Shown here: positions 1 to 64,000 of the stretch, piece after piece
How positions within the stretch are numbered: position 1 is the stretch's first letter
How the letters are laid out: the number at the start of each line of letters is the position of its first letter
Virus genome (UHGV): UHGV-0041314
Source of the DNA: a virus
Reading direction: 5' to 3' (one strand)
Length of the DNA stretch: 64,000 nucleotides
The notes under the pieces: generated by a model
What the model saw: the letters and a program-made list of their open reading frames with translations, nothing else
The model's database searches: none
Told to the model about the DNA's origin: nothing
Program-made: the position numbers and the translations under genes

Positions 1-684
1 GTTTCAATTCTAGCAGAAGATGGTAACAAGCTGTTTAAAGAGTTTACTAAGTCTAAGAAAAACCCAGAAGGTTGGGATAAAGTTACTACTGAAGCGGTTG
101 ATGCAGATGACTTCGAAGAGAAGTTTGGTTGCAAACCACCATTTGAAGCAGACACTTACTACATCTTGAAAGTAAGTCGTGCAGCAGCTTATAAAGATGG
201 TGCTGTGTGGACAGCTAAACAGTCATTCCCTGTAATGCTGATTGAAGAAGTAAATGGTAAGCGTGTAGCTGTTAAACAGCCGATGAAGAAAATCAAAGCT
301 CAAGCATCTGACAAACATGAAGATGACAAGAACTACGATGTAATTCATCCAGATATTGCAGTTGGTAACGGTTCTTTTGGTAGCGTGATTCTTTCTACTC
401 ACTTCTACACTTTTGAGAACAATGTTTTGACAAAACCTATTCAGGAACAGTTTATCATTGACACCCTTGTACCTTACACTGGCGGTAACGGCGCTAACGG
501 TGAACCTGAACTGGATGAAGACGAACTGGCCATGCTTGGTCTTGACGGTGTTGAAGATAACGGTGAAATCACTGAAGAAGACGCAAAAGACCACAAACCT
601 TCGAATGATTCTGATGACGGTGACGATGAAGACTTGCCAGACCCAGATGACGAAGGAGATGAAGACTTCGATACAGAAGACTAA
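1..684 (+). CDS. hypothetical protein, 5'-partial; extremely acidic C-terminal tail (possible ssDNA-binding-type protein)
   Basis: reading frame open from window start into track ORF 166..684; C-terminus DDGDDEDLPDPDDEGDEDFDTED; hairpin+T-run terminator follows. Confidence 0.5.
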   Translation, partial: VSILAEDGNKLFKEFTKSKKNPEGWDKVTTEAVDADDFEEKFGCKPPFEADTYYILKVSRAAAYKDGAVWTAKQSFPVMLIEEVNGKRVAVKQPMKKIKAQASDKHEDDKNYDVIHPDIAVGNGSFGSVILSTHFYTFENNVLTKPIQEQFIIDTLVPYTGGNGANGEPELDEDELAMLGLDGVEDNGEITEEDAKDHKPSNDSDDGDDEDLPDPDDEGDEDFDTED

Positions 685-702
685 TCTCTAAAAGTTACTT
701 TA

Positions 703-730
703 AAGCCCTGTACTTAGTATGGGGCTTTTT
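703..730 (+). terminator. rho-independent terminator
   Basis: AAGCCC...GGGGCTT hairpin followed by TTTTT. Confidence 0.5.
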
Positions 731-746
731 CATATGGAGAGTCATA

Positions 747-1787
747 ATGGAGCAGTATACGCTAACAAAACTTCCAGATTCAGTTACACATGTCTTTATT
801 GACTCTGACAGTATTGCCTATAAAGGTGCTTGTGTAGTTGAGAAAGCAAAATATAAGTATGTCAATAAACTCACAGCAGAAGAATCTGAACCATTTGATA
901 ATGCAAAAGATGCGGCAAGATGGTTAGCAGACCAGAGAATCCTTGTGGAAGAACTTGGCCTGACATTTGATGAAGATGAATGGGAAAGACAGACTTGGAA
1001 AGAAGCTAAGAGTGAAAAAGAAGCTATCATGGCTACTCAGCAGGTTCTTCAGGAATGGCTTAAAGTTGTTGGTAAAGAAAGAACTTGGGTAGGTTATCTA
1101 ACAGAGAAGGGTGTACATAAACATAAAGACATTAAAGGGCTTGAGCACCAATATCAAGGTAACCGTAAAGATGCTGTCACACCAACACACTTAGTCGCTT
1201 GTCGTGAATATCTTCTGTCAAGACCAGAGTTCAAACTCTTAAAGGGTGGCTTCGAAGCAGATTCCATCGTAATTGCTAAAGCTGAAAAGATGGGTAAGAA
1301 GGCTGCTCTTATGAGTATTGACAAAGACCTTCGACAAGCTGAAGGGACTTATTGTATTGACATGACTTATGAAAAGTCACCACTAATTTTTATTGCTGAT
1401 AATAATGTTGGTGATATCTGGGATTGCCCTATCAAATCAAAACCAAAAGCTGCAAAAACAGTTGGTGTAGGTTTTAAATTTTTGTGTTATCAGGCTGTTG
1501 CTGGAGATAATGCAGACAACTACTTCGGCCTTAAAGGTGCTGGAAAAGTAGCTGTGATGAATGCTTTAGATGGTAAAGAGACCTATAAAGAGTGTCTTGA
1601 CGCTATCTATGAACTCTATGCTAAAAAAGAGTCTTACACCTATGTGTCATGGGATGGACAGACTGTTACCAAAACACCATTAGAGTTAATGGAGCAACAT
1701 TTCTGGATAGCATATCAAGAGAGAAATCCAAAAGATAATTTCTCTTTTAAGAAATATAATTGGGAGCCGTGTATGAATGAAGATTAA
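747..1787 (+). CDS. 5'-3' exonuclease / flap endonuclease (FEN-like, RNase H-type)
   Basis: ATG with GGAGA RBS; N-terminal HVFIDSDSIAYKG resembles the FEN LxDGxxxAYR motif; GLKGAGKVA resembles the H3TH loop. Confidence 0.5.
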   Translation: MEQYTLTKLPDSVTHVFIDSDSIAYKGACVVEKAKYKYVNKLTAEESEPFDNAKDAARWLADQRILVEELGLTFDEDEWERQTWKEAKSEKEAIMATQQVLQEWLKVVGKERTWVGYLTEKGVHKHKDIKGLEHQYQGNRKDAVTPTHLVACREYLLSRPEFKLLKGGFEADSIVIAKAEKMGKKAALMSIDKDLRQAEGTYCIDMTYEKSPLIFIADNNVGDIWDCPIKSKPKAAKTVGVGFKFLCYQAVAGDNADNYFGLKGAGKVAVMNALDGKETYKECLDAIYELYAKKESYTYVSWDGQTVTKTPLELMEQHFWIAYQERNPKDNFSFKKYNWEPCMNED

Positions 1788-2274
1788 AGGATTTGGCAAT
1801 TGTCCCACCTATGGTCATTGGGTATCTTTGTGTGGGGAAGTTGACCCCACTAAACATTTTGGTTTTGTCTATTTAGTATACTGTAAGAAGACCGGACAAT
1901 ACTATATCGGAAAGAAACAGCTTAATAGTGTGACCAAAAGAAAAGTTGCTGGCAAGACTCGGAAGAAGGTAGTCACTAAGGAAAGTGATTGGATGACTTA
2001 TGAGACTTCTTCTGAGTATATCAAAAAAGATATTGAGAGCTTTGGAAAAGAATTTTTTGACTTTTACATTATTCAAACCTACTACACAAAAGGTGGTCTA
2101 GTTTATGGTGAAGCAAACCTTCAACATAAATTCGATGTAATGACAAAAAGGATTGACTCTAAGCTCAGACTCTTCTACAATGCCAATATTGCAGCAATTA
2201 AGTTTATTACTAAAGAAACTTATGAAGATGCTGAAAAAAGAATCCATAAGGTAATGAAAGCAAATTGTGCTTGA
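1777..2274 (+). CDS. GIY-YIG family nuclease (homing-endonuclease-like)
   Basis: FGFVYLVYCKKTGQYYIGKK matches the GIY-x10-YIG spacing; overlaps upstream stop. Confidence 0.55.
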   Translation: MKIKGFGNCPTYGHWVSLCGEVDPTKHFGFVYLVYCKKTGQYYIGKKQLNSVTKRKVAGKTRKKVVTKESDWMTYETSSEYIKKDIESFGKEFFDFYIIQTYYTKGGLVYGEANLQHKFDVMTKRIDSKLRLFYNANIAAIKFITKETYEDAEKRIHKVMKANCA

Positions 2275-2295
2275 TAACTATTGAGAGAGAATAAA

Positions 2296-2544
2296 ATGTT
2301 TAACAAAAGTAAAGCTGTGAGTCATGTAGCAAAAGTTGACAGCAAGATTGAAGAACTTGAGCGCATTCTTGCAAATGCCAGAGAGTCAATAATTAAAGAG
2401 GTTGAAGCTGTTGAATCTCAAATGCAGCACCTAATGCTTAAACGTCAAGAACTACGTGAGCATCTGGAATATATTGAAACACGAGAGCTAAAGGTTAACA
2501 GATATTTTAAGGAGTCCAAATGTTTAACTCAAGAGAATCAGTAA
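2296..2544 (+). CDS. hypothetical protein (coiled-coil)
   Basis: track ORF 2281..2544 starts at TTG; in-frame ATG at 2296. Confidence 0.4.
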   Translation: MFNKSKAVSHVAKVDSKIEELERILANARESIIKEVEAVESQMQHLMLKRQELREHLEYIETRELKVNRYFKESKCLTQENQ

Positions 2545-3275
2545 AAAACTGGAATCTTCGTTGTGGAAACACGCAAAAGCGACCTTACAGTGATGAGTAT
2601 TGGGAATCTTTGAAATCTCAATCTCTATGTATGCTTGAAGAAGCAAAAGAGCTTGTAAAAGCAATTGAAGAGAAAGACCCCATTGAGACACTGGATGCTC
2701 AGGCAGATTTGCAATATGTTCTTGACGGTTTGATTTATCTGTCACAACATGACCATAATGGTGCTATGGAAGCTGTTTGCCATAATAATGACCTGAAGTA
2801 CACAGACGACTATGAAGACGCTTTAAAGCGTCTTGCAGATATTGAGAAGCGTACTGGTCAAGAGTGTATCATCAGAATGTCAGTAGTTGATGGTAAAGAG
2901 TGGTATGCGATTGTTCGTGCAGCCGATGGGAAGATTATGAAGCAATCAAATCTCCCTAAAGTTCAGCTTGGTGAATACATTGTAGAACTTGAAAGCCAAG
3001 AACTTTTTGTGGTAGTATCTGACACATGCGTTATCTGCAAAGGTATTGTATGTAGCTTAAAGGATTTGGGTGTAGATGGTTTTGTAGAAGTTAATCCAAT
3101 TACCTCTAAAGCAGATAAAGATTTCTGTAAAGAGAATGGACTATGGATTGCAGATATTGTCTACTATGATGGTGAGCAGTTCCATGTAACCTCATACCCG
3201 AAACTGAATTATGATGCTAATAACCTGAAGTGCTGGTTAAAAGGGGTTGGTTATAATGGATTCACAGAACATTAA
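2520..3275 (+). CDS. hypothetical protein; weak resemblance to all-alpha NTP pyrophosphohydrolase (MazG-like)
   Basis: strong RBS AAGGAG upstream of ATG 2520; EEAKELVKAIEEKD...LDAQADLQYVLDGL pattern. Confidence 0.3.
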   Translation: MFNSRESVKNWNLRCGNTQKRPYSDEYWESLKSQSLCMLEEAKELVKAIEEKDPIETLDAQADLQYVLDGLIYLSQHDHNGAMEAVCHNNDLKYTDDYEDALKRLADIEKRTGQECIIRMSVVDGKEWYAIVRAADGKIMKQSNLPKVQLGEYIVELESQELFVVVSDTCVICKGIVCSLKDLGVDGFVEVNPITSKADKDFCKENGLWIADIVYYDGEQFHVTSYPKLNYDANNLKCWLKGVGYNGFTEH

Positions 3276-3579
3276 TAAAGAAGGTGTGGCTCAGAAGAGC
3301 CACTTCTCAAACTACAATATCTCTATGACGGTGTTTATGAATGACCCGTTACTTGAGAAGTATGGTGAGACTCCAGATACACTTCTGGATAATGAACAAG
3401 TTTTAAAAGCAGTCCTGTACAAATACGGGATTGATATTGAGAAAGAGTATTCTTTTGAAATCTGTCAACACAGGAATACTTTTGGTAAAGTTGTAATGGC
3501 TCCACTCTTCATGGGTGTAGAAAGAACTGACTATGGTTGGTTATATCTAAAAAGAAACTTGGAGAAATACCGTGTCTAA
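3256..3579 (+). CDS. hypothetical protein
   Basis: track ORF from TTG 3247; ATG at 3256. Confidence 0.4.
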   Translation: MDSQNINKEGVAQKSHFSNYNISMTVFMNDPLLEKYGETPDTLLDNEQVLKAVLYKYGIDIEKEYSFEICQHRNTFGKVVMAPLFMGVERTDYGWLYLKRNLEKYRV

Positions 3580-3904
3580 AGCAAAAAAGCTATCTTATGA
3601 TGACATTATCTCAGGTGCTAAATTAGGTGTTGATAGTATCGGGCAAGATGTTAAGCACGGGGACACAGTTATGTACTGTGACGACCGAAGAGGCAGAAGT
3701 GCAATCTTGTTTGGAAGAGTTGTTTGCAAGATGCGAGGTAACTATGTTGTTGAAGACATGAATGTGGATGTCACAAAACAGCTTGAAATAATTATGAATA
3801 GTAATATATCATGGTTCGTCAATTGTATGCACACTTCGTCAGTCACAAAGGTAAGTGATAAGTTTTACGATATGTGGCAGAATGAGCAAATTTTCAAGAT
3901 TTAA
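3572..3904 (+). CDS. hypothetical protein
   Basis: GTG start with GGAG 8 nt upstream; terminator-like hairpin after stop. Confidence 0.35.
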   Translation: MSKAKKLSYDDIISGAKLGVDSIGQDVKHGDTVMYCDDRRGRSAILFGRVVCKMRGNYVVEDMNVDVTKQLEIIMNSNISWFVNCMHTSSVTKVSDKFYDMWQNEQIFKI

Positions 3905-3908
3905 ACTA

Positions 3909-3935
3909 GGGAGCCTCTTCGGAGGCTCTTCTCAT
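3909..3935 (+). terminator. terminator-like hairpin (weak U-tract)
   Basis: GGAGCCTC-TTCG-GAGGCTC tetraloop hairpin then TTCTCATC. Confidence 0.35.
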
Positions 3936-3950
3936 CTGTAGGATTCAAAA

Positions 3951-6185
3951 ATGATTAAGACAATTAAAAAATCAAACGGCACAGTAGTAAGTTTTGACCC
4001 AGAAAGACTGAATAAGTGGGCATCATGGGCAGATAAGCGTGGAATTATCTGGTCAGAAGTCACTATGGAAGCCATGAAGCGTGTCTATGAGGGTTGCACT
4101 ACAAAAGAGATGCACCAAGCCATGATTGATGTTTGTGTTGATAAACAAACTCAAGAGTACTCAGATATGGCTGGACGGCTACTTCTGGGGATTATCTACA
4201 AAGAAGCCTTTGGAGGCTTTACTAAGGTTCCTACGCTGGTTACCTTCGTTAAAAATATGGAGAGAGCAGGACTTTGGGAGAAGATGGACTATTCTCAGGA
4301 AGAGCTTGAATATCTGCAAGGATACATTGTGCACTCAAAAGATATCTCTTACGGCTATGCAGTGTTGAAACAGTTCAGAGATAAATATGGTATCCGTGAT
4401 ATTAAAACTGGAAGACTTTTTGAGTCACCACAATTTATGTTTATGGGTATGGCTATGAAAGCCTTTGAGAAGCAACCAAAGCACCGTAGACTGCAAGATG
4501 TTATTAAGCTGTACACTTACCTATCTGACCTGAAGATTAATGCTCCTACACCTTATCTGAATGGTTTACGTGCTACTAAGTCAGGCTATGCGTCATGCTG
4601 TTTGATTAAGGCAAATGATACTGCTGAGTCACTTGGTATTGCTGCAAAGGTTGCTTATGATATGACTACGAAGCAAGCTGGTATTGGTATGCTGATGGAG
4701 ACTCGTACTATTGGTGATGGTATCCGTCAAAACACTATCGAACACATGGGTAAACTACCTTATTACAAGCTTGTACGTTCATCTGTAGAGGCAAATAAAC
4801 AGAAGAGTCGTGGTGGTTCAGCTAACAACTTCTACACCGCTCTAGACCCGCAGATTGAAGATTTACTACGTTTGAAGCACCCTACAACGGTCCCTTCTAA
4901 ACGTATTAATGAGATGGACTACTCATTTGGTACAAATGATTATTTCTGGCAGTGTGTTCAATATGATACAGATTGGTTGCTATTCTCTTACAAGGATGCA
5001 CCAAAACTTTATGATATGTTCTACACCGCATCTGCTGATGAGTTTGCTATGGCAGTTGGTCACGCAGTACATTCTGGTGTTAAACACAGACGAGTAAAGG
5101 CTCGTGAAATTGCTAAACTGTTTATTCAGCAGCGTTATGCAACAGGTCGTGTGTACCCATTCTTCACAAATAATGCAAACACTCATACACCATTTAAAGA
5201 GCCTTTGAAGATGTCAAATCTTTGCATGGAAATTGTGTTGCCAGTGTACGGCTTTGAGAAAGAGACAGACCTTTACAGAGACGATGCTGTGAAGGAGGAT
5301 GGTGAGGTAGCTCTTTGCTTCCTAGCTAGTTTGGTTGCAGGGAGAATTTCAGAAGATGAATACGCTGACGTTGCTTATTATGCTCTTGCAATGGTTGACT
5401 CCGTTATTGACCTTATGGATTATCCGTATCCGTCGATGCGTAACCATGTTCAGAAGCGTCGCTCTGTTGGCATTGGCCTTACAAATGTGGCTCATTACCT
5501 TGCGAAGAACTACGTGAACTACTCTTCAAGGGCTGGTAAGACAAAGCTTCACGAACTTGCAGAGATGCACTCTTACTATCTGCATGAAGCTTCTCTAAGA
5601 CTTGCTAAAGAGCGTGGTGTACCTGAATACATGAAGTTCACTAAGTACCCTGAAGGATGGGTTCCTCCGAAGACAGCTAACAAGAAGATTGATGAGAAGC
5701 ATGATGCAAAACTAAGATATGATTGGGATGACTTAGCACAACGTATCAAAGAAAATGGTGGCATCCGAAACTCTGTACTTGAGGCTTATATGCCTAATGA
5801 GAGTTCTTCACTGGCAACTAATACGACAAACGGCTTGTACCCAATTCGTGACTTTATTTTAACTAAAAAGTCTGCAACTGGTAACGTACTGTTTATTGTT
5901 CCAGATTATGAAGAGTTGAAGTATGTCTATGAAATTGCTTGGGATATTGACACCTTTGACCTGATTGATTGTTATGCAATTGTTCAAAAGTTCACTGGTC
6001 AAGCTATCTCTTCAGATTTCTATGTTGACTACGCAAAAGCTAAGAAGGTATCATTGGCTCAAGCTTTGAAGTATATGATTTATGCCAACTCGGTAGGTAT
6101 GAAAACCATGTACTACCTTAACAGTCGCATCGGTGTAGGTAAGTCTGCACTGCAAGATGCTTATTGCGAGGGCTGTGGTGTTTAG
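3951..6185 (+). CDS. nrdA: ribonucleoside-diphosphate reductase large subunit (class Ia)
   Basis: 744 aa; ATP-cone-like N-terminus; followed by small-subunit gene. Confidence 0.9.
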   Translation: MIKTIKKSNGTVVSFDPERLNKWASWADKRGIIWSEVTMEAMKRVYEGCTTKEMHQAMIDVCVDKQTQEYSDMAGRLLLGIIYKEAFGGFTKVPTLVTFVKNMERAGLWEKMDYSQEELEYLQGYIVHSKDISYGYAVLKQFRDKYGIRDIKTGRLFESPQFMFMGMAMKAFEKQPKHRRLQDVIKLYTYLSDLKINAPTPYLNGLRATKSGYASCCLIKANDTAESLGIAAKVAYDMTTKQAGIGMLMETRTIGDGIRQNTIEHMGKLPYYKLVRSSVEANKQKSRGGSANNFYTALDPQIEDLLRLKHPTTVPSKRINEMDYSFGTNDYFWQCVQYDTDWLLFSYKDAPKLYDMFYTASADEFAMAVGHAVHSGVKHRRVKAREIAKLFIQQRYATGRVYPFFTNNANTHTPFKEPLKMSNLCMEIVLPVYGFEKETDLYRDDAVKEDGEVALCFLASLVAGRISEDEYADVAYYALAMVDSVIDLMDYPYPSMRNHVQKRRSVGIGLTNVAHYLAKNYVNYSSRAGKTKLHELAEMHSYYLHEASLRLAKERGVPEYMKFTKYPEGWVPPKTANKKIDEKHDAKLRYDWDDLAQRIKENGGIRNSVLEAYMPNESSSLATNTTNGLYPIRDFILTKKSATGNVLFIVPDYEELKYVYEIAWDIDTFDLIDCYAIVQKFTGQAISSDFYVDYAKAKKVSLAQALKYMIYANSVGMKTMYYLNSRIGVGKSALQDAYCEGCGV

Positions 6186-6240
6186 TTTTAATAACTATGA
6201 GGGTCGTAAAAGACCCTCTAAAAATAACTTTGGAGAAACT

Positions 6241-6498
6241 ATGAAAGATTTGATAGCAAATCACGAGTGGCCTATATACTTGCTCCACAAACCTCGAAAA
6301 ACGCTGTACTATGTGAGTAGCACAGACATGATGATAAAACAAAATGATGACTCATGGGTCGATGGCGTCTCTTACATCTCTACAGCAGATGGTAAAATCT
6401 ATGCAAGACCTTATGACATGTTTAATAAAGAAAATTGGGAAGTTTTAGACAGAAAACAAGCCTTAGAGATGATAAAGAAAGGAGAAATCACATTATGA
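6241..6498 (+). CDS. hypothetical protein
   Basis: track ORF 6157 begins inside nrdA; ATG 6241 has GGAGA RBS; stop overlaps nrdB start. Confidence 0.4.
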   Translation: MKDLIANHEWPIYLLHKPRKTLYYVSSTDMMIKQNDDSWVDGVSYISTADGKIYARPYDMFNKENWEVLDRKQALEMIKKGEITL

Positions 6499-7568
6499 TT
6501 AACCAACACCCAATCTTTTTAGGTGGTGAGAGAAAGACATTTGACTCACTTAACAAGCACTACCCAAAAATCTTTGAGCTATATAAACAACAAAAAGCGC
6601 AAGACTGGTCAGAAGATGAGTTCCCTTTTGAACAATCACGTCTTGATTTTGAAAGTGTGCCAGCATCAATGTCAGGTGTAATGCTTGAGATTCTTAAGTG
6701 GCAGTGGGAAGCAGATACCCAAGTTGCTAAAAGTTTAGCGTTTGCTTTTGCACCATTCATCTCTGATGACATTTATGCAACTGCAATTATGAAGCAGTCT
6801 GAGATTGAAAACCTACACGCCCTGACTTACTCGGAGATTGTAAGGCAATGTATTAAAAATCCTGAAACAATCTTAGATGAGATTAACCAGAACATTGCTG
6901 TACAAGACCGATTAAAAACTGTGAATCGTGTTCTTGAAGAATTGCTGGATGAAGGTATAAACTATCGACTGAGTTATGTCCGTGACTCACTTCTGGACAA
7001 AGACCCTTTACACTTCCATAAAGTGATTCTGAAAGGTCTATTTGCAGTGACTGCACTGGAAGGTATATCTTTTATGGCATCCTTTGCATGTACTTTTGCA
7101 CTTGATGCTCAAGATAAATTTCAGGGTATTGCTCAAGCTGTCCAGAAAATTATGCTTGATGAAATCCTTCACACTAAAATTGATATTGAAGTTTTAAAAG
7201 AAACTTTAAGAGATGATGAGTGGCAAAAAGCTTTCCAACAAATTCTTCCAGAGATTAAAGTAATCTTAGATGAAGTAGTTGAAAGTGAAGAAAAATGGTC
7301 GTATTATATCTTCTCCGAAGGACGTGCTGTAGTTGGTTTAAATACAAAGCTTCTTCATGAGTGGGTTTACTATAATGCTGCCCCACTGTATGATATGTTT
7401 GGCATTCCCAGAGATTTTGTAGCTCCTAAAGAACCACCTTTGAAGTATATGATTAAGAAGATGGAAATTGATAAAGAGCAGAATGCTAATCAGGAGCAAC
7501 AGAACGGTGCGTACTTATTGAATACTGTTGTAGATGATTTGAATAGTGGATTTTTAGAGGTTCCTTAA
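6495..7568 (+). CDS. nrdB: ribonucleoside-diphosphate reductase small subunit
   Basis: track ORF from TTG 6435; ATG 6495 with GGAGA RBS; ferritin-like diiron protein downstream of nrdA. Confidence 0.85.
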   Translation: MINQHPIFLGGERKTFDSLNKHYPKIFELYKQQKAQDWSEDEFPFEQSRLDFESVPASMSGVMLEILKWQWEADTQVAKSLAFAFAPFISDDIYATAIMKQSEIENLHALTYSEIVRQCIKNPETILDEINQNIAVQDRLKTVNRVLEELLDEGINYRLSYVRDSLLDKDPLHFHKVILKGLFAVTALEGISFMASFACTFALDAQDKFQGIAQAVQKIMLDEILHTKIDIEVLKETLRDDEWQKAFQQILPEIKVILDEVVESEEKWSYYIFSEGRAVVGLNTKLLHEWVYYNAAPLYDMFGIPRDFVAPKEPPLKYMIKKMEIDKEQNANQEQQNGAYLLNTVVDDLNSGFLEVP

Positions 7569-7810
7569 TGACTTATGTAATTTACTCCAAAACTGGATGC
7601 CCTCAGTGTGAGACTGCAAAGAATTTTGCAAAAGCTCGTGGTATTGACCATGTTGTGAGAATGTTAGGGCAGGATTATGAACTGTCAGACCTGATGGATA
7701 TTGCACAGATGCCAGTTCGTCAGATGCCATTCATCATGAAGACTGATGGTCAAAATCTAAAACCTGTTGGGACGCTACAGAATTTTATGGCAGAGGTGAA
7801 TAATGCTTAA
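7568..7810 (+). CDS. glutaredoxin/NrdH-like redoxin
   Basis: 80 aa; CPQC active-site motif near N-terminus; sits in the nrd operon. Confidence 0.75.
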   Translation: MTYVIYSKTGCPQCETAKNFAKARGIDHVVRMLGQDYELSDLMDIAQMPVRQMPFIMKTDGQNLKPVGTLQNFMAEVNNA

Positions 7811-8009
7811 ACGCCTTTGGGAAGGTTTGGTTGTTGATGCACCAGCCATTGTGATTGGTATGCTTGTTGTTAACCTATTTACTGATTTTGAACAAGGTTC
7901 ATTGTTTGGAGCCATGCTATTATGGGTTATCTTTGAAATATTAGAGATACAGCTAGGCATCACTGAAAAACTAAGAAAACTCGTTTCAAAGTTTTCTAAA
8001 AAGATTTAA
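7803..8009 (+). CDS. small membrane protein (2 predicted TM helices, charged C-terminus)
   Basis: hydrophobic segments then KLRKLVSKFSKKI; terminator follows. Confidence 0.4.
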   Translation: MLKRLWEGLVVDAPAIVIGMLVVNLFTDFEQGSLFGAMLLWVIFEILEIQLGITEKLRKLVSKFSKKI

Positions 8010-8016
8010 AATGAAA

Positions 8017-8039
8017 GGGTCTCTTCGGAGACCTTTTTA
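8017..8039 (+). terminator. rho-independent terminator
   Basis: GGGTCTC-TTCG-GAGACC then TTTTT. Confidence 0.6.
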
Positions 8040-8057
8040 GCATGTAAAGGGGCAATA

Positions 8058-10202
8058 ATGAACAAAGTACAGATTATTAAAAAGAATGGCTCACTTGAAG
8101 AACCGGATATCAAAAAAGTTTTAGCAGCAGTAACTAAGTCAGCTAACAGGGTTGGGTATAAAGAACTCCCACCAGATGTTACCCAAGCTCTTGAGTCAGC
8201 ATTTATGAGGATTCTGGTGAAGTCCACTAAGCAGAATAATTTGCTCATCTCGGTAAATGACATTCACAGTATTGTTGAGGGTGCTTTGGCAGAAGTCAAT
8301 CACGAGATTTACGAGTCTTACTCAACATATAGAAATTACCGTAAAGAGGTTGCTCAAAATTGGGATGAGCTTTACCAAAAGACTAGAGACACACTCTTCT
8401 TAGGTGACCGTGAAAATGCCAACTTTGACAGCAGTTTAATTTCTACAAAAGGTTCAATTATTCGTGGTTATCTGACTAAAGAAATCTTTAAACAATACCA
8501 TTTAACACCAGAGGAACTCGAAGCCATTGAACAAGGGTTTATCTACATCCATGACTTAAGAGACCTAATTTTTGGTGGTATTAACTGTTGCTTGTTTGAC
8601 ATTGGTAAAGTACTGAAAGGTGGCTTTGAAATGTCTGGCATCGAATACTGTGAACCGAAGTCTGTACTGTCAGCCTTACAAGTTATCGGTGATGTAGTTC
8701 TTTCAGCAACTGCACAGCAATTTGGTGGATTTACTTTAGCAGAGATTGATAAGGTACTTGTACCGTATGCTAAGAAGTCTCTACGCTATCATGCTGAGAA
8801 AGCAGCATCTTACGGTATTCCTAAAGAGCATTACCATAACTATGTCATGGAGCAGCTACAGATTGAATTAACTCAAGGCTTCCAGTCACTAGAGATGAAA
8901 CTAAACACCGTACCTTGCAGCCGTGGTGATTTTGCATTCACAACTTTAACATTTGGGTTGCTCGACTCAGATATGTCTAATGAAGACAACAGACTGCAAT
9001 ACATGATTGCAAGTACTCTCCTAGATGTTCGTATGAATGGGCAAGGTAAGAGCAAAAAACCTGTTGTATTCCCTAAACTGGTTTATATCTACGACCAGAA
9101 GAGACATGATGAAAATATCTGTCAAGGTCACCTGTACAGTAAAGCTATCGAGTGTTGCTCTAAAGCAATGTATCCAGATTTCTTAAGTGTATCTGGTCAC
9201 GGTGCTGTAGCAGAAGCTTTTGAGCGTTCTGGTAAGGTAATTTCACCGATGGGTTGCAGAGCTTTCTTGTCTCCATATCTTAACGATGATGGGGAAGAGT
9301 TCTACGTTGGTCGTGCTAACATTGGTGCTGTGTCTTTGAACTTGCCAATGATTTACCAGTATTCTAAAGAGAATGGTTTAGATTTCTGGAAAGAGCTTGA
9401 TAAGTACCTAGAGATGATTCGCAGCTTCCACAAGAAACGCTACGAAATGATTGCTAATATGCCAGCAAGTTCTAACCCTCTTGCATTCACACAAGGTGGT
9501 CTGTACAAAGGTACTAAGAAATCTACTGACAAGGTTGGCTGGGATATCGTGAAGTCCTTCACAGCTTCTTTTGGGGTTACCGCACTGGATGAGTTATCTG
9601 TTCTTGCTGAAGGTAAACGACTTCATGAAGTTGGAAGCTATAGTTTTGCATACGATGTTCTGGCATACATCAACATGAAAACTGAAGAGTTTAAAAATGA
9701 AGATGGCTTCTTATATGCTGTCTATGGTACTCCAGCAGAATCACTTTGTGGAACTCAGCTAAAACAGTTCAGAGAAATGTTTGGTGTTATCAAAGGTGTT
9801 TCTGACAAGGAATACTTTACAAACAGTTTCCATATGAATGTTGCAGCAGATATCTCACCATTTGAGAAGCAGGACTTAGAAGAGCCATTCTTCCATATCT
9901 GTAGAGGTGGTAGAATCCAGTATGTCAGAGTAGCTAACCCAGAAAACTTAACAGCACTTAAAAGCTGTATTACAAGAGGCATGTTGAAAGGTTTTTATCA
10001 GGGACTTAACTTTGACTTAGCAATCTGTGAGCATTGTGGTAACAGACCAAAGGCTGATGTTGAAGAATGTGAGGTTTGCCATTCACATGATATCTCTGTG
10101 ATTAACAGGGTGTGTGGGTATCTTGGATGGACTAAGATTAAAGGCGAATCCCGAATGAACGATGCAAAAATTGCTGAGATTCGTGACAGAGTTTCTATGT
10201 AA
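8058..10202 (+). CDS. nrdD: anaerobic ribonucleoside-triphosphate reductase (class III)
   Basis: 714 aa; C-terminal glycyl-radical motif RVCGYLGW and Cys-rich zinc-ribbon CEHCGN...CEVCHSHD. Confidence 0.9.
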   Translation: MNKVQIIKKNGSLEEPDIKKVLAAVTKSANRVGYKELPPDVTQALESAFMRILVKSTKQNNLLISVNDIHSIVEGALAEVNHEIYESYSTYRNYRKEVAQNWDELYQKTRDTLFLGDRENANFDSSLISTKGSIIRGYLTKEIFKQYHLTPEELEAIEQGFIYIHDLRDLIFGGINCCLFDIGKVLKGGFEMSGIEYCEPKSVLSALQVIGDVVLSATAQQFGGFTLAEIDKVLVPYAKKSLRYHAEKAASYGIPKEHYHNYVMEQLQIELTQGFQSLEMKLNTVPCSRGDFAFTTLTFGLLDSDMSNEDNRLQYMIASTLLDVRMNGQGKSKKPVVFPKLVYIYDQKRHDENICQGHLYSKAIECCSKAMYPDFLSVSGHGAVAEAFERSGKVISPMGCRAFLSPYLNDDGEEFYVGRANIGAVSLNLPMIYQYSKENGLDFWKELDKYLEMIRSFHKKRYEMIANMPASSNPLAFTQGGLYKGTKKSTDKVGWDIVKSFTASFGVTALDELSVLAEGKRLHEVGSYSFAYDVLAYINMKTEEFKNEDGFLYAVYGTPAESLCGTQLKQFREMFGVIKGVSDKEYFTNSFHMNVAADISPFEKQDLEEPFFHICRGGRIQYVRVANPENLTALKSCITRGMLKGFYQGLNFDLAICEHCGNRPKADVEECEVCHSHDISVINRVCGYLGWTKIKGESRMNDAKIAEIRDRVSM

Positions 10203-10212
10203 AACTTGACAA

Positions 10213-10250
10213 GGTGATGTGGGTCTTGATAGGCTTACATCACCTTTTTT
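10213..10250 (+). terminator. rho-independent terminator after nrdD
   Basis: GGTGATGT...ACATCACC 8-bp stem then TTTTTT. Confidence 0.55.
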
Positions 10251-10356
10251 ATTGGATGTTAGACATGGCAGAGAGTATTATTGGGTTGTTCATAGGTTCT
10301 GTCTTACTAGGGTTCTTTTTAGGACTCTCTTATTGTGAATTGAGAGATAAGTTAAA

Positions 10357-10557
10357 ATGTTTAAAATACCAAAAACGTTGATATACATACTCCATATTCT
10401 AATCTTCTTCTTTGGGGTTAGTGTTATGGTATGGGGTTTTTCAGACCCACAATGGGGTTTCTCATATCATGGTCAGATGGATTTATGGTCATGCTTCAAA
10501 CCATTTTTAGGGTTAGCTATAGCATTCAGCGCATTGCCAACTAAGGTGAAATTATGA
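10357..10557 (+). CDS. small membrane protein
   Basis: 66 aa, two hydrophobic helices. Confidence 0.35.
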   Translation: MFKIPKTLIYILHILIFFFGVSVMVWGFSDPQWGFSYHGQMDLWSCFKPFLGLAIAFSALPTKVKL

Positions 10558-10949
10558 TTAAGTTGAACCAAAAACAGTTAGAGTGGATTAAAGATTACGC
10601 TTCAGAGTGTGGCTCTTGTGAAAAGAATCACGTAAGATACTCAACATTCCGCACGACCTTTACATTGTACATCAGTGACAACGTTCTAAGTGATTCCGTA
10701 GAAGATGGTGCAGCGTTGCCTAATAAGTTGCTTGACAAATTAGTTGTAGTCACTGGAACTTGGTCTGAAGAAGACGGTCACGAATTATCTAACGATGTTG
10801 TCTTCTACAGTATTGAAAACATTATGAATCCAGAGTACATTATGTTAATGACTTGTGCACAAGACTGTGTGCCATTGCAAAACTTCATTAAAGAGCACTG
10901 TGAAGAGTTTATTACTAAACTGGTTCCTTATCAGGTGGTGTTTGAATGA
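10554..10949 (+). CDS. hypothetical protein
   Basis: track ORF, ATG start overlapping upstream stop. Confidence 0.4.
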   Translation: MIKLNQKQLEWIKDYASECGSCEKNHVRYSTFRTTFTLYISDNVLSDSVEDGAALPNKLLDKLVVVTGTWSEEDGHELSNDVVFYSIENIMNPEYIMLMTCAQDCVPLQNFIKEHCEEFITKLVPYQVVFE

Positions 10950-11008
10950 GTAAAACAATTCGAAGAAAAGGTTTAAATAATATTTATATGTATTGGTGAG
11001 GTGACTAG

Positions 11009-11494
11009 ATGAATTACATGGAGATTAGACCATTTGACACAACCAATGGCGAAGGGGTTCGTGTAAGCCTCTTTGTAGCTGGTTGTAAGCATCACTGTGA
11101 AGGCTGCTTTAACAGGGAGTCTTGGAAGTTTAATGCTGGTAAAGTGTTTACTTATGCAAACCTCTACGGCATTATTAAGTTAATGGATGATGAGGCCATC
11201 AGTGGGTTGTCAATACTTGGTGGAGAACCTCTGGATGATAGAAATATTCAAGAGGTTACCAACATATGCAAACGTATTAAAACTGTTTACCCAGAAAAAT
11301 CTATCTGGCTCTGGACAGGTTTTCAGTTACACGAAAAAATCCACCTAGATGTGATGAAATATGTTGACGTGGTGGTTGATGGTAAGTATGATTCATCTAA
11401 ACCAACAGTTAAACCATATCGTGGTTCTGATAACCAAAACCTCTGGAGAAAAGAGTATGGGTGGCAAGGCGATTGTCAATGGCGAGCAGAATAA
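11009..11494 (+). CDS. nrdG: anaerobic RNR activating enzyme (radical SAM)
   Basis: CKHHCEGC (CxxxCxxC) cluster near N-terminus; follows nrdD. Confidence 0.8.
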   Translation: MNYMEIRPFDTTNGEGVRVSLFVAGCKHHCEGCFNRESWKFNAGKVFTYANLYGIIKLMDDEAISGLSILGGEPLDDRNIQEVTNICKRIKTVYPEKSIWLWTGFQLHEKIHLDVMKYVDVVVDGKYDSSKPTVKPYRGSDNQNLWRKEYGWQGDCQWRAE

Positions 11495-11531
11495 ATCTCG
11501 CCGTAAAATTGGCTACGGAAAAGGTGAGATA

Positions 11532-11831
11532 ATGATTATCTCTTTCAACAGTGCCCTATTAGGCACTTATAAGGTTAAGACCGAACTCCTTGATGAGTGG
11601 AAAAAGTATACAAACTCACTCTTCGGTAATGTTGGAATGGAAGCCTTAGCAGAGATTGAGAAGGCTGGAACATTTGAAGTGATTGGTAAAGGCCACTTTA
11701 CAATGTTCTATAGAACAAATTTAAACGTTGGTGACAGTGTTGTTGGTGTCACTGAAGAAGAGCTTAAAACATTTTGTGAAAAGATTGAGAGAGAGAGAGA
11801 GATAAGAAATGGGAATCTGGAACAGTTTTAA
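11532..11831 (+). CDS. hypothetical protein
   Basis: track ORF 11361 overlaps nrdG; ATG 11532 with AAGGTGAG RBS. Confidence 0.35.
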   Translation: MIISFNSALLGTYKVKTELLDEWKKYTNSLFGNVGMEALAEIEKAGTFEVIGKGHFTMFYRTNLNVGDSVVGVTEEELKTFCEKIEREREIRNGNLEQF

Positions 11832-12066
11832 ATCAAAAGTAAAAGCAGCACTGGCATCACTAGGTATGCTCACTGGTGTTGATGTGACTCATCTCATGCA
11901 GAACTTCAAGATGGATGAGAAGTTGGCTAATGAGATTATGAAAAGTATCTATGTAGGCCGTGGTAAAGGTGGTAAGAAACAAGCACATCGACCAACTGGT
12001 GCAGCAGCTATTAAACGGGCAGCTAAGAAAGCTCGTAACCGTAAACGTAATAAGAAGGCTAAATAA
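11809..12066 (+). CDS. hypothetical protein with basic C-terminal tail
   Basis: track ORF; C-terminus KKARNRKRNKKAK. Confidence 0.35.
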   Translation: MGIWNSFKSKVKAALASLGMLTGVDVTHLMQNFKMDEKLANEIMKSIYVGRGKGGKKQAHRPTGAAAIKRAAKKARNRKRNKKAK

Positions 12067-12068
12067 TC

Positions 12069-12389
12069 ATGAGCAAAGTTTATAACACTCGTAAATTACA
12101 AATTTTCGTACTGTGCCAGTTTATGGCTAAAGAGTATAACTACTACTACTGTGGTACAGGGTTCATTAGTGACAATGACGGCTCATATCTACCGTTCAAA
12201 GAGGCTGTAAAACTCTTCAATGAAGAAGTAAGCTCTAAGAAAGATATCGAAAAGGTTAAGCTAACCTACAGTAAGAAAGATAAGAAGATTATCTGCCTAG
12301 ATAACTTTGTAAAAGTTACTGGAGAAGCAAAAGAGTTTATGGATGAGAGTGAGATTTCATTCACAAGCATCTTGAAAGTAGCTCAGTAA
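12069..12389 (+). CDS. hypothetical protein
   Basis: track ORF; terminator follows. Confidence 0.4.
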   Translation: MSKVYNTRKLQIFVLCQFMAKEYNYYYCGTGFISDNDGSYLPFKEAVKLFNEEVSSKKDIEKVKLTYSKKDKKIICLDNFVKVTGEAKEFMDESEISFTSILKVAQ

Positions 12390-12401
12390 ACAGATACTAT
12401 A

Positions 12402-12426
12402 AGGGAACTGTAAAGGTTCCCTTTTT
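12402..12426 (+). terminator. rho-independent terminator
   Basis: GGGAAC-TGTAAAG-GTTCCC then TTTTT. Confidence 0.6.
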
Positions 12427-12440
12427 ATTTTGGAGATAAC

Positions 12441-12956
12441 ATGTATCTGTCAAATCTGAAACGTTCGGCTGCAATGTCAGTGCTAAGACTCAGCTTTGAG
12501 GAACGTCAAGAGTTCATTGACTCCCACCAATACGACCCTTCTAACTCCAATCACATGATTCTCTGGAATCGTGATAGTACTCGTGAAAGAGCACTATTCC
12601 GCTATTACCCACACTACACCATAGACAACCTGTATGAATGTTTTGTTGTGAAGAACACCATTACAGTGCTCAATAAACTTTGTAGATACACAGGTAACCA
12701 GTCCTTCACATTAGGTCACCACAAACCTGTTACAAAAGGTGGCGAACATCACTGCGCAAACTGGTTTATCCAGACTAAACTTGATAACCAGAAGCAAGGC
12801 GATAGTCTTCTAAGTACTCCTAAGATGACCTATGAAGAGCAAGAGAGATATATCAAAAATAATATGCCAGATGTGCTTGACAACAACTATACAGATTTGG
12901 CAATATCTCTCCTGTTGAAGTTCGAGACAGTTTATAGGGCAACTTACAATGGCTAA
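12441..12956 (+). CDS. HNH endonuclease-like protein
   Basis: GHHKPVTKGGEHHCANW...NQKQGD resembles the HNH core (HH-x-P-x4-GG ... N ... N-x-K). Confidence 0.5.
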   Translation: MYLSNLKRSAAMSVLRLSFEERQEFIDSHQYDPSNSNHMILWNRDSTRERALFRYYPHYTIDNLYECFVVKNTITVLNKLCRYTGNQSFTLGHHKPVTKGGEHHCANWFIQTKLDNQKQGDSLLSTPKMTYEEQERYIKNNMPDVLDNNYTDLAISLLLKFETVYRATYNG

Positions 12957-13227
12957 AGAGAAGTGGGAGATTTTACCACTAGTCAGTGAGGGTGGTAATG
13001 GTTGTGAAATGTACATGATACGTGGTCATGTCCCAGAACCAATTGCACTTGAGATGGTGAACAATTTTACAGATGGCTCTTACAAAGACTTAGGAGAACC
13101 AACTGTCAAGCAACAATGGGTTAAACCTGTACCAGACAGCACAGGTAACTGTAGTGTACTTTATCACGTTGTAGACCCTGCAAAATGCAAATCTGCAATG
13201 GCAGTAACAAACGTAACTTTTGATTGA
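12949..13227 (+). CDS. hypothetical protein
   Basis: track ORF. Confidence 0.35.
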   Translation: MAKEKWEILPLVSEGGNGCEMYMIRGHVPEPIALEMVNNFTDGSYKDLGEPTVKQQWVKPVPDSTGNCSVLYHVVDPAKCKSAMAVTNVTFD

Positions 13228-13238
13228 GAGAGAAAATT

Positions 13239-14120
13239 ATGAAAACTATTATTGAAGCCGTTGTCACCGCACAAGAGAAATTCTTCCACACAGAAAAATT
13301 TAATATCATCCAATTTCCATCTGGAGAAATTGGTGGAAACTTCTCTGAAGACTTTGTTAAGTTTACTGAGCGTAATGCTGGTAAGGTTGACAATGTTATA
13401 TTGACTGTGCAGGGATATGATAAAGATACACTGTTTGCATTAGCTTTGGCTAAGGATGCCGTTGACAGTCTTGTTCCATACAAATCAGCGATGAAAACCG
13501 TTGTTTTCGGGTTCTTACCAAATGCTCGATATGACCGACATATGTTCAAAGGTGATTCAGCAGCACTGAAAGCTTTTGCCAACCTCGTTAAGGCAATGGG
13601 CTTTGATGCAGTGTGTGCTCTTGACCCTCACAGTAATGTGGCAGAAAACTTATTCAAGTGCTTTCAGAGCATGAAGCAAAAAGATGTAGCAGCACACTTT
13701 GCAAGTGACCCACGCATTGATTTCTTGGTAGCCCCAGATGCAGGTGCAGCTAAGAAGACTGAAGAGACTGCTAAAGAGGTAGATAAGCCATACATCACAA
13801 TGTCTAAAGTACGTAACCTTAAGACTGGTGAAATTACCGGTATGCGAATCCTTGATGATGTTGATTTGACAGATAAAACCGTCATGATTCTTGATGATAT
13901 TTGCGATGGGGGCCGAACCTTCATAGAAGCAGCTAAACATCTTCGTGAAGCAGGTGCAAAACGTGTGGAACTCTATGTAACTCATGGTATTTTCTCTAAA
14001 GGTGTTGAAAACTTACTTGACAATGGTATTGACCATATCTACACTACAAACACTTTAGGTGAAGCTAAAGACCGTGGCTTAACACATTATGGTCAGGTTA
14101 CTGTAGCAACAATTGATTAA
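13239..14120 (+). CDS. ribose-phosphate pyrophosphokinase (PRPP synthetase)-like; candidate ADPR-pyrophosphate synthetase (Adps-like)
   Basis: track ORF from TTG 13224; ATG 13239; PRPP-binding-type motif VMILDDICDGGRT; immediately upstream of Nampt-like gene. Confidence 0.8.
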   Translation: MKTIIEAVVTAQEKFFHTEKFNIIQFPSGEIGGNFSEDFVKFTERNAGKVDNVILTVQGYDKDTLFALALAKDAVDSLVPYKSAMKTVVFGFLPNARYDRHMFKGDSAALKAFANLVKAMGFDAVCALDPHSNVAENLFKCFQSMKQKDVAAHFASDPRIDFLVAPDAGAAKKTEETAKEVDKPYITMSKVRNLKTGEITGMRILDDVDLTDKTVMILDDICDGGRTFIEAAKHLREAGAKRVELYVTHGIFSKGVENLLDNGIDHIYTTNTLGEAKDRGLTHYGQVTVATID

Positions 14121-14129
14121 AACTTTATA

Positions 14130-14150
14130 GGGGCTTGTAAGCCCCATTTT
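14130..14150 (+). terminator. terminator-like hairpin after PRPP-synthetase-like gene
   Basis: GGGGCT-TGTA-AGCCCC then ATTTT. Confidence 0.4.
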
Positions 14151-14165
14151 GAGAGAGATTAAAAG

Positions 14166-15947
14166 ATGACTAAATCACTTTATGCAGTACCAGCAGGTTT
14201 AAACGCAGATGCTTACAAATCTGGTCACATCTACCAGTATCCTAGCGCAACAGAGTACTTGATGTTCAACCTGACACCACGTAGTGACAAATGGTTTAAC
14301 AGCCCCTTAGCAATTGATGGTGTAGTTGCTTTCGGTATTCAACGTTTTGTTAAAGATTACCTGATAGACCACTGGAACGCCACCTTCTTCGAACGTGACA
14401 AAAAAGAAGCAATTGATGAAATCTTAGAAGTCATGAACGGTGTTCTGGGTAAAGATGCTATTGGTCGAGAACATTGGGAAGCACTCCACGACTTAGGTTA
14501 TCTACCAGTTGAAGTATACGCTGTAGAAGAAGGCACAGTTGTCCCTATGCGTGTACCAATGATTGTCTTCCAGAACACTGTTTCAGGTTTCCATTGGGTA
14601 GCGGGGTATCTGGAAGATGCTTTCTCTGCTGAGATTTGGAAGGCTTGTACCATTGCAACTATTGCATTGCACTACAAACGTATCTGTAAGAAGTGGGCTG
14701 ACCTTACTTGTGACAACGACTTGCATTTACCTTATCAGTGCCATGACTTTGCTATGCGTGGTATGTCTGGCTTTACTGATGACGCATTTAACGCTGTAGG
14801 TCACTTAACCAGCTTTAAAGGAACTGATAGCTTCCCTGCTGTATACACGGCTAAACGCATCTATGGACAGTCCTACCCAATCTCTGATATTGGTAGTTCT
14901 GTACCAGCCACTGAACATTCTGTAATGTGTGCAAACATTGCTTGGGAAGGTGGTAACGAGTTGATTGAAGAAGAAAGACGCTTTAAAGGTGAGTTACAAA
15001 CCTTCCGTCGTTTCTTAACAGAAACTTACCCAACTGGTATTGCAAGTGTTGTTTCAGATACTTATAACTTCTGGAGAACTGTATCAGTCATATTGCCAGA
15101 ACTCCGTAAAGAGATTATGGAACGTGATGGCAAACTGGTAATTCGTCCTGATTCTGGAGACCCTGTACATATTGTCACAGGATACAAAGCAATCCATTTA
15201 GAGTGTGCTAAAAAGGCTTATTACGAACACCTAAGTAAGCTGGAAGCCAGCGACACAATGCTGAATGCTGTTCTGAACATGAAGCTTGAAAACATCAATT
15301 ATGGTATTGCTGGATGGCTACTGTCAGAAGGTTACGAAATGGTTGTTGACAGAGAAGACTTTGAAGTTGCTGATACAGTGCTGTTGAAAAATGCTTATAT
15401 GGTTGGTTCTGCAAACGTTGTAACACGTCCTGTAGCGGAGATTGATGGAGCTATCAAGACACTGTATAACATCTTTGGAGGAACTATCAACTCTAAAGGT
15501 TTTAAGGTACTGGATGAGCACATTGGCCTTATCTATGGTGACTCTATCACGTTGGAACGTGCAAACGAAATCCTGAAGCGTTTGTATGAAATGGGTTTTG
15601 CAAGTTCTAACGTAGTGTTTGGTGTAGGTTCTTACACTTACCAGTACATGACTCGTGACACCTTTGCATTTGCTGTCAAAGCAACTCTTGCAAGCATTGG
15701 TGGTAAAGAGATTATGCTTGCAAAAGACCCTAAAACAGACAGTGGTATTAAGAAGTCTGCTTTTGGTGGTGTAGCCCCTATGTGGGATGGTGAGAATCTG
15801 AAAGCTGTAGATGGCTATGGATTCCAGAGTTTTGCAGATGCACTTGAGCATCCAGCTTGTGCTTTACGTCTAGTCTTTAGCGACTCTGAGCAGTTCGGTT
15901 ACACAACTCTTGGTGATATTCGAAATAATATTGACAAGCAGCTTTAA
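14166..15947 (+). CDS. nicotinamide phosphoribosyltransferase (Nampt/NadV)-like; candidate Namat
   Basis: 593 aa; N-terminal DAYKSGHIYQYP resembles the Nampt N-terminal motif; operon partner of PRPP-synthetase-like gene. Confidence 0.8.
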   Translation: MTKSLYAVPAGLNADAYKSGHIYQYPSATEYLMFNLTPRSDKWFNSPLAIDGVVAFGIQRFVKDYLIDHWNATFFERDKKEAIDEILEVMNGVLGKDAIGREHWEALHDLGYLPVEVYAVEEGTVVPMRVPMIVFQNTVSGFHWVAGYLEDAFSAEIWKACTIATIALHYKRICKKWADLTCDNDLHLPYQCHDFAMRGMSGFTDDAFNAVGHLTSFKGTDSFPAVYTAKRIYGQSYPISDIGSSVPATEHSVMCANIAWEGGNELIEEERRFKGELQTFRRFLTETYPTGIASVVSDTYNFWRTVSVILPELRKEIMERDGKLVIRPDSGDPVHIVTGYKAIHLECAKKAYYEHLSKLEASDTMLNAVLNMKLENINYGIAGWLLSEGYEMVVDREDFEVADTVLLKNAYMVGSANVVTRPVAEIDGAIKTLYNIFGGTINSKGFKVLDEHIGLIYGDSITLERANEILKRLYEMGFASSNVVFGVGSYTYQYMTRDTFAFAVKATLASIGGKEIMLAKDPKTDSGIKKSAFGGVAPMWDGENLKAVDGYGFQSFADALEHPACALRLVFSDSEQFGYTTLGDIRNNIDKQL

Positions 15948-15961
15948 AAGTATATGATAAG

Positions 15962-15984
15962 AGGCTCCTACGGGAGCCTTTTTA
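15962..15984 (+). terminator. rho-independent terminator after Nampt-like gene
   Basis: GGCTCC-TACG-GGAGCC then TTTTT. Confidence 0.6.
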
Positions 15985-16000
15985 ATTTCTGGAGAAGATT

Positions 16001-16336
16001 ATGAAAATCAAAGAGATGAACATCAACATTGTCTTAGAAGAGCGTTGGGAGAACATCAAGAAGCCTGAAAATGGTCATAAGTTCCTCAATAAAATCTTAG
16101 TAGCAGCTAAAGAAGAACTGACTGGCAAGATTGCAGCAGCAATCACAATAAAAGTTTGTGTAAAAGGTCTTCCAGACCATCACCAATTTGCACTTGACGA
16201 GTTTAAAGAGAGCTTCTACAATCCAAACAAACAGATGCTTGAAAGTAACTTTGCAGTATCTACAAGTATCGTACATGACAGAAGCTTTATCCTTTACAAG
16301 AATATGAGAGGTGAGTCATGCAAGCATATTGGATAG
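16001..16336 (+). CDS. hypothetical protein
   Basis: track ORF with GGAGA RBS. Confidence 0.4.
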   Translation: MKIKEMNINIVLEERWENIKKPENGHKFLNKILVAAKEELTGKIAAAITIKVCVKGLPDHHQFALDEFKESFYNPNKQMLESNFAVSTSIVHDRSFILYKNMRGESCKHIG

Positions 16337-16491
16337 AAATTTTACTGTCACTTGGTAGTGTAGCAGTTCTTGTTTACCTTCTTTGTAAGTACTTTGCAGA
16401 ACACAAAAAATGTGACTACTGTAATGGAGAAGGCTATACAAGAGCAGGTTGTTGCCCTATGTGTGGTGGTTCTGGTAAAATGTTTAATAAG
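16318..16491 (+). CDS. small membrane-anchored zinc-ribbon protein (57 aa), not in ORF track
   Basis: my translation: MQAYWIEILLSLGSVAVLVYLLCKYFAEHKKCDYCNGEGYTRAGCCPMCGGSGKMFNK; TM helix plus CxxC-x10-CxxC. Confidence 0.3.
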
Positions 16492-16522
16492 TAATTTAAC
16501 AGTAAACTAAGAGGAAAGTATT

Positions 16523-18889
16523 ATGCGCATGGTAAACGACCACGCAGAAGTGATTAAGAGTTCAACTTCTTTAGAGACGTCTCAGGCACAGATTACAATG
16601 ACACCTGAAATGTTCAGCCTTCTGAGTTCTGGTGTATATACCTTTAAAGAAAGGGCAGTGATTCGTGAACTGTCATGCAACGCAGTAGATGCTCAGAAAG
16701 AAGCTGGAAAAGAGAACATCCCGTTCCATGTGCATTTACCTACTCGTTTTGAGCCTTACTTTGAAGTTCGTGATTTTGGAACTGGTTTGACTCATGATAA
16801 AGTTATGAGTTTGTATCTAAACTACGGGGCTTCTACGAAGAATGACTCCAATGACTACATTGGTGCAATGGGTATCGGTTCAAAATCTCCATTTGCAATT
16901 GCTCAGTCATTCACAGTATCTAGCTATGTTGATGGTGTTGTTAATAAGTACTCTGTTTACCTTGAGAATGGTATCCCTCAAGTAACTAAGCTGACCACCA
17001 ACCCAACAAAAGAGCCTAATGGTTTAGCTGTACGTGTAGCAGTTGCTGACCATCGTATTTCAAAGTTCTTTGAAGAGGCTGGTCACGTATACTCATACTT
17101 TGCTGTAAAGCCAGAAAGTAATATTGTATATGATGACGTGTTAGCAGATATGAATGTCATTGCTCGTGAAGAAGGTGTTTATGACGCTATGATTCATAAG
17201 CAAAGCTGGCGTTCTAGTGGTAACAGGACAGAGTTTAATGTGGTGATGGGTAACATTGCCTACCCTGTTAACATGGAAGCACTGCTTGGTGATGATTTCT
17301 TCAAAGTCTTGCCAGAGTTTTTCCGTAGGAGCGTAGACCTTGTAAACATCTATATGCCTATTGGTTCAGTTGCTATTGCAGCTTCTCGTGAAGCATTGCA
17401 GATGAATGATACAACAAAAAATGTTATCATTGAGGCTACTAAAAAGATAACTGAAGCAATCACAAAGGATGTTATCAAGAAAGTTAATAGTCAACCTACA
17501 CTCATGGATGCTGCACAGGCTTATGCTGAGTTACGTTTGAACTCACGAGAGATGTTTAATGCTGTGTGTCCAAAGCTAGAGTGGGGTGGTGTTAAGCTTG
17601 ATTCTCTGGAAGAAGAATTACTAAACATTCGTCGTGGAATTATCTACGCAGAAGACGGCTCAGTCATTTACGAACGTGACGGTAAAGGTAATATTAAGGT
17701 TGATAGGAACGGGAACAATATCCCTAAAGTAGATTATCTTTATGACCCAGTTGCTTATGTCAAGTTCAACTCTTTAGAGAGTAAGATTCGTGCAACATCG
17801 CTTTCCTACACTCAAGAGGCAAGCATGTTCAATATCTTTGGCGCAATGCGTAAAAGTCAAATTGAACAGTTTTTGTTTGTTATAAATGACCGTCGAAATA
17901 AAAACGGTACTGAGAAGACTGTAGGACGCAACCAAATCTTGCGTGGTGCATGTCGAGACTATGCCAGTGAGTCAAGTCTGTTTCACAGATACAATGGTAT
18001 TGTCTTTGTATTCTCTACAGAGAAAGAGCTAGACGACTTAATCAATCTGCACAAACTTGATAAAAGCTTGTTAAAGACTGTGAAGATGTCTGATAAGGAA
18101 CATCATTATCAGCGTAAAGAAGCTGTAAGAGGTGTTGTAAAACTCTGGAAAGCTGTTCCAGCAGAAGGTGTAGCTTCCTATAAAGAGGTGTCAGAAGACT
18201 TAGATACAATTGAAGAGCCTCAGCTTTATATTAAGGCAGTAGGCGACACAGTTGATGGCGAATGTTTTTGCTCATCTCCAGAAGATGTAGCTAAGTCAGT
18301 TGCCAATGTCATTGGAAAGACAGTATATGTTTTCCGAAAAGCAAATTGGAAAAAGATACCAGAAGACTGGATTGAAGTAGATGAGAAGCTCTTGAATGAC
18401 AGCTTAACTGATGTTCACTGGATTAACCATAACAGGTATATGACACGTATCTATATGAATGGTGTCCTTGACCTTACAAGCAGTTGGATTATTGCCAGAA
18501 ACTTTACGTTCAATAACAGGAAGATTTCTCGTGGCTATTGTTATTCGCGGGATACAAACAAAACTATCTTCTTAGAAGGTAATGAAGATGCTGTAGAGGC
18601 AATGTTTGGTAAAATCCAATACGTTGCTGCACCGTTTGCATACACTTACACTATTAGCGTGTTGCAAGATTTGAAAAGTTGTCTTGATAATGATACAAAG
18701 CTTTACAAGAAAATTAAGAAAGCTGGTGACCGCATGGTCATTAAGGTGACAAACTACCTTTCAAAAAGAAAACAAGAAAACTTCTTGCTTTCTCATTTAG
18801 ATTGGAATAAAGTGTCACCCATCGAAGTGAGTAAGTTCTTAGGCTTTGATGTGAAGTGTGTTCCAGAAGGGACTACAATTTACGATTAA
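16523..18889 (+). CDS. rIIA: rIIA-like protein (GHKL ATPase fold)
   Basis: 788 aa; N-terminal RAVIRELSCNAVDA, RDFGTG and DYIGAMGIGSKSPF motifs as I recall them from T4 rIIA; followed by rIIB-like gene. Confidence 0.75.
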   Translation: MRMVNDHAEVIKSSTSLETSQAQITMTPEMFSLLSSGVYTFKERAVIRELSCNAVDAQKEAGKENIPFHVHLPTRFEPYFEVRDFGTGLTHDKVMSLYLNYGASTKNDSNDYIGAMGIGSKSPFAIAQSFTVSSYVDGVVNKYSVYLENGIPQVTKLTTNPTKEPNGLAVRVAVADHRISKFFEEAGHVYSYFAVKPESNIVYDDVLADMNVIAREEGVYDAMIHKQSWRSSGNRTEFNVVMGNIAYPVNMEALLGDDFFKVLPEFFRRSVDLVNIYMPIGSVAIAASREALQMNDTTKNVIIEATKKITEAITKDVIKKVNSQPTLMDAAQAYAELRLNSREMFNAVCPKLEWGGVKLDSLEEELLNIRRGIIYAEDGSVIYERDGKGNIKVDRNGNNIPKVDYLYDPVAYVKFNSLESKIRATSLSYTQEASMFNIFGAMRKSQIEQFLFVINDRRNKNGTEKTVGRNQILRGACRDYASESSLFHRYNGIVFVFSTEKELDDLINLHKLDKSLLKTVKMSDKEHHYQRKEAVRGVVKLWKAVPAEGVASYKEVSEDLDTIEEPQLYIKAVGDTVDGECFCSSPEDVAKSVANVIGKTVYVFRKANWKKIPEDWIEVDEKLLNDSLTDVHWINHNRYMTRIYMNGVLDLTSSWIIARNFTFNNRKISRGYCYSRDTNKTIFLEGNEDAVEAMFGKIQYVAAPFAYTYTISVLQDLKSCLDNDTKLYKKIKKAGDRMVIKVTNYLSKRKQENFLLSHLDWNKVSPIEVSKFLGFDVKCVPEGTTIYD

Positions 18890-18968
18890 AGTGTTTGACA
18901 AGGGGCTTTGAAGCCCCTTAGAATAGCCTTACAAAATGATTTATTAACTAACAAGAGAGAGTAATAAG

Positions 18969-20078
18969 ATGACTACTAAGACTAAAGCACAGATTGACGC
19001 AGAAATTTACGAACTGGTTAAAGAAGGTAAGCTGACTAAAACAGCTATTGCACAGAAGTTCAATACTTCAACCCGTTCAGTTGGTCGTGCTGTAGAGCGT
19101 CATGAAGCAACCTTAAAAGGTAAGAAGAAGGTGACTTCTACACCAGCTAAGAAGACCCTAAAGCAAGTTGCTAAGTCAGTTAAAAAGAAAGCTGGCAAAC
19201 CAGTTGAAAAGGCCGTTAAAGATGCTGTACAGAAAGCTCCAGTAAATAAACTGCATGAAGCTATGCAGAAAGATGATAAGATTGAGTACATGATTACTGG
19301 TGACTCTGTAATTATGACTTACGGTTCAGAATCTGAAATTGTTGAGTCTACTCATCCGAACTATCAAGAAATTGTAGTTCATGTTGTGAAAGGTGAGTTC
19401 AAGAAAGCATTTGAACTAATGAACATTCGTAAGTCTATCGAAAACTTCACTCAGGGTGCTATCACAATCAAAGGCGATAAGCTCTTCTACGGTGCTGTTG
19501 AGATGCGTTCTACTCTGGTTGACCGTATTCTTCATATGATGAAAACTGGTGATAAAGGTTTTGAACGACTTGTAATGTTCTTCGAAAAACTGATGGAAAA
19601 CCCATCTAAAGATTCTGTAGAACAACTTTGGGGATTTGTATCACACCTTGATGTTGAAATTGATGAAGAAGGCTACATCATTGGTTGGAAGAAAGTCTCT
19701 ACTCGTGAAGGCAAGCTGGTTGACTCTCACACCTACAAAGTGCCTAATGATTTGGGTAACATTGTAGAGATGCCACGTTGGATGGTTGATAACAACCGTA
19801 ACGTAACTTGCTCTCAAGGTCTTCATGTTGGTGCTTGGGATTATGTTCGTTGCTTCTCAGGTGATACCATCCTGAAGGTTCGTGTCCATCCACGAGATGT
19901 TGTATCTGTTCCAACTGATTACAACGATATGAAGATGCGTTCCTCTCGTTATGAAGTTGCAGCAATCGTTGATAATCAACGTAAAGTGCTGAAAGCATGG
20001 GATGGTAAGACTGAAGCTTTGCATGTCATCGTTGGTACTGCTGGTGAACTTATCTCTCAACGTAAACGTGAAATCTAA
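18969..20078 (+). CDS. rIIB: rIIB-like protein
   Basis: 369 aa; C-terminal RVHPRDVVSVPTDYNDMKMR resembles the T4 rIIB segment as I recall it; adjacent to rIIA. Confidence 0.75.
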   Translation: MTTKTKAQIDAEIYELVKEGKLTKTAIAQKFNTSTRSVGRAVERHEATLKGKKKVTSTPAKKTLKQVAKSVKKKAGKPVEKAVKDAVQKAPVNKLHEAMQKDDKIEYMITGDSVIMTYGSESEIVESTHPNYQEIVVHVVKGEFKKAFELMNIRKSIENFTQGAITIKGDKLFYGAVEMRSTLVDRILHMMKTGDKGFERLVMFFEKLMENPSKDSVEQLWGFVSHLDVEIDEEGYIIGWKKVSTREGKLVDSHTYKVPNDLGNIVEMPRWMVDNNRNVTCSQGLHVGAWDYVRCFSGDTILKVRVHPRDVVSVPTDYNDMKMRSSRYEVAAIVDNQRKVLKAWDGKTEALHVIVGTAGELISQRKREI

Positions 20079-20095
20079 TAAGTAATTTCTTAAAA

Positions 20096-20117
20096 GGCTG
20101 CTTCGGCGGCCTTTTTT
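20096..20117 (+). terminator. rho-independent terminator after rIIB
   Basis: GGCTGC-TTCG-GCGGCC then TTTTTT. Confidence 0.6.
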
Positions 20118-20178
20118 ATGTGTATTTTGTGCAGAGTGCTGTATAATTGTTGTCACGATAAACTAAACAGGAGAACCA

Positions 20179-20727
20179 ATGAAGAAATTGATTCTAGGAT
20201 TGTGCTTAATGTTTACAGCACATTTATCTTATGCAGTTGACTGCCCAGAGCTATCAATTAGCCAAAAAGTTAACATGTTAAAAGCTTACCAGTATGGTGA
20301 GAACAACATGGGGAAAGGCTGGGGTATTACTCTAGCAGCTATAGCCTTACAAGAGTCAGAGTTAGGTCTGAAGGTAGAGAATAAAAAGACCCATGACTAT
20401 GGTATTTTCCAGAATCACTTGAAGACTGTTGTAAAGCGTAACAAAATTAGTCCTAATGTGGCTAAAAAGAAACTCTTAAAAGATTTTGACTATGCAGCAA
20501 AAGAGACACATAAAGAGCTTGAGTTTTGGACTAAGGTACATGGTCACCCGAAGTCAAAGAAGACTTTACAAAAAGTTTTAGCATCATATAATGCTGGGTA
20601 TTCGTACAAAATCCCTAAAGCTAAGAAATACTCTCAAGATGTCTATAACAATATGAAAGTTATTGCTCAATGTGAATTTGCAACAAACATTTCTAAGGTA
20701 AATCATGAAAAAATTAAGAAAGTCTGA
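20179..20727 (+). CDS. secreted protein with SLT-like (lytic transglycosylase) motif
   Basis: N-terminal signal peptide; AIALQESELG...YGIFQ resembles the SLT ES/GLMQ motifs. Confidence 0.4.
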   Translation: MKKLILGLCLMFTAHLSYAVDCPELSISQKVNMLKAYQYGENNMGKGWGITLAAIALQESELGLKVENKKTHDYGIFQNHLKTVVKRNKISPNVAKKKLLKDFDYAAKETHKELEFWTKVHGHPKSKKTLQKVLASYNAGYSYKIPKAKKYSQDVYNNMKVIAQCEFATNISKVNHEKIKKV

Positions 20728-21400
20728 TGAAGTCCTGTGCCACGCTTATGACTTGCATCCTCATGAGTTAGGTCTTGATTCCTGTGTATGGACTCCAGAA
20801 CAGTGCAGGGATTTTGAAGACACTGCAAGAGAAGTTGTATGTTCACTTGAAGAGTTCCACACATCAGAACCAATTGTAAACGTTGTGGATAAAGAAACTG
20901 GACAAGCTATAGGTGTAAGTCGTGATAGTTTAGTCATAGTCAATAAAGACCTTGTAGAAAAAGGCAACCTCATCTTAGCAGATATTGATGGTGTTCTTAC
21001 AAATTTTAATCACGAAGATTGCTCAACGGAATTGACTGATGGGTCATTCTCACAATACACTAATCTTCTTGACTCTGTAAGAGCAAAACCAACATATGTT
21101 TTTAGTATTATTGATGCAATTGCTAATCATGCTGCCATTGGACTCTTGACAGCGAGAGGTGAATCTCAGAGAATACCTACTGAGATGTTCTTAAGGCATA
21201 ACATAGAGCATGACTACATGCTTTTTATGCGTGGTTTTGGAACTAACTCTATAAGTGCAGAAAGTTTGAAAGTGAGGATGATTCAGTCTTGCATTCTTCC
21301 TTATTTTAATATAGTATGCTTTATAGAAGATACAGAGAAGAATGTTCAGAAGGTTAACAGAATCCTTCCACACATTAAAACCATGTTAGTTAAACATTGA
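20705..21400 (+). CDS. HAD-superfamily phosphatase-like protein (possible nucleotidase)
   Basis: C-terminal half contains ILADIDGVLTN (HAD motif I, DxDG[TV]). Confidence 0.4.
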   Translation: MKKLRKSDEVLCHAYDLHPHELGLDSCVWTPEQCRDFEDTAREVVCSLEEFHTSEPIVNVVDKETGQAIGVSRDSLVIVNKDLVEKGNLILADIDGVLTNFNHEDCSTELTDGSFSQYTNLLDSVRAKPTYVFSIIDAIANHAAIGLLTARGESQRIPTEMFLRHNIEHDYMLFMRGFGTNSISAESLKVRMIQSCILPYFNIVCFIEDTEKNVQKVNRILPHIKTMLVKH

Positions 21401-21411
21401 GAGAAAAACTT

Positions 21412-21876
21412 ATGAACAATATCATTACGGTAGCACTGGACGATACGGCAAACAAATCTGAAGTAGTTCGTAAAATGATTCAAGGTAACTTTGAAGGTAA
21501 AATTTTCCGTGCTGTTAATGTAAAAGCTGATGGCAGTATTCGTGAATACCGTGCATTGTTGAATGTTAAAAAGCACGTAAAAGGTGCTGGTTCAACGACT
21601 GCACACAAAGAAAACCTGATGACTATCTACGATATGGGTAAGGCTTCAGAGTTAGGTGCTGAAGGTATCGTTAAAGAAGGTGCTCCGTATCGCTCTTTCA
21701 ATCTGGAAACTACTCTTATGCTTTCCTTTACAAGTGGTTCTAAAACAATCACTTATCTCTTTACTGATGCTGCAACGGTATCTGCTATTAAGGATAGCAC
21801 TGTCAAAGCTGGCGTAGTTGCTGCTGCAAAAGCTTCTTCGATGGCTGCGAATATCCTTGCTAAAGTCCTCGGTTAA
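21412..21876 (+). CDS. hypothetical protein
   Basis: track ORF from TTG 21397; ATG 21412; terminator follows. Confidence 0.4.
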   Translation: MNNIITVALDDTANKSEVVRKMIQGNFEGKIFRAVNVKADGSIREYRALLNVKKHVKGAGSTTAHKENLMTIYDMGKASELGAEGIVKEGAPYRSFNLETTLMLSFTSGSKTITYLFTDAATVSAIKDSTVKAGVVAAAKASSMAANILAKVLG

Positions 21877-21888
21877 GGTTAAGATACA

Positions 21889-21909
21889 GGCTCCTTCGGG
21901 AGCCTTTTT
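21889..21909 (+). terminator. rho-independent terminator
   Basis: GGCTCC-TTCG-GGAGCC then TTTTT. Confidence 0.6.
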
Positions 21910-21928
21910 CATTTCAGGAGATTGTTAA

Positions 21929-22276
21929 ATGACATTTAAAGAGTTCTGTCAAGCTACTTTCATAATTGTTTTCTTAGTTGGGGCAGGTGTCTGGGGAGGA
22001 TACTCTTACAGAGACTACCAAGTTGCTGAAGCTGAGTTAAGCAATGAGAAACTAATAAGTGTTGCTAAAGATGCTTATCAGGAAGGTTTAGCCACACTCA
22101 GCACCAATTACAAAAATGATTTGAAAGATGTGCTTGCTAAGAATAAGCATACAAAAGAGGTACTAACATATGAAAAGACTAAGCCAGAGTTTTATAATGT
22201 TTGTGTTACTGATAATTATGTCAGGGTGTTCAACGAACAAAGCGAACAGTACATTCAAAAACTACCAAGTAAGTGA
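21929..22276 (+). CDS. i-spanin-like protein (N-terminal TM + coiled coil)
   Basis: AGGAGA RBS; N-terminal TM helix FIIVFLVGAGVWGGY; next gene starts inside it in another frame. Confidence 0.35.
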   Translation: MTFKEFCQATFIIVFLVGAGVWGGYSYRDYQVAEAELSNEKLISVAKDAYQEGLATLSTNYKNDLKDVLAKNKHTKEVLTYEKTKPEFYNVCVTDNYVRVFNEQSEQYIQKLPSK

Positions 22277-22439
22277 GAGTGACAAGTACACTCAAGAAGA
22301 ATCAAGATTCACTGTCAAAGGTAATACTGGTAGTGATGTGGCAGCAGCCCTTGAATTTTATCGTGATGGTTTTTACCAGTGCACAATAAAAGCTAATAAC
22401 CTTATTGATATGATTTTATTAGGGAACAAACAGCAATGA
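22170..22439 (+). CDS. lipoprotein, o-spanin-like, overlapping the i-spanin-like gene
   Basis: AAGAGG RBS; signal peptide ending in lipobox-like IIMSGC; 107-nt out-of-frame overlap with 21929..22276. Confidence 0.3.
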   Translation: MKRLSQSFIMFVLLIIMSGCSTNKANSTFKNYQVSESDKYTQEESRFTVKGNTGSDVAAALEFYRDGFYQCTIKANNLIDMILLGNKQQ

Positions 22440-22705
22440 CAGAGAATGAAGATACTTTCTATGTAGAAGGGTACTTACTGCTACCACGACCAAAAGAAAC
22501 TTATATGCGGGTTGATTTCTCACCAACCATTATGGATAACGTGATGTGTCATATCTTTATGCAAGGTGTCACAGCACAGCTTAAGCATGTTGGTAAAGAG
22601 TGCAAAATAAAGGTTGACACTCATCCAGAAATCAAAGAGAATCACTACACATGGTTCTTACCAGACTCTAAAGAAATCTTAGCAGTTCTTAAAACGAGGA
22701 AATGA
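22436..22705 (+). CDS. hypothetical protein
   Basis: track ORF. Confidence 0.4.
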   Translation: MTENEDTFYVEGYLLLPRPKETYMRVDFSPTIMDNVMCHIFMQGVTAQLKHVGKECKIKVDTHPEIKENHYTWFLPDSKEILAVLKTRK

Positions 22706-23016
22706 TTATGCAATTCCAGCCAACCAATCGTGGATTTTCTTATGCAGAATTTAAAGATGCTAAAGGGGAAATTTGTACTTTACAAGATAGTTCATCATAT
22801 GAACCATGTATCTGGTTAGGTGCTAAAGAGGTCTCTGTTCAGTATCTAGATGGTGGCTGGAAAACACTTGATATCCCAGCATTAGTAGGCAAAGATTTTG
22901 TAGGTAACCAAAGAATGAAACTCAACCGAGAACAGGTGAAAGAGTTATTGCCATACCTTCAGTACTTTGCTGAAAATGGTGAATTACCAACAGAGGAACT
23001 TACAAATGCAGATTAA
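22702..23016 (+). CDS. hypothetical protein
   Basis: track ORF. Confidence 0.4.
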   Translation: MIMQFQPTNRGFSYAEFKDAKGEICTLQDSSSYEPCIWLGAKEVSVQYLDGGWKTLDIPALVGKDFVGNQRMKLNREQVKELLPYLQYFAENGELPTEELTNAD

Positions 23017-23332
23017 TGGAAGAGACTTTGTAGCCGTTTACTACGAGAAAGATAAAGAAGTTGGCGTAGCACAAGTATCTTATGGTAATGGTAAGTGGTT
23101 ATATGGCACAATCGCAGTAGTAGGAACAAGAAGTGATACAAAAACTTTTAAAGACTGTGTTGACCTTCTTGAAGAATCCATCCACAATCATTGGTGTCTG
23201 ATATGGATGACTGACAACGAAGTGATAGAACGCTTCAAAAAGATTGGTATCAACATTGATAGCATTGAGCATGTTGACTTGTATGAGCTAACTGAGAAGG
23301 TAAATTATGAAAGTAATACTAGCCAGAGATAA
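23006..23332 (+). CDS. hypothetical protein
   Basis: track ORF from TTG 22967; ATG 23006 with GAGGA RBS. Confidence 0.4.
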   Translation: MQINGRDFVAVYYEKDKEVGVAQVSYGNGKWLYGTIAVVGTRSDTKTFKDCVDLLEESIHNHWCLIWMTDNEVIERFKKIGINIDSIEHVDLYELTEKVNYESNTSQR

Positions 23333-23534
23333 AAAGACACGGAAAATTACCCGGTCAGCAGTATTCATTGGAAGAAATAGAGTGATTCCATTTACAGCAA
23401 ATGATGTGATAGCCTACAGGGAAAAATTAGCATTTAGTTATTGCTTGCGTGGCTTCATCTCACAACCATTGGAAGACTTCAAAAGTCGTTGTGGCAAAGG
23501 TATCATCATTCAAGAGGCAATTATTCATGGCTGA
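23307..23534 (+). CDS. hypothetical protein
   Basis: track ORF. Confidence 0.3.
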   Translation: MKVILARDKKTRKITRSAVFIGRNRVIPFTANDVIAYREKLAFSYCLRGFISQPLEDFKSRCGKGIIIQEAIIHG

Positions 23535-23727
23535 CTTCTGCAAAGATTGTGCTATCGAAATGTTCGGGCGTGATACAGGAGACTTAAAAGGTCTTATCAC
23601 TGAAGATGACTTTAAAGCTGGCTATGCAATGCCAGTAATCTGTGAAGGTTGTGGATGTATCTGGGTAGACCACGAAGGACAACGTGTAAAACCTTCAGAA
23701 GATAAAGAATCTTGGGAGAGATGTTAA
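23527..23727 (+). CDS. small zinc-ribbon protein
   Basis: track ORF 23449 trimmed to ATG 23527; CKDC...CEGCGC motifs. Confidence 0.35.
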   Translation: MADFCKDCAIEMFGRDTGDLKGLITEDDFKAGYAMPVICEGCGCIWVDHEGQRVKPSEDKESWERC

Positions 23728-24513
23728 ATGGGTATTGTAAAAATCATCAATGGCGATATCTTTGCAGCATTTGATAAAGGTAAGTTTGACGTCATCGGTC
23801 ACGGTTGCAACTGTATGAACTTAATGGGTGCAGGTATCGCTGACAAGATTTCTAAACTTTACCCAAAAGCATATGAGACTGATACAGAAGTTTATCTGTA
23901 TGCAGGTGGAATAGGCCACAAGCCCTGTGAGAATTTACTAGGCAATTTCTCTGTAGCACGTTTAAAACAAGGCCGTATAGCTAACCTTTACACTCAGCTT
24001 AAGACTGGTAAAGATGCCCGATACAGTGCTTTAGAGTCATCTTTGAAACAGCTTAACAGATACTGTGAAGTCAATCAGTTGAAGAAAGTCGGGTTACCTA
24101 TGATTGGTGCAGGTATCGGTGGGCTAGACCCTCAAGCCGTCACAGTTATCATTAATCAGGTGATGAAGAGTGTAGATGTTTATCTGTATGTCTACGAAGG
24201 AGAGATGTACCACAAGTTACGCTCAGGTTGGAAGAACTACTGTGAGCCAGAATACTTTGCAGGTGTAGTAACGTTCACAGATGATGCAGTTACCCTCTTC
24301 AGACGAAGAAAAGGTAAGATACATCAAAGTAACCCTCCGGTTGAGAAGATGTCTCTAAGTAACGCTCTAGTTACCCACCTGTCGAAGGGCAATCACAGGA
24401 TAGCCGTAACATTTGGCAGTGATGCAGATACATATATCTATGCAAGAACTGATGAGGATATCGAGACGGTCTTCTCTTCATCGGAAGTTACCTTCTTAGA
24501 CGCAAAGAACTAA
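23728..24513 (+). CDS. macro-domain (ADP-ribose binding/processing) protein
   Basis: GDIF...DVIGHGCNCMNLMGAGIADKI and LPMIGAGIGGL resemble the macro-domain Gly-rich motifs. Confidence 0.5.
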   Translation: MGIVKIINGDIFAAFDKGKFDVIGHGCNCMNLMGAGIADKISKLYPKAYETDTEVYLYAGGIGHKPCENLLGNFSVARLKQGRIANLYTQLKTGKDARYSALESSLKQLNRYCEVNQLKKVGLPMIGAGIGGLDPQAVTVIINQVMKSVDVYLYVYEGEMYHKLRSGWKNYCEPEYFAGVVTFTDDAVTLFRRRKGKIHQSNPPVEKMSLSNALVTHLSKGNHRIAVTFGSDADTYIYARTDEDIETVFSSSEVTFLDAKN

Positions 24514-24590
24514 GAAACTCTGTATAATATTCACAATATACTAAGCCTTTCTTATCTGGTAAATTTTTCAGGTAAGGAGGGCTTTTTTAT

Positions 24591-24780
24591 TTCAGGATTG
24601 TGCAGGTAGAGTTCCGGACAGAAATCTGTAGAGAAAATTTTGAACTCCAAAGAGAAAATTCATTTTCAAACTGTGCAGGTAATCTCCAAAGAGCTTTTTC
24701 ATTTTCAAAACGTGCAGACCCCGCTCAGGTCGGGCAAGAAAAATCATTTTAGAATTGTGCAGGTAGGTGGGTGCAGGTGG
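24591..24780 (+). repeat. direct-repeat cluster (TGTGCAGGT core with CATTTTCAAA companion), iteron-like
   Basis: GTGCAGGT-type core at ~24599, 24672, 24712 (CGTGCAGAC variant), 24756 and 24770; CATTTTCAAA-like at ~24661, 24699, 24745. Confidence 0.45.
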
Positions 24781-24941
24781 GGATGTCGCCATTTCTCACA
24801 AGGCTACCACATCTGGAAATAAAAGTCAACAGAAAAATTTGTAGCGGATTGAAAAATAATTCTTGATTGTAGTTCTGTTTTGTGGTAGTCGCGTGCGCCC
24901 GTTTCATTACAGTTTTTGCAAAAATATTTTTAAAATTCCTA

Positions 24942-24970
24942 TTGACTCCTCGGCTATGGTTATTTAATAT
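24942..24970 (+). promoter_or_regulatory. sigma70-like promoter for the small-gene array
   Basis: TTGACT - 17 bp - TAATAT, about 50 bp upstream of ATG 25021. Confidence 0.5.
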
Positions 24971-25020
24971 TTGCATCAGACGGGCAAGCCAGCCCACTTC
25001 CTAAACTGGAGAACTGAAAA

Positions 25021-25227
25021 ATGACTTACTACCGTGAATTAATGGTTACAACTAACGTTAACACAAAGGTAAAACGTTTTTACATGAAAATCTGTGGCGT
25101 ATGGTCCAGAATATCAGAAGCCGACTATTGCAACTATGTAGAAACGGCTATTAATTCTAATTGCTACCTTACAAGAAACACTAAGAAATTTACAAGGCAG
25201 ACAGCGATTTACTACTACGACAAATAA
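25021..25227 (+). CDS. small hypothetical protein (68 aa), cassette-flanked array gene 1
   Basis: ATG directly after conserved leader CCTAAACTGGAGAACTGAAAA; sigma70-like promoter upstream. Confidence 0.5.
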   Translation: MTYYRELMVTTNVNTKVKRFYMKICGVWSRISEADYCNYVETAINSNCYLTRNTKKFTRQTAIYYYDK

Positions 25228-25315
25228 AGTACTTTACAGGGGGCTTAAAAGCTGATATCTTAAGCCCCAGATAAAGAGCTTTACTAAATTAACCCTTAAA
25301 CTAGGAGATTCAAAA
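25228..25315 (+). repeat. type-A intergenic cassette (PeSL-like)
   Basis: AGTACTTTACA-GGGGCTTA...TAAGCCCC-AGATAAAGAGCTTTAC...CTTAAACTAGGAGATTCAAAA-ATG; TTTACA - 17 bp - TAAAGT spans the stem-loop. Confidence 0.6.
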
Positions 25316-25696
25316 ATGGCTTATCGTGCACCGAAATTCATCAACAAAGACAACTTCCGCAACGCACTGGAGAAGTCACTTGATGAAAAATTTAACGGCA
25401 AATTGATTGTTGTTCACGCATTCAATTTTAAGTATGATATTAACGGGAATAAAATCAACCATTACACGGCAACCATGTTAGATGGTACGCTATCAAGTGA
25501 AAAAGCCGTACTGAATGCACTTGCAGGACGTGGTAAAAACCTGATAAGATGCGATAAGAGACGTTATCAGGGTGGCGCATATGGTTACGACGATGCTGTT
25601 TACCATCTTGAAAATATGGGCTATCATGTAGAAAAAGCTGGAGTGTCTCAAATAATCGGTAGTGATGGTTATGTGACAATCTTCAAAATTAAATAA
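25316..25696 (+). CDS. small hypothetical protein (126 aa), array gene 2
   Basis: type-A cassette and leader CTTAAACTAGGAGATTCAAAA before ATG. Confidence 0.5.
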   Translation: MAYRAPKFINKDNFRNALEKSLDEKFNGKLIVVHAFNFKYDINGNKINHYTATMLDGTLSSEKAVLNALAGRGKNLIRCDKRRYQGGAYGYDDAVYHLENMGYHVEKAGVSQIIGSDGYVTIFKIK

Positions 25697-25781
25697 AGTA
25701 CTTTACAAGGGGCTTATAGTTCGATAGAGTAAGCCCCAGATAAAGAGCTTTACCACTCAATCCTAAATTGGAGATTCTAAA
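25697..25781 (+). repeat. type-A intergenic cassette
   Basis: near-identical copy with loop variant. Confidence 0.6.
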
Positions 25782-26072
25782 ATGGCTATTATCAAAAACG
25801 TTGTAATTCCTGCAAAAACTCGTGATGACGCTCGCATCATGGCGAAAAAGTTAGGCGGGAAAGTTGTTGACAACGGAAAACAATCTACTGTAAGATGGGG
25901 CGTGAAGACTGATAGACAGTTGAAGTTAAAAAATTCACCAATAAACCTTTTTACATGTGTAAACACTATTGGGAAGACAAATGTATACACGAAAAAGGCA
26001 TATATTAGACGCGTAGCCTTAACATCCCCCATTCGTACAATGAGAGGTTATGCAAAACTGAAAATTAACTGA
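25782..26072 (+). CDS. small basic hypothetical protein (96 aa), array gene 3
   Basis: type-A cassette upstream. Confidence 0.5.
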   Translation: MAIIKNVVIPAKTRDDARIMAKKLGGKVVDNGKQSTVRWGVKTDRQLKLKNSPINLFTCVNTIGKTNVYTKKAYIRRVALTSPIRTMRGYAKLKIN

Positions 26073-26160
26073 TAAAGTACTTTACAGGGGGCTTAAAAGC
26101 TGATATCTTAAGCCCCAGATAAAGAGCTTTACCACTAAATCCTAAACTGGAGATTCAAAA
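26073..26160 (+). repeat. type-A intergenic cassette
   Basis: near-identical copy of 25228 cassette. Confidence 0.6.
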
Positions 26161-26673
26161 ATGAAAACTGTAGACGCTACCTTTGAAGTTGTAAAAGAAA
26201 AATTCACCATTATCTATGAAGCTGTTAATTGCTTTGAAGCAAGCCATAATCTTGATAATTGGGAATTTACAGATGACCATCAAGGCGGTGTGACTGTTAA
26301 AAATCCTAACTGCCAGCATAATGGATTTAAATATGCAATCCCTTTACATTACAGCCTTAAACAGCTTTCAAGTGACTATGCAAAACAAGGACGGGAAAAT
26401 CCATCAAAAGAGGCTTACACTAGCTTACAGAAAGAACTAGAAAGAGATTTAGAGGCTTCAGAGTATAACATTGCCGCGAAAGTTGTAGATGCAAATGGCA
26501 ACACGGTTTTAGATAGCTTTTATATTGGTTATGCTTTCGACTGGTGCTATAGTGACGTCGACGATTTAGATGACAGACTTAAAGAGGAAGTGAACAACGC
26601 AGACGCAGAATCTGAAGTATTAGAACGCTTGGAATCATTAAAAGATTCAGTGATGAATATCTTTAAGGACTAA
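26161..26673 (+). CDS. hypothetical protein (170 aa), array gene 4
   Basis: type-A cassette upstream. Confidence 0.5.
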   Translation: MKTVDATFEVVKEKFTIIYEAVNCFEASHNLDNWEFTDDHQGGVTVKNPNCQHNGFKYAIPLHYSLKQLSSDYAKQGRENPSKEAYTSLQKELERDLEASEYNIAAKVVDANGNTVLDSFYIGYAFDWCYSDVDDLDDRLKEEVNNADAESEVLERLESLKDSVMNIFKD

Positions 26674-26760
26674 ATAGACCTCTTTACACGGGGCTATCAA
26701 GCTGATAAGATAGCCCCAGATAAAGAGATTTATCAACTATCCTAAACTGGAGATTCAAAA
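26674..26760 (+). repeat. type-A intergenic cassette (variant stem GGGGCTATC/GATAGCCCC)
   Basis: same architecture, compensatory stem changes. Confidence 0.55.
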
Positions 26761-27057
26761 ATGAAATTATCAAATAAAGTCCGTGAAAATCTAAGCAAGT
26801 TACTTAATAAAATTGATTTCATTGAAACATCAAGGAATAGTCATGATGTTATGGAATGGTTACACGGAAAAATCAAAGGCCGTCGTGTAGTGATTTGCTT
26901 ATGGAATAGTTGCAGGGAATATAAAAAACCTGTATTACAAGTCAATATCTATGATGATACTTTCAAAAGCCCTGTAAAGTCTAAAAGCGATTTATTAGAA
27001 TCCTATGAGATAACTGTAAATGGCAAAGTATCACGTAAAGAGGAAACACCATGTTAA
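26761..27057 (+). CDS. small hypothetical protein (98 aa), array gene 5
   Basis: type-A cassette variant upstream. Confidence 0.5.
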   Translation: MKLSNKVRENLSKLLNKIDFIETSRNSHDVMEWLHGKIKGRRVVICLWNSCREYKKPVLQVNIYDDTFKSPVKSKSDLLESYEITVNGKVSRKEETPC

Positions 27058-27383
27058 TGACTGGTATCACTGCAATCATTGCCATTTTAGCGCTATATAA
27101 GGCATATAAAGCCTATAATCTAGCAAATAAGGCAATCACACAGCAGGTTAGCAATAACCTTGTAGAGAGCTTTCTAGGGCGTCTCAGTGATGAGCAAATA
27201 AAGCGGCTAGAGATGAGCTTCAGATTCAAAGCGAAAACCTATCAGATAAGTGACATCTTCAAGGATGATTTCCAGTTAGTCGATGATTATAATTCTCTGA
27301 TAAATGCTTTAAATATCAGTGACTTAAAAGACTACTACGCTGTAATTGTTCAAGAATTGAGCAAACGAAAACAAAACTGTTGA
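27051..27383 (+). CDS. small membrane protein (110 aa, N-terminal TM), array gene 6
   Basis: no cassette; start overlaps upstream stop; AAAGAGG RBS. Confidence 0.45.
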   Translation: MLMTGITAIIAILALYKAYKAYNLANKAITQQVSNNLVESFLGRLSDEQIKRLEMSFRFKAKTYQISDIFKDDFQLVDDYNSLINALNISDLKDYYAVIVQELSKRKQNC

Positions 27384-27473
27384 CACTGGTTTTTAGATAG
27401 ACTAAATTACACATCAACGGGGAGGGAATAACCTTCCCCACTAAGTAAAGTCCTTAAACTAGGAGATTCAAAA
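27384..27473 (+). repeat. type-B intergenic cassette (PeSL-like)
   Basis: TTGACA - 17 bp - TAAATT, then ACATCAACGGGGAGGGAATAACCTTCCCCACTAAGTAAAGTCCTTAAACTAGGAGATTCAAAA-ATG. Confidence 0.6.
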
Positions 27474-27632
27474 ATGTTTTGTGCAGGTGATAAAGTTGTC
27501 TGGAATGATATAGATGACGGTTTATGTACGAAAGTTGTTGTTATCTTAGAAATTGATTATATCACTGGTGTTGCAACTGTAGCAGATAATGATATAATCT
27601 TTGATGTCTTAATTAGTGAACTGTCAAAATAA
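27474..27632 (+). CDS. small hypothetical protein (52 aa), array gene 7, not in ORF track
   Basis: type-B cassette and leader precede ATG; my translation MFCAGDKVVWNDIDDGLCTKVVVILEIDYITGVATVADNDIIFDVLISELSK. Confidence 0.4.
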   Translation: MFCAGDKVVWNDIDDGLCTKVVVILEIDYITGVATVADNDIIFDVLISELSK

Positions 27633-27657
27633 AATCCTTAAACTAGGAGCTTTTAAA

Positions 27658-27930
27658 ATGTACACTACTAACAACGGTCGCAATCTAAACGTAACCCTAC
27701 GCCACTATGTGAACGGTGTAATGCACTTCGAGGATTTACAGGCTGAACAACACATCTTAGATTGGCAAGTAGCAGGACTCCAAAAAACTGCCACAGGATA
27801 CGGGAAAAAGATTCCAACTAGCTGGAAAGTATACTACGAAGGACGTTTGCGCAGAATTTATCAGGATGTATGTAGCAATAGCGCAACAAGTTACATCATG
27901 GTAAAAGGTAAAAAATTGCACTTAGTATAA
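27658..27930 (+). CDS. small hypothetical protein (90 aa), array gene 8
   Basis: track ORF 27616 starts at GTG inside upstream ORF; ATG 27658 follows conserved leader. Confidence 0.5.
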   Translation: MYTTNNGRNLNVTLRHYVNGVMHFEDLQAEQHILDWQVAGLQKTATGYGKKIPTSWKVYYEGRLRRIYQDVCSNSATSYIMVKGKKLHLV

Positions 27931-28015
27931 AGTACTTTACAAGGGGCTTATAGTTCGATAAAGTAAGCCCCAGATAAAGAGCTTTACCACTAAATCCTAA
28001 ATTGGAGATTCAAAA
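27931..28015 (+). repeat. type-A intergenic cassette
   Basis: near-identical copy. Confidence 0.6.
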
Positions 28016-28420
28016 ATGGCTATTAATAATCGTGAGTTGTCAATCTTAAAAGCACGTTTGACCGTTAACCGGATTAATGTTATTACATCATCAGCACCTG
28101 ATGAGACATTGCACAATATTATCGGGAAGATTCAAAGTGTTATCTTAGACGTTGAAAGCGTAAAAAACTCACTAGCTGACGTTGCAGCAGGTATCACGCT
28201 AGACGGTGCACAATATGAAATGGCTGACATGTTAGGCAAATCAAAGGTAATGAATAAAGAGCTTGATTTAAAAATGTTTCGTTTTGCCGTGAAAGTGTGG
28301 CTATCTGTCGAGTATGACGCAAATTTTGCAATCGCTGATTTTTTTGCAACATGGTTGCAACGTAATTTAACAAATCATGATTTTCGTGATATCTGTGACG
28401 CAATTTACGCAGAACTATAA
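28016..28420 (+). CDS. hypothetical protein (134 aa), array gene 9
   Basis: type-A cassette upstream. Confidence 0.5.
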   Translation: MAINNRELSILKARLTVNRINVITSSAPDETLHNIIGKIQSVILDVESVKNSLADVAAGITLDGAQYEMADMLGKSKVMNKELDLKMFRFAVKVWLSVEYDANFAIADFFATWLQRNLTNHDFRDICDAIYAEL

Positions 28421-28523
28421 AAATTCCTCTTGATTTTGGTTTTTAAAACAAGTAAATTACTAATCAACGGGGAGGGAATGACCTTCCCCACTAAGTAAAG
28501 TCCTTAAACTAGGAGATTCTAGA
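28421..28523 (+). repeat. type-B intergenic cassette
   Basis: TTGATT - 17 bp - TAAATT then GGGGAGGGAATGACCTTCCCC hairpin and conserved leader. Confidence 0.6.
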
Positions 28524-28727
28524 ATGGCTATCATTAACGGCTTAAACATTGAAACTACTCACATCAAAGATATTAAAGTTGGGGATACAGTTCTTTTCCA
28601 CGGCGTAGAGAAAACTGTTACTGCAAAGGATATTAAAGAGGATTCTTTCATGGGTAGAACTCTCTTCGGCGATTCTTATTGCTTAGGTTATCTTGCAGTT
28701 TTAAAAGTTGTCAAAAATAATCGTTAA
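28524..28727 (+). CDS. small hypothetical protein (67 aa), array gene 10
   Basis: type-B cassette upstream. Confidence 0.5.
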   Translation: MAIINGLNIETTHIKDIKVGDTVLFHGVEKTVTAKDIKEDSFMGRTLFGDSYCLGYLAVLKVVKNNR

Positions 28728-28812
28728 AGTACTTTACAAGGGGCTTATAGTTCGATAAAGTAAGCCCCAGATAAAGAGCTTTACCACTAAATCCTAAACT
28801 GGAGATTCAAAA
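28728..28812 (+). repeat. type-A intergenic cassette
   Basis: near-identical copy. Confidence 0.6.
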
Positions 28813-29376
28813 ATGAAATGCTATCACGGAACTACCCTCAAAAACTTTGTAAACCTGCTGAATGGTGGCGACAAGCCGGAAGGAATCTGGAACTGCTCCT
28901 ACATGGACGATTGTTTCTACGTTTACCCAATGAACAAGGTTATCAAAACGGAATGTCTGGAAGATGAGGAAGATTCTTATATCCGTGAACGCTGCATTCA
29001 AAACGCTTTAGAGTCTGGACTTATTACGGCAGCTTTCCAAATGGAAACGCAGGACGTGATTGTCATTGAAATGGATATCCCAGAGGAAGAGCTAGAGGAC
29101 GATTATTCTTGTGACAATATGAGCGATATCGCCAGTTTTACCGGATACTTTGATAAGGATTGGATTGTTGGCCTTCACTCGACGAAATTTAGTGCAATAT
29201 ATGCGCCTTTCTTTGTACCTGATACAACTAACCGTAATTTAGGAGATATTGACGAAGATTTGTTAAGTATGGCGAAAATTGTGCAGAATAGCGGGGATTG
29301 CTCTGTGTATTGTGACCTACTGGATAAAATCACGGCAAACCTCACAGAACGCAATTTAAAAGACTTTTTAGGTTAA
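28813..29376 (+). CDS. hypothetical protein (187 aa) with ADP-ribosyltransferase-like N-terminal HGT motif, array gene 11
   Basis: type-A cassette upstream; MKCYHGTTLKNFVNLLNGG resembles the YHGT motif of diphtheria-toxin-class ARTs as I recall it; FYVY about 30 aa downstream; acidic IEMDIPEEE further on. Confidence 0.35.
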   Translation: MKCYHGTTLKNFVNLLNGGDKPEGIWNCSYMDDCFYVYPMNKVIKTECLEDEEDSYIRERCIQNALESGLITAAFQMETQDVIVIEMDIPEEELEDDYSCDNMSDIASFTGYFDKDWIVGLHSTKFSAIYAPFFVPDTTNRNLGDIDEDLLSMAKIVQNSGDCSVYCDLLDKITANLTERNLKDFLG

Positions 29377-29439
29377 TCAGTACAAAGACACCAACTTCCA
29401 ACTTAAGGCCCGTACAGGGCCATTTAGAGGGCTTAAACC

Positions 29440-29673
29440 ATGTTGACAACCATTTATCTCATCCTTTCTATTTGTAACGGTCATTCATGCGATTTTAAAG
29501 GGCTTGAGGAGTTTACAGGGAGTAAAGAAAATGCTATTCAAGTTTGCCAGATAGCAAGACAAGACTATCCCGCCAGTGATGACATTCAATGCTACTTTAA
29601 GACAGAAGATGAAGACGGTATCTATTTTGACAGTGTCGATGGTCAATATGAAATAATTATAGAAAAAGACTAG
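29440..29673 (+). CDS. small Cys-containing hypothetical protein (77 aa), array gene 12
   Basis: own short leader with hairpin GGCCCGTACAGGGCC and AGAGGG RBS. Confidence 0.45.
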   Translation: MLTTIYLILSICNGHSCDFKGLEEFTGSKENAIQVCQIARQDYPASDDIQCYFKTEDEDGIYFDSVDGQYEIIIEKD

Positions 29674-29764
29674 ACAAGCCTGATAAAAGTCTGTAAATTG
29701 TCAATCAACGGGGAGGGAATGACCTTCCCCACTAAGTAAAGTCCTTAAACTAGGAGATTCTAAA
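29674..29764 (+). repeat. type-B intergenic cassette
   Basis: TAAATTGTCAATCAACGGGGAGGGAATGACCTTCCCC hairpin and conserved leader. Confidence 0.55.
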
Positions 29765-30106
29765 ATGGCTTATGTAACTGTAATTACCGATAAAGAGAAT
29801 TCATCTTGGTCAACTCAGGTTAGTGATAAGATGTCACCTATGCAGTGCCTAAAATACTTTGAGCAGTGGAACAAAGGTGAGGATGTAAGCCCCTTTCAGG
29901 TAATGCAAATCATCCATACAGATAACGAAGGGAATAAAACGACACTGAATAGTGAGTACTACGCAAGCCGTTTTGAAACGAGAAGTAAAACAATGAAGAT
30001 TTTACGTGAATCCGGCTATTCTCATATTGCCGCGCTAATCTGGGATGACCTGCTAAAAAGCCAGCGTATCAGCTATGTAAAACCTGAAAAAATATTCATC
30101 AGTTAA
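29765..30106 (+). CDS. hypothetical protein (113 aa), array gene 13
   Basis: type-B cassette upstream. Confidence 0.5.
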   Translation: MAYVTVITDKENSSWSTQVSDKMSPMQCLKYFEQWNKGEDVSPFQVMQIIHTDNEGNKTTLNSEYYASRFETRSKTMKILRESGYSHIAALIWDDLLKSQRISYVKPEKIFIS

Positions 30107-30328
30107 TCAACAACTTACAAAAAACTTTTAAAAAGATGTTGACAATCCCTCTTGACATTGGTAACTTTGTTCGAGGGGGTTTATCTAAAAGGGATTAACT
30201 TAAAAGATTCTTTATAGATAAACTTAAAAAATTGCTTGCAATCAGATATCAAAACAAGTAAATTACTCATCAACGGGGAGGCAATAACCTCCCTACTAAA
30301 TAAAGTCCTTAAACTAGGAGATTCAAAA
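30107..30328 (+). repeat. type-B intergenic cassette with extended upstream region
   Basis: two TTGACA hexamers near 30136-30160; TTGCAA - 17 bp - TAAATT; hairpin GGGGAGGCAATAACCTCCC. Confidence 0.5.
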
Positions 30329-30859
30329 ATGAACAAGTTCAAAGCTATCAACTACATTCGCTCAAATAGTGTCATGTCTAAGCCTGTTAAGGATACCTAC
30401 GAATTTCGTTGCAATGGTGAACACTTTGCTACCATCACCAAATCAAACAACGGGGCTTATTATATCCATCGTCGTAATGTTTCTACGGTTGTAGTTTCTA
30501 ACTTTATGCAAGCTGTAGCGGAACTCCTCCCGCTCTTCTTAGAAAAGTATGCCGTACAGTGTGAAAGTGTTCGTGAATGCACTAAAACAGTGTTAAACGG
30601 TTATCGTATGGCTTATGAGCGCTCTTTAAAGAATCTCAATAAATACTACAAAGCGCCGGAAGGCACTTCATCCACAGCCTACGGGGTAGGGGGCTTCAAT
30701 GTCAGCCTTTACGAAGTGGAAGAAATCGAGCTTTATGACCATCGCCCAAATGGTTACGCTAAGACACTGGGAGAGGGGTTAATGCTGAATATCAAGAACT
30801 TAGAAAAAACTTTAAGAGAAATTGAAAAAGATATTGACGAGACAATCAAAAGTCTGTAA
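30329..30859 (+). CDS. hypothetical protein (176 aa), array gene 14
   Basis: track ORF 30236 begins inside the cassette; ATG 30329 follows conserved leader. Confidence 0.5.
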   Translation: MNKFKAINYIRSNSVMSKPVKDTYEFRCNGEHFATITKSNNGAYYIHRRNVSTVVVSNFMQAVAELLPLFLEKYAVQCESVRECTKTVLNGYRMAYERSLKNLNKYYKAPEGTSSTAYGVGGFNVSLYEVEEIELYDHRPNGYAKTLGEGLMLNIKNLEKTLREIEKDIDETIKSL

Positions 30860-30924
30860 ATTGTCAATCAACGGGGAGGGAATGACCTTCCCCACTAAGT
30901 AAAGTCCTAAACTGGAGATTCAAA
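30860..30924 (+). repeat. type-B intergenic cassette
   Basis: same hairpin and leader. Confidence 0.55.
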
Positions 30925-31188
30925 ATGGAACACGTAGAACTGACCACACTCTTACAAATCGCAACCGACAAGGAAGACGTAGCATTATTTCACCGTATCG
31001 AAAGTGATTTGTTCAATGGTGAAATCATCAAAGAATCTTACGAAGTTGTCGGATTCAAAGATGGTAAAGCATTTGGCTTTTTTGACCTCGACAAAAGCAA
31101 AGCGGTTACAAAGTACGATGTTCTATCTTGTGAGATTCTTACAAAATACAACGAAAAAAGGCTTGCAACATACGCCAACATGCAGTAA
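30925..31188 (+). CDS. small hypothetical protein (87 aa), array gene 15
   Basis: type-B cassette upstream. Confidence 0.5.
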   Translation: MEHVELTTLLQIATDKEDVALFHRIESDLFNGEIIKESYEVVGFKDGKAFGFFDLDKSKAVTKYDVLSCEILTKYNEKRLATYANMQ

Positions 31189-31253
31189 ATTACTAATCAA
31201 CGGGGAGGGATGACCTCCCTACTAAATAAAACCTTAAACTAGGAGATTCTAAA
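31189..31253 (+). repeat. type-B intergenic cassette
   Basis: hairpin GGGGAGGGATGACCTCCC and conserved leader. Confidence 0.55.
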
Positions 31254-31502
31254 ATGGCTACTATCCGCGCAACTGTTAACGAATTCGGCTTTTGCTCTCT
31301 GGATGTTAAATTTGACCTTGTAGGTACTGATAACGCCTTTGAGATGGTGAAAGGTCTTATCAGTCAGACCATCAAAGACTATAACCCTTCTGATGAGTTC
31401 TGGAAAGAAACAAAACAGGAAGTTCTCAAAGATGGTTATTCTTATCACTATTGGGGTGAAAAAATTGTCTCCCTGTACTACGACAAAGAAGGCACTAACT
31501 AA
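31254..31502 (+). CDS. small hypothetical protein (82 aa), array gene 16
   Basis: type-B cassette upstream; two hairpins then T-run downstream. Confidence 0.5.
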   Translation: MATIRATVNEFGFCSLDVKFDLVGTDNAFEMVKGLISQTIKDYNPSDEFWKETKQEVLKDGYSYHYWGEKIVSLYYDKEGTN

Positions 31503-31540
31503 ACGCCGCAACGGGGCTAAATAGCCCCAGATACCTTTAC

Positions 31541-31562
31541 AGCCCCTTAAATGGGGCTTTTT
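31541..31562 (+). terminator. rho-independent terminator ending the small-gene array
   Basis: AGCCCC-TTAAAT-GGGGCT then TTTTT; preceded by second hairpin GGGGCTAAATAGCCCC. Confidence 0.6.
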
Positions 31563-31929
31563 ACGTCTTATCAAATCTCTATACAATCCCTTTCCTTCCC
31601 TTTCCAGAATCTATCCCACTGATTCGATAGAATCTATCTCGTACCTTAAAAGCAATAACTCTATAGTCTACTCTATAACCTCTTATCAAATCAACTTAAA
31701 TAAAAGCCAATAACCCCAGAAAGGGGATGGCCCATTTAAACGCTCTATAAAGCCCTATAACAGCCTTATCAACCTAACTTAAGGGATTGCATTAACCCAC
31801 TCTAAAAAGCCCTTTATAAAGCTTCCTATAGCCTCAAAAGAATCTTATAAGGGTGTAAGCTTTATCATCTCGTTAGTTATCTTGTGAATAACTCAATAGC
31901 CCTTGATAGTCTCTAAAAAGTATGTTATA

Positions 31930-33070
31930 GGGGCTGTTAAGTTACTTTGAAGTTACGTAAAAGAGGCTATAAAGTTACGTAAATGCTAGCCCCCTTAACA
32001 TTTTCTTAACAATTTCTTAACAATCCCTACATAGTTATGCTTTTAAGGCACTTGTTAGCAACTTGTTAGCCCCTTGTTAAATCTCTGTTAAGACCACGTA
32101 AAAGCCTTGTAAGAGTCTTTAGCATAGCCTTTAAAGCCTCTGTAAAGCCCTATAAATAGGTGTCTGTATAGCTGGGGTGTAATTACTAGGAAGAGACTTA
32201 AAAGAGCTTATAAGGAGCTATAGAGAGCTTTTAAGAGGGCTATTTAGAGAATCACTAAGAGAGAGAGGGAACGATAAGAAAAGAGATAGTGACCATGTTA
32301 ATAGCTTGTTAAAAAGATTAAACACTTGTTAGGAACTTGTTAATTATCTTAACAAAATAACTCTTAAAAATTAACTTGTTAGCTCTTGTTAGTCATCTGT
32401 TAAGACTCTGTAAAGCCTATGTATCAACTGTTAAGAACTTGTTACACCCTTGTTAGTTCTGTTAAGAATCTGTTAAGACCTCTGAAGAGATGTTAAGAGG
32501 ATGTAGTAGCTGTTAAGAGATTGTTAAGGATATTTTAAAATTCTGCAAAGGGATGGTAAGGGAGCTGTTAAGGGCTACCAAGCAGATATACATCTTCTAC
32601 AGATATTTTTCAGTTCCTTCAAAGACCCTAAAAAATGACTTGATAGTCCTATTTTATAAAAATTTTAAAATTCTGAATAATTACCTAGACAGTCTTTTAA
32701 AAATACAGGCATAAACAGGCTTATAAGATACCTTGTTAGTACCGTGTTAGACCTTGTGAGATAAGGTCTGTAAAGATATTCCTGTTAAGTTTGTTAAAAC
32801 AGTCTATATAGAGGCTTAGTATTTCCTAGTGAACACCTATAGATGGTATCATAGCTGACATAGAGATTAAGAGGTGTATAGGAGCTTCTAAGAGGGTATA
32901 GAGAGATGGTTAATGTGATTGTATAGGTTGTTAAGAAGGCTTGTTAGAAGAGTGTTTAGAAGGGCTATACAGAGGGGCTATTAAGACCACTAGATAGATA
33001 CTAAGATACTATATAGTACTATATAACTATATATAGAGAGTAAGCTTAAGAAGGTTGTTAAGAAGGGTAG
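31930..33070 (+). repeat. dense array of degenerate short direct repeats (core TGTTA[AG]G / CTTGTTAG) in a non-coding region
   Basis: about 28 forward-orientation copies counted by eye across ~1.1 kb; no ORF of 60 aa or more in the surrounding ~1.6 kb except a shadow ORF. Confidence 0.6.
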
Positions 33071-33169
33071 ATATTTTATTCACATATGATGGTGACCCAG
33101 AGGTTGGGACAACCGATAAAATTTTATAAAAATTAAAAAGCCCCCAATTAAGGAGGCTCTTAAGATATT

Positions 33170-33763
33170 TTAAATCAGTGTTTCCAGAACTGTTTTTAAT
33201 GATGACTTGGTTGTCTGATAAAAATGAGTAAATCCATTGTTGTTATCAAATACCTGCATCATGATATCATCTCCCTTGATTGGGTAAACTCGGATATCGT
33301 AGTGAAAACCATTAAAGACACAAGAACCATTACAGAATAAACTAAAGTCATCCACTGAGATATACTCTTCATGACCTGTGATTTTTATACAAACACCTTT
33401 ACTCGGTCTCTTAGGGTTGATATCTTCCATCACAGACATACTCTGTCCACCAAGAGAGACCATAGTGACTACTTTACGGTTCTTCTGCCTAAAGTACATC
33501 TTAACTTTCTGCAAAGTGTCTTCATAGAACGGATAAGACCTTTCTACAAAGATTCCTTCAAGTGGCTCTTTACCATTTTCAACTTCTCTATTATGCCGTA
33601 CTGCAAAGATAATTTGTTCGAACCAGTCAAGATTTTCTTCGGAGAGTGCTTCCCGAATATCACCCCAATCAAGGACTAGGTAGTTGCCTTCAACATCTTT
33701 TAAGTTATCTTTTTCCATATCTATTATACCATTATCGTAAAACTTGGTAATCTGGGACTGCAA
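33170..33763 (-). CDS. hypothetical protein
   Basis: track ORF starts at TTG; alternative in-frame ATG at 33718; no clear RBS for either. Confidence 0.3.
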   Translation of the reverse strand: MQSQITKFYDNGIIDMEKDNLKDVEGNYLVLDWGDIREALSEENLDWFEQIIFAVRHNREVENGKEPLEGIFVERSYPFYEDTLQKVKMYFRQKNRKVVTMVSLGGQSMSVMEDINPKRPSKGVCIKITGHEEYISVDDFSLFCNGSCVFNGFHYDIRVYPIKGDDIMMQVFDNNNGFTHFYQTTKSSLKTVLETLI

Positions 33764-34196
33764 ACTTGTTGTCTTTGTTTTTAATGAGGTCTTCTTTTGT
33801 TACAAAGAATGTAAGCCCACATAAGTGTGTATAGTGGCTATCATACTCAAATACTTTAAGTAAGTATTCACCATCATCATAAACATGCTCTACTACACCT
33901 TTTGCAACAATCTTTCCAGTCTTGAAATCTTTAAGAGGGTATACATTACCAACTTTAGGAACTGTTTTCATCTCAGGTTCTTTTAGCTTCTCACTAACTT
34001 CTACATCACCTAGTAAGTGAGAACTCTCAAACGCTACGTACTGCATATAAGCTTCTGAGCATTCCCAGATAAAACAATGTACAAGAACCTTAGCAGCATG
34101 TCTTGAGCAATTCAACTTATCACAAATTTCTTTGTACATTTCATCTTTAGTTGAGTTGTCAAGCATTGCTTTTCGAACTATTTCTTTAACTTTCAT
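33732..34196 (-). CDS. hypothetical protein
   Basis: track ORF, ATG start. Confidence 0.4.
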   Translation of the reverse strand: MKVKEIVRKAMLDNSTKDEMYKEICDKLNCSRHAAKVLVHCFIWECSEAYMQYVAFESSHLLGDVEVSEKLKEPEMKTVPKVGNVYPLKDFKTGKIVAKGVVEHVYDDGEYLLKVFEYDSHYTHLCGLTFFVTKEDLIKNKDNKFAVPDYQVLR

Positions 34197-34608
34197 AAGC
34201 TCTCCGAATAACCCTATTAAGCATCTCTAAAGTCAGCTTTCCAGATTCTAAATGTGGCATAATGAGCTTTAAAGCTTCTTCAACATCATGCACAACATCT
34301 ATTATACCTTCTTCATAGGCTTCTACAAGGATATCTTTTACACCGATATAGCCTTCATTGATAAGTATTTGCATATCAAAATCTTTTGATTGCTTATTTA
34401 ACTTACCTCTCCAATACCCATCAGCATTAAAAGATATCACTTCACATTCTTTAAAATCCATATCATCTGCGTTGAATGGAGTAATTATTGTGCATTGGAT
34501 TGGATACTCTACACCAGTGTCATCAACATCAAAGACCTTCACAGAAGTGAGTGGTGTCTTTGTTTTAGAGCAGTAAACTGTCAATCTTTTACCAATAAGC
34601 TCTTTCAT
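34186..34608 (-). CDS. hypothetical protein
   Basis: track ORF; AGAGGG RBS. Confidence 0.4.
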   Translation of the reverse strand: MKELIGKRLTVYCSKTKTPLTSVKVFDVDDTGVEYPIQCTIITPFNADDMDFKECEVISFNADGYWRGKLNKQSKDFDMQILINEGYIGVKDILVEAYEEGIIDVVHDVEEALKLIMPHLESGKLTLEMLNRVIRRAYES

Positions 34609-34661
34609 TTCGCTACCCTCTAAGTTTCTACAAAGGGGCTATCAAGTAACCCCTCAAGTTA

Positions 34662-34886
34662 CTACTCAGACTTTTCAGTCTTCTTATCGGATTTCTTACT
34701 AGTCTTCTTCTCAGCTTTCTGCTCAGGTTCCTTCTCAGAAGTTGCCTTGATAACCATATCAAGAAGCTCTGATAAGTCACTCTTCAGCAAAGTAACAGGC
34801 TGCTCATTGTAGAAGTTTTTGTCAAGATAAACTTTGAACTCTTCTATAGAAGGAAATCCAAAAATTGGTACAGGTGTCTTAATCAT
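34662..34886 (-). CDS. hypothetical protein with Lys/Glu-rich C-terminal tail
   Basis: track ORF; GGAGAG RBS. Confidence 0.4.
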   Translation of the reverse strand: MIKTPVPIFGFPSIEEFKVYLDKNFYNEQPVTLLKSDLSELLDMVIKATSEKEPEQKAEKKTSKKSDKKTEKSE

Positions 34887-34962
34887 TACTTAGTCTCTCC
34901 ATAGGCATCTTTCAAGATTGCCTTGTTAATCATTTCAGCGATTGCAAAACGAACACATACAG

Positions 34963-35466
34963 CTATAATTGTAGGTTGCATTCTTTACTTACCTCTTCAA
35001 GTTTAACCTCAGAATCCTTAAGTCGTTTCTTATGAACTCTGAATCTTATTAGTGAGATGATGATACCAACTAAAGGAGCAGCATACAAGTACCAAACATC
35101 ATATACCTTTGCAGTAATCTGTGTAATGGTCAAGTCTTGAGCTATGTAGCTGATTGCTGAGACGGCTAGTAATGTTGCTAAGAAGAAAACCAGTATCATA
35201 ACAATATTCAGACAACCTCTGGCATGGTATTCATGCTTAATGCACTTATTCTTCTCTTCAACAACCCTGTTGTAGTCATTTGTAAAGTCTCTGTAGAAAG
35301 CTTTCAAGTATTCTTGACTGTAGCCTTCAAAGCAACCTGTACCGTACCAATAATCACCACCGAAATGTGCTATGATACCAGTATCTCCATTTGGTTTGGT
35401 TACTTTCAAAGAAGTATGATGGCGAGTGTCCTGATAATCTATCTTATATCTTTCTTCGTAAATCAT
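34963..35466 (-). CDS. membrane protein (two TM helices in C-terminal half)
   Basis: track ORF; GAGAGGG RBS; hydrophobic segments LNIVMILVFFLATLLAVSAI and LYAAPLVGIIISLI. Confidence 0.4.
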   Translation of the reverse strand: MIYEERYKIDYQDTRHHTSLKVTKPNGDTGIIAHFGGDYWYGTGCFEGYSQEYLKAFYRDFTNDYNRVVEEKNKCIKHEYHARGCLNIVMILVFFLATLLAVSAISYIAQDLTITQITAKVYDVWYLYAAPLVGIIISLIRFRVHKKRLKDSEVKLEEVSKECNLQL

Positions 35467-35681
35467 TTTTCAATCCCTCTCAATCGTTTGTTCCACTCAA
35501 GGTCAACAAGTCTTTGCAGGACTTTCCCTCTAGGTGTTACACCTTTTAAATCTGCATCATAGCAATGGTAAAAGTCACCTTCAGCGTGTTTACCGTAGCA
35601 TTTTCTGATGTTCTGACTCCTACGATACTGCTCTAATAGGGACAGTTTGTAGTAATCTTCAACTGTAGTTAGTTTTTTCAT
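35463..35681 (-). CDS. hypothetical protein
   Basis: track ORF. Confidence 0.35.
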   Translation of the reverse strand: MKKLTTVEDYYKLSLLEQYRRSQNIRKCYGKHAEGDFYHCYDADLKGVTPRGKVLQRLVDLEWNKRLRGIEK

Positions 35682-35764
35682 TCTTTCACCACGTATCTTC
35701 TCAAGAAACTAAAAAGGGAACTACCTCTCGATAGCTCCCATCATAGTTAATGTTGTATATTCGG

Positions 35765-36346
35765 TCAAGAGTATTTTTTAGGCAGTAATGCACTGCGCTT
35801 GTTGCTCTCTTCACTCAATAGTGCGATAAACTCATCACCTTTCCCTTTCCACGGGCTGAATGTAGGGATGTGCTCCCTGATAGCATCAATCACTGTTTTC
35901 AGGGCGTTGTTCTTTAACCACCAATCAGACACTGCCGAAGCTACAATGTAATAAGCACCATCATCTGTGAAGATTGGCTCGGAGATACATGGTGAAATCA
36001 TGGTAGTAATGATAGAACCATTATTCATGTAGTATGTTCTTTTTTCAACCTTGTCAAGAAGCTTATGAAGGTCTGCAAAGAGACTCACCACCTCTTTATG
36101 GTCAATATCTTTTTCAAGATTTGCTCTGTATTTTAATAGTGCAGCATCAACCTCTTTATCATTGAATTTGAAGTATTGGACTTCTTCATTCACACATACG
36201 CTGATGTTGTTGGTGTTTATCGTCAATTTGCACAGTTTGACTGGAGAGTTGATGTTGGTCTGAAAAAGTGCTACACAGCCTTCTACATTCCCGAAATGCT
36301 TGACTAATGTAACTTCTGGTTGAATGTGTTCATGCTCTTCTGACAT
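35765..36346 (-). CDS. hypothetical protein
   Basis: track ORF; GAGGA RBS. Confidence 0.4.
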   Translation of the reverse strand: MSEEHEHIQPEVTLVKHFGNVEGCVALFQTNINSPVKLCKLTINTNNISVCVNEEVQYFKFNDKEVDAALLKYRANLEKDIDHKEVVSLFADLHKLLDKVEKRTYYMNNGSIITTMISPCISEPIFTDDGAYYIVASAVSDWWLKNNALKTVIDAIREHIPTFSPWKGKGDEFIALLSEESNKRSALLPKKYS

Positions 36347-36690
36347 TATAGTTTCCTCATTAAATACTTTTTAAGTTGTGTGTTAGGTTTCTCAAAAACT
36401 TCTATAGAAGATATCTTGACAGACTCACCACGCATACCTGTATGTTTGAATATATAGTACTCTAACATCCCTATATACTTTGCTGGTAAGTCATGTTTGA
36501 CATACACCGTTACAGAATCTTCAAATTCAACAACCTTTGTACCATCCTTGTAGTTAAACTCTCTAGGGTGGTTGTAGTTATCAATGTCATACATTAAAAA
36601 GAGTCTTTTCCGTTGCATGTCAAGCTTATTGGTTAAAGACTCTTTGATATCTGAGAAGTTTTTGTACACTGTGACATGGAGCTTATTCAT
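36346..36690 (-). CDS. hypothetical protein
   Basis: track ORF. Confidence 0.4.
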   Translation of the reverse strand: MNKLHVTVYKNFSDIKESLTNKLDMQRKRLFLMYDIDNYNHPREFNYKDGTKVVEFEDSVTVYVKHDLPAKYIGMLEYYIFKHTGMRGESVKISSIEVFEKPNTQLKKYLMRKL

Positions 36691-36976
36691 CGTTAAACTC
36701 TCTGACGAAGAAATAGTTGACTTTATTATTACCTACCATAAGGTCAAAGCAGGTATTCTCAAAAGGTTTGTTGTAGGCATCGTATGAAGTGTACGTATCA
36801 GCTACTTGTTTAGTATTGAGCTTTTTACTTGATGGGTTTAAGAGGCCACCATATAGTTTCTTGATAGCCTCTTCTACAACAGACCAGATGATTTCGTCAG
36901 TAATTTCTTCGTACAGGTCAAGTTCACGCTCTAGTGAGAAGTCACAAATAGGGAAGATAACCTGTACTTTGCTCAT
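36683..36976 (-). CDS. hypothetical protein
   Basis: track ORF. Confidence 0.4.
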   Translation of the reverse strand: MSKVQVIFPICDFSLERELDLYEEITDEIIWSVVEEAIKKLYGGLLNPSSKKLNTKQVADTYTSYDAYNKPFENTCFDLMVGNNKVNYFFVREFNDE

Positions 36977-37374
36977 TAACGAATAACCTGTGAGACTTGT
37001 ATTGCTTCAGTTACAGACAAATCACCAACTTTCTCTTCTTTGATGAAAGTAAAGGTGAGTTCAACAGGTTCTTGCTCTTCTTGCTCAACTGGAATACCGT
37101 TAAGCTCATCAAAGATTGATTGGGTAGTCCAGTCTTCTCCACCATCTGGATAGTGGATGGCATAAAGAGGGAACTCTTTATCAAACCAACCAAATACAGG
37201 GCATCCATCTTCATCATCTCGCACTCGATGAAGGGTGCTTCCAGACCCTGTAAAACGAAGGAATAAATCTCCGTTGCACTTGAATATTACTGCGTCGGCA
37301 AAACCAATGTCTTCTCGACAATCATGACCAAATGTGTCCACCTTTACTTGAATATCTCGAACATCTTTATTCAT
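36976..37374 (-). CDS. hypothetical protein
   Basis: track ORF; GAGAGAGG RBS. Confidence 0.4.
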   Translation of the reverse strand: MNKDVRDIQVKVDTFGHDCREDIGFADAVIFKCNGDLFLRFTGSGSTLHRVRDDEDGCPVFGWFDKEFPLYAIHYPDGGEDWTTQSIFDELNGIPVEQEEQEPVELTFTFIKEEKVGDLSVTEAIQVSQVIR

Positions 37375-37765
37375 AAAAACCTCTCTCTGCTTGTTCGATT
37401 TTTGCTCTTAAAGTTTCGCAATGCTGTAAATGGTAGTTAGCTTCTTGTTCATGTGTTGCTAACTGCCTTTCCAGAACAGTTTTATAGTAACCTGCAAGTT
37501 GCTCTTTTGTCAATGGGTGCTCTGAAATAATATCAAGTCCACTTTCACCAAGAGGATTGAATTGTCCATGCTCATTGACATTGTAAGTCTCAAACTTGAA
37601 CATACCATTGTTCACAGACTCAATAGGTGACAGTTCAACAAGCTCTACAGTAAACCGTGTATACACCTTGTCGCCTCTTGAAACTACATTGTTTCCAATG
37701 ATGCGTACAAGTGAACCGTTACGAGTGTACTTAAAAGTCCCAAAGTCACTAGCCCAAAGTTTCAT
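37367..37765 (-). CDS. hypothetical protein
   Basis: track ORF; strong TAAGGAG RBS. Confidence 0.4.
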   Translation of the reverse strand: MKLWASDFGTFKYTRNGSLVRIIGNNVVSRGDKVYTRFTVELVELSPIESVNNGMFKFETYNVNEHGQFNPLGESGLDIISEHPLTKEQLAGYYKTVLERQLATHEQEANYHLQHCETLRAKIEQAERGFYE

Positions 37766-37783
37766 AGTTTTCTCCTTAGAAAA

Positions 37784-37806
37784 TAAAAAGGCTCCCGAAG
37801 GAGCCT
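37784..37806 (-). terminator. rho-independent terminator (minus strand) downstream of lysozyme gene
   Basis: minus-strand GGCTCC-TTCG-GGAGCC then TTTTT; same hairpin sequence as 21889. Confidence 0.55.
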
Positions 37807-37815
37807 ATGAAGATA

Positions 37816-38280
37816 TTACTTTGGATATACACTGTCAAGATAAATGTCAGCTTCCATTCTACGTCTGTTTTTCAAGCCGTTTGAAGTGACCTTCTTACCT
37901 TTGACTGTAATCTTGTTCCACCACTGCATAGCTTCTGCACAACCTACCTTATTACCAGCATTGTGGCGCTTGATAAATGTAGAATCCTGCATAGCTGTGA
38001 TACCGATGTTGTATGTTTCACTTACAAGTGCATCGAACTCATTCTGAGAAGTTGGAACCTTGATAGCTTTGTTCACTGCTGCAACAAACTTTTCAACATC
38101 TGCGAGAAGATACTGTTCGGCTTGTTCAGCAGTAATTTTCATACCCATCTTAACAGGTTTACCAGAAATACTGGTTGTCCCATACCCAATTGTAGGGATT
38201 CCAGCAGAGTCTTCGTAAGCCTCTAACTTCAGACCTTCAAAGAACTTAATAGCTTCTAAACCTTTTCTTGAGAGTTGCAT
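37816..38280 (-). CDS. lysozyme / endolysin (glycoside hydrolase family 24, T4-lysozyme type)
   Basis: N-terminal FFEGLKLEAYEDSAGIPTIGYGTT matches the GH24 catalytic-region pattern; strong AGGAGG RBS. Confidence 0.8.
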   Translation of the reverse strand: MQLSRKGLEAIKFFEGLKLEAYEDSAGIPTIGYGTTSISGKPVKMGMKITAEQAEQYLLADVEKFVAAVNKAIKVPTSQNEFDALVSETYNIGITAMQDSTFIKRHNAGNKVGCAEAMQWWNKITVKGKKVTSNGLKNRRRMEADIYLDSVYPK

Positions 38281-39665
38281 TATTCCCCTCCTGCTGGGTT
38301 AACTGTAACTGTTGCTGCATTAGATGTTACAGAACCACCTGCACCAGTTACTACGCAAGTGTAGCTTCCTGCATCAGCAGTAGTTGCACCTTCTTTGGTG
38401 TAAGTTGCAGTCGTTGCGTCTGGGATGTCTTCCTCACCCTTCTTCCACTGATAACCTGTTGCACCTGTTGCTACAACGTTGAGTGTCAATGTCTCACCTT
38501 CGGTGATTTCCTGATTGGTTGGCTGTTGAGTGATTACCGGAAGTGCTTTAACAGTAACTGTTGCAGCATTAGACGTGACTGTTGTACCACCTGCGCCAGT
38601 AACTACACAGGTATATGCACCAGCGTCAGCAGGGGCTGCTTTAGCTTTCGTGTAAGTTGCACCAGTTGCGCTAGGGATGTTCACATTGTCTTTCTTCCAC
38701 TGGTAACCTGTTGCACCTGTAGCCTCAACACTCAGCGTCAAACTACTACCTTCATTGACTGCTTGGTTGGTTGGCTGCTTGGTAATCACTGGTAGAGAGT
38801 TTACTACAACAGTCGCAGGGCTAGAAGTAACAGAACCACCTGCACCAGTTACTACGCAAGTGTATGAGCCTGCATCTGTTGGCAGTGCGCCAGACTTGCT
38901 ATAGGTGGCTTCTGTAGCTGAAGGGATGTCAGAACCATCTTTCTTCCACTGGTAACCTGTTGCACCTGTTGCAGTTACTTCCAAGTTGATGTTTCCACCC
39001 TCATTAATGGTCTGGCTAGAAGGTTGCTTGGTAATCACTGGTAGTGCATTAACAGTAACTGTTGCCGCATCTGAAGTAACACTTGTTCCAGCCTCTCCAG
39101 ACACAACACAAGTGTATGAACCAGCATCAGAAGGTGCTACGGATTGTTTTGTGTAAGTTGCAGAGGTAGCACTGGAGATGTCCTCACCACCCTTCTTCCA
39201 CTGATATCCAGTGGCGTTAGTTGCAATAACACTTAGGGTAAGTGTTCCACCCTCATTGACCGTTTGGTTTGTTGGTTGTTGAGTAATTGCTGGTGGCTTA
39301 ATAGCATCCTTCAGCTTAGCATTCAACATTGAGAAAGGTTTAACTCTTGCCAGCCATTCACAGTAAATTGTGTCAACATCTTTACCGTTGATGATTGCAT
39401 ACTGTAAATCCATGAAGAAATCAGCAGTCCTCATCTGTGCACCAACACTGTAAAGGAGTTCATCACTAAAAGGGACTTTGTAGTCTGGTTTGTAGTCAAA
39501 CTTCTCAACCTCTGCAATATCAGCTTCAGGCCAATATGAGCTATAGGTGAGTGGTAAAATAGCTTCTTGATATGTTCTAAAATCATATCTCTTACCAGCC
39601 TTTACATTTGCGATGAAGCCCTTCACAAATTCTTTGAAGTCTGGGTAAGTCTTTGCTTTAATCAT
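38280..39665 (-). CDS. protein with conserved N-terminal domain plus four tandem Ig-like repeats
   Basis: four ~85-aa repeats, each with PxITxQPTNQ...ATGATGYQWKK...DAGSYTCVVTGAGG...ATVTV; N-terminal ~125 aa paralogous to next gene. Confidence 0.6.
   Translation of the reverse strand: MIKAKTYPDFKEFVKGFIANVKAGKRYDFRTYQEAILPLTYSSYWPEADIAEVEKFDYKPDYKVPFSDELLYSVGAQMRTADFFMDLQYAIINGKDVDTIYCEWLARVKPFSMLNAKLKDAIKPPAITQQPTNQTVNEGGTLTLSVIATNATGYQWKKGGEDISSATSATYTKQSVAPSDAGSYTCVVSGEAGTSVTSDAATVTVNALPVITKQPSSQTINEGGNINLEVTATGATGYQWKKDGSDIPSATEATYSKSGALPTDAGSYTCVVTGAGGSVTSSPATVVVNSLPVITKQPTNQAVNEGSSLTLSVEATGATGYQWKKDNVNIPSATGATYTKAKAAPADAGAYTCVVTGAGGTTVTSNAATVTVKALPVITQQPTNQEITEGETLTLNVVATGATGYQWKKGEEDIPDATTATYTKEGATTADAGSYTCVVTGAGGSVTSNAATVTVNPAGGE
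38290..39300 (-). repeat. four tandem ~255-bp DNA repeats encoding Ig-like domains
   Basis: repeating nucleotide blocks matching the four protein-level repeats of 38280..39665. Confidence 0.55.
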
Positions 39666-40033
39666 TTCTTTTTAGCCTCTAAACGTGCGTTTAATCTGAA
39701 ATAGCCTTTGTGTTGTGGAGACACATCACTAACAACAATACCTTCAACTTTATAACCCTTACCAATTACATACTGGATATCCATAAGAAACGTACCAAGC
39801 CCAACAATGTGGAACATTGGGTATAGTAACTTATCTGAATCTGGAAGTTTGATGTCTGGGTTATAGGTAGGTTGCTCGGCAGTTGGTGTAATATCCTCTT
39901 CAGGCCATCTACTCATTCTCCATGTTAAAGGTGATGAAATAACATCGTTAAGATTGTATTTTTCACCATTCTCCACGGAGCGGATATAGGATTGTAGGAA
40001 GCAATAAAAGTCTTTTGCACTCTTAGCCTTCAT
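39662..40033 (-). CDS. paralog of the N-terminal domain of the Ig-like repeat protein
   Basis: shared pattern MxKAK...WPExDI...YxPDxKxPxSDxLLY...FxMDxQYxIxxGK with 38280..39665. Confidence 0.45.
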   Translation of the reverse strand: MKAKSAKDFYCFLQSYIRSVENGEKYNLNDVISSPLTWRMSRWPEEDITPTAEQPTYNPDIKLPDSDKLLYPMFHIVGLGTFLMDIQYVIGKGYKVEGIVVSDVSPQHKGYFRLNARLEAKKK

Positions 40034-40080
40034 TAAATATCCTTATAAATAGATAAAGGGGCGTTAGCCCCTGTTTATAC

Positions 40081-40671
40081 TTAAGCTTTGGTCTTAAGTA
40101 GGTTCTTAAGCTTTTTGAGATTCATGCTCTCGTCAAACTTAAAACCAAATCCATTGACATAATCAATGAACTCGGATTTCTTACTAAGTGATAGTGCGTA
40201 ACTCATATCAAAGTTATTACTTGTTTCTGCGTCTGGACTAGAGTTCACATCAAATGAAATTTCTGTAGGTTCTTGTTTGCTGCTTCTCATATTATCAATC
40301 AATAGACAGGTATAGTTTGCTGGATAGAAGTTAACACTCCCGTCAACATACCCATACTTATTATTGTGAATGAGGCTGGAAAATACCTTAAGAAATGTTT
40401 CTGCGTCGTGGCATACAAGTTTGAATTGACTACATTCACCAAGAGCCACTAAAGAGTAAGGACTTTCACTATCAATGTCATAATTCGGATTTGATGTTGT
40501 AACCGTCACACGCATCAGGTTATTGGCGATAGTCTTCTGCTTAAAAGAATTTGGAACATAGTGAAGACCTCTGTCACATTGATTAACTAACTCTTTCAAT
40601 AGGTCGTTTGCATATGGTGAATTAATTGATACAGAGCCATCACTATTGTAATTAAAACTTACTGTTAACAT
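40081..40671 (-). CDS. hypothetical protein
   Basis: track ORF; AGGAGA RBS. Confidence 0.4.
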   Translation of the reverse strand: MLTVSFNYNSDGSVSINSPYANDLLKELVNQCDRGLHYVPNSFKQKTIANNLMRVTVTTSNPNYDIDSESPYSLVALGECSQFKLVCHDAETFLKVFSSLIHNNKYGYVDGSVNFYPANYTCLLIDNMRSSKQEPTEISFDVNSSPDAETSNNFDMSYALSLSKKSEFIDYVNGFGFKFDESMNLKKLKNLLKTKA

Positions 40672-40898
40672 TTTTCAGTTCTCCTGCGATTTATAATTTT
40701 GCTGCAATAGAGAAACGAAGTAAACTCACTGGAAGAAACCATTAAGTGTTGTTCACTAGATTGAGCCATTGCCCTGAAATACATTCCAGTCAAAGCATCA
40801 TAGTGACTATTCTTTCCAATTGAGGTTATATAGCCATGACTCTTTGCAGTTTGATATAAATCTATAATATCTGCGATTTCTAATTGGGAACTACACAT
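40665..40898 (-). CDS. hypothetical protein
   Basis: track ORF; AAGAGGA RBS. Confidence 0.4.
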   Translation of the reverse strand: MCSSQLEIADIIDLYQTAKSHGYITSIGKNSHYDALTGMYFRAMAQSSEQHLMVSSSEFTSFLYCSKIINRRRTEKC

Positions 40899-41041
40899 AG
40901 ATAATCCTCTTGTCTTCTGTAATTTTGAAAGAACAGGTACAGACCAATTTCAGAGGATGAATAGTAGAGTAACTCTACCCTTTTTGATTCCTTACAGTGA
41001 TTGGTATTTTTACCTTTCTTCGGGTTATTTGATTTTCTCAT
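40880..41041 (-). CDS. small basic hypothetical protein (53 aa)
   Basis: track ORF 40880..41062 starts at TTG; ATG 41041 with AAGGAGA RBS; first gene of minus-strand block. Confidence 0.35.
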   Translation of the reverse strand: MRKSNNPKKGKNTNHCKESKRVELLYYSSSEIGLYLFFQNYRRQEDYLCVVPN

Positions 41042-41062
41042 TAAGTCTCCTTTGTAGAACAA

Positions 41063-41290
41063 GGCAGACCTACAGCTTTAAGTAAGATGGTACAGTAATC
41101 CATACAACAAGTCAAGAACTATTGCAAGTTAAAAAAGTTGTTGACAAAGTACTTGACAAGGTGTAGGCTTATAAATACTTAGAAGATAACTTAAAAGGTT
41201 CCTCTAAAAAGGCTATTTAAACAGATATCTTTCTGGATATCTATCTTTTATCTTAAAAGCCTTTTAAGAGGTCTTATAAGAGGCATACCA
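41063..41290. promoter_or_regulatory. divergent promoter region between minus- and plus-strand blocks
   Basis: 228-bp gap between divergent genes; two TTGACA hexamers (41141-41146, 41153-41158); TTAAGAG/CTTATAAG motifs shared with the 31.6-33.2 kb repeat region. Confidence 0.45.
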
Positions 41291-41662
41291 ATGAAAAACA
41301 GAACAAACAAAGGCCAGTTTAAAAAAGGCCAATCTGGAAACCCATCTGGAAGACCAAAAGGCTCTCGTAACAAAAGCTCACTTGTAAAAGCTCAACTGAC
41401 CATTGATAATTCTGCTGAGTTCGCTGCAAAGCTGTTTGAGGCGATTGTTACAAGGGACGCTGCTAAGCTTGCAGAGTTCGGGTTAAACACAGACGATGTA
41501 ACCATCAAGAGCATGATTGAGGTCGGTAAAACCATCTTTACTCACTCAGCAGGTGAGATGAAAGCACTTGCAGCAGACACTAAGAAAACCCCTGATAATG
41601 GCGGTCAGCCACAGACAGATAACAAACCAACGTTCTCTGCTGTAGCGACTCTCAAAAAATAA
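41291..41662 (+). CDS. hypothetical protein with N-terminal GNPSGRPKG motif
   Basis: FKKGQSGNPSGRPKGSRNK; AAGAGG RBS; first plus-strand gene after divergent region. Confidence 0.35.
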   Translation: MKNRTNKGQFKKGQSGNPSGRPKGSRNKSSLVKAQLTIDNSAEFAAKLFEAIVTRDAAKLAEFGLNTDDVTIKSMIEVGKTIFTHSAGEMKALAADTKKTPDNGGQPQTDNKPTFSAVATLKK

Positions 41663-41743
41663 TTTTAAAAGGTGTTGACAGACTCTACAGAGTTGCTCTA
41701 AAGTCTGTCACATCAAACAACAAATGAGAGAAGAGAGTAAAAT

Positions 41744-43159
41744 ATGAGCGAATTATTTAAACATGCGCACCTTCATGCAGGTCGAACTGAAAATGGTGCT
41801 GTAAACCATACTTCATCAATGTCTGCTCTTGTGGACTTTTACAAAGCTGCTGGTTCCAGCCGTAGCAATGTAGAAATCTTACCAGACTTGTTCTACAAAG
41901 CTTTGCGTGAGGATGTTGATGTTGCAGTTCGTATTTTGCTTCACATGCGAGATGTACGAGAAGGTATGGGCGAGCGTAAAGCCTTCAGAACTGTTTTACT
42001 TCAAGCAATCGAAGATAAAGTTTTAGAGCCTACGCAGGTTCTTCGTATTATGGATAAGATTGCAGAACTTGGTCGTTTTGATGACTTCAAAATCTTCGTA
42101 GGTACTCGTTTTGAGACAGATGCCTTCAAACATTTAGAAGCAGCATTACTAGACCCTGCAACAGCAGGTTTAGCAGCCAAGTGGTTACCACGAGTAAAAC
42201 CACGACACAAACAGTTTGTAAAACGTTTCTGCAAGTTTGCTAACTTAAGTGAGAAAGAGTACCGCACACTGTTGTCTGCACTGTCTGATACGGTTGAGCA
42301 AAAAATCTCTGCTAATGAGTTTGGTAAGATTGACTACAGCAAGATTCCTTCACTCGCTGCTGCACGTTACCAAAAACTCTTTAACCGTAAAGATGGGGAA
42401 CGTTACAAAGCTTACATTGAGTCACTCTCAAAGGGTGAGGCTAAGATTAACGCTGGTGCTGTTTACCCATATGATGTGATTAAATCTATTAAGTATGGTA
42501 ATGCAGATGTTGCGAATGAGCAGTGGAAAGCACTGCCAAACTGGATGGCAGAGGGTGAAAACATCTTGTGTATGACTGATGTTTCATGTTCAATGTCTTG
42601 GGTGAATCTTGGCTCAATCACTGCCCTTGATATTGGTGTATCCCTTGCCTTGTATGTAGCAGAACGCAATACGGGTTGCTTTAAGAATGAGTTAATGGTT
42701 TATTCAACAAACCCTCATTTTATCGAACTGAGTGGTGATTTACGAAACCGTCATCGTCAGGTAATGCGTCATGTTGAATATGGCTCAACTAACTTACAAG
42801 CAGCTTTTGACCGCATTCTTGAGGTAGGTAAGCGAAACAACTTGACTCAGAAAGATATGCCAAGTAAGCTTATTATCTTCTCTGATATGGAGTTCAATCA
42901 GGTTGATGGAGCTAACGGTCGTACAAACTTTGAAGCAATTCAGAGTAAGTACAAAAAAGCTGGATACGAAATGCCACAACTAGTATTCTGGTACTTAGCA
43001 AACCGTAATGGTACTTGCGAAGTATCTGTTAAGGATAATGGTGTAGCAATGGTATCAGGGTTCTCTCCAGCCACTTTAAAAGCTCTGCTTGGTGGTGAGA
43101 AGTTTGACCCAATCAGCGTAATGCTCAAAGCAGTAATGATTGACCGTTACATCTGGTAA
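41744..43159 (+). CDS. vWA-domain protein with MIDAS motif; possible Ro60/Rsr (TROVE+vWA)-like RNA-binding protein
   Basis: 471 aa; MIDAS-like TDVSCSMS near residue 280 after ~270-aa N-terminal region; immediately upstream of the tRNA/structured-RNA cluster. Confidence 0.3.
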   Translation: MSELFKHAHLHAGRTENGAVNHTSSMSALVDFYKAAGSSRSNVEILPDLFYKALREDVDVAVRILLHMRDVREGMGERKAFRTVLLQAIEDKVLEPTQVLRIMDKIAELGRFDDFKIFVGTRFETDAFKHLEAALLDPATAGLAAKWLPRVKPRHKQFVKRFCKFANLSEKEYRTLLSALSDTVEQKISANEFGKIDYSKIPSLAAARYQKLFNRKDGERYKAYIESLSKGEAKINAGAVYPYDVIKSIKYGNADVANEQWKALPNWMAEGENILCMTDVSCSMSWVNLGSITALDIGVSLALYVAERNTGCFKNELMVYSTNPHFIELSGDLRNRHRQVMRHVEYGSTNLQAAFDRILEVGKRNNLTQKDMPSKLIIFSDMEFNQVDGANGRTNFEAIQSKYKKAGYEMPQLVFWYLANRNGTCEVSVKDNGVAMVSGFSPATLKALLGGEKFDPISVMLKAVMIDRYIW

Positions 43160-43177
43160 AAAGTTTTAAAAAGGGTA

Positions 43178-43206
43178 TTGACAATGTGTTTGATACCCTT
43201 TAATAT
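43178..43206 (+). promoter_or_regulatory. sigma70-like promoter at the head of the tRNA cluster
   Basis: TTGACA - 17 bp - TAATAT. Confidence 0.55.
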
Positions 43207-43429
43207 GTTCTACATAGAAACGAAATGAGAGCTTTTCTAAGATACTGAAAAATATTTTAAAAAAGTTCTTGACAACCACTAAAAAATAATGTTAAAGTGG
43301 TTACATAGAGTTTGAAAATGACAGTACTGACCGGAACATCGAAAGATGGGTACTGCGCCGGGGTTTTACACCCTCCCAGCCTGAGAGCGGGATAACCAAA
43401 GGAAAGACCGAATTTATTAAGAAGTTTAT

Positions 43430-43506
43430 CTCTGTTTAGCTCAGCTTGGTAGAGCGTTCCGTTTGGGGCGGTAAGGCCGGAGGTTCAAGTCCTCCAACAG
43501 AGACCA
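43430..43506 (+). tRNA. tRNA-Pro (anticodon UGG)
   Basis: cloverleaf by eye: acceptor CTCTGTT/AACAGAG, anticodon loop TTTGGGG, T-arm GGAGG-TTCAAGT-CCTCC, CCA encoded. Confidence 0.65.
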
Positions 43507-43513
43507 AATTAAT

Positions 43514-43591
43514 GTTCCAGTAGACAAAATGGTAAAGTCACCACTCTTTCAAAGTGGATATTTGAGGGTTCAAATCCCTTCTGGAACGCCA
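43514..43591 (+). tRNA. tRNA-Glu (anticodon UUC)
   Basis: acceptor GTTCCAG/CTGGAAC, anticodon arm CCACT-CTTTCAA-AGTGG, CCA encoded. Confidence 0.7.
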
Positions 43592-43596
43592 GTTTT

Positions 43597-43672
43597 GACA
43601 GAAGACCAATTGCAGCAAACTTAATCTTATTCATCTGAAGGTAAATCGGACAAAGAAGAGATTTGGTCTGGT
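43597..43672 (+). ncRNA. structured RNA element, bulged-helix family member 1
   Basis: CAGAAGACCAA...TTGGTCTGG long-range pairing with 2-nt bulge enclosing ~55 nt A/U-rich sequence containing CAGCAA. Confidence 0.3.
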
Positions 43673-43682
43673 CATTAAGAAT

Positions 43683-43759
43683 TGCGGGTATAGAGAAAGG
43701 GCGTCTCACATGTCTCATTAGCATGGTATCGGCAGGTTCGACTCCTGCACCCGCCTCCA
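43683..43759 (+). tRNA. tRNA with CAU anticodon (Met or Ile2), irregular 5' half
   Basis: T-arm GCAGG-TTCGACT-CCTGC and CCA clear; anticodon arm CATGT-CTCATTA-GCATG; 1-72 mismatch; extra nt before D-stem. Confidence 0.45.
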
Positions 43760-43763
43760 AATT

Positions 43764-43832
43764 TACAGAAGACCGTTTACAGCAATATTTATTAAATTTT
43801 TAGCGGAAAAATTGAAAGATACGGTCTGGTAA
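43764..43832 (+). ncRNA. structured RNA element, bulged-helix family member 2
   Basis: CAGAAGACCGT...ACGGTCTGG pairing; conserved TTTACAGCAA after 5' strand. Confidence 0.3.
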
Positions 43833-43842
43833 TACTAAACAT

Positions 43843-43919
43843 GGTTAGGAAGCACATAAGGTATGTGCGGTCGCCTGTTAAGCGAATGGCACAGGGTTCG
43901 AATCCCTGACTAACCGCCA
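43843..43919 (+). tRNA. tRNA-Asn (anticodon GUU)
   Basis: acceptor GGTTAGG/ACTAACC, anticodon loop CTGTTAA, T-arm CAGGG-TTCGAAT-CCCTG, CCA. Confidence 0.7.
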
Positions 43920-43988
43920 AATTTAGGAGAGAAGCGATTGCTCACCGATTTGTAAGGTGCAAGTCCTTAGCCTGAATAGAAATTAAAT

Positions 43989-44076
43989 GTGTCGTTATCC
44001 CGTAGATGGTAGCGGTGGGGACTGTAAATCCCTTGTCATTGAGACTCGGTAGGTTCGACTCCTACACGGCACACCA
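43989..44076 (+). tRNA. tRNA-Tyr (anticodon GUA), long variable arm
   Basis: 88 nt; anticodon arm GGGGA-CTGTAAA-TCCCT; variable arm GTC/GAC; T-arm GTAGG-TTCGACT-CCTAC; CCA. Confidence 0.65.
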
Positions 44077-44082
44077 AATAAA

Positions 44083-44160
44083 GGTTATGTAGTTTAATCT
44101 GGTTAAAATACTCCCCTGTCACGGGAGATGATGAGGGTTCGAATCCCTTCGTAACCGCCA
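44083..44160 (+). tRNA. tRNA-Asp (anticodon GUC)
   Basis: acceptor GGTTATG/CGTAACC, anticodon arm CTCCC-CTGTCAC-GGGAG, CCA. Confidence 0.75.
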
Positions 44161-44245
44161 AATTATAATAAGTATTTCAAAATGATGTTTTGAGAGGGCT
44201 ATTTAGCCCCTCCCTTAAAGAGTTCTTACGAGTATTCTTTAAAGG

Positions 44246-44322
44246 AGCAGAAGACCAAATTCAGCAAGTTACTTAAAATTTCAAGCCAATTTAATTTTGA
44301 AAAATTTAAAACTTGGTCTGGC
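44246..44322 (+). ncRNA. structured RNA element, bulged-helix family member 3
   Basis: CAGAAGACCAA...TTGGTCTGG pairing; AATTCAGCAA after 5' strand. Confidence 0.3.
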
Positions 44323-44332
44323 TCAACAAATT

Positions 44333-44468
44333 TACAGAAGACCGTTTACAGCAAACTTTAAACAATCTATTTCTCCGGTAAAGAAAAGGCGAAGGTTCGA
44401 TTCCTTCACTCGGCAGATGTCGAGTTGGTGTAATGGTAGCACTTAAGATGATAAACAACGGTCTGGTA
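44333..44468 (+). ncRNA. structured RNA with circularly permuted tRNA-like module inside a long bulged helix (Y-RNA/YrlA-like candidate)
   Basis: outer helix CAGAAGACCG (44335-44344) / CGGTCTGG (44459-44466); inside, T-arm GAAGG-TTCGATT-CCTTC then acceptor 3' strand ACTCGGC, 4-nt turn, acceptor 5' strand GTCGAGT and D-arm-like TGGTGTAATGGTAGCAC. Confidence 0.4.
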
Positions 44469-44475
44469 ATTATCT

Positions 44476-44604
44476 TTGTAGATAAGTTATTAAGCTTACC
44501 TGTGAGTATGCGACCACAAAGGGTGAAAGGGTAAATTCTAGATTTAAACCCAACAAGGCACATCGCTACAGACCTTAAGCAAGTCTGGGTAGCTTATCTA
44601 CAAA
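44476..44604 (+). ncRNA. structured RNA candidate enclosed by a 10-bp long-range helix
   Basis: TGTAGATAAG (44477-44486) pairs with CTTATCTACA (44595-44604); internal CAGACC...GTCTGG hairpin. Confidence 0.25.
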
Positions 44605-44615
44605 GATGATTTAAT

Positions 44616-44691
44616 GGAAGTGTAGCAGAATGGTGATGCGGCAGACTTTTAATCTGACAGGCGATGGGTTCGAATCCCTCCACTTCTACCA
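44616..44691 (+). tRNA. tRNA-Lys (anticodon UUU)
   Basis: acceptor GGAAGTG/CACTTCT, anticodon loop CTTTTAA; weak T-stem; CCA. Confidence 0.55.
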
Positions 44692-44695
44692 ATAT

Positions 44696-44772
44696 GGTTC
44701 AGTCGCAGATAAGGTAATGCAGGGGTTTCATAAGCCCTATGAATGTGGGTTCGATTCCCATCTGAACCTCCA
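44696..44772 (+). tRNA. tRNA with CAU anticodon (Met/fMet/Ile2)
   Basis: acceptor GGTTCAG/CTGAACC perfect; anticodon arm GGGGT-TTCATAA-GCCCT (G-C rich); T-arm GTGGG-TTCGATT-CCCAT; CCA. Confidence 0.65.
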
Positions 44773-44773
44773 A

Positions 44774-44849
44774 GCTGGTATAGTTAAGAAGGTTATAACA
44801 CTCCCCTGATAAGGGAACATCGGTGGTTCGATTCCACCTACCAGTACCA
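44774..44849 (+). tRNA. tRNA-Ile (anticodon GAU)
   Basis: anticodon loop CTGATAA; T-arm GGTGG-TTCGATT-CCACC; CCA. Confidence 0.7.
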
Positions 44850-44864
44850 ATTTCAATAAAGTTG

Positions 44865-44893
44865 TTGACATTGAGATGTGACGACTTTATAGT
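44865..44893 (+). promoter_or_regulatory. sigma70-like promoter inside the tRNA cluster
   Basis: TTGACA - 17 bp - TATAGT. Confidence 0.55.
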
Positions 44894-45187
44894 AACTGAA
44901 AATGATTCAGTATATGTATAATTCAAACACCAATACATGAGCGTTAGACGTAACACAATGTGGGGAAATTTGTTGTACATATTCTGAATAGTTTTCGTTG
45001 CGTAGCGTCTATTTTGCAAATTTAAAATAAATGCAAACGACAATGTTTTTCTGGCAGTAGCTTGATAGGCTAAACACCAGTGAGGTCTTCCAATCCCTCA
45101 TCAAAGAATTTGGCGTACTAGCCCACGGTATGATTAATAAGGTGGGCATCTTTAAGGGCTTTCTAAGAGAGTCTTTAAAGATAATTA

Positions 45188-45269
45188 CGGGGCGTATCTC
45201 AGCGGTCTTCTAAACCGCCGTTAACCGAGTAAGTGGAGTATGCGGGTTCGAGTCCTGCCGCCTCGACCA
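45188..45269 (+). tRNA. tRNA-like gene with irregular 5' half; anticodon undetermined (possibly UCU)
   Basis: canonical T-arm GCGGG-TTCGAGT-CCTGC, acceptor 3' strand and CCA; D/anticodon region does not fold as a standard cloverleaf by eye. Confidence 0.35.
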
Positions 45270-45412
45270 ATTTAGTTAGCAGATTGCTTAGACGACCTTA
45301 TCGGGTCTCCGTGTAAGGAGGTGGTCTGTATCTCATGTTTTCCAGAACATGTAAATAATCTGAGAAGGGGCTTTACAGTGTTGCGAAAATACGGTAAGCT
45401 TCGAATTACAGT

Positions 45413-45495
45413 ATGGGACGATGTTAAGACTCTAAGGCATGAGCAACGGCCTCCAAAACCGTTTCAAAGGGGTTCAACTCCTCCGTCCCATGCCA
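45413..45495 (+). tRNA. tRNA-Trp-like (anticodon CCA) with ~7 extra nt between acceptor and D-arm
   Basis: 3' two-thirds canonical (ACGGC-CTCCAAA-ACCGT, T-arm, GTCCCAT, CCA); 5' acceptor strand ATGGGAC displaced upstream. Confidence 0.4.
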
Positions 45496-45508
45496 AAGTC
45501 TTATTAGG

Positions 45509-45596
45509 GGTAGGTAGCGGCTAATGGTAGCCAAACTGTCTTGAAAACAGTTGCCACTGTAGAGATACGGTGAGGGTTCGACTCCTTTACTTACCG
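45509..45596 (+). tRNA. tRNA-Ser (anticodon UGA), long variable arm
   Basis: anticodon arm ACTGT-CTTGAAA-ACAGT; T-arm GAGGG-TTCGACT-CCTTT; 3' end encodes CC only. Confidence 0.6.
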
Positions 45597-45754
45597 CCTA
45601 ATAAGATTTACACCGTCCATGCTTGCTCGCATTTTCGGTTTATCCCTCGTGTATTGGTTGTACACACTGATAAAGCACCTAGTAGGTGTCACGGAGAAGA
45701 GATAATATCAAGCTCTCCAAAGGTTCTAGTCACCGGATTAAACAAGACTATGCA

Positions 45755-45776
45755 AAGACCTAAATAGGTCTTTTTA
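45755..45776 (+). terminator. rho-independent terminator inside tRNA cluster
   Basis: AAGACC-TAAATA-GGTCTT then TTTT. Confidence 0.5.
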
Positions 45777-45854
45777 GAGGGCTTCTAAGGTTATTACAGC
45801 TTGTTGTGGAACCTTGTTGCTTAGGTTCTTAGAAGTTCTCTAAAAAGATTTAAT

Positions 45855-45932
45855 GGGAGATTGACGGTAATTGGTAAACCTACCATCCTTAGAAGTTGGT
45901 GTTTGAGGGTTCGAATCCCTTGTCTCCTACCA
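45855..45932 (+). tRNA. tRNA-Leu-like (anticodon UAG), short variable loop
   Basis: acceptor GGGAGAT/GTCTCCT, anticodon loop CTTAGAA, T-arm GAGGG-TTCGAAT-CCCTT, CCA; D region irregular. Confidence 0.45.
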
Positions 45933-45939
45933 AATTAAT

Positions 45940-46015
45940 GCAGGTGTAGCAAAATGGTTATGCGGCTGACTCTTAATCAGTAAGACGATGGGTTCAATTC
46001 CCTCCACCTGTACCA
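45940..46015 (+). tRNA. tRNA-Lys (anticodon CUU)
   Basis: acceptor GCAGGTG/CACCTGT, anticodon arm GCTGA-CTCTTAA-TCAGT, CCA. Confidence 0.55.
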
Positions 46016-46021
46016 AACATT

Positions 46022-46097
46022 GGGGTCATAGTTTATATGGTTAAAATTCGAGTTTTGCAAACTTGGGAACTGAGTTCAACTCTCAGTGACTCCACCA
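46022..46097 (+). tRNA. tRNA-Ala (anticodon UGC)
   Basis: acceptor GGGGTCA/TGACTCC, anticodon loop TTTGCAA, T-arm CTGAG-TTCAACT-CTCAG, CCA. Confidence 0.7.
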
Positions 46098-46103
46098 ATT
46101 AGT

Positions 46104-46178
46104 GCATCCATAGTTTAAACGGGAAAATTACAGTCTTCCAAACTGAGGTTGAGGGTTCGATTCCCTCTGGATGCTCCA
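46104..46178 (+). tRNA. tRNA-Gly (anticodon UCC)
   Basis: acceptor GCATCCA/TGGATGC perfect, anticodon loop CTTCCAA, T-arm GAGGG-TTCGATT-CCCTC, CCA. Confidence 0.75.
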
Positions 46179-46185
46179 AATTAAT

Positions 46186-46262
46186 GCTGCTTTCGTATAA
46201 TTGGCTATTACACATCCCTTGTAAGGATGGAAATGCAGGTTCGAGTCCTGTGAGCAGCACCA
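46186..46262 (+). tRNA. tRNA-Thr (anticodon UGU)
   Basis: anticodon arm CATCC-CTTGTAA-GGATG, T-arm GCAGG-TTCGAGT-CCTGT, CCA. Confidence 0.75.
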
Positions 46263-46263
46263 A

Positions 46264-46356
46264 TTCAGAGGTCAAGTGAAAGACCGCTTTGAGTCAACTG
46301 AAGACCGTAACAAATCCCACGGAGTTGAGTTAGCGGCACAACTTCAGACCTCTTTC
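46264..46356 (+). ncRNA. structured non-tRNA RNA between tRNA-Thr and tRNA-Val
   Basis: nested helices AGAGGTC/GACCTCT, CTGAAG/CTTCAG, TCAACT/AGTTGA; contains CTGAAGACCGTAACAA resembling the CAGAAGACC motif. Confidence 0.3.
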
Positions 46357-46358
46357 AT

Positions 46359-46433
46359 GCTCGCTTAGTTTATATGGTAAAACATCACCCTTACAAGATG
46401 AAGAAAAAGGTTCAAGTCCTTTAGTGAGTACCA
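46359..46433 (+). tRNA. tRNA-Val (anticodon UAC)
   Basis: acceptor GCTCGCT/AGTGAGT, anticodon loop CTTACAA, T-arm AAAGG-TTCAAGT-CCTTT, CCA. Confidence 0.65.
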
Positions 46434-46434
46434 T

Positions 46435-46512
46435 GTTCCAGTATCCCAATTGGCAGAGGATGCAAGCTCAAACCTTGTATTAGTGACGGTTCGAATCCGT
46501 CTTGGAACACCA
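46435..46512 (+). tRNA. tRNA-Leu-like (anticodon CAA), short variable loop
   Basis: anticodon arm GCAAG-CTCAAAC-CTTGT, T-arm GACGG-TTCGAAT-CCGTC, CCA; weak D-stem. Confidence 0.5.
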
Positions 46513-46626
46513 ATTTTAGGAGAACACTATGAGTAATAAATCAATTGCAAAAAAGTTTATAGCGTCATTCAAAAACAGGCGTAAAAACAACTCTTGTGAA
46601 AAACTGTATGGTGTTCTTGTAGGTAA

Positions 46627-46702
46627 GCAGGATTAGTTCAAATGGATAGAGCAACAGTCTACGAAGCTGTTAATAGGGGTTCGAATCCCTTATCCTGCAC
46701 CA
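46627..46702 (+). tRNA. tRNA-Arg (anticodon ACG)
   Basis: acceptor GCAGGAT/ATCCTGC perfect, D-arm GTTC/GAGC, anticodon arm ACAGT-CTACGAA-GCTGT, CCA. Confidence 0.75.
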
Positions 46703-46721
46703 ATTTAAAGAGGCTATTTAG

Positions 46722-47279
46722 ATGAGATATTTGAAGTATGCTTCATGGATTGTCTTAGCTTTGTTAGAGCCATTTGCAGCAATCTTAGCAGTTATCTTAG
46801 CACCTTTCGTAGTCCCATTCTACAGTGAGAAGAAAGGACACTTACCTTTCGGCTTCAGATGGATGGAGACATATGACAACCCAATTGATGGTGATAAAGG
46901 GCATGTCGAACGATGGGCTAAGATTAGAAAGATTGGCAAGCTTGGTGTCTATATGCAGAGAGTCGGTTGGCTCTGGAGAAACAAAGCTTATAACTTCTCT
47001 TACCATGTATTAGGAAGAGATGTAAAAGATGTTACTAAGTGGAAAGGTAATATCAACGTAAGTTCTAACCCTGAAGATAATCAGACAGGTTATCTCCTAA
47101 TGTGGAACAGTAATGCTTGGGGATTATTCGCTTTTATCCCATCAATTAAAGTCTTTGGTAAACAATTCTACTGGAGAATTTATGTTGGATGGAAGCTAAA
47201 AAGTGTTGTCCCAGAAGAAAGAGCATTCTCAAGGGAAAGAGTTATGTTGGCATTCTTTATTCATCCACTAAGAAAGTAA
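46722..47279 (+). CDS. hypothetical membrane protein embedded in tRNA cluster
   Basis: AAAGAGG RBS; N-terminal hydrophobic segment; between tRNA-Arg and tRNA-Gln. Confidence 0.45.
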   Translation: MRYLKYASWIVLALLEPFAAILAVILAPFVVPFYSEKKGHLPFGFRWMETYDNPIDGDKGHVERWAKIRKIGKLGVYMQRVGWLWRNKAYNFSYHVLGRDVKDVTKWKGNINVSSNPEDNQTGYLLMWNSNAWGLFAFIPSIKVFGKQFYWRIYVGWKLKSVVPEERAFSRERVMLAFFIHPLRK

Positions 47280-47287
47280 AGATTTAA

Positions 47288-47363
47288 AGGGGATTAGTTT
47301 ACAAGGTTAAAACCTCGGTCTTTGAAATCGAAGAAGTTGGTTCAATTCCAACATCCCCCGCCA
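47288..47363 (+). tRNA. tRNA-Gln (anticodon UUG)
   Basis: anticodon arm TCGGT-CTTTGAA-ATCGA, T-arm GTTGG-TTCAATT-CCAAC, CCA; A1-C72 mismatch. Confidence 0.65.
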
Positions 47364-47365
47364 AT

Positions 47366-47444
47366 GCTCCATTACTCCAATTGGTAGAGAGGCCAGACTT
47401 AAAATCTGTGTTATGTATCGGTTCGAATCCGATATGGAGTACCA
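47366..47444 (+). tRNA. tRNA-Leu-like (anticodon UAA), short variable loop
   Basis: anticodon loop CTTAAAA, T-arm ATCGG-TTCGAAT-CCGAT, CCA. Confidence 0.5.
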
Positions 47445-47449
47445 AATTT

Positions 47450-47525
47450 AGCGGTATAGCATAACTGGCAATGCAGCAGTCTCTGAAGCTGTCTTATTAA
47501 GGTTCAAATCCTTATGCCGCTGCCA
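47450..47525 (+). tRNA. tRNA-Gln (anticodon CUG)
   Basis: standard numbering fits: D-arm GCAT/ATGC, anticodon arm GCAGT-CTCTGAA-GCTGT, T-arm TAAGG-TTCAAAT-CCTTA, CCA. Confidence 0.7.
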
Positions 47526-47556
47526 CTTCTAAGGGTTCTTACGAGAGTCCTTAAAT

Positions 47557-47632
47557 GTGGCCTTATCATAAATGGTAATGACCCATGCTGTGAACATGGT
47601 CTATACGGGTTCAAATCCCGTAGGTCACCCCA
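47557..47632 (+). tRNA. tRNA-His (anticodon GUG)
   Basis: D-arm TCAT/ATGA, anticodon arm CCATG-CTGTGAA-CATGG, T-arm ACGGG-TTCAAAT-CCCGT, CCA. Confidence 0.75.
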
Positions 47633-47638
47633 ATTTAT

Positions 47639-47714
47639 AGTCCAAGTAGCTTATATGGTTAAAGCGCGTGTCTGAAAAACATGAGAAGAGGGTTCAAATC
47701 CCACTGGACTACCA
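47639..47714 (+). tRNA. tRNA-Phe (anticodon GAA)
   Basis: anticodon arm CGTGT-CTGAAAA-ACATG, D-arm GCTT/AAGC, CCA; acceptor/T-stem register ambiguous by 1 nt. Confidence 0.6.
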
Positions 47715-47730
47715 ATTCCAAAGGTGCTTA

Positions 47731-48465
47731 ATGAAAGAGATGACAGAACAAGGTAAGGAGATTTTTAATCTCTTAAAAACCGGTAGAGGGTTTTCTAATC
47801 CCCTTATTACTGGTGCAGCAGTTCTCGGTGGAACCGTAGCTGCCTCTACATCACTTGTAAGCTCTATTAGCTCTGTAACAGACCCTACAATAAAAGATAA
47901 ACTTGTTGCTGCTGGACTTACAACAGTTCTGCTTAACAGCTTTACAACGAGCCTGACAAGCACTACATCAACTACTAAGACACTGACAGATTACGGTCAA
48001 AAGTCCATTGATGAGTTTTCCTCACGTATGCAGGTAGCAAAAGGCTATTCTAATGTTATGGGTGCAGCAGGTGAACAAGTTGGCTGTACACCATTTAGTG
48101 GTATTATGGGTGTTGCTACAGAGTATGGTCAAAAAGCTATGGATACGATTAACAGTGCACTAGACGGTGTTAATGATGTATTAAGTGACTTACAGGATGC
48201 TATTGATAAAGGTCTTGATACTATTTCTGATTTAGCTAACCAAGCTGTTAGTAAGATTAATGAAGGTATCTCGAAGATTACAGCTTATGCAGATGAAGTT
48301 GTGCAGATGATTGAAGAAGAAGCTGCCCTTATTGCAGAGTACCTTAAAACGAATATCAATGGGTTCTTAGCAGGTATCTTACCAGACTGGTTCGACGATG
48401 CTTGTAAAACTGGTGTAATTGACACTATTGCAACACCAGAAATGAAGAACGCATTACAGAAATAA
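47731..48465 (+). CDS. hypothetical Ser/Thr-rich protein embedded in tRNA cluster
   Basis: track ORF 47668 starts at GTG inside tRNA-Phe; ATG 47731 with AAGGTG RBS lies after the tRNA. Confidence 0.4.
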   Translation: MKEMTEQGKEIFNLLKTGRGFSNPLITGAAVLGGTVAASTSLVSSISSVTDPTIKDKLVAAGLTTVLLNSFTTSLTSTTSTTKTLTDYGQKSIDEFSSRMQVAKGYSNVMGAAGEQVGCTPFSGIMGVATEYGQKAMDTINSALDGVNDVLSDLQDAIDKGLDTISDLANQAVSKINEGISKITAYADEVVQMIEEEAALIAEYLKTNINGFLAGILPDWFDDACKTGVIDTIATPEMKNALQK

Positions 48466-48467
48466 AT

Positions 48468-48560
48468 GGAAGATTAACCCTAAAAGGTAAGGGAGCAGTT
48501 TGCTAAACTGCCAGTAGCTGAGAAATCGGTGTACCAGTTCAAGTCTGGTATCTTCCTCCA
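48468..48560 (+). tRNA. tRNA-Ser (anticodon GCU), long variable arm
   Basis: 93 nt; acceptor GGAAGAT/ATCTTCC perfect, anticodon arm GCAGT-TTGCTAA-ACTGC, T-arm ACCAG-TTCAAGT-CTGGT, CCA. Confidence 0.7.
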
Positions 48561-48564
48561 ATTT

Positions 48565-48640
48565 GAATCCGTGACAGAAATGGCTATGTGCCTGTCTGCA
48601 AAACAGGTTTATAAGGGTTCGAGTCCCTTCGGATTCTCCA
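48565..48640 (+). tRNA. tRNA-Cys (anticodon GCA)
   Basis: standard numbering fits: acceptor GAATCCG/CGGATTC, anticodon arm CCTGT-CTGCAAA-ACAGG, T-arm AAGGG-TTCGAGT-CCCTT, CCA. Confidence 0.8.
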
Positions 48641-48675
48641 AGTTAATTTACTCTCTCTCAATTAAAATAATAATA

Positions 48676-48738
48676 ACGCCCTGCTATAAGTATTCTTCCT
48701 TTCGCTACCGAAGAGTATTTTTAGACAGGGCTTTTTTA
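48676..48738 (+). terminator. terminator-like long hairpin after tRNA-Cys
   Basis: GCCCTG ... CAGGGC then TTTTTT. Confidence 0.4.
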
Positions 48739-48802
48739 CAGAGTTATACTTTATAAGAAGCCTTATACAGTATGTCTCTGACGTACATTGTGGTTTCTCC
48801 TT

Positions 48803-48826
48803 GACGGTCTCTGTACCGTCTTTTTT
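48803..48826 (+). terminator. rho-independent terminator before structural module
   Basis: GACGGT-CTCTGT-ACCGTC then TTTTTT. Confidence 0.6.
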
Positions 48827-48862
48827 AAGGGGAAACATGGTTAACTATTTGGAGAAAACATA

Positions 48863-49063
48863 ATGAGCGAGACCGTTTATAAAGAACTTTACGAAGCTAA
48901 CAAGAAGCTAGAATTTATGCAGAATACTATCATGGCAATTGCAGACAGATTATCTGTAGCAACAGGTATTGATATTAAAGAAGCATCTATGGATGCACTT
49001 CTTGATGCTGTTGATGCAAAGTTCGAAGTTAAGAAAGAAGAGACTGCTACAGACTCTGAATAA
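48863..49063 (+). CDS. small hypothetical protein upstream of large terminase
   Basis: GGAGAAAACA RBS; first gene after two terminators. Confidence 0.4.
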   Translation: MSETVYKELYEANKKLEFMQNTIMAIADRLSVATGIDIKEASMDALLDAVDAKFEVKKEETATDSE

Positions 49064-49084
49064 TTCTATTTGCGGAGGTGCTTA

Positions 49085-50686
49085 ATGGACTTAAATGCTG
49101 TTAAGCAGAAGCGAGTGGAAGATGTTAGGAAAGTCCTAGCTGGAGAGTTGGGGCTTTCTGATGAAGTAAAAGAAATTATCAAATCATTCGGTAAAGACCC
49201 CTCTAAATTCCTTCCAACTCAAATTCTGACTTTATTAAGATACACCCCAGACCAAGTTAGACTTATCTTCAAATTAATGACTGATAAGAACTATGTAGCC
49301 CCTCAGCCGGGTTCTCAAGAGGTCTTTTTAAATACTAATGCTGACTTGGTTCTCTATGGTGGTGCTGCTGGTGCTGGTAAGACTGCTGCATTATTAATGG
49401 ACTCTTTAAGGTTTATTGATGACCCTAATTATAATGCTGTATATTTCCGTCGAAACACAACACAGTTACAAGGTGGTTTGTGGCCTGCTGCAAAGAAACT
49501 ATTTGGTAAGTTTGGTGGGGTTCCTCACGAGCAGAAGATGACTATCACATTCCCTTCTGGGGCAACTATCAAGTTTACCTACCTAGAACTTGAAAAGCAC
49601 GCTGAAGGTCATCAGGGTATTGAGTATTCAGCTATTTACTTTGACGAAGGTACTCACTTCTCTGCTTCACAGATTTCATACCTACAGACTCGTCTACGTT
49701 CTGGGGCTGAAGGTGATTCATACATGAAGATTTCTATGAACCCAGACAGAGACCACTTTATTTACGATTGGGTAGAACCATTCTTAGATGAAGAAGGTTA
49801 CCCAGACCCTGAAAAGTGTGGTCGTATTCGTTGGTATGTAATGAATGATGGTGTTATGGTTTCTGATTGGGAGAGAGACAAGATTCTTGAAATGTTTCCT
49901 CTTGAGATTCCTCAAACATATACATTCATCTCTGGTACGATTGATGATAACCCAATTCTTGACTTCCTAGAACCTAAATATCGTGGTAAGTTGGAAAACA
50001 ACACCCCTGTAAACGTTGCAAGACTTCGTTTCGGTAACTGGAAGGCTCGTGCAGAAGGTTCAAACTATTGGCAAAGACAATGGTGTGAAATTGTTGATTC
50101 ACTCCCAGAAGATGTATTCGATGTCAGAGCATGGGACTTAGCAGCAACTTTACCATCTGAGATTAACCCTAATCCAGACTGGACAGCAGGTGTTAAGATG
50201 GGTAAATCTAAAAAAGACGGTTGCTATTATATCATTGATGTAGTAAGATTTAGAGATAGACCCTCTGGAGTCGAAACACAAATTAATTTGACTGCTGAAA
50301 GTGACGGTAAGCGAACTGGTATTTTTATCCCTCAAGACCCAGGCGCTGCTGGTAAATCCTACGCAACATCCCTCATCAGGAAACTTGCCGAGAAAGGTTA
50401 TCGAGCAAGGGCTAAACCAACAAATAAAGATAAAGTTACCCGATTTGCGGGGTTTTCTGCTGCTTCTGAAGCTGGACTTGTAAAAGTCTTGAGAGGTAGT
50501 TGGAACGAAGCTTACTTCCAAGAACTTGAAGGTTTTTGTGGTGATGGTAAAACTAAAGATGACCAAGTGGATGCTACCAGTGATGCTTTCAACAGTCTTA
50601 ATGAAGTTAAATTATTCAAGCCACCATCAATGGGTGCTCACACAGACTTAGTGAGAGGAAACCCATATGAGGGGCTTAGACGTTGA
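49085..50686 (+). CDS. terminase large subunit
   Basis: track ORF from TTG 49070; ATG 49085 with GGAGG RBS; Walker A LYGGAAGAGKTAALL. Confidence 0.8.
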   Translation: MDLNAVKQKRVEDVRKVLAGELGLSDEVKEIIKSFGKDPSKFLPTQILTLLRYTPDQVRLIFKLMTDKNYVAPQPGSQEVFLNTNADLVLYGGAAGAGKTAALLMDSLRFIDDPNYNAVYFRRNTTQLQGGLWPAAKKLFGKFGGVPHEQKMTITFPSGATIKFTYLELEKHAEGHQGIEYSAIYFDEGTHFSASQISYLQTRLRSGAEGDSYMKISMNPDRDHFIYDWVEPFLDEEGYPDPEKCGRIRWYVMNDGVMVSDWERDKILEMFPLEIPQTYTFISGTIDDNPILDFLEPKYRGKLENNTPVNVARLRFGNWKARAEGSNYWQRQWCEIVDSLPEDVFDVRAWDLAATLPSEINPNPDWTAGVKMGKSKKDGCYYIIDVVRFRDRPSGVETQINLTAESDGKRTGIFIPQDPGAAGKSYATSLIRKLAEKGYRARAKPTNKDKVTRFAGFSAASEAGLVKVLRGSWNEAYFQELEGFCGDGKTKDDQVDATSDAFNSLNEVKLFKPPSMGAHTDLVRGNPYEGLRR

Positions 50687-50702
50687 TAGCTAGGTGAGAA
50701 GA

Positions 50703-52169
50703 ATGGCAGATATTACAGAAACACAAGAAAGCTTACCACCATTTAGAATGGGTGAAGTAGGTTCTTTGGGTCTGAAGGTTAAGAATGGAAGAATCTATGA
50801 AGAACCTCGTCAGGCACTAAGGTTCCCTGAAAGTATTAAAACTTTCCAATTAATGATGCGTGACCCTGCTGTAGCAGCATCTGTAAATATTATTAAGATG
50901 TTTGTCAGAAAAGTCAACTGGAGATTCGTACCTCCAAAGGGAAAAGAGCAAGACCCTAAAATGCTTGAAAGAGCAGACTTCTTTAATTCTTTAATGGATG
51001 ACATGGAGCATGATTGGGCAGATTTTATTAACTCTGTAATGTCATTCTGCACTTATGGGTTCTGTGTTAACGAAAAGGTTTATAAGAAACGTCAGGGTAA
51101 AAAAGGAAAGTACCAGTCGAAATTTGATGATGGTCTAATTGGGTGGGCTAAATTACCAATCAGAAACCAGTCAACACTTGATAAGTGGTATTTTGACGAA
51201 GATTTTAGAAAAGTTACTGGTGTTAGACAGAATCTGAGAAATGTTTCACATATTGCTGGAGCAATTAATCTTGGAGAAAGACCTCTAACAAGAAAACTTC
51301 CACGAGCTAAATTCATGCTATTTAAGTATGATGATGAGTATGGTAACCCAGAAGGTCGTTCACCATTACTTAACGCTTATGTACCGTGGAAATATAAAGT
51401 ACAGATTGAAGAGTATGAAGCTGTTGGTGTTTCAAGAGACTTAGTAGGTATGCCAAAGATTGGTTTACCACCAGACTATCTGGATGAAAATGCAGAACCT
51501 GAAAAGAAAGCTTTCGTGCAATACTGCAAAACTGTTGTTAATGACATGATTGCTAATGACAGAGCAGGTTTAATCTGGCCTAGATATATCGACCCAGATA
51601 CTAAAGAGGATATCTTCGAGTTCTCATTAGTTTCTAGACAGGGTGCTAAAGCATACGATACAGGTTCTATCATTGACAGATATTCCAAGCAAATTATGAT
51701 GGCATTTATGTCAGATGTTCTTGCTATGGGTCAGTCAAAATATGGTTCATTCTCTCTTGCAGATTCTAAGACAAGCCTATTAGCAATGTCAGTAGATATT
51801 CTGCTGAAGCAAATTAAGAACGTAATTAACCGTGATTTAGTTGCACAAACTTATGCTCTTAATATGTGGGATGATGAAGAACATGTACAAATCACATATG
51901 ATGATATCGAAACTCCAGACCTTGAAGCAATTGGTTCTTATATTCAGAAGACTGTTGCAGTAGGTGCTTTGGAAGTTGACAAAGAGCTATCTAACAAACT
52001 TAGAGAGCATATTGGTCTTCCTCCTGCTGATGAGTCTCAGCCAGTATCTGAAAAACTTTCTCCAAATAGCCAAAGCCGTTCAGGAGATGGTTATAAGACC
52101 GCTGGAGAAGGTACTGCAAAGACACCTTCAGCGAAAGACCCAAGCACAGCAAATAAGGCAAATAAATAA
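50703..52169 (+). CDS. portal protein
   Basis: track ORF from GTG 50694; ATG 50703; ~490 aa directly after terminase. Confidence 0.65.
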   Translation: MADITETQESLPPFRMGEVGSLGLKVKNGRIYEEPRQALRFPESIKTFQLMMRDPAVAASVNIIKMFVRKVNWRFVPPKGKEQDPKMLERADFFNSLMDDMEHDWADFINSVMSFCTYGFCVNEKVYKKRQGKKGKYQSKFDDGLIGWAKLPIRNQSTLDKWYFDEDFRKVTGVRQNLRNVSHIAGAINLGERPLTRKLPRAKFMLFKYDDEYGNPEGRSPLLNAYVPWKYKVQIEEYEAVGVSRDLVGMPKIGLPPDYLDENAEPEKKAFVQYCKTVVNDMIANDRAGLIWPRYIDPDTKEDIFEFSLVSRQGAKAYDTGSIIDRYSKQIMMAFMSDVLAMGQSKYGSFSLADSKTSLLAMSVDILLKQIKNVINRDLVAQTYALNMWDDEEHVQITYDDIETPDLEAIGSYIQKTVAVGALEVDKELSNKLREHIGLPPADESQPVSEKLSPNSQSRSGDGYKTAGEGTAKTPSAKDPSTANKANK

Positions 52170-52669
52170 TGGCTGAAGTTATCTCTATTTCAAATGCTAC
52201 ACGAGTGCATTCGTATAGGGGTGTCCTTATCATTACTGATAAGCTATCTGTAGAGGCTGGCTCAAGGGTCAGCCTTTCAGGTTATGTTAGTGATGGTGGA
52301 GTCTCTGACGTTTTCACTATTTGCAGGTTACTTGATGCACCAATGAGTGGTAAACCGTTTATTTCAGGAAATTGTAGTGAAATTGTTAAAATTCCATTTG
52401 ACAGTTCATGCCTTTTGGGTGTAAAGTTATATAACTGCGAGAATAAACGTATCAATGTTAATAGCATTGAAGCCGCTTTCATTACCCTCGATACTGCATT
52501 TCAATCCCCAATGACAGTTAACAAAGAAACAAACAGACTTGAATACATTTTTTCACAAAATGATTACAAAGTACTTGTCAAAGGTAAAGTATATGATATG
52601 ATTGTAAATGTGGTAGATGAATCTGGTAACCATTCAACAGTCCTTAAACAAAAAGTAAGGTTTAATTAA
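52169..52669 (+). CDS. hypothetical structural-module protein
   Basis: track ORF. Confidence 0.4.
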   Translation: MAEVISISNATRVHSYRGVLIITDKLSVEAGSRVSLSGYVSDGGVSDVFTICRLLDAPMSGKPFISGNCSEIVKIPFDSSCLLGVKLYNCENKRINVNSIEAAFITLDTAFQSPMTVNKETNRLEYIFSQNDYKVLVKGKVYDMIVNVVDESGNHSTVLKQKVRFN

Positions 52670-53001
52670 TGGGAACATTAACTATTGATGGTAAGAATAA
52701 AATCCTCGCCACGCTAACCCCAACGACTATTATTTTACACAATGTAGACCCAACGGCAGACCCTACAGCAAATAAGGTTACTCAGCCAGTGGCTATTTAT
52801 TTTTCTGAACCGGATAATGGCTTAATTGCCTCAGAAGACACAGTTAATATTACTGTTCCAGCTTCTGCAACGGTCTCACACTATAGCTTGTGGGATGCTA
52901 ACGATAAATGCGTGGCAACTGGTGCTCTTAGCAAACCTCAATTCTTTGCTGAAGAAGGTATCTATGTTATCTCTTCAGTCTCTGTAGATTTAAACAAATA
53001 G
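52669..53001 (+). CDS. hypothetical structural-module protein
   Basis: track ORF. Confidence 0.4.
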   Translation: MGTLTIDGKNKILATLTPTTIILHNVDPTADPTANKVTQPVAIYFSEPDNGLIASEDTVNITVPASATVSHYSLWDANDKCVATGALSKPQFFAEEGIYVISSVSVDLNK

Positions 53002-53012
53002 GGTGAGTAAAA

Positions 53013-54359
53013 ATGAGTTCGAATATCTTCAGACTTGCTGATAGATTATTCAACCAACCTTTACTAGCCACTGAATCATTAGCTCACTCAGCAGCAACTT
53101 ATGTGAATAACAGATTGCTGGGTGATGTCCAAGCAGCAGTAAACTTTGATAACCCAAAAGGTGATGCAAGAAGTCTTTTAAAAGTAAAAGATGATATTGC
53201 TATTATCCCTATTATGGGTGGCTTAACCCATCGTATGACATTCATTGATGCAATGTGCACAGGTGGTTTAAGTTCTTATGAAGGTTTACGCAGAGGCTTT
53301 GACGAAGCTTTAGCAGATGAGTCAATTAAGACTATTGTTCTGCACATTGATTCTGGTGGTGGTGAAGCTTCAGGTTGCTTTGAATTAGCACGTCACATTA
53401 TGGCTTCAAGAGGCCAAAAGAAAATTATTGCTTATGTAGATGAGTTCGCTTGTTCCGCTGCATATGCTCTTGCATCTTCTGCTGAAGAAATTATTGCATC
53501 ACCAGATGCAGATGTTGGTTCTATCGGTGTAATCATGGTTCATCAGGAATTAACTAAGGCATTTGAAAAGAATGGCGTAACAATTAACGTCATCAAAGCT
53601 GGTGAGTTTAAAGGTATGGGTTCACCATTCCAAGCACTTTCAGAAGAAAGCAAAGAAAGACTTCAAAAGAGAATTAATGATACCTACGCAACCTTCACAG
53701 GTTTTGTAGCTGAATCACGTAATATCTCTGAAGAAGCTGTAAAGAATACTGAGGCGAATGTTTATTCTGCTCAGGAAGCTCTTGAACTTGGTTTAATTAA
53801 CTCAATCATGTCTCAAGATGATTTCTTAAATTACTTACAAGGTTCTGAAGAGGCTCCTGTAAGTTTAAACGTTAACAATTCAGGTGAAGAAATGACTGAA
53901 CAAGAAAAGCAAGAACTAGAAGCTTTGCGTCTTCAGGTTGCTCAAATGAAAGCTAAAGAACAGGAAGCTGCTTTGTCAGATTTGACTAATAAGATTTCTG
54001 CTTCTGCTGAAGCTTTTGGATTTGATGCAAAAGAAGCTGCAACGACTATTTTAGGTGCTGGTCTTGATAACCCTCTGAGTGTTCTGTTTATGAATGCTAT
54101 GGAAGGTGCTAACCAGAAACTTAATGAAACTATCGCGTCCCATGCTTCTGCAATGGAAGAAAAAGAATCAGAAATTACCAAGCTGAAAGAAACTGCTGGT
54201 GCTGTTCTTGAACATTCCAACGCTATGGAAGAAGTGGGTAATGACGGCGAAGCTGATTTAGTTGAAGAAGAAAAAGAACCAGCTAAGAATGCTTCCGAAG
54301 ACACCGCTGAACAACGCAAACTGGCTCTCCAGAATGCTCTAAAATCTCTTATCAAATAA
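53013..54359 (+). CDS. prohead protease (S49/ClpP-like) with C-terminal scaffold-like coiled-coil region
   Basis: IPIMGGLTH...IVLHIDSGGGEASG...IGVIMVHQE resembles S49 peptidase motifs; C-terminal third Glu/Ala/Lys-rich. Confidence 0.65.
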   Translation: MSSNIFRLADRLFNQPLLATESLAHSAATYVNNRLLGDVQAAVNFDNPKGDARSLLKVKDDIAIIPIMGGLTHRMTFIDAMCTGGLSSYEGLRRGFDEALADESIKTIVLHIDSGGGEASGCFELARHIMASRGQKKIIAYVDEFACSAAYALASSAEEIIASPDADVGSIGVIMVHQELTKAFEKNGVTINVIKAGEFKGMGSPFQALSEESKERLQKRINDTYATFTGFVAESRNISEEAVKNTEANVYSAQEALELGLINSIMSQDDFLNYLQGSEEAPVSLNVNNSGEEMTEQEKQELEALRLQVAQMKAKEQEAALSDLTNKISASAEAFGFDAKEAATTILGAGLDNPLSVLFMNAMEGANQKLNETIASHASAMEEKESEITKLKETAGAVLEHSNAMEEVGNDGEADLVEEEKEPAKNASEDTAEQRKLALQNALKSLIK

Positions 54360-54370
54360 GGAACACAATA

Positions 54371-54748
54371 ATGGCATATCAAGGTTTTACTAAGTTAGGT
54401 AAAAGAGAACCTCTGAATGATATCATTCTTTGGGAACAGGTTACCCCAACAGGCCACTCTCGTAAAGAGTACACCCCACAGGCATCTACAGAATATCGTG
54501 TAGGTGAAGTTCTGAAAGCAGATGGTACTAAAGTTGCAGCAGGGGAAGAAGCTCAGGCTGATTCTGTATGTATCGTTAACTTTTATGCAGACCTGCAACT
54601 GTCTTACCACGGTCAGTTGAAAGTTGTTGGTATTTACCGTGACGCAGAACTGAAAGACATGCTGACTCTTGAGTCTGGTGTTAATGCCGAGAGCGTCAAG
54701 ACAGCTCTGGCTGCTAAAGGTATCGATTTCGTACCAACTGGCCTGTAA
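54371..54748 (+). CDS. head decoration-like protein
   Basis: 125 aa between protease and major capsid genes (lambda D-like position); AAGGA RBS. Confidence 0.4.
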   Translation: MAYQGFTKLGKREPLNDIILWEQVTPTGHSRKEYTPQASTEYRVGEVLKADGTKVAAGEEAQADSVCIVNFYADLQLSYHGQLKVVGIYRDAELKDMLTLESGVNAESVKTALAAKGIDFVPTGL

Positions 54749-54781
54749 TAACAATAATAAGACATTCTGGAGAATTTTACA

Positions 54782-55888
54782 ATGTTGACTAATTCTGAAA
54801 AAAGCAGATTTTTCCTTGCTGACCTGACTGGTGAAGTCCAGTCTATCCCAAATACTTATGGGTATATTTCCAACTTAGGTCTGTTCCGTTCAGCACCAAT
54901 CACCCAAACTACTTTCCTTATGGACTTGACTGATTGGGATGTTAGCTTGCTTGATGCGGTAGACCGTGATAGCCGTAAAGCAGAGACTAGCGCACCTGAG
55001 CGTGTTCGTCAAATCAGCTTCCCAATGATGTACTTCAAAGAAGTTGAAAGCATTACTCCTGATGAAATTCAGGGTGTACGTCAGCCAGGCACTGCAAACG
55101 AACTGACTACTGAAGCTGTAGTACGTGCTAAGAAGCTGATGAAGATTCGTACCAAGTTCGATATTACTCGTGAGTTCCTGTTTATGCAAGCTCTGAAGGG
55201 TAAAGTTGTTGATGCTCGTGGTACTCTGTATGCTGACCTGTACAAGCAGTTCGACGTTGAGAAGAAGACTGTTTACTTCGACCTTGACAACCCTAATGCT
55301 GACATCGACGCTTCTATTGAAGAACTGCGTATGCACATGGAAGACGAAGCTAAGACTGGCACTGTAATCAACGGTGAAGAAATTCACGTAGTTGTTGACC
55401 GTGTATTCTTCAGCAAGCTGACTAAACACCCTAAGATTCGTGATGCCTATCTTGCACAGCAGACCCCACTGGCTTGGCAACAGATTACTGGTTCTCTGAG
55501 AACTGGTGGTACTGACGGCGTTCAGGCTCACATGAACACCTTCTACTACGGTGGTGTTAAGTTTGTCCAGTACAACGGTAAGTTCAAAGACAAGCGTGGT
55601 AAGGTTCATACTCTGGTGAGCATTGATGGTGCTGGTGCAGAGGTTGGTGTAGGACACGCTTTCCCTAACGTTTCTATGCTTGGTGAAGCAAACAACATCT
55701 TCGAAGTGGCTTATGGCCCATGTCCTAAGATGGGTTACGCAAATACACTTGGTCAGGAACTGTACGTATTCGAATACGAAAAAGACCGTGACGAAGGTAT
55801 TGACTTTGAAGCTCACTCTTACATGCTGCCATACTGTACTCGTCCTCAGTTGCTGGTAGACGTTCGTTCTGACGCTAAAGACGAATAA
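54782..55888 (+). CDS. major capsid protein
   Basis: 368 aa after protease/decoration genes; GGAG RBS. Confidence 0.65.
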   Translation: MLTNSEKSRFFLADLTGEVQSIPNTYGYISNLGLFRSAPITQTTFLMDLTDWDVSLLDAVDRDSRKAETSAPERVRQISFPMMYFKEVESITPDEIQGVRQPGTANELTTEAVVRAKKLMKIRTKFDITREFLFMQALKGKVVDARGTLYADLYKQFDVEKKTVYFDLDNPNADIDASIEELRMHMEDEAKTGTVINGEEIHVVVDRVFFSKLTKHPKIRDAYLAQQTPLAWQQITGSLRTGGTDGVQAHMNTFYYGGVKFVQYNGKFKDKRGKVHTLVSIDGAGAEVGVGHAFPNVSMLGEANNIFEVAYGPCPKMGYANTLGQELYVFEYEKDRDEGIDFEAHSYMLPYCTRPQLLVDVRSDAKDE

Positions 55889-55909
55889 TATTCTTAAGGA
55901 GGGTTATGA

Positions 55910-56359
55910 ATGTGTTATACAGGCGACCCAGCCAATAACCCTCTTGATAGAGTAAGAATCCTCTGCACAGACACCAATAATGATGAAATTCTTATTGAAC
56001 AGTCTGTGCTAGAGTGGTTCTATCTAGAATCTGGAAAGGATGAAAAGAAAGCAGCCATCAAAGCTCTTAAATATTTACTCTTTCAAGTAGCCAAGATGGG
56101 AGATGAGAAGGTTGGTGGTGTTTATTTACGTAACTCTTCCAGATTCAAATCTCTGAAAGCTGTTTATGATGACCTTGTTAAAAGCTCTGTTTCAGGACTA
56201 CCCTATGCAGGTGGTATTAACCAGTGCGATATTGATATGCGTCGTCAGAATCCTTGCTCTGTCAAGAAATACACAGAATATGGTGATGCTGCCAGATACG
56301 AAGGCAGAGATTACTGCAACCGTGTTAATGGCGTATTTATTATCGAGCGAGATGAATAA
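55910..56359 (+). CDS. hypothetical head-completion/connector protein
   Basis: AAGGAGGG RBS; ATG 55910. Confidence 0.4.
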   Translation: MCYTGDPANNPLDRVRILCTDTNNDEILIEQSVLEWFYLESGKDEKKAAIKALKYLLFQVAKMGDEKVGGVYLRNSSRFKSLKAVYDDLVKSSVSGLPYAGGINQCDIDMRRQNPCSVKKYTEYGDAARYEGRDYCNRVNGVFIIERDE

Positions 56360-56841
56360 TGGTTAAAAGGGTTATTCACCCCGCTAGAGCAAAATTAGTC
56401 GGGGCTATGAAGAACTTGCAAACGGCTAATGCTCAAGTTGGGTATTTTCAAGAACAAGGTCAACATAGCTCTGGTTTTTCTTATCCTGCTTTAATGTATT
56501 TGCAAGAAGTTATTGGGGTTCCCTCAGCTTCTGGTAAAGTATATCGTAGGTTGTTTGAAATCACTATGATGCTAAACAAACAGACCTTGTTAGAGCAGAC
56601 TAAGAAGAATCTATATAAGCAACTTAGCAGTCTCAACACAGACCCTTCAAATACCTTAGAAGCATTTGCAAAGAATGCTCAAAAGGCAATTAAAAGAGGT
56701 TTTGGTAATTCTGCTATCCTCCCTCCTAACGCACCTTCCACAGTCAAGAAAAAAGGCTTTAATGCACCTCTTGTTGAGACAGGTGACTTAAGGGATAACC
56801 TTGCTTATAAAATTTCTACTAAGAAGGGTATTAAAAAATGA
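56359..56841 (+). CDS. hypothetical head-tail joining protein
   Basis: track ORF, translationally coupled. Confidence 0.35.
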   Translation: MVKRVIHPARAKLVGAMKNLQTANAQVGYFQEQGQHSSGFSYPALMYLQEVIGVPSASGKVYRRLFEITMMLNKQTLLEQTKKNLYKQLSSLNTDPSNTLEAFAKNAQKAIKRGFGNSAILPPNAPSTVKKKGFNAPLVETGDLRDNLAYKISTKKGIKK

Positions 56842-57239
56842 GACTCTTAAACAGACACAGCTTTGTAGTAAAGCGCAAAGCCTCTGAAGATGGTTATTAC
56901 AATGATGATGGTGATTGGGTAGCTTCACAAGATATTGTAGAGGTTAACTGTAAAGGTAATATCCAGCCATATATCAAAGGTTCTGTAAAGAATGGTACAC
57001 AGATTGCTTTACCGGAAGGTATCAGACTTACCGATACAAGAATCCTGTATACCACATATAAACTTAGAACTTCAGATGATGTAGAGTGGAATGAGTCTGA
57101 CATTGTTATGCTTGATGGTCATGAGTATGAAGTATTTATGACTATGGATTGGTCACAGCAATTAGCCCATACATCCCATTATGAATATATCATTATTAGA
57201 AGGGATAAAATGAATGCAGTTAGAAACAGCAGAACTTGA
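56838..57239 (+). CDS. hypothetical head-tail joining protein
   Basis: track ORF. Confidence 0.35.
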   Translation: MRLLNRHSFVVKRKASEDGYYNDDGDWVASQDIVEVNCKGNIQPYIKGSVKNGTQIALPEGIRLTDTRILYTTYKLRTSDDVEWNESDIVMLDGHEYEVFMTMDWSQQLAHTSHYEYIIIRRDKMNAVRNSRT

Positions 57240-57813
57240 AAAAGGTCTAGTTAGAACCTTAGTGGATGTTATTGGTCACAGACTAGCTCGTGATAAAAAT
57301 AATAGACCAAATGTAATTAGAGCTTACCCTTCTGATAACTCAAATGACAAAGGTTTAAAACCTGACCAGCCATTTATTACCGTATATTGTCAAGATGCTG
57401 CAACACCTTATGGTTGGGTTCTTGATAAGTTTGTTGAGGATGATGTAGTTTGCTACAGAATTGCTTTTCAGATTCCAGTATTAATTACGGTAAATGGTAA
57501 AGGTGCTCACAGTATTATGCTTGAGCTTAAACAACGATTAGAGATGAGTTCAGTCAGAGATTTAATTCTTGAAGAGACAGGAGCTACAGTTTTAGACACT
57601 GGAGCTATCCCAAATGACTACACTTATCTTAATACAGATTTCGAAAATTCTGCACCTCTTGTTGTAACTCTTGTAAAAAATTCAGTCCTGAAAGATGAAC
57701 GTGGAAGTATTATTGAGCGTGTCATTGTTGATGGTGAATTAGTTTACGAAGAAGGACAAGAGCCACCAGAATATACTATCCATCTAGATGTAGACTCCAA
57801 AGGGGTAAAATAA
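57214..57813 (+). CDS. hypothetical tail-completion protein
   Basis: track ORF. Confidence 0.35.
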   Translation: MQLETAELEKGLVRTLVDVIGHRLARDKNNRPNVIRAYPSDNSNDKGLKPDQPFITVYCQDAATPYGWVLDKFVEDDVVCYRIAFQIPVLITVNGKGAHSIMLELKQRLEMSSVRDLILEETGATVLDTGAIPNDYTYLNTDFENSAPLVVTLVKNSVLKDERGSIIERVIVDGELVYEEGQEPPEYTIHLDVDSKGVK

Positions 57814-59166
57814 ATGTGGAATCCAATTGTTAATGTAGATATTACATTGAACACCGCAGGAACTACAAGAGAAGGTTTTGGGCTGCCACTATTTTTAGCT
57901 TCAACAGATAACTTTGAAGAAAGAGTCCGTGGTTACACTTCCTTAACTGAAGTTGCTGAAGATTTCGATGAAAATTCTGCTGCATATAAGGCTGCTAAAC
58001 AACTTTGGAGTCAGACTCCTAAAGTAACTCAGCTTTATATTGGTAGACGTGCTATGCAGTACACTGTATCAATTCCTGATGAGGTTACTGAGAGCACCGA
58101 CTATTCTTTAACTGTAGCTGTGAGCGGTGGAGTTTCTCAGCCATTCCAGTACACTTCACAGTCAGAAGATACTGCTGAGAAGGTGCTACAGCAGCTTAAA
58201 ACACAAATTGAAGCAGAACCTTCTGTAAAAGACCTTGTTACTGTCAATGTAACTGGTGCTGGCGGTTCAGCAACAATGGTAATCACCAAAGCTGGCGACA
58301 ATGACTTCGTGAAGGTTACTACTACAGCACAAACAGTGTCAATTGCAAGCACAACTGCTGACACAGCATCGACTGCTCTGGCAGCTATTGAAGCGTATTC
58401 AACTGACTGGTATTTCATTGCAGCAGAAGACAGAACTCAACAGTTTGTCTTAGCAATGGCTTCTGAGATTCAAGCTCGTAAGAAGATTTTCTTTACAGCT
58501 AACTCTGATGTAGCAGCACTGCAAGGTACAGAATTAGCCAGTGCAAATGACGTTCCAGCACAACTTGCTAAGAATAAGTACACTCGTACAGTTTGCTTGT
58601 GGCATCACACAGCAGCAGAAGATTATCCAGAAATGGCATACATTGCTTATGGTGCTCCATATGATGCAGGTTCAATTGCTTGGGGTAACGCACAGTTAAC
58701 TGGTGTAGCTGCTTCTCTACAGCCATCTAATCAGAGACCTCTGACAAGTATTCAGAAGTCAGCTTTAGATGCACGTCACTGTAACTTTATTGACCTTGAT
58801 GGTGGTGTTCCAGTGGTTCGTAGAGGGATTACTTCTGGTGGGGAATGGATTGATATCATCCGTGGTGTTGACTGGTTAGAATCAGACCTGAAAACTTCTC
58901 TGAGAGACTTGCTAATTAACCAGAAGGGTGGTAAGATTACTTATGATGATACTGGTATTACCCGTATTCGTCAAGTCATTGAAACCTCTCTGCAAAGAGC
59001 AGTCAACAGAAACTTCCTGTCATCTTACACAGTTAATGTTCCTAAAGCCTCTCAAGTTGCTTTGGCAGACAAGAAAGCTCGTATCCTGAAAGATGTTACC
59101 TTCTCAGGTATCTTAGCAGGGGCTATCTTGGATGTTGACTTGAAAGGTACAGTGGCTTACGAATAA
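57814..59166 (+). CDS. major tail (tube) protein candidate
   Basis: 450 aa, upstream of chaperone-like pair and tape measure; AAAGGGG RBS. Confidence 0.45.
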   Translation: MWNPIVNVDITLNTAGTTREGFGLPLFLASTDNFEERVRGYTSLTEVAEDFDENSAAYKAAKQLWSQTPKVTQLYIGRRAMQYTVSIPDEVTESTDYSLTVAVSGGVSQPFQYTSQSEDTAEKVLQQLKTQIEAEPSVKDLVTVNVTGAGGSATMVITKAGDNDFVKVTTTAQTVSIASTTADTASTALAAIEAYSTDWYFIAAEDRTQQFVLAMASEIQARKKIFFTANSDVAALQGTELASANDVPAQLAKNKYTRTVCLWHHTAAEDYPEMAYIAYGAPYDAGSIAWGNAQLTGVAASLQPSNQRPLTSIQKSALDARHCNFIDLDGGVPVVRRGITSGGEWIDIIRGVDWLESDLKTSLRDLLINQKGGKITYDDTGITRIRQVIETSLQRAVNRNFLSSYTVNVPKASQVALADKKARILKDVTFSGILAGAILDVDLKGTVAYE

Positions 59167-59181
59167 TAGAGGTAAATTGGA

Positions 59182-59628
59182 ATGGCTATGTATCAGCAAT
59201 ATTCCCCTAAAGACGTTGTGTGTAGCTGGAATGGTATTGCCATTGAAGGCTTTGCCCCAGATTCATTCTTACGTCTACAGAGAACATCACCACTTGTGAC
59301 ACCAGTTGTAGGTGCAGGTGGTCAGGTTGCTCTGACAAGAAATGCAGATAAGACAGGTACTATTGAGATTGAGTTAATGCAGACTTCTCTCTCTAATCAG
59401 ATGCTTTCTGCAATTCAAGCTAAACAAGACAATATGGAACTTGAAGAAGATATCTCTTCTAACTTCGTAATCTACGACCCATCAGGCTCTGTTCTGGCAA
59501 CTGGTATTAATGCTTGGTTGCAGGAACTACCACAGATTGAACTTGGTCGTGACCAGAACTCTAAAACTTGGATTTTTGGTTGTGAGAAGCTAGACTACAC
59601 TTCTACAATTCCAGCGTCAAGTGTTTAA
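59182..59628 (+). CDS. hypothetical tail protein
   Basis: track ORF; AGAGG RBS. Confidence 0.35.
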   Translation: MAMYQQYSPKDVVCSWNGIAIEGFAPDSFLRLQRTSPLVTPVVGAGGQVALTRNADKTGTIEIELMQTSLSNQMLSAIQAKQDNMELEEDISSNFVIYDPSGSVLATGINAWLQELPQIELGRDQNSKTWIFGCEKLDYTSTIPASSV

Positions 59629-59701
59629 TAAATCCTATAAGGGGGAGACTTTAAAAGGTCTTCCCCTTTTTTGTTTCTTTTAAAAGTATTAAGGAATCAC
59701 A

Positions 59702-60100
59702 ATGAAAACAGAATCTAGAGTAATTAATGGTAAGAAAGTAAATATCGTTCTGCTTGGGGCAAGAGATGGTATTAAGATGTCTATGAAGTTGGGTAAAATT
59801 GTTGTTCCAACATTTGCACAGATGCTGTCAAGCCTGACTGATAAAGATAAGAAAGAAGCTCCAATGGTTCCATTTAAAGAACTTGTTGAAGCTTGTTTTG
59901 ACAGAATTGAGGAAATTAACCTTGAAGAAATGGCTACCCTGTTATTTCAAGGGGCAACTGTTGATGACTTCCCACTTAATATTGATACATACTTCCAAGC
60001 AAACTATGGTGAATTTATTGATTACTTAGCATTTGCGCTGGAGGCAAACTTCGGAAGTTTTTTCGAAGCAAGCATTTTCAAAAGCCTAACTTCTCAGTAA
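59702..60100 (+). CDS. tail assembly chaperone candidate
   Basis: 132 aa directly upstream of tape measure; AAGGA RBS. Confidence 0.4.
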   Translation: MKTESRVINGKKVNIVLLGARDGIKMSMKLGKIVVPTFAQMLSSLTDKDKKEAPMVPFKELVEACFDRIEEINLEEMATLLFQGATVDDFPLNIDTYFQANYGEFIDYLAFALEANFGSFFEASIFKSLTSQ

Positions 60101-60102
60101 AC

Positions 60103-60341
60103 ATGGGTAACACTCTACAGACACCACTAACTGATGCTGCTGTAGAGGCAACCTATGAAGAAGCAGACGAGATGAAATTTGTGCTTGCTATTTATGGTAT
60201 GGAAGGGTGTAAAGAAACACTTGACCAACTCTTTGCTATGACATTCTCTGATTTATTATCATTGAGACAATTTCTTGAAATTCAGAGGTCGTATAAAGAG
60301 GAAATTGCTTACAACGAACTTAGAAGAGCAGGAAAAATGTA

Positions 60342-60342
<1 letters not shown>
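60103..60342 (+). CDS. tail assembly chaperone candidate (second small ORF)
   Basis: 79 aa, overlaps tape measure start. Confidence 0.35.

Positions 60343-64000
<3,658 letters not shown>

Follow-up and report, generated by a model that had tools for sequence, protein, structure and literature searches.

The window analysed here, a 64,000-nucleotide stretch of the viral genome UHGV-0041314, comes from a Felixounavirus genome, and its nearest record is Escherichia phage vB_EcoM_E9, with 98.8% identity across the locus. At positions 13239-15947 we find the two adjacent, co-directional genes that the initial annotation described, both on the + strand and separated by 45 nt. The first gene, adps (13239..14120), encodes a 293-aa homologue of PRPP synthetase that we assign as an ADP-ribose pyrophosphate synthetase from its reading frame, its identity to gp79 of phage Bas63, its Pfam matches and its membership of phrog_619. 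It runs from an ATG at 13239 to a stop codon at 14118-14120; an alternative in-frame TTG at 13224 would add five amino acids, and the ATG is the start used in the annotations of Bas63 and of phage AYO145A. The second gene, namat (14166..15947), encodes a 593-aa Nampt homologue, assigned as a nicotinamide ADP-ribose transferase from its identity to Bas63 gp80, its PDB matches and its AF2 fold. The neighbours of the pair, NrdG upstream and rIIA downstream, are those found in Bas63.

Each gene is followed by a stem-loop, as had been claimed. The intergenic one (14130..14145, + strand) has the form GGGGCU-UGUA-AGCCCC followed by AUUUUG, with a folding energy of -11.5 kcal/mol (z -2.3). A simple terminator scan misses it because its U-tract is short, and the AYO145A annotation lists it as a rho-independent terminator. 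Bas63 keeps the stem with a single changed loop base, which explains why an exact-match search of the fetched loci for this hairpin returned nothing. It is probably a weak terminator, an attenuator or an RNA-stability element. The hairpin 3' of namat (15959..15982, + strand) was called by the terminator scan as a rho-independent terminator, with a 10-bp stem, a U-tract and a folding energy of -16.6 kcal/mol (z -3.3).

Now we consider the product of the first gene. Pfam matches Adps to Pribosyltran (E 2.5e-12) and Pribosyl_synth (E 4e-10), and the PRPP-synthetase-type motif reported earlier, VMILDDICDGGRT, lies at aa 215-227 (13881..13919, + strand). Aligned with D212-S220 of ICP1 Adps, this segment holds the ribose-binding Asp pair (D219, D220) and the PP-loop region C222-T227, the roles of these residues in Adps being taken from PMC13586617. 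Across the whole protein, R97, H131, D167, K190, D219, D220 and D223 align with ICP1 R87, H121, D161, K185, D212, D213 and D216, so that the catalytic beta-hairpin Lys and the Arg/His/Asp residues that bind the acceptor are all kept. Some ICP1 contact residues are changed (F92 to M102, A218/A219 to G225/R226 and F223 to E230), and several residues of the ATP lid differ as well. The protein matches the validated ICP1 Adps with 115 bits (35% identity) and E. coli Prs with 65 bits (27% identity). Against the NCBIfam Prs equivalog models it falls below every cutoff, reaching at most 113.8 bits where 296-536 are demanded (the best is NF002095, with a cutoff of 296); the sole Prs model that it passes is the broad subfamily model TIGR01251, at 138.7 against 113. 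NCBIfam has no model specific to Adps or Namat, so it cannot confirm membership of NARP1; all that it does show is that Adps lies outside the Prs equivalogs. A PDB sequence search with Adps returned canonical PRPP synthetases only, and the ICP1 Adps structures (September 2026) were not among the matches. Judged by its sequence, the PRPP-synthetase homologue of the window appears to belong with the Adps clade and not with housekeeping Prs.

The claim of a Nampt-like protein of 593 aa is borne out by the NAPRTase Pfam match of Namat (E 2.2e-34); NAMPT_N, at 24.8 bits, lies slightly below its 25-bit cutoff, and the NCBIfam model NF006629 is passed at 468 against 405. The top PDB sequence matches are 9w5w and 9w5x (E 6e-128), which the fold search identifies as SpβL1 Namat, and the same two entries are the closest folds to the AF2 model (pLDDT 93.8; TM 0.95 on the target). 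These crystal structures outrank both mammalian NAMPT and the NadV of H. ducreyi, which is entry 9ke8 according to the fold search and for which our literature search found no paper. The Nampt-like core is intact: the segments HDFAMRG, GTDSFP, ATEHSVM, IRPDSGDP and IYGDSIT contain the residues that correspond to SpβL1 F189, R192, D215, the catalytic His, R306, D308 and G360-D361. The first six of these align with F195, R198, D221, H251, R327 and D329 of the window protein, all invariant in an alignment of 50 sequences, and make up the Phe/Arg/Asp nicotinamide pocket, the catalytic His and the Arg-x-Asp element.

What distinguishes a Namat from a Nampt is a Namat-specific signature, the selectivity clamp (PMC12774641), and we find both of its parts. 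The clamp helix (SCH) motif, as defined in that paper, is GSYTYQYMTRD at aa 488-498 (15627..15659, + strand), with Met at Φ3, where Asn or Val is common. The corresponding stretch of true Nampts is GGALLQKVDRD (Xcc) or GAQTYQRNTRD (H. ducreyi NadV), and the Nampt proteins of housekeeping salvage are, unlike the window Namat, without the aromatic SCH residues. The clamp loop (SCL), located by alignment to 9w5x, is PRSDKW (14277..14294, + strand); here K42 corresponds in position to SpβL1 R40, and W43 is predicted to stack on the adenine. The published rule for this loop allows Arg at position 3, or Lys or Tyr there if position 4 supplies the stacking residue, with Bas63 cited as an example (PMC12774641). 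The S-D-K42-W43 of the window protein are the same residues as in Bas63, and this K-W form of the Felixounavirus loop differs from the stacking Arg of the SpβL1/FADO/ICP1 group.

The comparison with Bas63 (JohannRWettstein; MZ501086, 87,100 bp) carries most of the interpretation. Its gp79 is 96% identical to the window Adps (282/293) and its gp80 is 98% identical to the window Namat (579/593), both gap-free over the full length, and the substitutions, 11 in Adps and 14 in Namat, all fall outside the mapped motifs. Both loci come from the same genus and have the same gene order; their proteins match in length (293 and 593 aa), and they have in common the intergenic hairpin, the clamp motifs, the insertions in Namat and the neighbouring genes. 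They differ in that Bas63 has a 345-nt ORF (bas63_0081) after namat that the window lacks. It is the Bas63 operon that defined NARP1, through deletion, metabolomics and independence of pncC and nadR (Osterman et al., bioRxiv 10.1101/2024.02.11.579819). In that work, loss of genes 79-80 cut plaque numbers on SIR2-HerA cells about 20-fold and deepened the loss of NAD+, rescue was still seen in a pncC nadR double-deletion host, and ADPR-PP (m/z 720.010) was detected only when wild-type Bas63 met the defence system (bioRxiv 10.1101/2024.02.11.579819). We read the pair as the NARP1 (Adps + Namat) anti-defence operon of a Felixounavirus, with a probability of roughly 0.93, and from the 96-98% identity to the Bas63 proteins we infer that the window proteins use ADPR and ADPR-PP.

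On this reading, a host defence NADase would split NAD+ into ADP-ribose and nicotinamide. With ATP as donor of the beta-gamma pyrophosphate, Adps (13239-14120) would then pyrophosphorylate ADP-ribose on its distal ribose, at the 1'' hydroxyl, yielding ADPR-pyrophosphate and AMP, and Namat (14166-15947), with its adenine-binding clamp, would join ADPR-PP and nicotinamide into NAD+ and PPi. Such a route would make an NMN adenylyltransferase unnecessary, and because NAD+ would be rebuilt by the two enzymes, phage replication could continue. The NADases reportedly countered by NARP1 are those of SIR2-HerA/Nezha, DSR1/2, type I Thoeris, SEFIR, Kongming and SPARSA. Both steps, from ADPR and ATP to ADPR-PP and, with nicotinamide, on to NAD+, have been reconstituted in vitro with the SpβL1, ICP1 and Paenibacillus enzymes, which are 28-48% identical to the window proteins (PMC12774641, PMC13586617). 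The NARP1 enzymes of SpβL1, FADO and ICP1 have the same two-gene architecture, catalytic and clamp residues and fold (TM 0.95 to 9w5x) as those of the window; in this comparison, identity to FADO and ICP1 is 28-31% for Adps and 46-48% for Namat. Within the Adps clade as a whole, 97% of members have a Namat gene immediately beside adps and in the same orientation.

Since the pair is near-identical to the operon in which NARP1 was discovered, the initial annotation could name it correctly. Its proposal of a candidate NARP1 module therefore stands as to identity and falls as to novelty: the system was already characterised in Bas63 and is no new candidate, and the biology of its occurrence here is already covered by Osterman et al. 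2024 and the structural papers of 2026. The value lies in annotation. More than 250 Felixounavirus-type records call the pair 'ribose-phosphate pyrophosphokinase / nicotinamide (or nicotinate) phosphoribosyltransferase' or 'hypothetical', and our literature search found no paper that treats Felixounavirus and NARP1 together. The correct label would be that of an anti-defence module, one that allows replication on hosts with NAD+-depleting immunity, and phages of this type are widely used therapeutic and biocontrol agents. For groups that work on NARP1, the leads are an orphan subdomain of Namat, an unlinked Adpp-like macro protein and chromosomal homologues beside an NrtR-like gene.

Could the pathway in this genome be larger than two genes? 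NARP1-AP, the Adps-Adpp-Namat system of Vibrio phage Gary (bioRxiv 10.64898/2026.01.28.702374), combines the core pair with a macro-domain protein, and the window holds, unlinked to the pair, a macro-domain gene (23728-24513) homologous to this NARP1-associated ADPR-1''-phosphatase, Adpp. It is conceivable, if rather unlikely, that its product turns the ADPR-1''-phosphate made by aRES-type RES NADases into ADPR, which would broaden the range of defences countered. The macro domain (aa 3-154) aligns full-length with operon-embedded phosphatases of Vibrio phage Bennett (29%, E 3e-15) and a Pseudomonas phage (30%, E 5e-22), the Bennett protein (gp178) and the validated Adpp of Gary being 94% identical; its family, phrog_335, is named 'phosphatase', and published NARP1 work surveyed only two genes on each side. 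Set against this, the Gary gene sits within the operon, whereas 7.8 kb and 13 predicted ORFs separate namat from the macro gene of the window, which lies downstream, and neither the adps-namat operon itself nor the two genes on each side of it include a macro gene. Its family is shared by 2,851 phage records, T4-like phages included, weak matches extend to the ADP-ribosyl glycohydrolases TARG1/OARD1 and DarG, and the protein has an additional C-terminal region of about 100 aa.

The window Namat also differs from the characterised SpβL1, FADO and ICP1 enzymes in carrying two Felixounavirus extra segments of about 14 and about 85 aa. The larger one is an inserted, Ounavirinae-specific alpha/beta subdomain (aa 341-427; 15186..15446, + strand), which is retained as protein down to 43% identity. 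We considered an intein or homing element as its source and rejected it: the insertion is too small, is in frame and folds with the rest of the protein. No fold relative of this subdomain could be recognised. An extended Felixounavirus form of NARP1, in which either the macro protein acts as a distal Adpp or aa 341-427 of Namat add a property such as docking of Adps or regulation, is a speculative idea that we consider doubtful.

A different reading would be classical pyridine salvage, in which a true PRPP synthetase and a true Nampt/NadV make NMN, a host NMNAT (the NadR or PncC route) finishes NAD+, and the purpose is a greater supply of NAD+ for general phage metabolism. The database names of the pair are of this type, as are the family matches to TIGR01251 and NF006629 given above, and housekeeping Prs and Nampt/NadV (E. 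coli Prs, H. ducreyi NadV, Xanthomonas and human NAMPT) share folds, phosphoribosyl-transfer chemistry and family HMMs with the window pair. Moreover, Namat enzymes can accept PRPP in vitro and form NMN from it about half as fast as human Nampt does (PMC12774641), so a secondary salvage role of the window Namat is possible. As a full explanation, salvage seems to us very improbable. The orthologues in Bas63 rescue without host pncC and nadR and accumulate ADPR-PP (bioRxiv 10.1101/2024.02.11.579819); given a choice of the two donors, SpβL1 Namat favours ADPR-PP (bioRxiv 10.1101/2024.02.11.579819, PMC12774641); the clamp motif is absent from true Nampts; and Adps fails every Prs equivalog cutoff. 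Where the housekeeping pair uses R5P and PRPP, the window pair would use ADPR and ADPR-PP, by orthology with both Bas63 and SpβL1. NARP1 is thus preferred over Prs + NadV, as the initial annotation had it, on the strength of the Bas63 identity, the Namat clamp, the failed Prs cutoffs and the absence of matches to NMNAT, NadR or Nudix enzymes in the sets described next.

Neither NMNAT nor NadR, PnuC or Nudix (CTP_transf_like/NUDIX domains) is found in the window ORFs scanned with Pfam, in keeping with the earlier remark on NMNAT, and none is annotated across the 87,100-bp Bas63 genome; synteny with the Bas63 annotation, not the Pfam scan, is the sole basis for identifying the ORFs of NrdA, NrdD and rIIA, a handful of short ORFs and the head/tail module (49070-63848). 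The components of NARP3, which is PnuC + NadR (PMC13464706), that is, a PnuC-like transporter and a NadR-like enzyme, are likewise without Pfam matches among those scanned ORFs. A NARP2-type arrangement, with the Nampt served by a phage NMNAT/Nudix enzyme encoded elsewhere in the genome, has a next to negligible probability, for although the window leaves out about 23 kb of a genome of roughly 87 kb, NARP2 Nampts form a separate clade and are unpaired with a Prs/Adps gene, whereas the window has Adps.

Finally, the closest cellular relatives of the pair are Adps/Namat-like pairs beside an NrtR-like gene in enterobacterial chromosomes (e.g. Klebsiella michiganensis). Here too a Prs-like and a Nampt-like gene are adjacent, each product being 47% identical to its window counterpart, and the Nampt-like protein carries a Namat-type SCH motif, GSFTYQYNTRD. 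The chromosomal pair differs from the phage one in its core-genome context, where it is divergent from a NUDIX+WHD_NrtR regulator gene, and in its Namat, a short form of 496 aa without the insertions of the window protein; its role is presumably a housekeeping one.

By sequence, the adps-namat pair is orthologous and nearly identical to the type example of NARP1, an already known system in which Adps and Namat rebuild NAD+ from ADP-ribose (ADPR) and nicotinamide. NARP1 was discovered in the BASEL coliphage Bas63 (JohannRWettstein) as genes 79-80 (bioRxiv 10.1101/2024.02.11.579819), and the Bas63 genome (MZ501086, Felixounavirus, 87,100 bp) serves here as the reference for protein comparison. 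Both alignments are gapless: the window Adps is identical to Bas63 gp79 at 282 of 293 positions (96%) and the window Namat to gp80 at 579 of 593 (98%). The neighbourhoods are syntenic, with the sole difference that in Bas63 a 345-nt ORF, bas63_0081, separates namat from the gene after it (18355-18757 of the Bas63 locus L006), while in the window namat is followed directly (15948-16000) by the bas63_0082 orthologue (94% identical). A megablast search with 13224-15947 as query finds 255 matching phage records, nearly all of Felixounavirus type and with hosts in Escherichia, Salmonella, Shigella and Citrobacter; the top match is Escherichia phage vB_EcoM_E9 (98.8% identity, query coverage 100%). 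The genus Felixounavirus is consistent with the gene set NrdA/B, NrdD/G, rIIA/B, polynucleotide kinase and endolysin, as it is with the 25-tRNA cluster and the terminase, portal and capsid genes.

The initial annotation placed both ORFs correctly. On the plus strand, adps runs from an ATG at 13239, preceded by a Shine-Dalgarno-like GAGAG, to a stop at 14118-14120 (293 aa; Pfam Pribosyltran and Pribosyl_synth); the Bas63 and AYO145A annotations pass over an in-frame TTG at 13224. The phosphoribosyl-binding motif reported in its product, VMILDDICDGGRT, is found at aa 215-227 (nt 13881-13919). The gene namat follows on the same strand at 14166-15947 (593 aa; Pfam NAPRTase and NAMPT_N). The hairpins described after each gene are also there. 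The one 3' of namat (15959-15982; -16.6 kcal/mol, z -3.3) is a clear terminator. The intergenic one (14130-14145; -11.5 kcal/mol, z -2.3) has a 6-bp GC stem followed by a short U-tract (AUUUUG, to 14151) and is not called by a simple terminator scan; it is kept in Bas63 with one loop base changed, and its counterpart is annotated in AYO145A as a rho-independent terminator. We speculate that it may set the proportion of Adps to Namat, acting either as a leaky terminator or on RNA stability. Upstream, the transcription unit probably begins past a terminator at 12401-12423 and takes in two small plus-strand ORFs, at 12441-12956 (171 aa; phrog_3500, weak HNH-like match) and 12949-13227 (92 aa; phrog_4726).

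In the mechanism established for the orthologues, host NADase effectors release ADPR and nicotinamide, Adps pyrophosphorylates the distal ribose of ADPR with ATP as donor, and Namat condenses nicotinamide with the resulting ADPR-pyrophosphate (ADPR-PP) to give NAD+; we infer that the window phage's two enzymes perform the same reactions. With the SpβL1 homologues, ADPR and ATP yield ADPR-PP, which then combines with nicotinamide to form NAD+ (bioRxiv 10.1101/2024.02.11.579819). According to the same study, Bas63 without genes 79-80 plates about 20-fold lower on SIR2-HerA cells with a deeper loss of NAD+, rescue is still seen in a pncC nadR double-deletion host, and ADPR-PP (m/z 720.010) appears only when wild-type Bas63 meets the defence system.

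Namat is told apart from Nampt by a 'selectivity clamp' (PMC12774641). In the window Namat, the clamp helix reads GSYTYQYMTRD (aa 488-498), unlike the true Nampts of Xanthomonas (GGALLQKVDRD) and H. ducreyi (NadV, GAQTYQRNTRD), and the clamp loop, PRSDK42-W43, has the same lysine-then-stacking-residue arrangement as described for Bas63 (PMC12774641). The catalytic-core residues F195, R198, D221, H251, R327 and D329 are conserved. The best fold matches of an AlphaFold2 model of the protein (pLDDT 93.8) are the crystal structures of SpβL1 Namat (TM 0.95 on the target, 38% identity), with H. ducreyi NadV and mammalian NAMPT ranking below. The Namats of SpβL1, FADO and ICP1 lack two segments of the Felixounavirus protein, one of about 14 aa (258-271) and one of about 77-85 aa (341-427). 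The larger insertion, which is not discussed in the 2026 Namat structure paper (PMC12774641), is modelled confidently as a small alpha/beta subdomain and is limited to 254 phage records of Ounavirinae type, diverging to 43-52% identity; metagenomic relatives include long forms too, with variable insertion length. A residual Nampt-like side activity that makes NMN is possible in the window Namat by analogy with SpβL1 Namat, which shows one in vitro (PMC12774641).

We aligned the window Adps with FADO Adps, E. coli Prs and the ICP1 enzyme, which is characterised both biochemically and in structure. The catalytic lysine on the hairpin is kept (ICP1 K185, window K190), as is the acceptor-binding set R97, H131, D167, D219, D220 and D223. 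The protein is nearer to ICP1 Adps, with 115 bits and 35% identity compared with 65 bits and 27% for E. coli Prs, and it falls far under every NCBIfam Prs equivalog cutoff, passing only the broad TIGR01251 model. These failed Prs scores, together with the Namat clamp motif and the Bas63 genetics, contradict a classical Prs plus NadV salvage pair and support the preference for NARP1 expressed in the initial annotation. Having an Adps and no NMNAT contradicts NARP2 (Nampt plus NMNAT/Nudix). The lack of an NMNAT, noted earlier, holds in our scan: Pfam searches covering most of the window's ORFs apart from the head/tail module find no cytidylyltransferase-like, NUDIX, NadR or PnuC domain (NrdA, NrdD, rIIA, that module and a few short ORFs are assigned by synteny alone), and the full Bas63 annotation lists no NMNAT, NUDIX, NadR or PnuC gene, which excludes both NARP2 and NARP3 (PnuC plus NadR) within the scanned ORFs and that annotation.

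Two classes of Adps allele occur in Felixounavirus-type phages, one 95-99% and the other 77-81% identical to the window gene (13239-14120). Phage vB_EcoM_DE17 pairs a divergent-class Adps (77.8%) with a Namat insertion segment that is 100% identical, which suggests recombination inside the operon.

Among cellular sequences, the closest relatives are Adps/Namat-like pairs on the chromosomes of Klebsiella, Cronobacter, Kosakonia and related genera, with 47% identity to the window in both proteins and the Namat motif present. In Klebsiella michiganensis (DAHJTQ010000013.1, 4127-6491 of locus L014; motif GSFTYQYNTRD), whose Namat homologue belongs to a cluster of 1,229 member sequences, the Prs-like and Nampt-like genes are oriented divergently to the gene of a NUDIX+WHD_NrtR regulator, with core-genome surroundings, at the one locus inspected. 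NrtR regulators respond to ADP-ribose, which fits a housekeeping operon that recycles ADPR; the locus may be NARP1-like and under ADP-ribose control. Such recycling is mentioned only briefly in the discovery paper (bioRxiv 10.1101/2024.02.11.579819).

Elsewhere in the window, a 261-aa macro-domain protein is encoded at 23728-24513 (+; Pfam Macro, E 1e-7; phrog_335 'phosphatase') and corresponds to bas63_0095, a 'putative phosphatase'. Its N-terminal macro domain aligns full-length with macro proteins encoded inside NARP1 operons, and Pfam gives no match for the C-terminal ~100 aa. It shares 29% identity with Vibrio phage Bennett gp178, itself 94% identical to Adpp of phage Gary, a validated ADPR-1''-phosphatase, and 30% with a macro 'phosphatase' two genes past Namat in Pseudomonas phage SW_PA2862_7_24. 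The protein could serve NARP1 as an unlinked ADPR-1''-phosphatase or, given weaker matches to TARG1 and DarG, be a de-ADP-ribosylase like these; the macro family is very common, T4-like phages included. Because the published NARP1 survey covered only genes within two of NARP1, this gene would escape it.

The early region also encodes, on the plus strand, a SegE-like GIY-YIG homing endonuclease (1777-2274; E 9e-26) and a protein with a MazG/PRA-PH-like pyrophosphohydrolase domain (2520-3275; E 2e-5). A 471-aa DUF2828 plus DUF7788 protein (41744-43159, +) lies directly 5' of the 25-tRNA cluster (43430-48640), where several ORFs of at least 50 aa from a mechanical ORF list (43509-46275) overlap tRNA genes on either strand and are probably not genes.

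Follow-up and report, generated by a model that had tools for sequence, protein, structure and literature searches.

Gene organisation of the putative spanin locus

In the window, i.e., the whole 64-kb stretch of viral DNA that was analysed, two overlapping genes encode a putative i-spanin (ORF1) and a putative o-spanin (ORF2). The pair is surrounded by early/middle-type genes (rIIA, rIIB, and polynucleotide kinase), and the ribosome-binding site of the first gene is immediately preceded by a terminator-like hairpin. The features of the region are the following:

16523..18889, + strand: rIIA, upstream of the spanin pair
18969..20078, + strand: rIIB, upstream of the spanin pair
20179..20727, + strand: protein with a Sec signal and a weak SLT match, 1.2 kb upstream of the pair
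20705..21400, + strand: polynucleotide kinase, upstream of the spanin pair
21397..21876, + strand: hypothetical gene, upstream of the spanin pair
21888..21910, + strand: terminator-like GC-rich hairpin AGGCTCC-TTCG-GGAGCCT followed by a T-run (terminator scan; -14.9 kcal/mol)
21917..21921, + strand: Shine-Dalgarno sequence AGGAG of the i-spanin gene, read from the sequence, 7 nt before the ATG
21929..22276, + strand: putative i-spanin gene, 115 aa (ORF list, hydropathy, PHROG 1152, alignment, codon-position diversity)
22155..22160, + strand: Shine-Dalgarno sequence AAGAGG of the o-spanin gene, within the i-spanin coding sequence, 9 nt from the ATG at 22170
22170..22276, + strand: dual-coding overlap of 107 nt (diversity halved, codon periodicity lost)
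22170..22439, + strand: putative o-spanin gene, 89 aa (ORF list, lipobox regular expression, PHROG 4180, alignment, third-position diversity)
37816..38280, - strand: endolysin, a GH24-type lysozyme (PHROG 7, phrog_7, E 3e-58)

On the 3' side, the pair is followed by five small hypothetical genes and a phosphatase gene (23728..24513). By megablast, the spanin region is assigned to Felixounavirus, the Felix O1-like myophages (258 matching phage records), with Escherichia phage vB_EcoM_E9 as the best match (98.6% identity); judged by its sequence, the window is another Felixounavirus isolate.

ORF1 has a single hydrophobic segment, residues 6-24 (FCQATFIIVFLVGAGVWGG; Kyte-Doolittle 19-residue mean 1.75), and its predicted layout comprises a short N-terminus, a TM helix at about residues 6-24, and a periplasmic part of about 88 aa. 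The earlier note had read this gene as an N-terminal TM helix followed by a helical soluble region, and this reading agrees both with the hydropathy profile and with the Felix01 i-spanin as given in the supplement of Kongari et al. 2018, where an 88-residue periplasmic part with 65.9% predicted helix is listed (PMC6139136). The same supplement lists no predicted coiled coil for this protein, a point against the spanin reading. A single-sequence AlphaFold2 model of the i-spanin is likewise all-helical, at low confidence (pLDDT 48.1). ORF1 matches PHROG 1152, 'Rz-like spanin', with E 9e-42. Across eight divergent sequences, M1, G24, L37, L65, E82, K83, F88, C92, Y97, and N102 are invariant; the conserved C-terminal motif, EKTK..F.N.C..(D/E)Y...FN(E), includes the invariant Cys92, which is the only periplasmic cysteine of the protein.

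ORF2 lies in the +1 frame relative to ORF1, and the open reading frames are exactly those described before. Its N-terminus, MKRLSQSFIMFVLLIIMSG|CST, consists of a basic n-region, a hydrophobic core, and the lipobox IMSG|C, so that residues 1-19 form the predicted signal peptide and Cys20 fits the PROSITE-type lipobox pattern (by regular expression); the ribosome-binding site and the lipobox-terminated signal peptide that had been proposed for this gene are thus both found in the sequence. Purine-rich, Shine-Dalgarno-like sequences stand at the equivalent place in Maleficent, Zyzzx, and phiEa21-4. The residue at position +2 is Ser, and hence the Asp signal for retention in the inner membrane is lacking; Ser at +2 is compatible with predicted sorting to the outer membrane. 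In a six-frame scan of ATG-initiated ORFs of at least 40 aa, ORF2 was the sole ORF of the 64-kb window with a lipoprotein signal. Residues M1, L4, C20, G54, C71, N76, and L78 are invariant in eight divergent sequences, and Cys20 is invariant in the eight divergent homologues as well as in 30 close sequences. The best-matching family is PHROG 4180 (E 2e-49), which is labelled 'unknown function'; PHROG 456, 'Rz-like spanin', is matched weakly (9e-5). An AlphaFold2 model from a 9-sequence alignment, again of low confidence (pLDDT 45.7), places helices at residues 54-67 and 72-88. A search for homologous proteins with the o-spanin recovered 24 relatives, all of them close.

Annotation pipelines often omit the o-spanin gene or place its start at the internal ATG 22218 (MSGC..., 73 aa). 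Since a start at 22218 removes the signal peptide, 22170 is the start to annotate.

The lipoprotein had also been described as larger and less Pro-rich than typical o-spanins. The second part of this description holds: the mature protein of 70 aa contains no proline and one further cysteine, C71, and its relatives carry 0-4 prolines. Proline-poor o-spanin families, e.g., T4 PseT.2, are already known (PMC6139136). The first part holds only in comparison with lambda Rz1, as the periplasmic parts of overlapped-class o-spanins in the table of Kongari et al. range from 43 to 167 aa, many of them 60-76 aa, and that of Felix01 is listed at 70 (PMC6139136).

The lysozyme, which the earlier note had placed about 16 kb away on the opposite strand, lies 15.4 kb from the pair on the - strand. 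Association with lysis genes, absent from the window, is found for the homologues in the cassettes of Bas82 and VLCpiS10a (the latter less completely annotated) and, next to the endolysin, in P778. Nor is there an obvious holin next to the pair, again in line with the initial description: among the TM-containing ORFs of the window, neither a holin family nor a holin annotation was recognised (PHROGs; one ORF by tblastn), which accords with most published accounts. In Felix O1-like phages, the lysis genes are scattered and do not form a cassette, according to the Moogle genome announcement, which names a putative holin (PMC4319497); in the Meda announcement, the holin was not identified (PMC6486253).

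Prior description of the family

The pair has been catalogued before. In the survey of Kongari et al. 2018, it appears as 'Felix01, ovl', with the i-spanin at 5330-5678 and the o-spanin at 5571-5841, 115 and 89 aa in length, an overlap of 107 nt, and the same Shine-Dalgarno sequence as in the window (PMC6139136). Only a few residues separate the i-spanin of the window from the Felix01 sequence in the supplement of that survey. Among the overlapped i-spanins, the JH2 family has 15 members, including Felix01, Moogle, Mushroom, wV8, and EC6 as well as the podophages PhiEco32, NJ01, ECBP2, and KBNP1711, and the JH2 o-spanin family has 11 members, including Felix01 (PMC6139136). Families were delimited there at identities of 40% or more, covering no less than 40% of the periplasmic part, and the pair of the window exceeds this threshold for the JH2/Felix O1 families. 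The pair of the window thus corresponds to Felix O1 p014 and the next gene. Compared with the named Felixounavirus relatives, its proteins show about 90-98% identity, with a few substitutions, and the position of the lipobox and the genome neighbourhood are the same. Moreover, many GenBank records label the two ORFs i-spanin (or Rz-like spanin) and o-spanin.

The reading of the pair as i-spanin and o-spanin, advanced at first from the letters of the window, is therefore supported by the match to PHROG 1152, by the listing in Kongari et al., and by the homologues that lie in lysis cassettes. Both the pair and the two features that had seemed odd are already known from the literature, and because the pair is already catalogued, the observation is correct but ordinary. 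No experimental test of any member of the Felix O1/JH2 spanin family was found in the literature.

Selection on both reading frames

The overlap pairs i-spanin residues 81-115 with the signal peptide, the lipobox, and the first 16 mature residues of the o-spanin. Diversity was assessed over the 511-nt region in the window, three GenBank records, and 29 IMG/VR contigs, which yielded 30 distinct sequences representing Felixounavirus and Mooglevirus. Neither ORF is interrupted in any of them (30/30), and the lipobox [LIT][MI]SGC with Cys20, C92 of the i-spanin, and C71 of the o-spanin are likewise kept throughout (30/30). Nucleotide diversity by codon position was as follows:

i-only zone, 241 nt, i-frame: positions 1/2/3 = 0.077/0.053/0.219
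o-only zone, 163 nt, o-frame: positions 1/2/3 = 0.080/0.052/0.320
overlap zone, 107 nt, i-frame: positions 1/2/3 = 0.055/0.041/0.067

Where a single frame is read, mean diversity is 0.116 (i-only) and 0.152 (o-only); in the overlap it falls to 0.055, without codon periodicity. This zone-wise pattern of codon-position diversity is the signature expected for two real genes on shared DNA. Thus, both reading frames are under purifying selection, and the arrangement of two genes overlapping in different frames, as it was originally perceived, stands.

Distant relatives and their genomic contexts

Besides the Felixounavirus records, tblastn recovered the two proteins in phages further removed, and never one without the other. 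Overlapped homologues with 24-48% identity occur in other myophages and in phiEco32-like podophages. The identities given below come from tblastn and from alignment, and the two measures differ by a few points:

Felixounavirus records: i-spanin about 85-100%; o-spanin 76-100% (the o-spanin range includes Mooglevirus)
Mooglevirus: i-spanin 77%; o-spanin 78%
Hafnia phage Zyzzx: i-spanin 36-38%; o-spanin 48%
Erwinia phage phiEa21-4: i-spanin 26%; o-spanin 35%
Yersinia phage P778: i-spanin 25-28%; o-spanin 35-38%
phiEco32 (podophage): i-spanin 27-34%; o-spanin 26%
Bas82 and VLCpiS10a (siphophages): i-spanin 21-24% (33% local in VLCpiS10a); o-spanin 28-33%

When the TM helix and the signal peptide are left out, the homology persists, with pairwise E values of 1e-6 to 1e-20. 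The overlapped layout is retained in 8/8 of the other phages examined, and in most relatives the MK(R/K)L start of the o-spanin overlies, or adjoins, the (Y)EKTK motif of the i-spanin; in Zyzzx and P778, where additional in-frame ATGs occur upstream, the o-spanin start is less certain. The pairs of phiEco32-like phages (Kuravirus) and those of the Bas82/FSL SP-062 type are distant homologues in both partners (24-37% identity) and resemble that of the window in that the o-spanin ATG lies at the EKT(K/N) motif of the i-spanin and the same Cys is conserved in each partner, although these phages have other morphotypes and the genes stand in other genome contexts. The siphophage i-spanins differ from that of the window in their greater length (132 aa), the C-terminal tail being extended, and in lacking the upstream hairpin. 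FSL_SP-062 is given by Kongari et al. apart from the JH2 family entries (PMC6139136).

Bas82 is annotated with a holin, an endolysin, a membrane protein, the i-spanin, and the o-spanin, in this order. The layout of VLCpiS10a is the same, with the second gene annotated as 'hypothetical protein'; of the spanin pair, only the i-spanin is annotated there, and the ORF of the o-spanin was located by tblastn. Yersinia phage P778 has the pair immediately after an endolysin gene whose product shares 57% identity with the endolysin of the window. The Bas82 cassette and the adjacency to the endolysin in P778 tie this spanin family to lysis.

Comparison with experimentally studied spanins

None of the experimentally studied spanins that were compared appears to be related in sequence to the pair of the window. 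T4 PseT.3 and PseT.2 gave no detectable homology (BLASTP E 17 and 9.4; hhalign probability 0.2% and 6%), no sequence relationship to lambda Rz was detected (hhalign probability 0.2%), and the same is true of P2 LysB and LysC (hhalign probability 1% and 6%). Neither Pfam nor NCBIfam returned anything above threshold for either protein, and searches of PDB sequences with the family profiles produced noise only. The o-spanin type of lambda Rz1/P2 LysC (PF23793) was considered for ORF2 and rejected, the match reaching E 0.25 and 11.7 bits against a cut-off of 27 and the mature part being free of proline. Among the o-spanin relatives, two of eight match PF23793 LysC, with a best E of 0.003.

Given these null results of BLASTP and hhalign against tested spanins, membership can be assigned to the Felix O1/JH2 family only, and the function ascribed to the pair rests on architecture and context rather than on homology. 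The failure to detect homology to tested spanins fits the extreme diversity of these proteins; Kongari et al. counted 143 i-spanin and 125 o-spanin families (PMC6139136).

T4 PseT.3/PseT.2 have the same predicted job, with an i-spanin of 117 aa and an o-spanin with a periplasmic part of 83 residues; the T4 o-spanin, like that of the window, lacks a proline-rich region, and the T4 genes are likewise unlinked to the holin and the endolysin and adjoin pseT, the gene for polynucleotide kinase. However, the T4 genes belong to the 'separated' class (T4-like phages, about -4 in the table of Kongari et al.), whereas those of the window overlap, and the T4 i-spanin has no periplasmic Cys and the T4 o-spanin two essential ones, as opposed to one per partner in the window. 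Lambda Rz/Rz1 resemble the pair of the window in combining a type II inner-membrane protein with an outer-membrane lipoprotein, both read from one stretch of DNA in different frames, in their periplasmic cysteines, and in a presumed role in membrane fusion. Nonetheless, Rz1 lies wholly within Rz, has a mature form far below 70 residues, and carries a functionally critical penta-proline stretch; Rz, for its part, has 153 aa and two coiled-coil domains, and the genes form part of the S-R-Rz cassette. Intermolecular disulfides have been proposed as a general feature of spanins (PMC6139136), and the one conserved periplasmic Cys that the sequences indicate for each partner here is consistent with that proposal.

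Proposed mechanism

From the paradigms of lambda Rz/Rz1 and T4 PseT.3/PseT.2, we infer the topology, the lipidation, the complex, the disulfides, and the fusion step for the pair of the window. The N-terminal TM helix would hold the 115-aa i-spanin in the inner membrane in an N-in/C-out orientation, and the remaining part of about 88 aa, helical for the most part, would extend into the periplasm. The 89-aa precursor of the o-spanin would be exported by Sec, lipid-modified at Cys20, and then cleaved by signal peptidase II, and with Ser at +2 Lol would deliver the mature lipoprotein to the outer membrane, where it would sit in the inner leaflet. Both partners probably homodimerise, each via its single conserved Cys (C92 in the i-spanin and C71 in the o-spanin), and the periplasmic parts of the two proteins would bind each other to form a bridge through the peptidoglycan. 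Once the murein has been destroyed by the unlinked endolysin, the spanin complexes would be free to collapse and to fuse the inner and outer membranes, whereby the last barrier to the release of progeny would disappear.

Alternative explanations

The evidence can also be read in other ways. The position of the pair amid early/middle-type genes and far from the endolysin, together with a best PHROG of the o-spanin whose label gives no function, would suit a lipoprotein of the superinfection-exclusion or receptor-masking type, such as T5 Llp or Cor, in which case the upstream TM protein would be unrelated and the overlap accidental. Yet phages of three morphotypes (myo-, podo-, and siphophages) inherit the two genes together as an overlapped pair, at identities as low as 24-35%, the pair ends a holin-led cassette in Bas82 and VLCpiS10a and follows the endolysin in P778, and both partners carry a conserved periplasmic Cys, as spanins do; such a function is accordingly very improbable. 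It is more improbable still, to the point of being hardly credible, that ORF2 is an unexpressed ORF arising by chance in an alternative frame within and beyond the i-spanin gene. AT-rich DNA does commonly yield short ORFs of this kind, and several annotation pipelines drop ORF2 or use the ATG at 22218. Nonetheless, in the 163 nt past the i-spanin stop it is the third positions of the o-frame that are most diverse, the ORF, its MK(R/K)L start, and the lipobox Cys are kept in relatives at 26-48% identity, several relatives have Shine-Dalgarno-like sequences upstream, and no other ORF in the 64 kb has a lipoprotein signal.

Another possibility, marginally less remote than an exclusion-type lipoprotein and still quite unlikely, is that the pair is a spanin by descent but dispensable, and that the outer membrane is mainly disrupted by a disruptin-like peptide or by the SLT-like protein encoded at 20179..20727. 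In Felix O1-like phages, neither the holin nor the complete lysis pathway has been worked out (PMC6486253), a protein with a Sec signal and some likeness to SLT is encoded only 1.2 kb upstream, and the hairpin ahead of the pair could hold spanin expression low. Against this, both frames are under strong purifying selection and the pair is conserved across genera, no disruptin-like candidate was identified, and the SLT match falls below the Pfam threshold and the protein has no PDB relative. Weighing against the spanin reading are the lack of detected similarity to tested spanins, the sub-threshold results in Pfam and NCBIfam, the label of PHROG 4180, the low confidence of the models, the missing coiled coil, and a terminator-like hairpin ahead of a pair with no evident promoter. 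On balance, the analysis indicates that the pair is very probably the known overlapped two-component spanin of the Felix O1/JH2 family, with its function predicted.

The upstream hairpin and the significance of the locus

The succession of hairpin, U-run, Shine-Dalgarno sequence, and ATG seen in the window recurs at the i-spanin homologues of Zyzzx, phiEa21-4, P778, and phiEco32, and in phiEa21-4 the hairpin is annotated as a terminator. Because a MAFFT alignment brought the upstream hairpins out of structural register, they were compared one by one. The stem sequences differ between the phages and the genes upstream are unrelated; the hairpin is absent from the siphophage cassettes. This pattern suggests that, in the lineages that have it, the hairpin moves together with the spanin genes. 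Ahead of the pair in the window, no promoter is evident. Possible roles of the hairpin include a leaky terminator, a device for dosage control, and a stabiliser of RNA ends. That the spanin pair moves between myo-, podo-, and siphophages as a compact module in which the position of the overlap is largely fixed, and whose version in myo- and podophages includes a conserved regulatory hairpin just 5' of the i-spanin ribosome-binding site, is rather unlikely; if this were true, the hairpin of the module might act, e.g., as a leaky terminator that meters the dosage or timing of spanins outside lysis cassettes.

Beyond correct annotation, the locus is of little importance. The question that remains for Felix O1-like phages concerns the holin and the timing of the scattered lysis genes rather than the spanins. 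Nonetheless, the pair completes the predicted lysis set, endolysin and spanins, in phages that are widely used for the biocontrol of Salmonella and E. coli.

Start of the o-spanin gene

In most public annotations and metagenome gene calls, the o-spanin is started at an internal ATG at 22218, which yields a 73-aa protein beginning MSGC (a single cluster of 303 members) and thus deprives it of its signal peptide. In some other records, the gene is left out and a 36-aa ORF is called instead. The conserved start, MK(R/K)L, lies together with its SD at 22170.

The i-spanin of GU169904.1, named 'Staphylococcus phage SA1', is 98% identical to that of the window, and the phage records matched by megablast include two named for Campylobacter and one for Staphylococcus. 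Such records, which carry near-identical Felixounavirus sequence under the names of Gram-positive or Campylobacter hosts, are probably chimeric or mislabelled.

Neighbouring genes and the holin question

Genes near the spanin pair
20179-20727 (+), 182-aa SLT-like protein with a Sec signal and a weak SLT match
20705-21400 (+), polynucleotide kinase

The SLT-like gene is flanked by rIIB and the polynucleotide kinase gene and is situated 1.2 kb 5' of the spanin pair. Its product has a cleavable-looking Sec signal (between MKKLILGLCLMFTAHLSYA and VD) and a weak, sub-threshold match to SLT lytic transglycosylases (E 1.2e-3); relatives are named 'putative lysin' or T4 'Vs.1-like' in GenBank, and none was found in the PDB by sequence.

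In T4 (134002-135781), the gene order is alc, pseT.3, pseT.2, pseT.1, pseT. Both there and in the window, the spanin genes lie beside the polynucleotide kinase gene and are remote from the endolysin. The spanins of the two phages share no sequence homology; the common neighbourhood may be a coincidence or a non-orthologous replacement.

Small proteins with strong TM segments (one or two each)
7803-8009 (+)
10214-10557 (+)
27051-27383 (+)
34963-35466 (-)
46722-47279 (+)

None of these five has a holin PHROG match or a holin annotation anywhere. One of them, a two-TM protein of 167 aa, is encoded on the endolysin's strand, 2.4 kb 3' of that gene.

Hairpins around the spanin genes

Regions 5' of i-spanin genes that contain a hairpin followed by a T-run
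Window 21888-21928, GC-rich hairpin directly 5' of the i-spanin SD
L003 2901-2946
L005 3450-3494
L006 2721-2768
L008 1441-1488

The last four precede i-spanin homologues in loci of distant phages. A further terminator-like long hairpin (17 pairs, 24543-24584, (+)) stands 3' of a phosphatase gene, and with that at 21888 it flanks an eight-gene block: the two spanin genes, five small hypothetical ones and the phosphatase gene.

The arrangement ahead of the i-spanin recurs in four further phage groups, including that of the podophage phiEco32, and is not present in the siphophage lysis cassettes (Bas82 and VLCpiS10a). Stem sequences differ between groups, and the genes upstream of the hairpin are unrelated. 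The hairpin may be a leaky terminator or a dosage device that moves together with the spanin module.

Follow-up and report, generated by a model that had tools for sequence, protein, structure and literature searches.

In this 64,000-nucleotide stretch of viral DNA (UHGV virus genome UHGV-0041314, hereafter the window) we found that the ORF at 23728–24513 encodes a two-domain protein, in which an N-terminal macrodomain (residues 1–157), catalytically intact and of the phage Poa1p-like family, is joined to an orphan, fast-evolving C-terminal module (residues 158–261). With a probability of about 0.8, this protein is an active 1''-ADP-ribosyl hydrolase used in counter-defence, and homology gives good support to an ADP-ribose-directed role of this kind. 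Its substrate is a more tentative matter: we slightly favour ADP-ribosylated DNA of the type made by DarTG2, as for the AdfM of phage T4, over ADP-ribose (ADPR)-1''-phosphate, as for the Adpp proteins of other phages. Whilst a macro call already exists as an annotation of this gene, and the kind of macro is itself known, the two-domain architecture with its orphan tail is new.

The gene, its signals and its neighbourhood

The ORF named in the preliminary description is present on the + strand as described there, and both of the motifs it singled out are found in the product: DVIGHGCNCMNLMGAGIADKI at residues 21–41 (23788..23850) and LPMIGAGIGGL at residues 123–133 (24094..24126). The gene and its flanking signals are as follows.

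23714..23720, + strand: Shine–Dalgarno-like GGGAGAG, 7 nt 5' of the ATG, read directly from the sequence
23728..24513, + strand: macro fusion coding sequence, 261 aa plus stop, ATG to TAA, two-domain
24543..24594 (also delimited as 24543..24584), + strand: intrinsic terminator 3' of the macro gene, with a 17-bp stem containing six G-C pairs and a T-tract

The stop codon of the preceding ORF abuts the ATG of the macro fusion (TAAATG), which suggests translational coupling of the two genes. As the terminator 3' of the macro gene is a strong one, the macro gene is the last cistron of its transcription unit. Beyond the terminator comes an array of small ORFs, and the earlier placing of the gene immediately upstream of a hypervariable array is thus essentially right. 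From 25233 on, a promoter–hairpin cassette is repeated 5' of each small ORF, and in other Felixounaviruses extra small genes are inserted at about 25000. A conserved partnership with the CxxC mini-protein encoded upstream was considered and rejected, as that protein is confined to Felixounavirus and Mooglevirus and is absent from distant relatives.

The source phage is a Felixounavirus (a Felix-O1-like myovirus), and a 3-kb region around the gene matches ∼250 phage records at 90–95 % nucleotide identity. The macro fusion protein has a 100 % identical counterpart in Escherichia phage vB_EcoM-Ro111lw (AXH65177.1), where it bears the annotation 'putative macro domain protein'; other records carry the labels 'phosphatase', 'O-acetyl-ADP-ribose deacetylase' / ymdB or 'hypothetical protein', of which the ymdB label originates from an automatic HAMAP rule.

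Further upstream lies NARP1, which has been experimentally validated in the Felixounavirus Bas63 (genes 79–80). Its two genes, together with other features of the window that bear on function, are listed here.

13239..14120, + strand: Adps (Prs-like), NARP1 gene, by orthology to Bas63 genes 79–80
14166..15947, + strand: Namat (NAMPT-like), NARP1 gene, by orthology to Bas63 genes 79–80
20705..21400: PNK-like HAD gene, between the terminators at 20092 and 21888
43430..48640: tRNA cluster; the phage has 25 tRNAs

The macro gene had been placed between the NAD+ module and the array, and this order holds, but only loosely, as NARP1 (13239..15947) ends 7.8 kb upstream in another transcription unit and two terminators separate it from the macro gene; position is thus a weak argument for any role. 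The interval contains rIIA, rIIB, the terminators at 20092 and 21888, an Rz/Rz1 spanin pair and about ten small genes. Relatives with a macro protein of only 33–44 % identity, the Erwinia Kolesnikvirus among them, have the same order (Adps, Namat, rIIA, rIIB, macro fusion), and in every distant two-domain homologue examined the fusion lies 8–10 kb downstream of Adps/Namat. Co-occurrence with NARP1 is universal in this lineage, and inheritance of the phage backbone from a common ancestor explains it equally well.

Fold, class and active site of the macro domain

The macro fold proposed in the preliminary description was confirmed by Pfam, AlphaFold2 and Foldseek. The domain and the codons of its core residues are located as follows.

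23728..24198, + strand: macro domain, residues 1–157, of the Poa1p-like / Tk.4 / Adpp phage family (Pfam, PHROG 335, alignments, AlphaFold2 model, Foldseek against the PDB)
23800..23802, + strand: codon of H25 (alignments)
23809..23811, + strand: codon of N28 (alignments)
23983..23997, + strand: codons of N86-L-Y-T-Q90 (alignments)

Pfam PF01661 (Macro) matches residues 25–141 with 32.3 bits against a gathering cut-off of 22 (E 1.1e-7), and PHROG 335 ('phosphatase'), a family matched in about 2,800 phage records, aligns over the full length (E 6e-113). An AlphaFold2 model made with 30 homologues as input has a mean pLDDT of 91.9 and a pTM of 0.89. When searched against the PDB with Foldseek it matched many macrodomains with probability 1.00 and target-normalised TM values of 0.74–0.84: Thermus aquaticus DarG was the top match (0.81), and human TARG1 (0.83), BT1257 (0.80), Mycobacterium tuberculosis DarG (0.78) and yeast Poa1p (0.74) were among its neighbours. 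A sequence search of the PDB gave TARG1 as the best match (E 1e-5), with SARS-CoV-2 Mac1 also among the matches (E about 1e-3). The structural class is that of the ALC1/TARG1-like macrodomains, and the comparators suggested previously, MacroD and Af1521, belong to the wrong class, the neighbours by both sequence and structure being DarG, TARG1, Poa1p and BT1257. In keeping with this, the catalytic Asp of the MacroD-type G-G-G-V-D motif is not found, as the loop reads M-G-A-G-I-A-D-K and has no Asp at the MacroD position.

The motifs of PHROG 335 (H-x-C-N-C, M-G-x-G-I-A, N-x-Y-x-Q and P-x-I-G-x-G) are kept in alignments of 13–36 sequences, the last of them lying within a conserved P124-x-I-G-A-G-I130 segment. 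Invariant in the 30-homologue alignment are H25, G26, N28, C29, M33, G36, A38, N86-L-Y-T-Q90, P124, G127, G129 and I130; in a comparison of 36 domains, the Kolesnikvirus orthologue has Gln at the H25 position. H25 aligns with Poa1p H23 and with H24 of the Adpp of Vibrio phage Gary, whilst N28 aligns with N23 of PhiKZ AdfM. We infer that the macro domain binds ADP-ribose and, by hydrolysis at C1'' of the distal ribose, removes the group attached there to leave free ADP-ribose. Via the alignments with PhiKZ gp104 and TARG1, Q90 occupies the position of K80 of T. aquaticus DarG (F-P-T-K motif) and K84 of TARG1, the catalytic lysines of those enzymes; T4 Tk.4 also has Gln here, and TARG1 D125 aligns with Gly131. 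With Gln90 in place of the lysine, the enzyme differs mechanistically from DarG, and any DNA de-ADP-ribosylation by it must use chemistry different from DarG's.

The C-terminal module and its evolution

The last 104 residues are the most unusual part of the protein and were overlooked in the preliminary description.

24199..24510, + strand: C-terminal orphan module, residues 158–261, consisting of a helix, six β-strands and a terminal helix

The fold of the module is predicted with confidence, with pLDDT values of 85–93 in the full model and 81.6 when modelled alone, and the module gave no match in Pfam or NCBIfam. When 1.84 billion representatives were searched with a profile, the module turned up in no other protein context, only fused to this macro; the long multi-stretch matches of that search are spurious and stem from PQQ/β-propeller repeats, whilst P0032 and P0039 are fragments cut short by truncation. 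A structure search of BFVD with the module matched only the SUSP2 orthologue. All Ounavirinae orthologues keep the module (total lengths 246–264 aa). It has no detectable sequence or structural relative outside Ounavirinae-like phages and is always fused to this macro. An origin by fission or fusion involving T4 tk.3, tk.2 or tk.1 was rejected, as no similarity to the module was found among them (best E 0.5, and that to tk itself). The module is neutral to acidic (pI 4.8–7.7), and no nucleic-acid-binding signature was seen in it.

The two domains differ markedly in their rates of change. Among close Felixounavirus alleles the macro domain shows 99–100 % amino acid identity and a dN/dS of 0.01–0.03 at a dS of 0.1–0.28, and is under extreme purifying selection, whereas the module of the same alleles has a dN/dS of 0.11–0.45, 10–40 times the macro-domain value. 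In deeper comparisons, the values are 0.13–0.38 for the macro domain and 0.5–0.9 for the module. A metagenomic Felixounavirus (L007) has 94.5 % nucleotide identity to the window over 9 kb upstream, and its upstream protein is 98.5 % identical, but its macro fusion allele is only 41 % identical and blastn similarity is gone from about 23870 to 24699; the whole allele has been swapped in a near-identical backbone. At the same time the gene is nearly core in the Ounavirinae, being present in 244–258 records compared with 260 for rIIB (≥ 60 % identity), and between genera it diverges faster than rIIB. Such a combination, in which a conserved enzyme carries an appendage that changes rapidly and alleles are swapped, is expected of a gene in direct conflict with variable host factors. 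The dN/dS contrast and allele swap are better matched by an arms race between proteins or other macromolecules than by a housekeeping step on a small molecule.

Candidate substrates and competing functions

Four sets of characterised proteins bear on the substrate. The closest by identity is T4 Tk.4, named AdfM (anti-DarT factor, macrodomain), the knockout of which sensitises T4 to DarTG2 (HIDEN-SEQ preprint, 10.1101/2025.11.20.689424). It is about 34–35 % identical to the macro fusion over residues 3–157 (pairwise E 3e-24), belongs to PHROG 335, and shares the motifs H-G-C-N-C, M-G-x-G-(I/V)-A, N-L-Y-T-Q and P-x-I-G-A-G-I as well as the short catalytic loop and the Gln at the DarG-lysine position. 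Unlike the protein described here, Tk.4 is a single domain of 155 aa with no counterpart to the 104-residue module. In addition, T4 is not known to have NARP1 genes, whereas this phage has them.

The second set is that of the Adpp proteins. The gene for Adpp of Vibrio phage Gary (KNV71_gp137) lies between Adps and Namat, and its product converts ADPR-1''-phosphate, which is made by aRES (a RES-domain NAD+ phosphorylase), to ADPR, allowing NARP1 to rebuild NAD+; a Poa1p-like macro of this kind is found in 15 % of NARP1 operons, the Gary enzyme is needed against aRES, and its H24A mutant is inactive (10.64898/2026.01.28.702374). Adpp proteins are 27–34 % identical to the macro fusion (Gary 0.27, JG004 0.34); JG004, which reaches 0.40 with the P0013 orthologue, equals the Tk.4 level, and the Achelous orthologue of Adpp is 29 % identical to the macro fusion and 35 % to Tk.4. 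[quoted passage not shown] Unlike the macro fusion gene, adpp genes lie inside or within two genes of the NARP1 operon, and their products mostly read H-Q-x-N-C, carry a 4–7-residue aromatic loop insertion and have no C-terminal module.

Thirdly, DarG (T. aquaticus 5M31/5M3E, M. tuberculosis 5M3I) resembles the macro fusion in fold, class and the layout of a macro followed by a second C-terminal domain, and is its only PADLOC match (3e-13) and best NCBIfam match (1.6e-12). The NCBIfam model (NF048014) is, however, matched with 47.4 bits against a curated cut-off of 250 and over profile positions 12–153 of 338 only; no similarity to the C-terminal, DarT-binding half of DarG was detected with this profile, and no darT gene is adjacent, the neighbours being phage genes. 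PhiKZ gp104, which is also named AdfM, removes ADP-ribose from DarT2-modified DNA in vitro, with lower activity when N23 is mutated. It matches DarG at E 1e-24 (9e-25 for that of M. tuberculosis) and has the F-P-T-K-x-H-W-R motif, whereas the macro fusion, which is 20–23 % identical to DarG and about 21–23 % to gp104, matches DarG at only about 1e-3 and has N-L-Y-T-Q in place of that motif, although it shares the conserved Asn (N23 in PhiKZ, N28 here). On sequence grounds, the two proteins named AdfM fall into different macro families.

Lastly, yeast Poa1p (6LFQ) and human TARG1/OARD1 (4J5R) share the ALC1/TARG1-like class, and Poa1p has H-x-C-N-C with H23. They are, however, cellular proteins of different biology with 21–25 % identity, and K84 and D125 of TARG1 are replaced by Q90 and G131 here.

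Using 36 macro domains, comprising eight Ounavirinae fusions, two Tk.4, 13 NARP1-adjacent Adpp (10.64898/2026.01.28.702374, Table S1) and others, we looked for features that separate these possibilities. An aromatic insertion of 4–7 residues after the Y-x-Q motif is present in 13 of the 13 sampled Adpp proteins, an empirical signature of this sample rather than a published criterion, and most of them read H-Q-x-N-C. The macro fusion has instead a short NLYTQLKTGK loop, and the short loop and H-G-C-N-C are common to the Ounavirinae proteins and Tk.4. Yeast Poa1p, a true ADPR-1''-P phosphatase, is also short-looped, which weakens loop length as a marker of substrate; the short loop is probably the ancestral state and compatible with phosphatase activity. 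In a neighbour-joining tree with 500 bootstraps the Ounavirinae proteins were monophyletic in 379, with Tk.4 alone as sister in 25 and Adpp alone in seven. These sequence, loop and tree comparisons do not separate an AdfM-like from an Adpp-like role. The earlier suggestions of ADP-ribosylation reversal and of ADP-ribose recycling both stand as roles of homologues (Tk.4/AdfM against DarTG2, and Adpp for NARP1, respectively), but for this clade tree and motifs favour neither. For a further suggestion, degradation of the Thoeris signal, no support was found, the only macro in the paper checked being the host ThsA effector. The Bas63 PhageMaP study does not mention the macro gene, and we found no literature linking Bas63 with DarTG or addressing Ounavirinae macro proteins.

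In the reading that we tentatively prefer, the gene would encode an early-expressed two-domain counter-defence enzyme, the macro domain of which would remove the ADP-ribose put by DarT2-type toxins on thymidines of phage single-stranded DNA, so that phage replication and packaging would be restored. The lineage-specific module could then serve in targeting or in binding a partner, much as the C-terminal domain of DarG binds DarT, although the two domains would be alike in function and not by descent. We lean towards this AdfM-like role because Tk.4 is the closest characterised relative by identity and DarG the best PADLOC, NCBIfam and PDB structural match, because N28 is invariant and corresponds to PhiKZ N23, and because H-G-C-N-C and the short loop are as in Tk.4. 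The dN/dS contrast, the allele swap and the near-core status of the gene point the same way, as does, in a small way, the Kolesnikvirus Gln at His25, which argues against phosphatase chemistry as the conserved function of the clade. Several observations run against it: Gln90 stands where DarG has its catalytic lysine, the tree does not make Tk.4 the sister group, Tk.4 is equalled in identity by some Adpp, Poa1p is short-looped, the module lacks a nucleic-acid-binding signature, the NCBIfam DarG profile covers the macro part alone, the support from T4 is genetic only and comes from a single preprint, and the phage's NARP1 would benefit from Adpp activity.

This last point introduces the strongest alternative, which we regard as possible if somewhat unlikely: that the protein acts in trans as an ADPR-1''-phosphate phosphatase, turning the aRES product into ADPR for the phage's own NARP1, so that Felixounaviruses would in effect be NARP1-AP phages. 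The phage encodes NARP1, which was shown experimentally in Bas63; the identity to Adpp, the correspondence of H25 to the catalytic H24 and the 'phosphatase' label of PHROG 335 are all in line with such a role, as are the occurrence of Adpp in NARP1 operons, the activity and necessity of the Gary enzyme against aRES, and the constant 8–10 kb spacing in distant homologues. The published Adpp screen was confined to within two genes of NARP1, and its Table S1 contains no Escherichia or Salmonella phages (10.64898/2026.01.28.702374); a screen of this design would miss the macro fusion gene. Moreover, ADPR-PP decays to ADPR-cyclic-phosphate in Bas63 infections, which may be another reason for such an activity. 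Against this, the gene is outside the NARP1 operon, 7.8 kb away across rIIA, rIIB, the spanins and two terminators, and shared phage ancestry alone can explain the synteny. The product is without the loop insertion and H-Q-x-N-C of the sampled Adpp (n = 13), the Kolesnikvirus orthologue has Gln for the catalytic His, and the macro family is common where the few kilobases around it show no NARP1 (T4, Maynard, tuntematon and BUCT695). Nor would a phosphatase acting on a small molecule account for a fast-evolving additional domain or for the replacement of alleles. It is conceivable that one enzyme serves both the anti-DarTG2 and the NARP1-feeding role, because both reactions cleave the 1'' substituent of ADP-ribose.

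Rather unlikely, in our view, is a bifunctional 'antitoxin mimic' with a convergent toxin- or sensor-binding tail, in which the macro erases ADP-ribosylated DNA and/or ADPR-1''-P whilst the tail attaches directly to an ADP-ribosyltransferase or NADase that varies between hosts, such as DarT2 or aRES, and blocks it. The raised tail dN/dS and the exchange of whole alleles between near-identical phages would be accounted for in this way.

A little more doubtful still is a broad-specificity de-ADP-ribosylase or ADPR-metabolite hydrolase with some other target, either ADP-ribosylated RNA or protein (modified by host toxins or phage ADP-ribosyltransferases) or O-acetyl-ADP-ribose, as for YmdB/MacroD. 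TARG1 and viral Mac1, which are of the same structural class, act on several substrates, and the Mac1 sequence match and the deacetylase/ymdB record labels lend this idea some appeal. That label, however, stems from the automatic rule, neither MacroD nor Af1521 ranks among the best matches by structure, the NCBIfam model for the PRK00431-family macro (NF001666, 'ADP-ribose-binding protein') matches only at E 0.19, and no homologue in this phage family has been shown to have such activities.

Two further explanations are very improbable. As an accessory to RNA repair, the enzyme would dephosphorylate ADPR-1''-phosphate released when a 2'-phosphotransferase of the Tpt1/KptA type takes part in tRNA repair, and would act alongside the PNK-like HAD protein, on this reading encoded in the same transcription unit, and the 25 tRNAs. 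The role of Poa1p in yeast tRNA splicing, the HAD gene here and in distant relatives, the tRNA cluster and the RNA ligases that flank the macro operon in Vibrio phage Achelous could be cited for it, but neither an RNA ligase nor a Tpt1 gene was seen near the macro gene, T4-type repair is not known to leave a 2'-phosphate, and the fast-evolving module would go unexplained. A protein that binds ADP-ribose or a signal without catalysis (a sponge), or else an accessory gene that is largely dispensable, might be read from the replacement of the DarG/TARG1 catalytic lysine by Q90, but His25, Asn28 and the glycine-rich loops are retained, the macro dN/dS is 0.01–0.03 in a nearly core gene, Gary Adpp is active in vitro and T4 shows a clear phenotype when tk.4 is lost.

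The Felixounaviruses Felix O1 and Bas63 are widely used in typing, biocontrol and therapy, and Bas63 is the model phage for NARP1. The family of this near-core macro gene now has two documented counter-defence activities, and establishing which of them this gene has would allow host range to be predicted for strains with DarTG2 or aRES. The C-terminal tail is the part worth experiments: with no detectable relatives and its faster evolution, it lends itself to study as a possible new fold for binding or inhibition. Should Adpp activity in trans prove true, the reported 15 % share of NARP1 phages that beat aRES would be an underestimate, and NARP1 could no longer be said to fail against aRES in the phage of its discovery. 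If, instead, the AdfM-like role that we prefer is true, anti-DarTG2 macrodomains without the DarG lysine would be widespread beyond T4-like phages.

Allelic replacement at the macro locus

The macro gene encodes a macro domain fused to a C-terminal module. We compared the window with a Felixounavirus contig (L007; Logan SRR18206799) whose backbone is 94.5 % nucleotide-identical to it. The macro-fusion allele of this contig shares only 41 % protein identity with that of the window (window ∼23870..24699 versus L007 10143..10934), with a recombination boundary ∼140 nt within the macro gene. For the CxxC gene upstream of it, identity between the two is 98.5 %. Judged from these alignments, the difference at the macro locus is an allelic replacement. 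An orthologous fusion of 260 aa was also identified in the Kolesnikvirus Erwinia phage vEam_PM_6 (L008 9998..10780), where the motif reads G-Q-G-C-N-C, placing Gln at the position of the catalytic His of yeast Poa1p (H23) and of Adpp, the ADPR-1''-phosphate phosphatase of Vibrio phage Gary (H24), which is H25 in the window protein. Its C-terminal module is only 15–20 % identical to the Felixounavirus module. Additionally, a 94.6 %-identical copy of the Felixounavirus macro gene is found at 127901..128683 of 'Staphylococcus phage SA1' (GU169904.1, 147 kb), suggesting that this entry is chimeric or contaminated.

Promoter-hairpin cassettes and gene content 3' of the macro gene

Each small + strand ORF 3' of the macro gene is preceded by a repeated intergenic cassette.

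Repeated intergenic cassettes in the window (∼70 nt each)
25233
25702
26081
26683
27936
28733

Within each cassette is a predicted sigma70-like promoter (TTTACA, 17 nt, then TATCTT, TAGAGT or TAAAGT), in which the hairpin GGGGCTTA...TAAGCCCC is embedded, followed by AGATAAAGAGCTTTACCACTAAAT. The hypervariable array of the preliminary description corresponds to this region of repeated cassettes and small ORFs. The cassettes resemble the mobile regulatory elements, built of a promoter and a stem-loop, of hyperplastic regions of the T4 type. Gene content differs among phages by presence and absence from ∼0.5 kb past the macro gene, as momo (L012 2534..2703) and D1-2 (L013 2484..2707) carry ∼170–220 bp extra relative to window ∼25000..25023; in Typing phage 1 the order and content match those of the window. 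Two annotated small ORFs (189–192 and 207 nt) cover the extra segment and shared sequence beyond it.

Neighbouring genes

Features in the window
20705..21400, PNK-like protein of the HAD family with a DxDGV motif (phrog_3970 'polynucleotide kinase')
21929..22276 and 22170..22439, overlapping Rz/Rz1-type spanin pair (phrog_1152 and embedded lipoprotein-like ORF)
23527..23727, 66-aa zinc-ribbon-like protein with two CxxC pairs (phrog_2210)
43430..48640, + strand, cluster of 25 tRNA genes

The PNK-like gene keeps its relative position in distant Ounavirinae-like contigs, and as Pfam detects no kinase domain in its product, this appears to be the phosphatase half alone. The spanin pair lies between rIIB and the macro gene, within an early-looking unit. 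The CxxC gene, probably translationally coupled to the macro gene, is retained in Felixounavirus and Mooglevirus and absent from more distant relatives.

AdfM naming and a possible role beside NARP1

The name AdfM (anti-DarT factor, macrodomain) has been given in the literature to both PhiKZ gp104 and T4 Tk.4. The former is a true DarG-type macro protein by sequence, possessing the F-P-T-K lysine motif (E-value 9e-25 to Mtb DarG); the latter is Poa1p-like, with Gln in place of that lysine. The two are non-orthologous despite their common name, and carrying function from one to the other by name would be unsafe. In the paper on NARP1 (NAD+ reconstitution by Adps and Namat) in phage Bas63, the intermediate ADPR-PP is described as converting spontaneously to ADPR-cyclic-phosphate during infection. 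Hypothetically, a macro phosphatase acting alongside a cyclic phosphodiesterase might rescue this dead-end compound which, if true, would be a further reason for NARP1 phages to carry a macro enzyme.

Follow-up and report, generated by a model that had tools for sequence, protein, structure and literature searches.

The 64-kb window, i.e., the whole stretch of DNA analyzed here, is part of a Felixounavirus (Felix-O1-type) genome, and in a gene-free stretch it carries four same-oriented repeat units with the core TCATTTTCAA-N3-GTGCAGGT plus a fifth, bare GTGCAGGT, all on the + strand. The array is real and its repeats are non-random. The comparison of related phages gives good support to the general idea that the repeats form a cis-acting array of putative protein-binding sites; that this lineage-conserved array of candidate sites acts as a boundary or control element is a reading which we put forward tentatively. 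Where the long operon gives way to the terminal early-gene block, no conserved non-coding element is more conspicuous than the array, whose motif has outlasted most of the surrounding protein sequence.

Anatomy and uniqueness of the array

The gene-free stretch runs from the terminator of the macro-domain gene (24543-24584) through the array to the first promoter, strong and of host type, of a block of small genes (-35 at 24942). The terminator ends a long rightward operon of replication, nucleotide metabolism, rII, lysis, and macro-domain genes, and the small-gene block occupies the last ~7.8 kb up to the right genome end. Our scan placed the terminator (24543-24584) and the promoter (24942-24970) where a preliminary description of this DNA had put them. 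The features of the region are as follows.

24543 to 24584, + strand: intrinsic terminator of the macro-domain gene operon ("t13" of Felix O1), a 17-pair stem followed by TTTTTTATTT (scan)
24582 to 24607, + strand: unit U0, CTTTTTTATTTCAGGATTGTGCAGGT (repeat families D4, 24578-24605 versus 24690-24717, 71%, and D2)
24621 to 24644, + strand: decayed half-units GAAATCTGTAGAGAAAATTTTGAA without the GTGCAG end (family D5, 24621-24639 versus 24642-24660, 79%)
24645 to 24680, + strand: unit U1, CTCCAAAGAG-AAAATTCATTTTCAAACTGTGCAGGT (pairwise identity 0.97 in the left part, 0.93 in the core)
24684 to 24719, + strand: unit U2, CTCCAAAGAG-CTTTTTCATTTTCAAAACGTGCAGAC (core pairwise identity 0.91)
24728 to 24764, + strand: unit U3, GGTCGGGCAAGAAAAATCATTTTAGAATTGTGCAGGT (repeat comparison, composite-motif search, and Mooglevirus comparison)
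24769 to 24816, no strand: core of an allelic segment of ~52 nt, boundaries approximate (alignments, pairwise identity 0.60)
24771 to 24778, + strand: fifth GTGCAGGT, completing the "tandem doublet", without companion motif and only in the window-type allele
24817 to 24867, no strand: highly conserved block AAAAGTCAA...AAAAATAATTCTTGA in the interval between array and promoter (pairwise identity 0.91, 76% of columns invariant)
24919 to 24976, + strand: first promoter of the small-gene block, with the AT-rich upstream block AAAAATATTTTTAAAA, -35 TTGACT at 24942-24947, and -10 TAATAT at 24965-24970 (scan)

The Felix O1 genome paper lists the same hairpin as terminator t13, at 7947-7994 (PMC3185647), and according to the alignment it is kept in all relatives. 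Its T-run (24583-24590) extends into the first repeat unit, where it constitutes the T-rich left part of U0. At the other border, the small-gene block promoter has a 17-nt spacer between TTGACT and TAATAT and is likewise kept in all relatives, including the Erwinia phage phiEa104 (TTGACT, 17 nt, TATATT). The record of phage ASO1A annotates it as a promoter.

The preliminary description had reported a core repeated at least five times, a companion motif present three times, regular spacing of the middle copies, a doublet at the end, and a distance of ~170 bp to the promoter, all of which our inspection bears out. GTGCAGGT is exact at 24600, 24673, 24757, and 24771 and occurs as the variant GTGCAGAC at 24712, with GTGCAG start-to-start distances of 73, 39, 45, and 14. 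The companion is exact (CATTTTCAAA) at 24661 and 24700 and reads CATTTTAGAA at 24745, and to these we add a degenerate fourth copy, TATTTCAGGA at 24589, overlapping the terminator T-run. From the end of the last repeat to the -35 hexamer we count 164 bp. The definition of the unit has to be revised, since the repeated unit is not the 9-mer proposed earlier but measures 34-39 nt, its best-conserved part being a composite of ~22 nt, W5-TCATTTTCAA-N3-GTGCA. Nor does GTGCAGGT deserve the emphasis placed on it, since phiEa104 and the distant phage L046 read GTGCATAG at that end, a switch from GGT to TAG at the 3' end of the core, and the core common to both of them and to the window is TCATTTTCAA-N3-GTGCA.

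The units are asymmetric, non-palindromic, and in one orientation; a short inverted repeat, GAAAAT-TC-ATTTTC, is found in U1 only. U0 has a mean pairwise identity of 0.91 and reads GCTTTTTCATTTCAAATTTGTGCAGGT in Mooglevirus, and the stretch of decayed half-units (24621-24644) is less conserved (pairwise identity 0.79). The left part of U3 is degenerate in Felixounavirus but belongs to a clean unit in Mooglevirus, and, compared by eye, U3 and the third unit of phiEa104 are identical in 31 of 34 bases up to GTGCA. The array does not resemble a CRISPR-like mini-array, in which identical repeats of 28-37 nt alternate with variable spacers of about equal length, as its units are imperfect, their period is 39-45 nt, and the "spacers" are conserved between genomes. 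Conserved helical phasing was also considered and rejected: in Felixounavirus 39 + 45 = 84 bp corresponds to 8 turns, yet the units recur every 36-37 bp in L046 and every 37-39 bp in phiEa104.

The refuting possibility named in the preliminary description, a motif common throughout the genome, is not what we find. The 21-mer TCATTTTCAAANTGTGCAGGT, allowing at most 3 mismatches, occurs 3 times in the window, always in the array, against 0.01 expected. For the whole genome we used NBEco004, which is complete (85.5 kb) and 99.4% identical to the window, and there, too, the composite motif is confined to the array locus. The shorter GTGCAGGT is enriched, with 10 copies in the 64-kb window versus 1.6 expected (no shuffle reached 10) and 11 in NBEco004 versus ~1.4 expected, 7 of the 11 lying inside 3.7 kb around the array.

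Conservation and non-coding character

The array is shared, at the same position, by Felixounavirus, Suspvirus, Mooglevirus, Kolesnikvirus, and the unclassified 88-kb phage L046, and in every such lineage it follows the macro-domain gene terminator and precedes the first promoter of the small-gene block. In Felixounavirus, 223 records match the intergenic region; the other carriers are SUSP2-like phages and L027 (Suspvirus), Michonne/Mordin, L009, and L036 (Mooglevirus), and the Kolesnikvirus phiEa104, which has 4 units with a period of 37/37/39 and a macro protein 45% identical. L046, a distant relative, has 5 units with a period of 36-37, and the L042/L051/L105 lineage has 3 copies, so that the copy number across lineages is 3-5; the unit period is 36-45 bp across lineages and 39-73 bp in the window. 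Outside these phages, the 52 array-like matches in bacterial genomes are all in unrelated taxa (e.g., Bacteroidales and Ignavibacteria) and none is in Enterobacterales, and the unrelated viral matches to the motif are coding repeats.

In an alignment of 23 distinct sequences, the unit cores and the CTCCAAAGAG parts have pairwise identities of 0.91-0.97, the spacers 0.73-0.79, and the allelic segment 0.60. Because the unit cores are conserved more than the spacers, selection appears to act on the sites themselves. This pattern bears on the idea that the units are relics without function, left by an old tandem duplication of the terminator tail and each bearing a T-run like that of the terminator. 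U0 does overlap the T-run of the terminator, the reading G/C-TTTTTCATTTT in U2 and in the units of phiEa104 is terminator-tail-like, and the copy number varies from 3 to 5; relics, however, would not hold an identity of 0.91-0.97 beside spacers drifting to 0.73-0.79, nor would they remain recognizable across genera in which the flanking protein has fallen to 45% identity, and we deem this origin of the array very unlikely.

The allelic segment differs between phages as a whole. The window has a G-rich allele, as does Bas63, while other relatives have a C-rich allele of the same length, CCAACCCCTCTCCCCCTCTTACTCCCCCTCTCCCC; the C-rich allele looks ancestral, and in phiEa104, too, the repeats are followed by a C-rich tract. 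The fifth GTGCAGGT is absent in all genomes with the C-rich allele and is deleted in L025. An origin of the window allele by inversion of the C-rich allele was rejected, as the two have no similarity above shuffled controls. The allele swap notwithstanding, the terminator-to-promoter length is 407-410 nt in 21 of the 23 distinct sequences, and by our count the distance from the T-run to the -35 is ~357 nt in the window and ~365 nt in phiEa104.

A minus-strand open frame crosses the repeats and could be taken for a small repeat protein (24592-24792, 66 aa, with a repeated LHxLKMxxLFG). It is open over 67-97 codons in Felixounavirus, SUSP2-like, and L030 sequences, and ORFs are annotated over the repeats in Bas63, where bas63_0096 and bas63_0097 cover them, and in Pr103Blw and Mordin. 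Since spacings of 39 and 45 nt suffice to propagate an open frame through the units, its presence is readily accounted for. In Mooglevirus the frame is disrupted by indels of 2 nt and 4 nt, and in phiEa104 the 37-nt period disrupts it; furthermore, its start codon is part of the allelic segment, and the C-rich allele lacks it. Within the units the would-be synonymous sites are invariant whereas the N3 triplet, a whole codon, varies freely, which is the opposite of a coding pattern. We therefore reject the protein, with its unconserved frame and non-coding substitution pattern, and leave it barely any probability. Selection thus operates on DNA rather than on protein, given that would-be synonymous sites are invariant, that variation falls mostly in the N3 triplet, and that the frame is broken by indels. 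Spurious ORFs annotated over the repeats in many database records can be corrected accordingly.

The repeats could instead act at the level of RNA, either in a leftward non-coding RNA running from ~24794 to the terminator hairpin or within the read-through RNA of the upstream operon. In the conserved block we read on the minus strand a putative promoter consisting of TTGACT (24829-24824), 17 nt, and, in the window allele, TGgTAGCCT (-10 at 24806-24801), and the terminator hairpin can form on the minus-strand RNA too. This promoter stays below the threshold of the promoter scan, which did not report it, and in the C-rich allele its -10 would be TAAGAG, with a poor last base. A structured RNA on either strand is excluded by our results: the fold z-scores of 0.04 and -1.06 make neither strand more stable than shuffled sequence, RNAalifold, with negligible energies of -10.6 and -5.6 kcal/mol over ~300 columns, gave no consensus structure or covariation signal, and the search against Rfam gave no family match, its best E-value (0.062) concerning only the terminator hairpin. 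On the whole, a role at the RNA level is improbable.

Several assemblies and records (EC106, Andreotti, KhF1, L012, and L016) break directly after the last unit, and the units of L046 adjoin a stretch rich in TTAACA, reminiscent of the terminal repeat with its many TGTTAA/TTAACA motifs, as might be seen if the array marked a genome terminus or packaging signal, i.e., a terminal repeat boundary or pac site. The breaks at the C-rich tract look technical, with a Nextera adapter at the end of one broken contig and low-quality, N-rich sequence at the end of KhF1. In addition, the intergenic region occurs twice in only 2 of the 223 records; of these, KhF1 was inspected, and its duplication is an overlap in a low-quality assembly. 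The terminal repeat lies elsewhere: the 581-bp repeat of Pr103Blw, defined by PhageTerm (PMC8303462) and annotated at both record ends, maps ~7.2 kb downstream of the array, to 31989-32579 of the window. Across 243 records this segment is found 270 times, in phage D4 once more at the end of the record, and L046 has no alignable similarity to it. A terminus or pac site at the array is thus rejected as extremely unlikely.

Possible roles of the array

The earlier suggestion of a regulator-binding array or origin-type iterons holds in part. An array of sites stands, the units being asymmetric, in one orientation, unique in the genome, conserved in position, and better conserved in their cores than in their spacers, but several features to be expected of an origin are lacking, and an operator fits badly. 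Iterons and other arrays of monomer-binding sites are built in this way, from asymmetric sites in direct orientation. In the reading that we tentatively favor, the ~22-bp asymmetric sites (four, plus one extra in the window allele) would dock copies of one sequence-specific DNA-binding protein, which could be phage-encoded or a host factor, and the docked proteins might together form a multi-protein complex on the DNA. Once bound, this complex would reinforce the stop of transcription arriving from the operon upstream or set how active the border region is. Protein binding and the role of the complex are what we infer from the arrangement and conservation of the sites, and the roadblock function in particular is conjecture.

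No DNA-binding domain was detected with Pfam in the 10 genes upstream and the 10 genes downstream of the array. The extra C-terminal domain of the neighboring macro-domain protein was considered as the binder and rejected, given that L046 has the array without the domain and L104 the domain without the array. A conventional operator is a poor fit: the promoter is 164-345 bp downstream of the sites, which are non-palindromic, and none of the many other early promoters has the motif. When the units were compared by eye with the consensus sequences of sigma-70 promoters and of sigma-E, sigma-54, CRP, IHF, Fis, Fur, and EcoKI sites, no fit in both sequence and spacing was seen.

Two known systems resemble the array in part. 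As in rrnB P1, with its Fis sites and UP element, several conserved sites stand upstream of a promoter with an AT-rich block, which at the small-gene block promoter we take to resemble a UP element. The Felix-O1-type array is, however, farther off than the rrn Fis sites, at -165 to -345, and by eye its units do not match the 15-bp G...C pattern of Fis. The sopC centromere of F consists of twelve 43-bp direct repeats bound by SopB; the array shares with it direct repeats in tandem that recur about every 40 bp and the inverted repeat of U1, but this inverted repeat occurs in U1 only, none of the 20 neighboring genes has a partition or DNA-binding Pfam domain, and partition would be of no obvious use to a virulent phage.

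The main rival to the boundary or control reading is a replication origin, in which an initiator bound at the units would open nearby DNA or position the T7-like primase-helicase, perhaps assisted by transcription from the adjacent promoter. The resemblance to the iterons of lambda ori, P1 oriR, and T4 oriE is that all are several asymmetric sites of ~20 bp, in one orientation, unique in the genome, non-coding, and next to a promoter. Iterons are expected to comprise at least 3 direct repeats of ~17-22 bp in one orientation, and here there are four composite units and one extra core copy on the + strand; the four to five asymmetric ~22-bp repeats are deeply conserved inside a large non-coding region, and the flanks are moderately AT-rich with a strong promoter adjacent. 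In the ancestral allele, moreover, leftward RNA from the C-rich tract would be G-rich, which may favor R-loops.

The array differs from these origins in its period of 36-45 bp, about twice that of classical iterons (about 22 bp), and in having no marked AT-rich unwinding element, no recognizable neighboring initiator gene, and no DnaA boxes. As to unwinding, no 40-bp segment beside the repeats is among the least-stable 1% of the window: by nearest-neighbor calculation the flanks have -44.5 to -46 kcal/mol per 40 bp, their least stable stretches ~-44.5 to -45.5 kcal/mol, against a 99th percentile of -43.3, a mean of -50.1, and a standard deviation of 3.0. Cumulative GC skew has no inflection at 24.6 kb, and skew in this genome follows the direction of transcription. 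Pfam detected no Rep, O-like, DnaA-like, or other DNA-binding domain in the 20 flanking genes, a search which small unknown proteins could escape, and in NBEco004 the primase-helicase and polymerase genes are ~25-30 kb from the array. A more conventional-looking origin candidate is the gap beside the DNA polymerase gene of NBEco004 (36849-37105), which is divergent, very AT-rich, and rich in palindromes and repeats. Phages often have back-up origins, and because these are so frequent, the location of the array in a non-essential segment is weak evidence against an origin. Such a location is reported in the PhageMaP preprint, where ~46-66 kb of Bas63 is uniformly non-essential in the laboratory and the array locus (64.06-64.57 kb) falls inside. 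The array region may accordingly be dispensable. Taken together, an origin at the array is possible but rather unlikely.

The position of the array recalls the injection stop signal (iss) of T5. The first-step-transfer region of T5 amounts to 7.9% of its genome, and it is bordered by an untranslated region that is conserved and rich in repeats and contains DnaA boxes (bioRxiv 10.1101/866236). By analogy, the small-gene block would enter the cell first, together with the right genome end, and the array would mark a site at which the DNA pauses or is held. The right end is ~7.8 kb away from the array, or roughly 9% of the genome, a distance that follows from the mapping of the terminal repeat to 31989-32579, and between the two there are only small genes with their own promoters, transcribed towards the end; in Felix O1, this block includes ORFs 16 and 20-22, which reach their peak at 5 min (PMC3185647). 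In both phages, then, conserved untranslated repeats form the inner border of a terminal early-gene block (8-9% of the genome) transcribed towards the end, and the non-coding repeats are more conserved than the neighboring ORFs. The T5 region, however, is 1.2 kb long, is part of a 10-kb terminal repeat, and has paired consensus DnaA boxes along with palindromes and inverted repeats (bioRxiv 10.1101/866236), whereas the window array comprises ~190 bp of direct repeats outside the 581-bp terminal repeat.

DnaA boxes were rejected as the identity of the array. All four units of phiEa104 are one-mismatch DnaA boxes, but phiEa104 is alone in this: the window array (24591-24780) has no match to TTWTNCACA with at most 1 mismatch, its units reading ACCTGCACA with three mismatches, and boxes with at most 1 mismatch occur at chance frequency overall (9 in phiEa104 versus 8.8 expected). 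How far the terminal repeat lies from the array also varies, from ~4.4 kb in Felix O1 and ~5.9 kb in Pr103Blw to ~7.2 kb in the window, and for Felix-O1-like phages there is no evidence of two-step injection or of which end enters first. We consider a pausing or anchoring site quite improbable, and a long shot, too, the wider proposal that Felix-O1-like myophages deliver or deploy their genome in two stages, with the right-terminal block (~5-9% of the genome) as a first-transfer or host-takeover module and the array as its cis-acting inner boundary, to which a host or phage protein would bind. If it were true, two-step genome transfer would not be peculiar to T5-like siphophages.

The 2010 genome paper on Felix O1 calls its temporal control of transcription unknown, names no replication origin, and lists exact repeats of at least 24 bp only (PMC3185647). 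In our full-text searches of the literature, no description of the array repeats was found. Felix O1 and its relatives are abundant phages, long used in Salmonella typing and now in phage therapy and biocontrol. For these phages, the array offers a small and concrete experimental target of ~190 bp, which could reveal a regulator, an origin, or a DNA-entry signal.

Composite repeat units at the operon boundary

According to our analysis, the gap 3′ of the macro-domain gene carries four same-oriented repeat units, U0 to U3. The array starts precisely at the T-run of the terminator that ends a long operon, and its spacing from the first promoter of the terminal small-gene block hardly varies. The features are as follows.

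23728-24513: macro-domain gene (Pfam Macro match)
24543-24584: terminator of the macro-domain gene
Unit U0: GCTTTTTCATTTCAGRATTGTGCAGGT
Unit U1: ACTCCAAAGAG-AAAATTCATTTTCAAACTGTGCAGGT
Unit U2: ACTCCAAAGAG-CTTTTTCATTTTCAAAACGTGCAGA
Unit U3: left part degenerate in Felixounavirus, a clean third copy, GACTCCAAAGGG-AAAATTCATTTTCAATTTGTGCAGGT, in Mooglevirus
24919-24947: AT-rich block 5′ of the -35 hexamer, AAAAATATTTTTAAAATTCCT
24942-24970: first promoter of the small-gene block (TTGACT, 17 nt, TAATAT)
25021: start of the first small gene of the block

The repeats noted in the preliminary description are present, with exact GTGCAGGT at 24600, 24673, 24757, and 24771 and GTGCAGAC at 24712, and the window holds ten copies of GTGCAGGT against 1.6 expected. 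However, GTGCAGGT, described there as a repeated core, is only part of longer composite units, since a repeat finder returned three 34-nt copies at 24645, 24684, and 24729, the second and third being 82% and 71% identical to the first, while the fourth copy has the terminator T-run as its T-rich left part (24578-24605 versus 24690-24717, 71%). The 21-nt composite TCATTTTCAAANTGTGCAGGT, with at most three mismatches allowed, has three matches in the window against 0.01 expected, all at array units. The genome-wide search for the motif that the same description had called for was carried out in NBEco004, a relative available at its full 85.5 kb and 99.4% identical at the locus; the composite was found nowhere else, and 7 of the 11 copies of the bare 8-mer GTGCAGGT (about 1.4 expected) lie within 3.7 kb around the array, so the motif is not common genome-wide. 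Additional copies of GTGCAGGT in the window lie at 23828 and 24107 in the macro-domain gene and at 27481 in a small gene of the block.

Sequence similar to the 701 bases surrounding the array is present in 223 phage records (83 to 99% identity), nearly all from Felixounavirus, the Felix-O1-like myophages of Escherichia and Salmonella. The counterpart in Bas63, an annotated relative, is a 507-bp gap 3′ of the macro-domain ("phosphatase") gene, which closes a long rightward gene series with rIIA/rIIB, polynucleotide kinase, and spanins, and small hypothetical genes follow in series. The first gene after the promoter (25021-25227, 68 amino acids) is found in some relatives only; in the rest, the homologue of the window's second small gene comes immediately after the promoter. 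The gene is therefore less stable than the array and promoter before it. We take the AAAAATATTTTTAAAATTCCT block to be closely like the UP element of Escherichia coli rrnB P1, a likeness which would suggest a very strong host-type promoter. The gaps at 25228-25300 and 25697-25770 share a repeated cassette made up of a GC-rich hairpin, GGGGCTTAA...TTAAGCCCC, flanked by a -35-like TTTACA and a -10-like TATCTT; it is probably present in every gap of the block up to about 31.9 kb and presumably resembles the promoter-stem-loop cassettes of T4-type phage hyperplastic regions. This hairpin cassette corresponds to a 57-bp repeat listed in the Felix O1 genome paper, whose repeat list is limited to exact repeats of at least 24 bp and which makes no mention of the array (PMC3185647).

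Conservation of the units and the allelic segment

The homologous gap was gathered from IMG/VR contigs and GenBank records, and 23 distinct sequences were aligned, nearly all with four units; the Mooglevirus group (the Citrobacter phages Michonne, Mordin, and Moogle and Shigella phages) is about 70% identical. Mean pairwise identity is 0.91 to 0.93 in the unit cores and 0.97 in their CTCCAAAGAG parts; the spacers reach 0.73 to 0.79 and the segment 3′ of U3 reaches 0.60. The terminator arm and the transcription start region are 407 to 410 nt apart in 21 of the 23 sequences.

The array extends to more distant lineages. In the Erwinia phage phiEa104 (Kolesnikvirus), whose macro-domain protein is 45% identical to that of the window over the macro domain, the gap 3′ of the terminator holds four direct repeats with periods of 37, 37, and 39 bp (GGACAGCTTTTTCATTTTCAATTTGTGCATAG, GGCAACGTTTTTTATTTTAAAATCGTGCATAA, GGCAAGAAAAATCATTTTCGATTTGTGCATAG, and GGAGGGGTTTTTCATTTTGAATTTGTGCATAG), then a C-rich tract and, about 200 bp on, a promoter (TTGACT, 17 nt, TATATT); by eye, its third unit agrees with U3 of the window at 31 of 34 positions. 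The 88-kb phage contig L046, for which a DNA search with the first 1.6 kb returned no close relative, is loosely syntenic with the window (SLT-like, PNKP-like, and macro genes) and carries five units with a period of 36 to 37 bp 3′ of a short macro-domain gene. The lineage of L042, L051, and L105 has three units, and the more distant phage L104 has the macro gene but lacks the array. The core common to all array lineages is W5-TCATTTTCAA-N3-GTGCA, and it ends 3′ with GGT in Felixounavirus, Suspvirus, and Mooglevirus and with TAG in phiEa104 and L046. Of the motif's two halves, the GTGCAGGT core is thus the one that varies more.

Directly 3′ of U3 (approximately 24769-24816), the position is taken by one of two alleles, both about 52 nt long, as compared in L002, L003, L004, L005, L007, L012, and L016. 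The window type, GGGTGCAGGTGGGGATGTCGCC..., includes the GTGCAGGT copy at 24771, so that the doublet of the preliminary description exists but is confined to one allele. The other is a C-rich tract, TTTTATAGAGAGCCAGACCAACCCCTCTCCCCCTCTTACTCCCCCTCTCCCC, with many G runs on the opposite strand; it is probably ancestral, since it occurs in Suspvirus and Mooglevirus and in a similar form in phiEa104. Sequence comparison ruled out that the window allele is an inversion of it.

Rejected readings: terminus, RNA, gene, and DnaA boxes

Several independent assemblies and GenBank records stop exactly at the allelic segment, just 3′ of the last unit, which had raised the suspicion of a terminal-repeat boundary. 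The terminal repeat, however, maps elsewhere. The Felixounavirus Pr103Blw is reported to package its DNA with 581-bp direct terminal repeats (PMC8303462), annotated at both ends of its record, and their homologue, window 31989-32579, about 7.2 kb downstream of the array, probably marks the physical genome ends. This segment was found at 270 places in 243 records and also stands at the record end in phage D4, whose source study likewise reported terminal repeats (PMC11737134). Because one contig runs out in a Nextera adapter and KhF1 in N-rich sequence, the breaks at the array seem to reflect difficulties in sequencing or assembling the C-rich tract, or else unusual DNA there. The terminal-repeat segment is dense in short CTTGTTAAG/CTGTTAAGA repeats, with three TTAACA at its left edge, and 16 of the window's 65 TGTTAA hexamers lie within 32000-33000. 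In L046 (about 560-1050, minus strand), the five units adjoin a stretch of about 170 bp with at least ten TTAACA/TTAAC motifs; TTAACA also fills the Felixounavirus terminal repeat, and the two show no alignable similarity.

A structured RNA was rejected as well, since the predicted fold of either strand is no more stable than that of shuffled controls (z = 0.04 and -1.06); no consensus structure was found in the cross-genus alignment of the array and no Rfam match in its region. Minus-strand ORFs over the array are annotated in several records, and in the window a 66-codon ORF (24592-24792), which is not conserved, overlies the repeats. We do not deem the array a gene: the minus-strand frame is open in Felixounavirus but disrupted in Mooglevirus and phiEa104, it would start inside the allelic segment, and the positions in the units that would be synonymous are invariant. 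On the minus strand (in 24829-24801), TTGACT can be read in the invariant block AAAAGTCAA, with TGgTAGCCT in the window allele and TAAGAG in the C-rich allele 17 nt further on; a putative start near 24794 would give this ORF a near-leaderless message. Nor are the units DnaA boxes in the window phage, where ACCTGCACA is three mismatches from TTWTNCACA and the array has no match with at most one mismatch. All four phiEa104 units are one-mismatch DnaA boxes, such matches occurring at chance frequency overall.

Possible roles: boundary or control element, origin, or DNA entry

The conservation pattern points to protein binding. The interpretation in the preliminary description, a regulator-binding array or origin-type iterons, is supported in part, namely for the general idea of an array of protein-binding sites. 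What a bound complex would do is a further step of inference.

The main rival is an iteron-type replication origin, whose layout of asymmetric sites in a single orientation, unique in the genome, the array shares. We consider it unlikely, since there is no strongly unstable AT-rich element next to the repeats, no skew inflection at the array, and no initiator-like or DNA-binding domain among the twenty flanking genes, and the primase-helicase and polymerase genes lie about 25 to 30 kb away. Moreover, a more conventional-looking candidate lies outside the window, in the divergent gap of NBEco004 between the DNA polymerase gene and the primase-helicase operon (36849-37105), which is very AT-rich and holds a 27-nt inverted repeat and CTTTTAAG/CTGTTAAG repeats, and a preprint describes Bas63 from about 46 to 66 kb, array locus included, as uniformly non-essential. 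The CTTTTAAG/CTGTTAAGTAAC repeats of the NBEco004 gap echo the terminal-repeat motif. A classical operator also fits poorly, with sites 164 to 345 bp from the promoter and other early promoters lacking the motif.

Given a terminal repeat at 31989-32579, the array marks the inner limit of a block at the right end, about 7.8 kb long (about 9% of the genome), whose small genes have their own promoters and are transcribed towards the genome end. The first-step-transfer region of T5, which makes up 7.9% of its genome, is bordered by an untranslated region that is conserved, rich in repeats, and contains DnaA boxes (bioRxiv 10.1101/866236). A comparable role in DNA entry seems very improbable for the array, as the likeness to T5 is positional only and the array of different relatives lies anywhere between about 4.4 and 7.2 kb from the terminal repeat.

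Since origin and operator fit poorly and the array is tied to terminator and promoter, we tentatively favor a protein-bound boundary or control element. We found no description of the array in the published literature. It appears to be a new, undescribed member of a familiar class, the direct-repeat arrays of protein-binding sites, and is notable mainly for its cross-genus conservation and its position.
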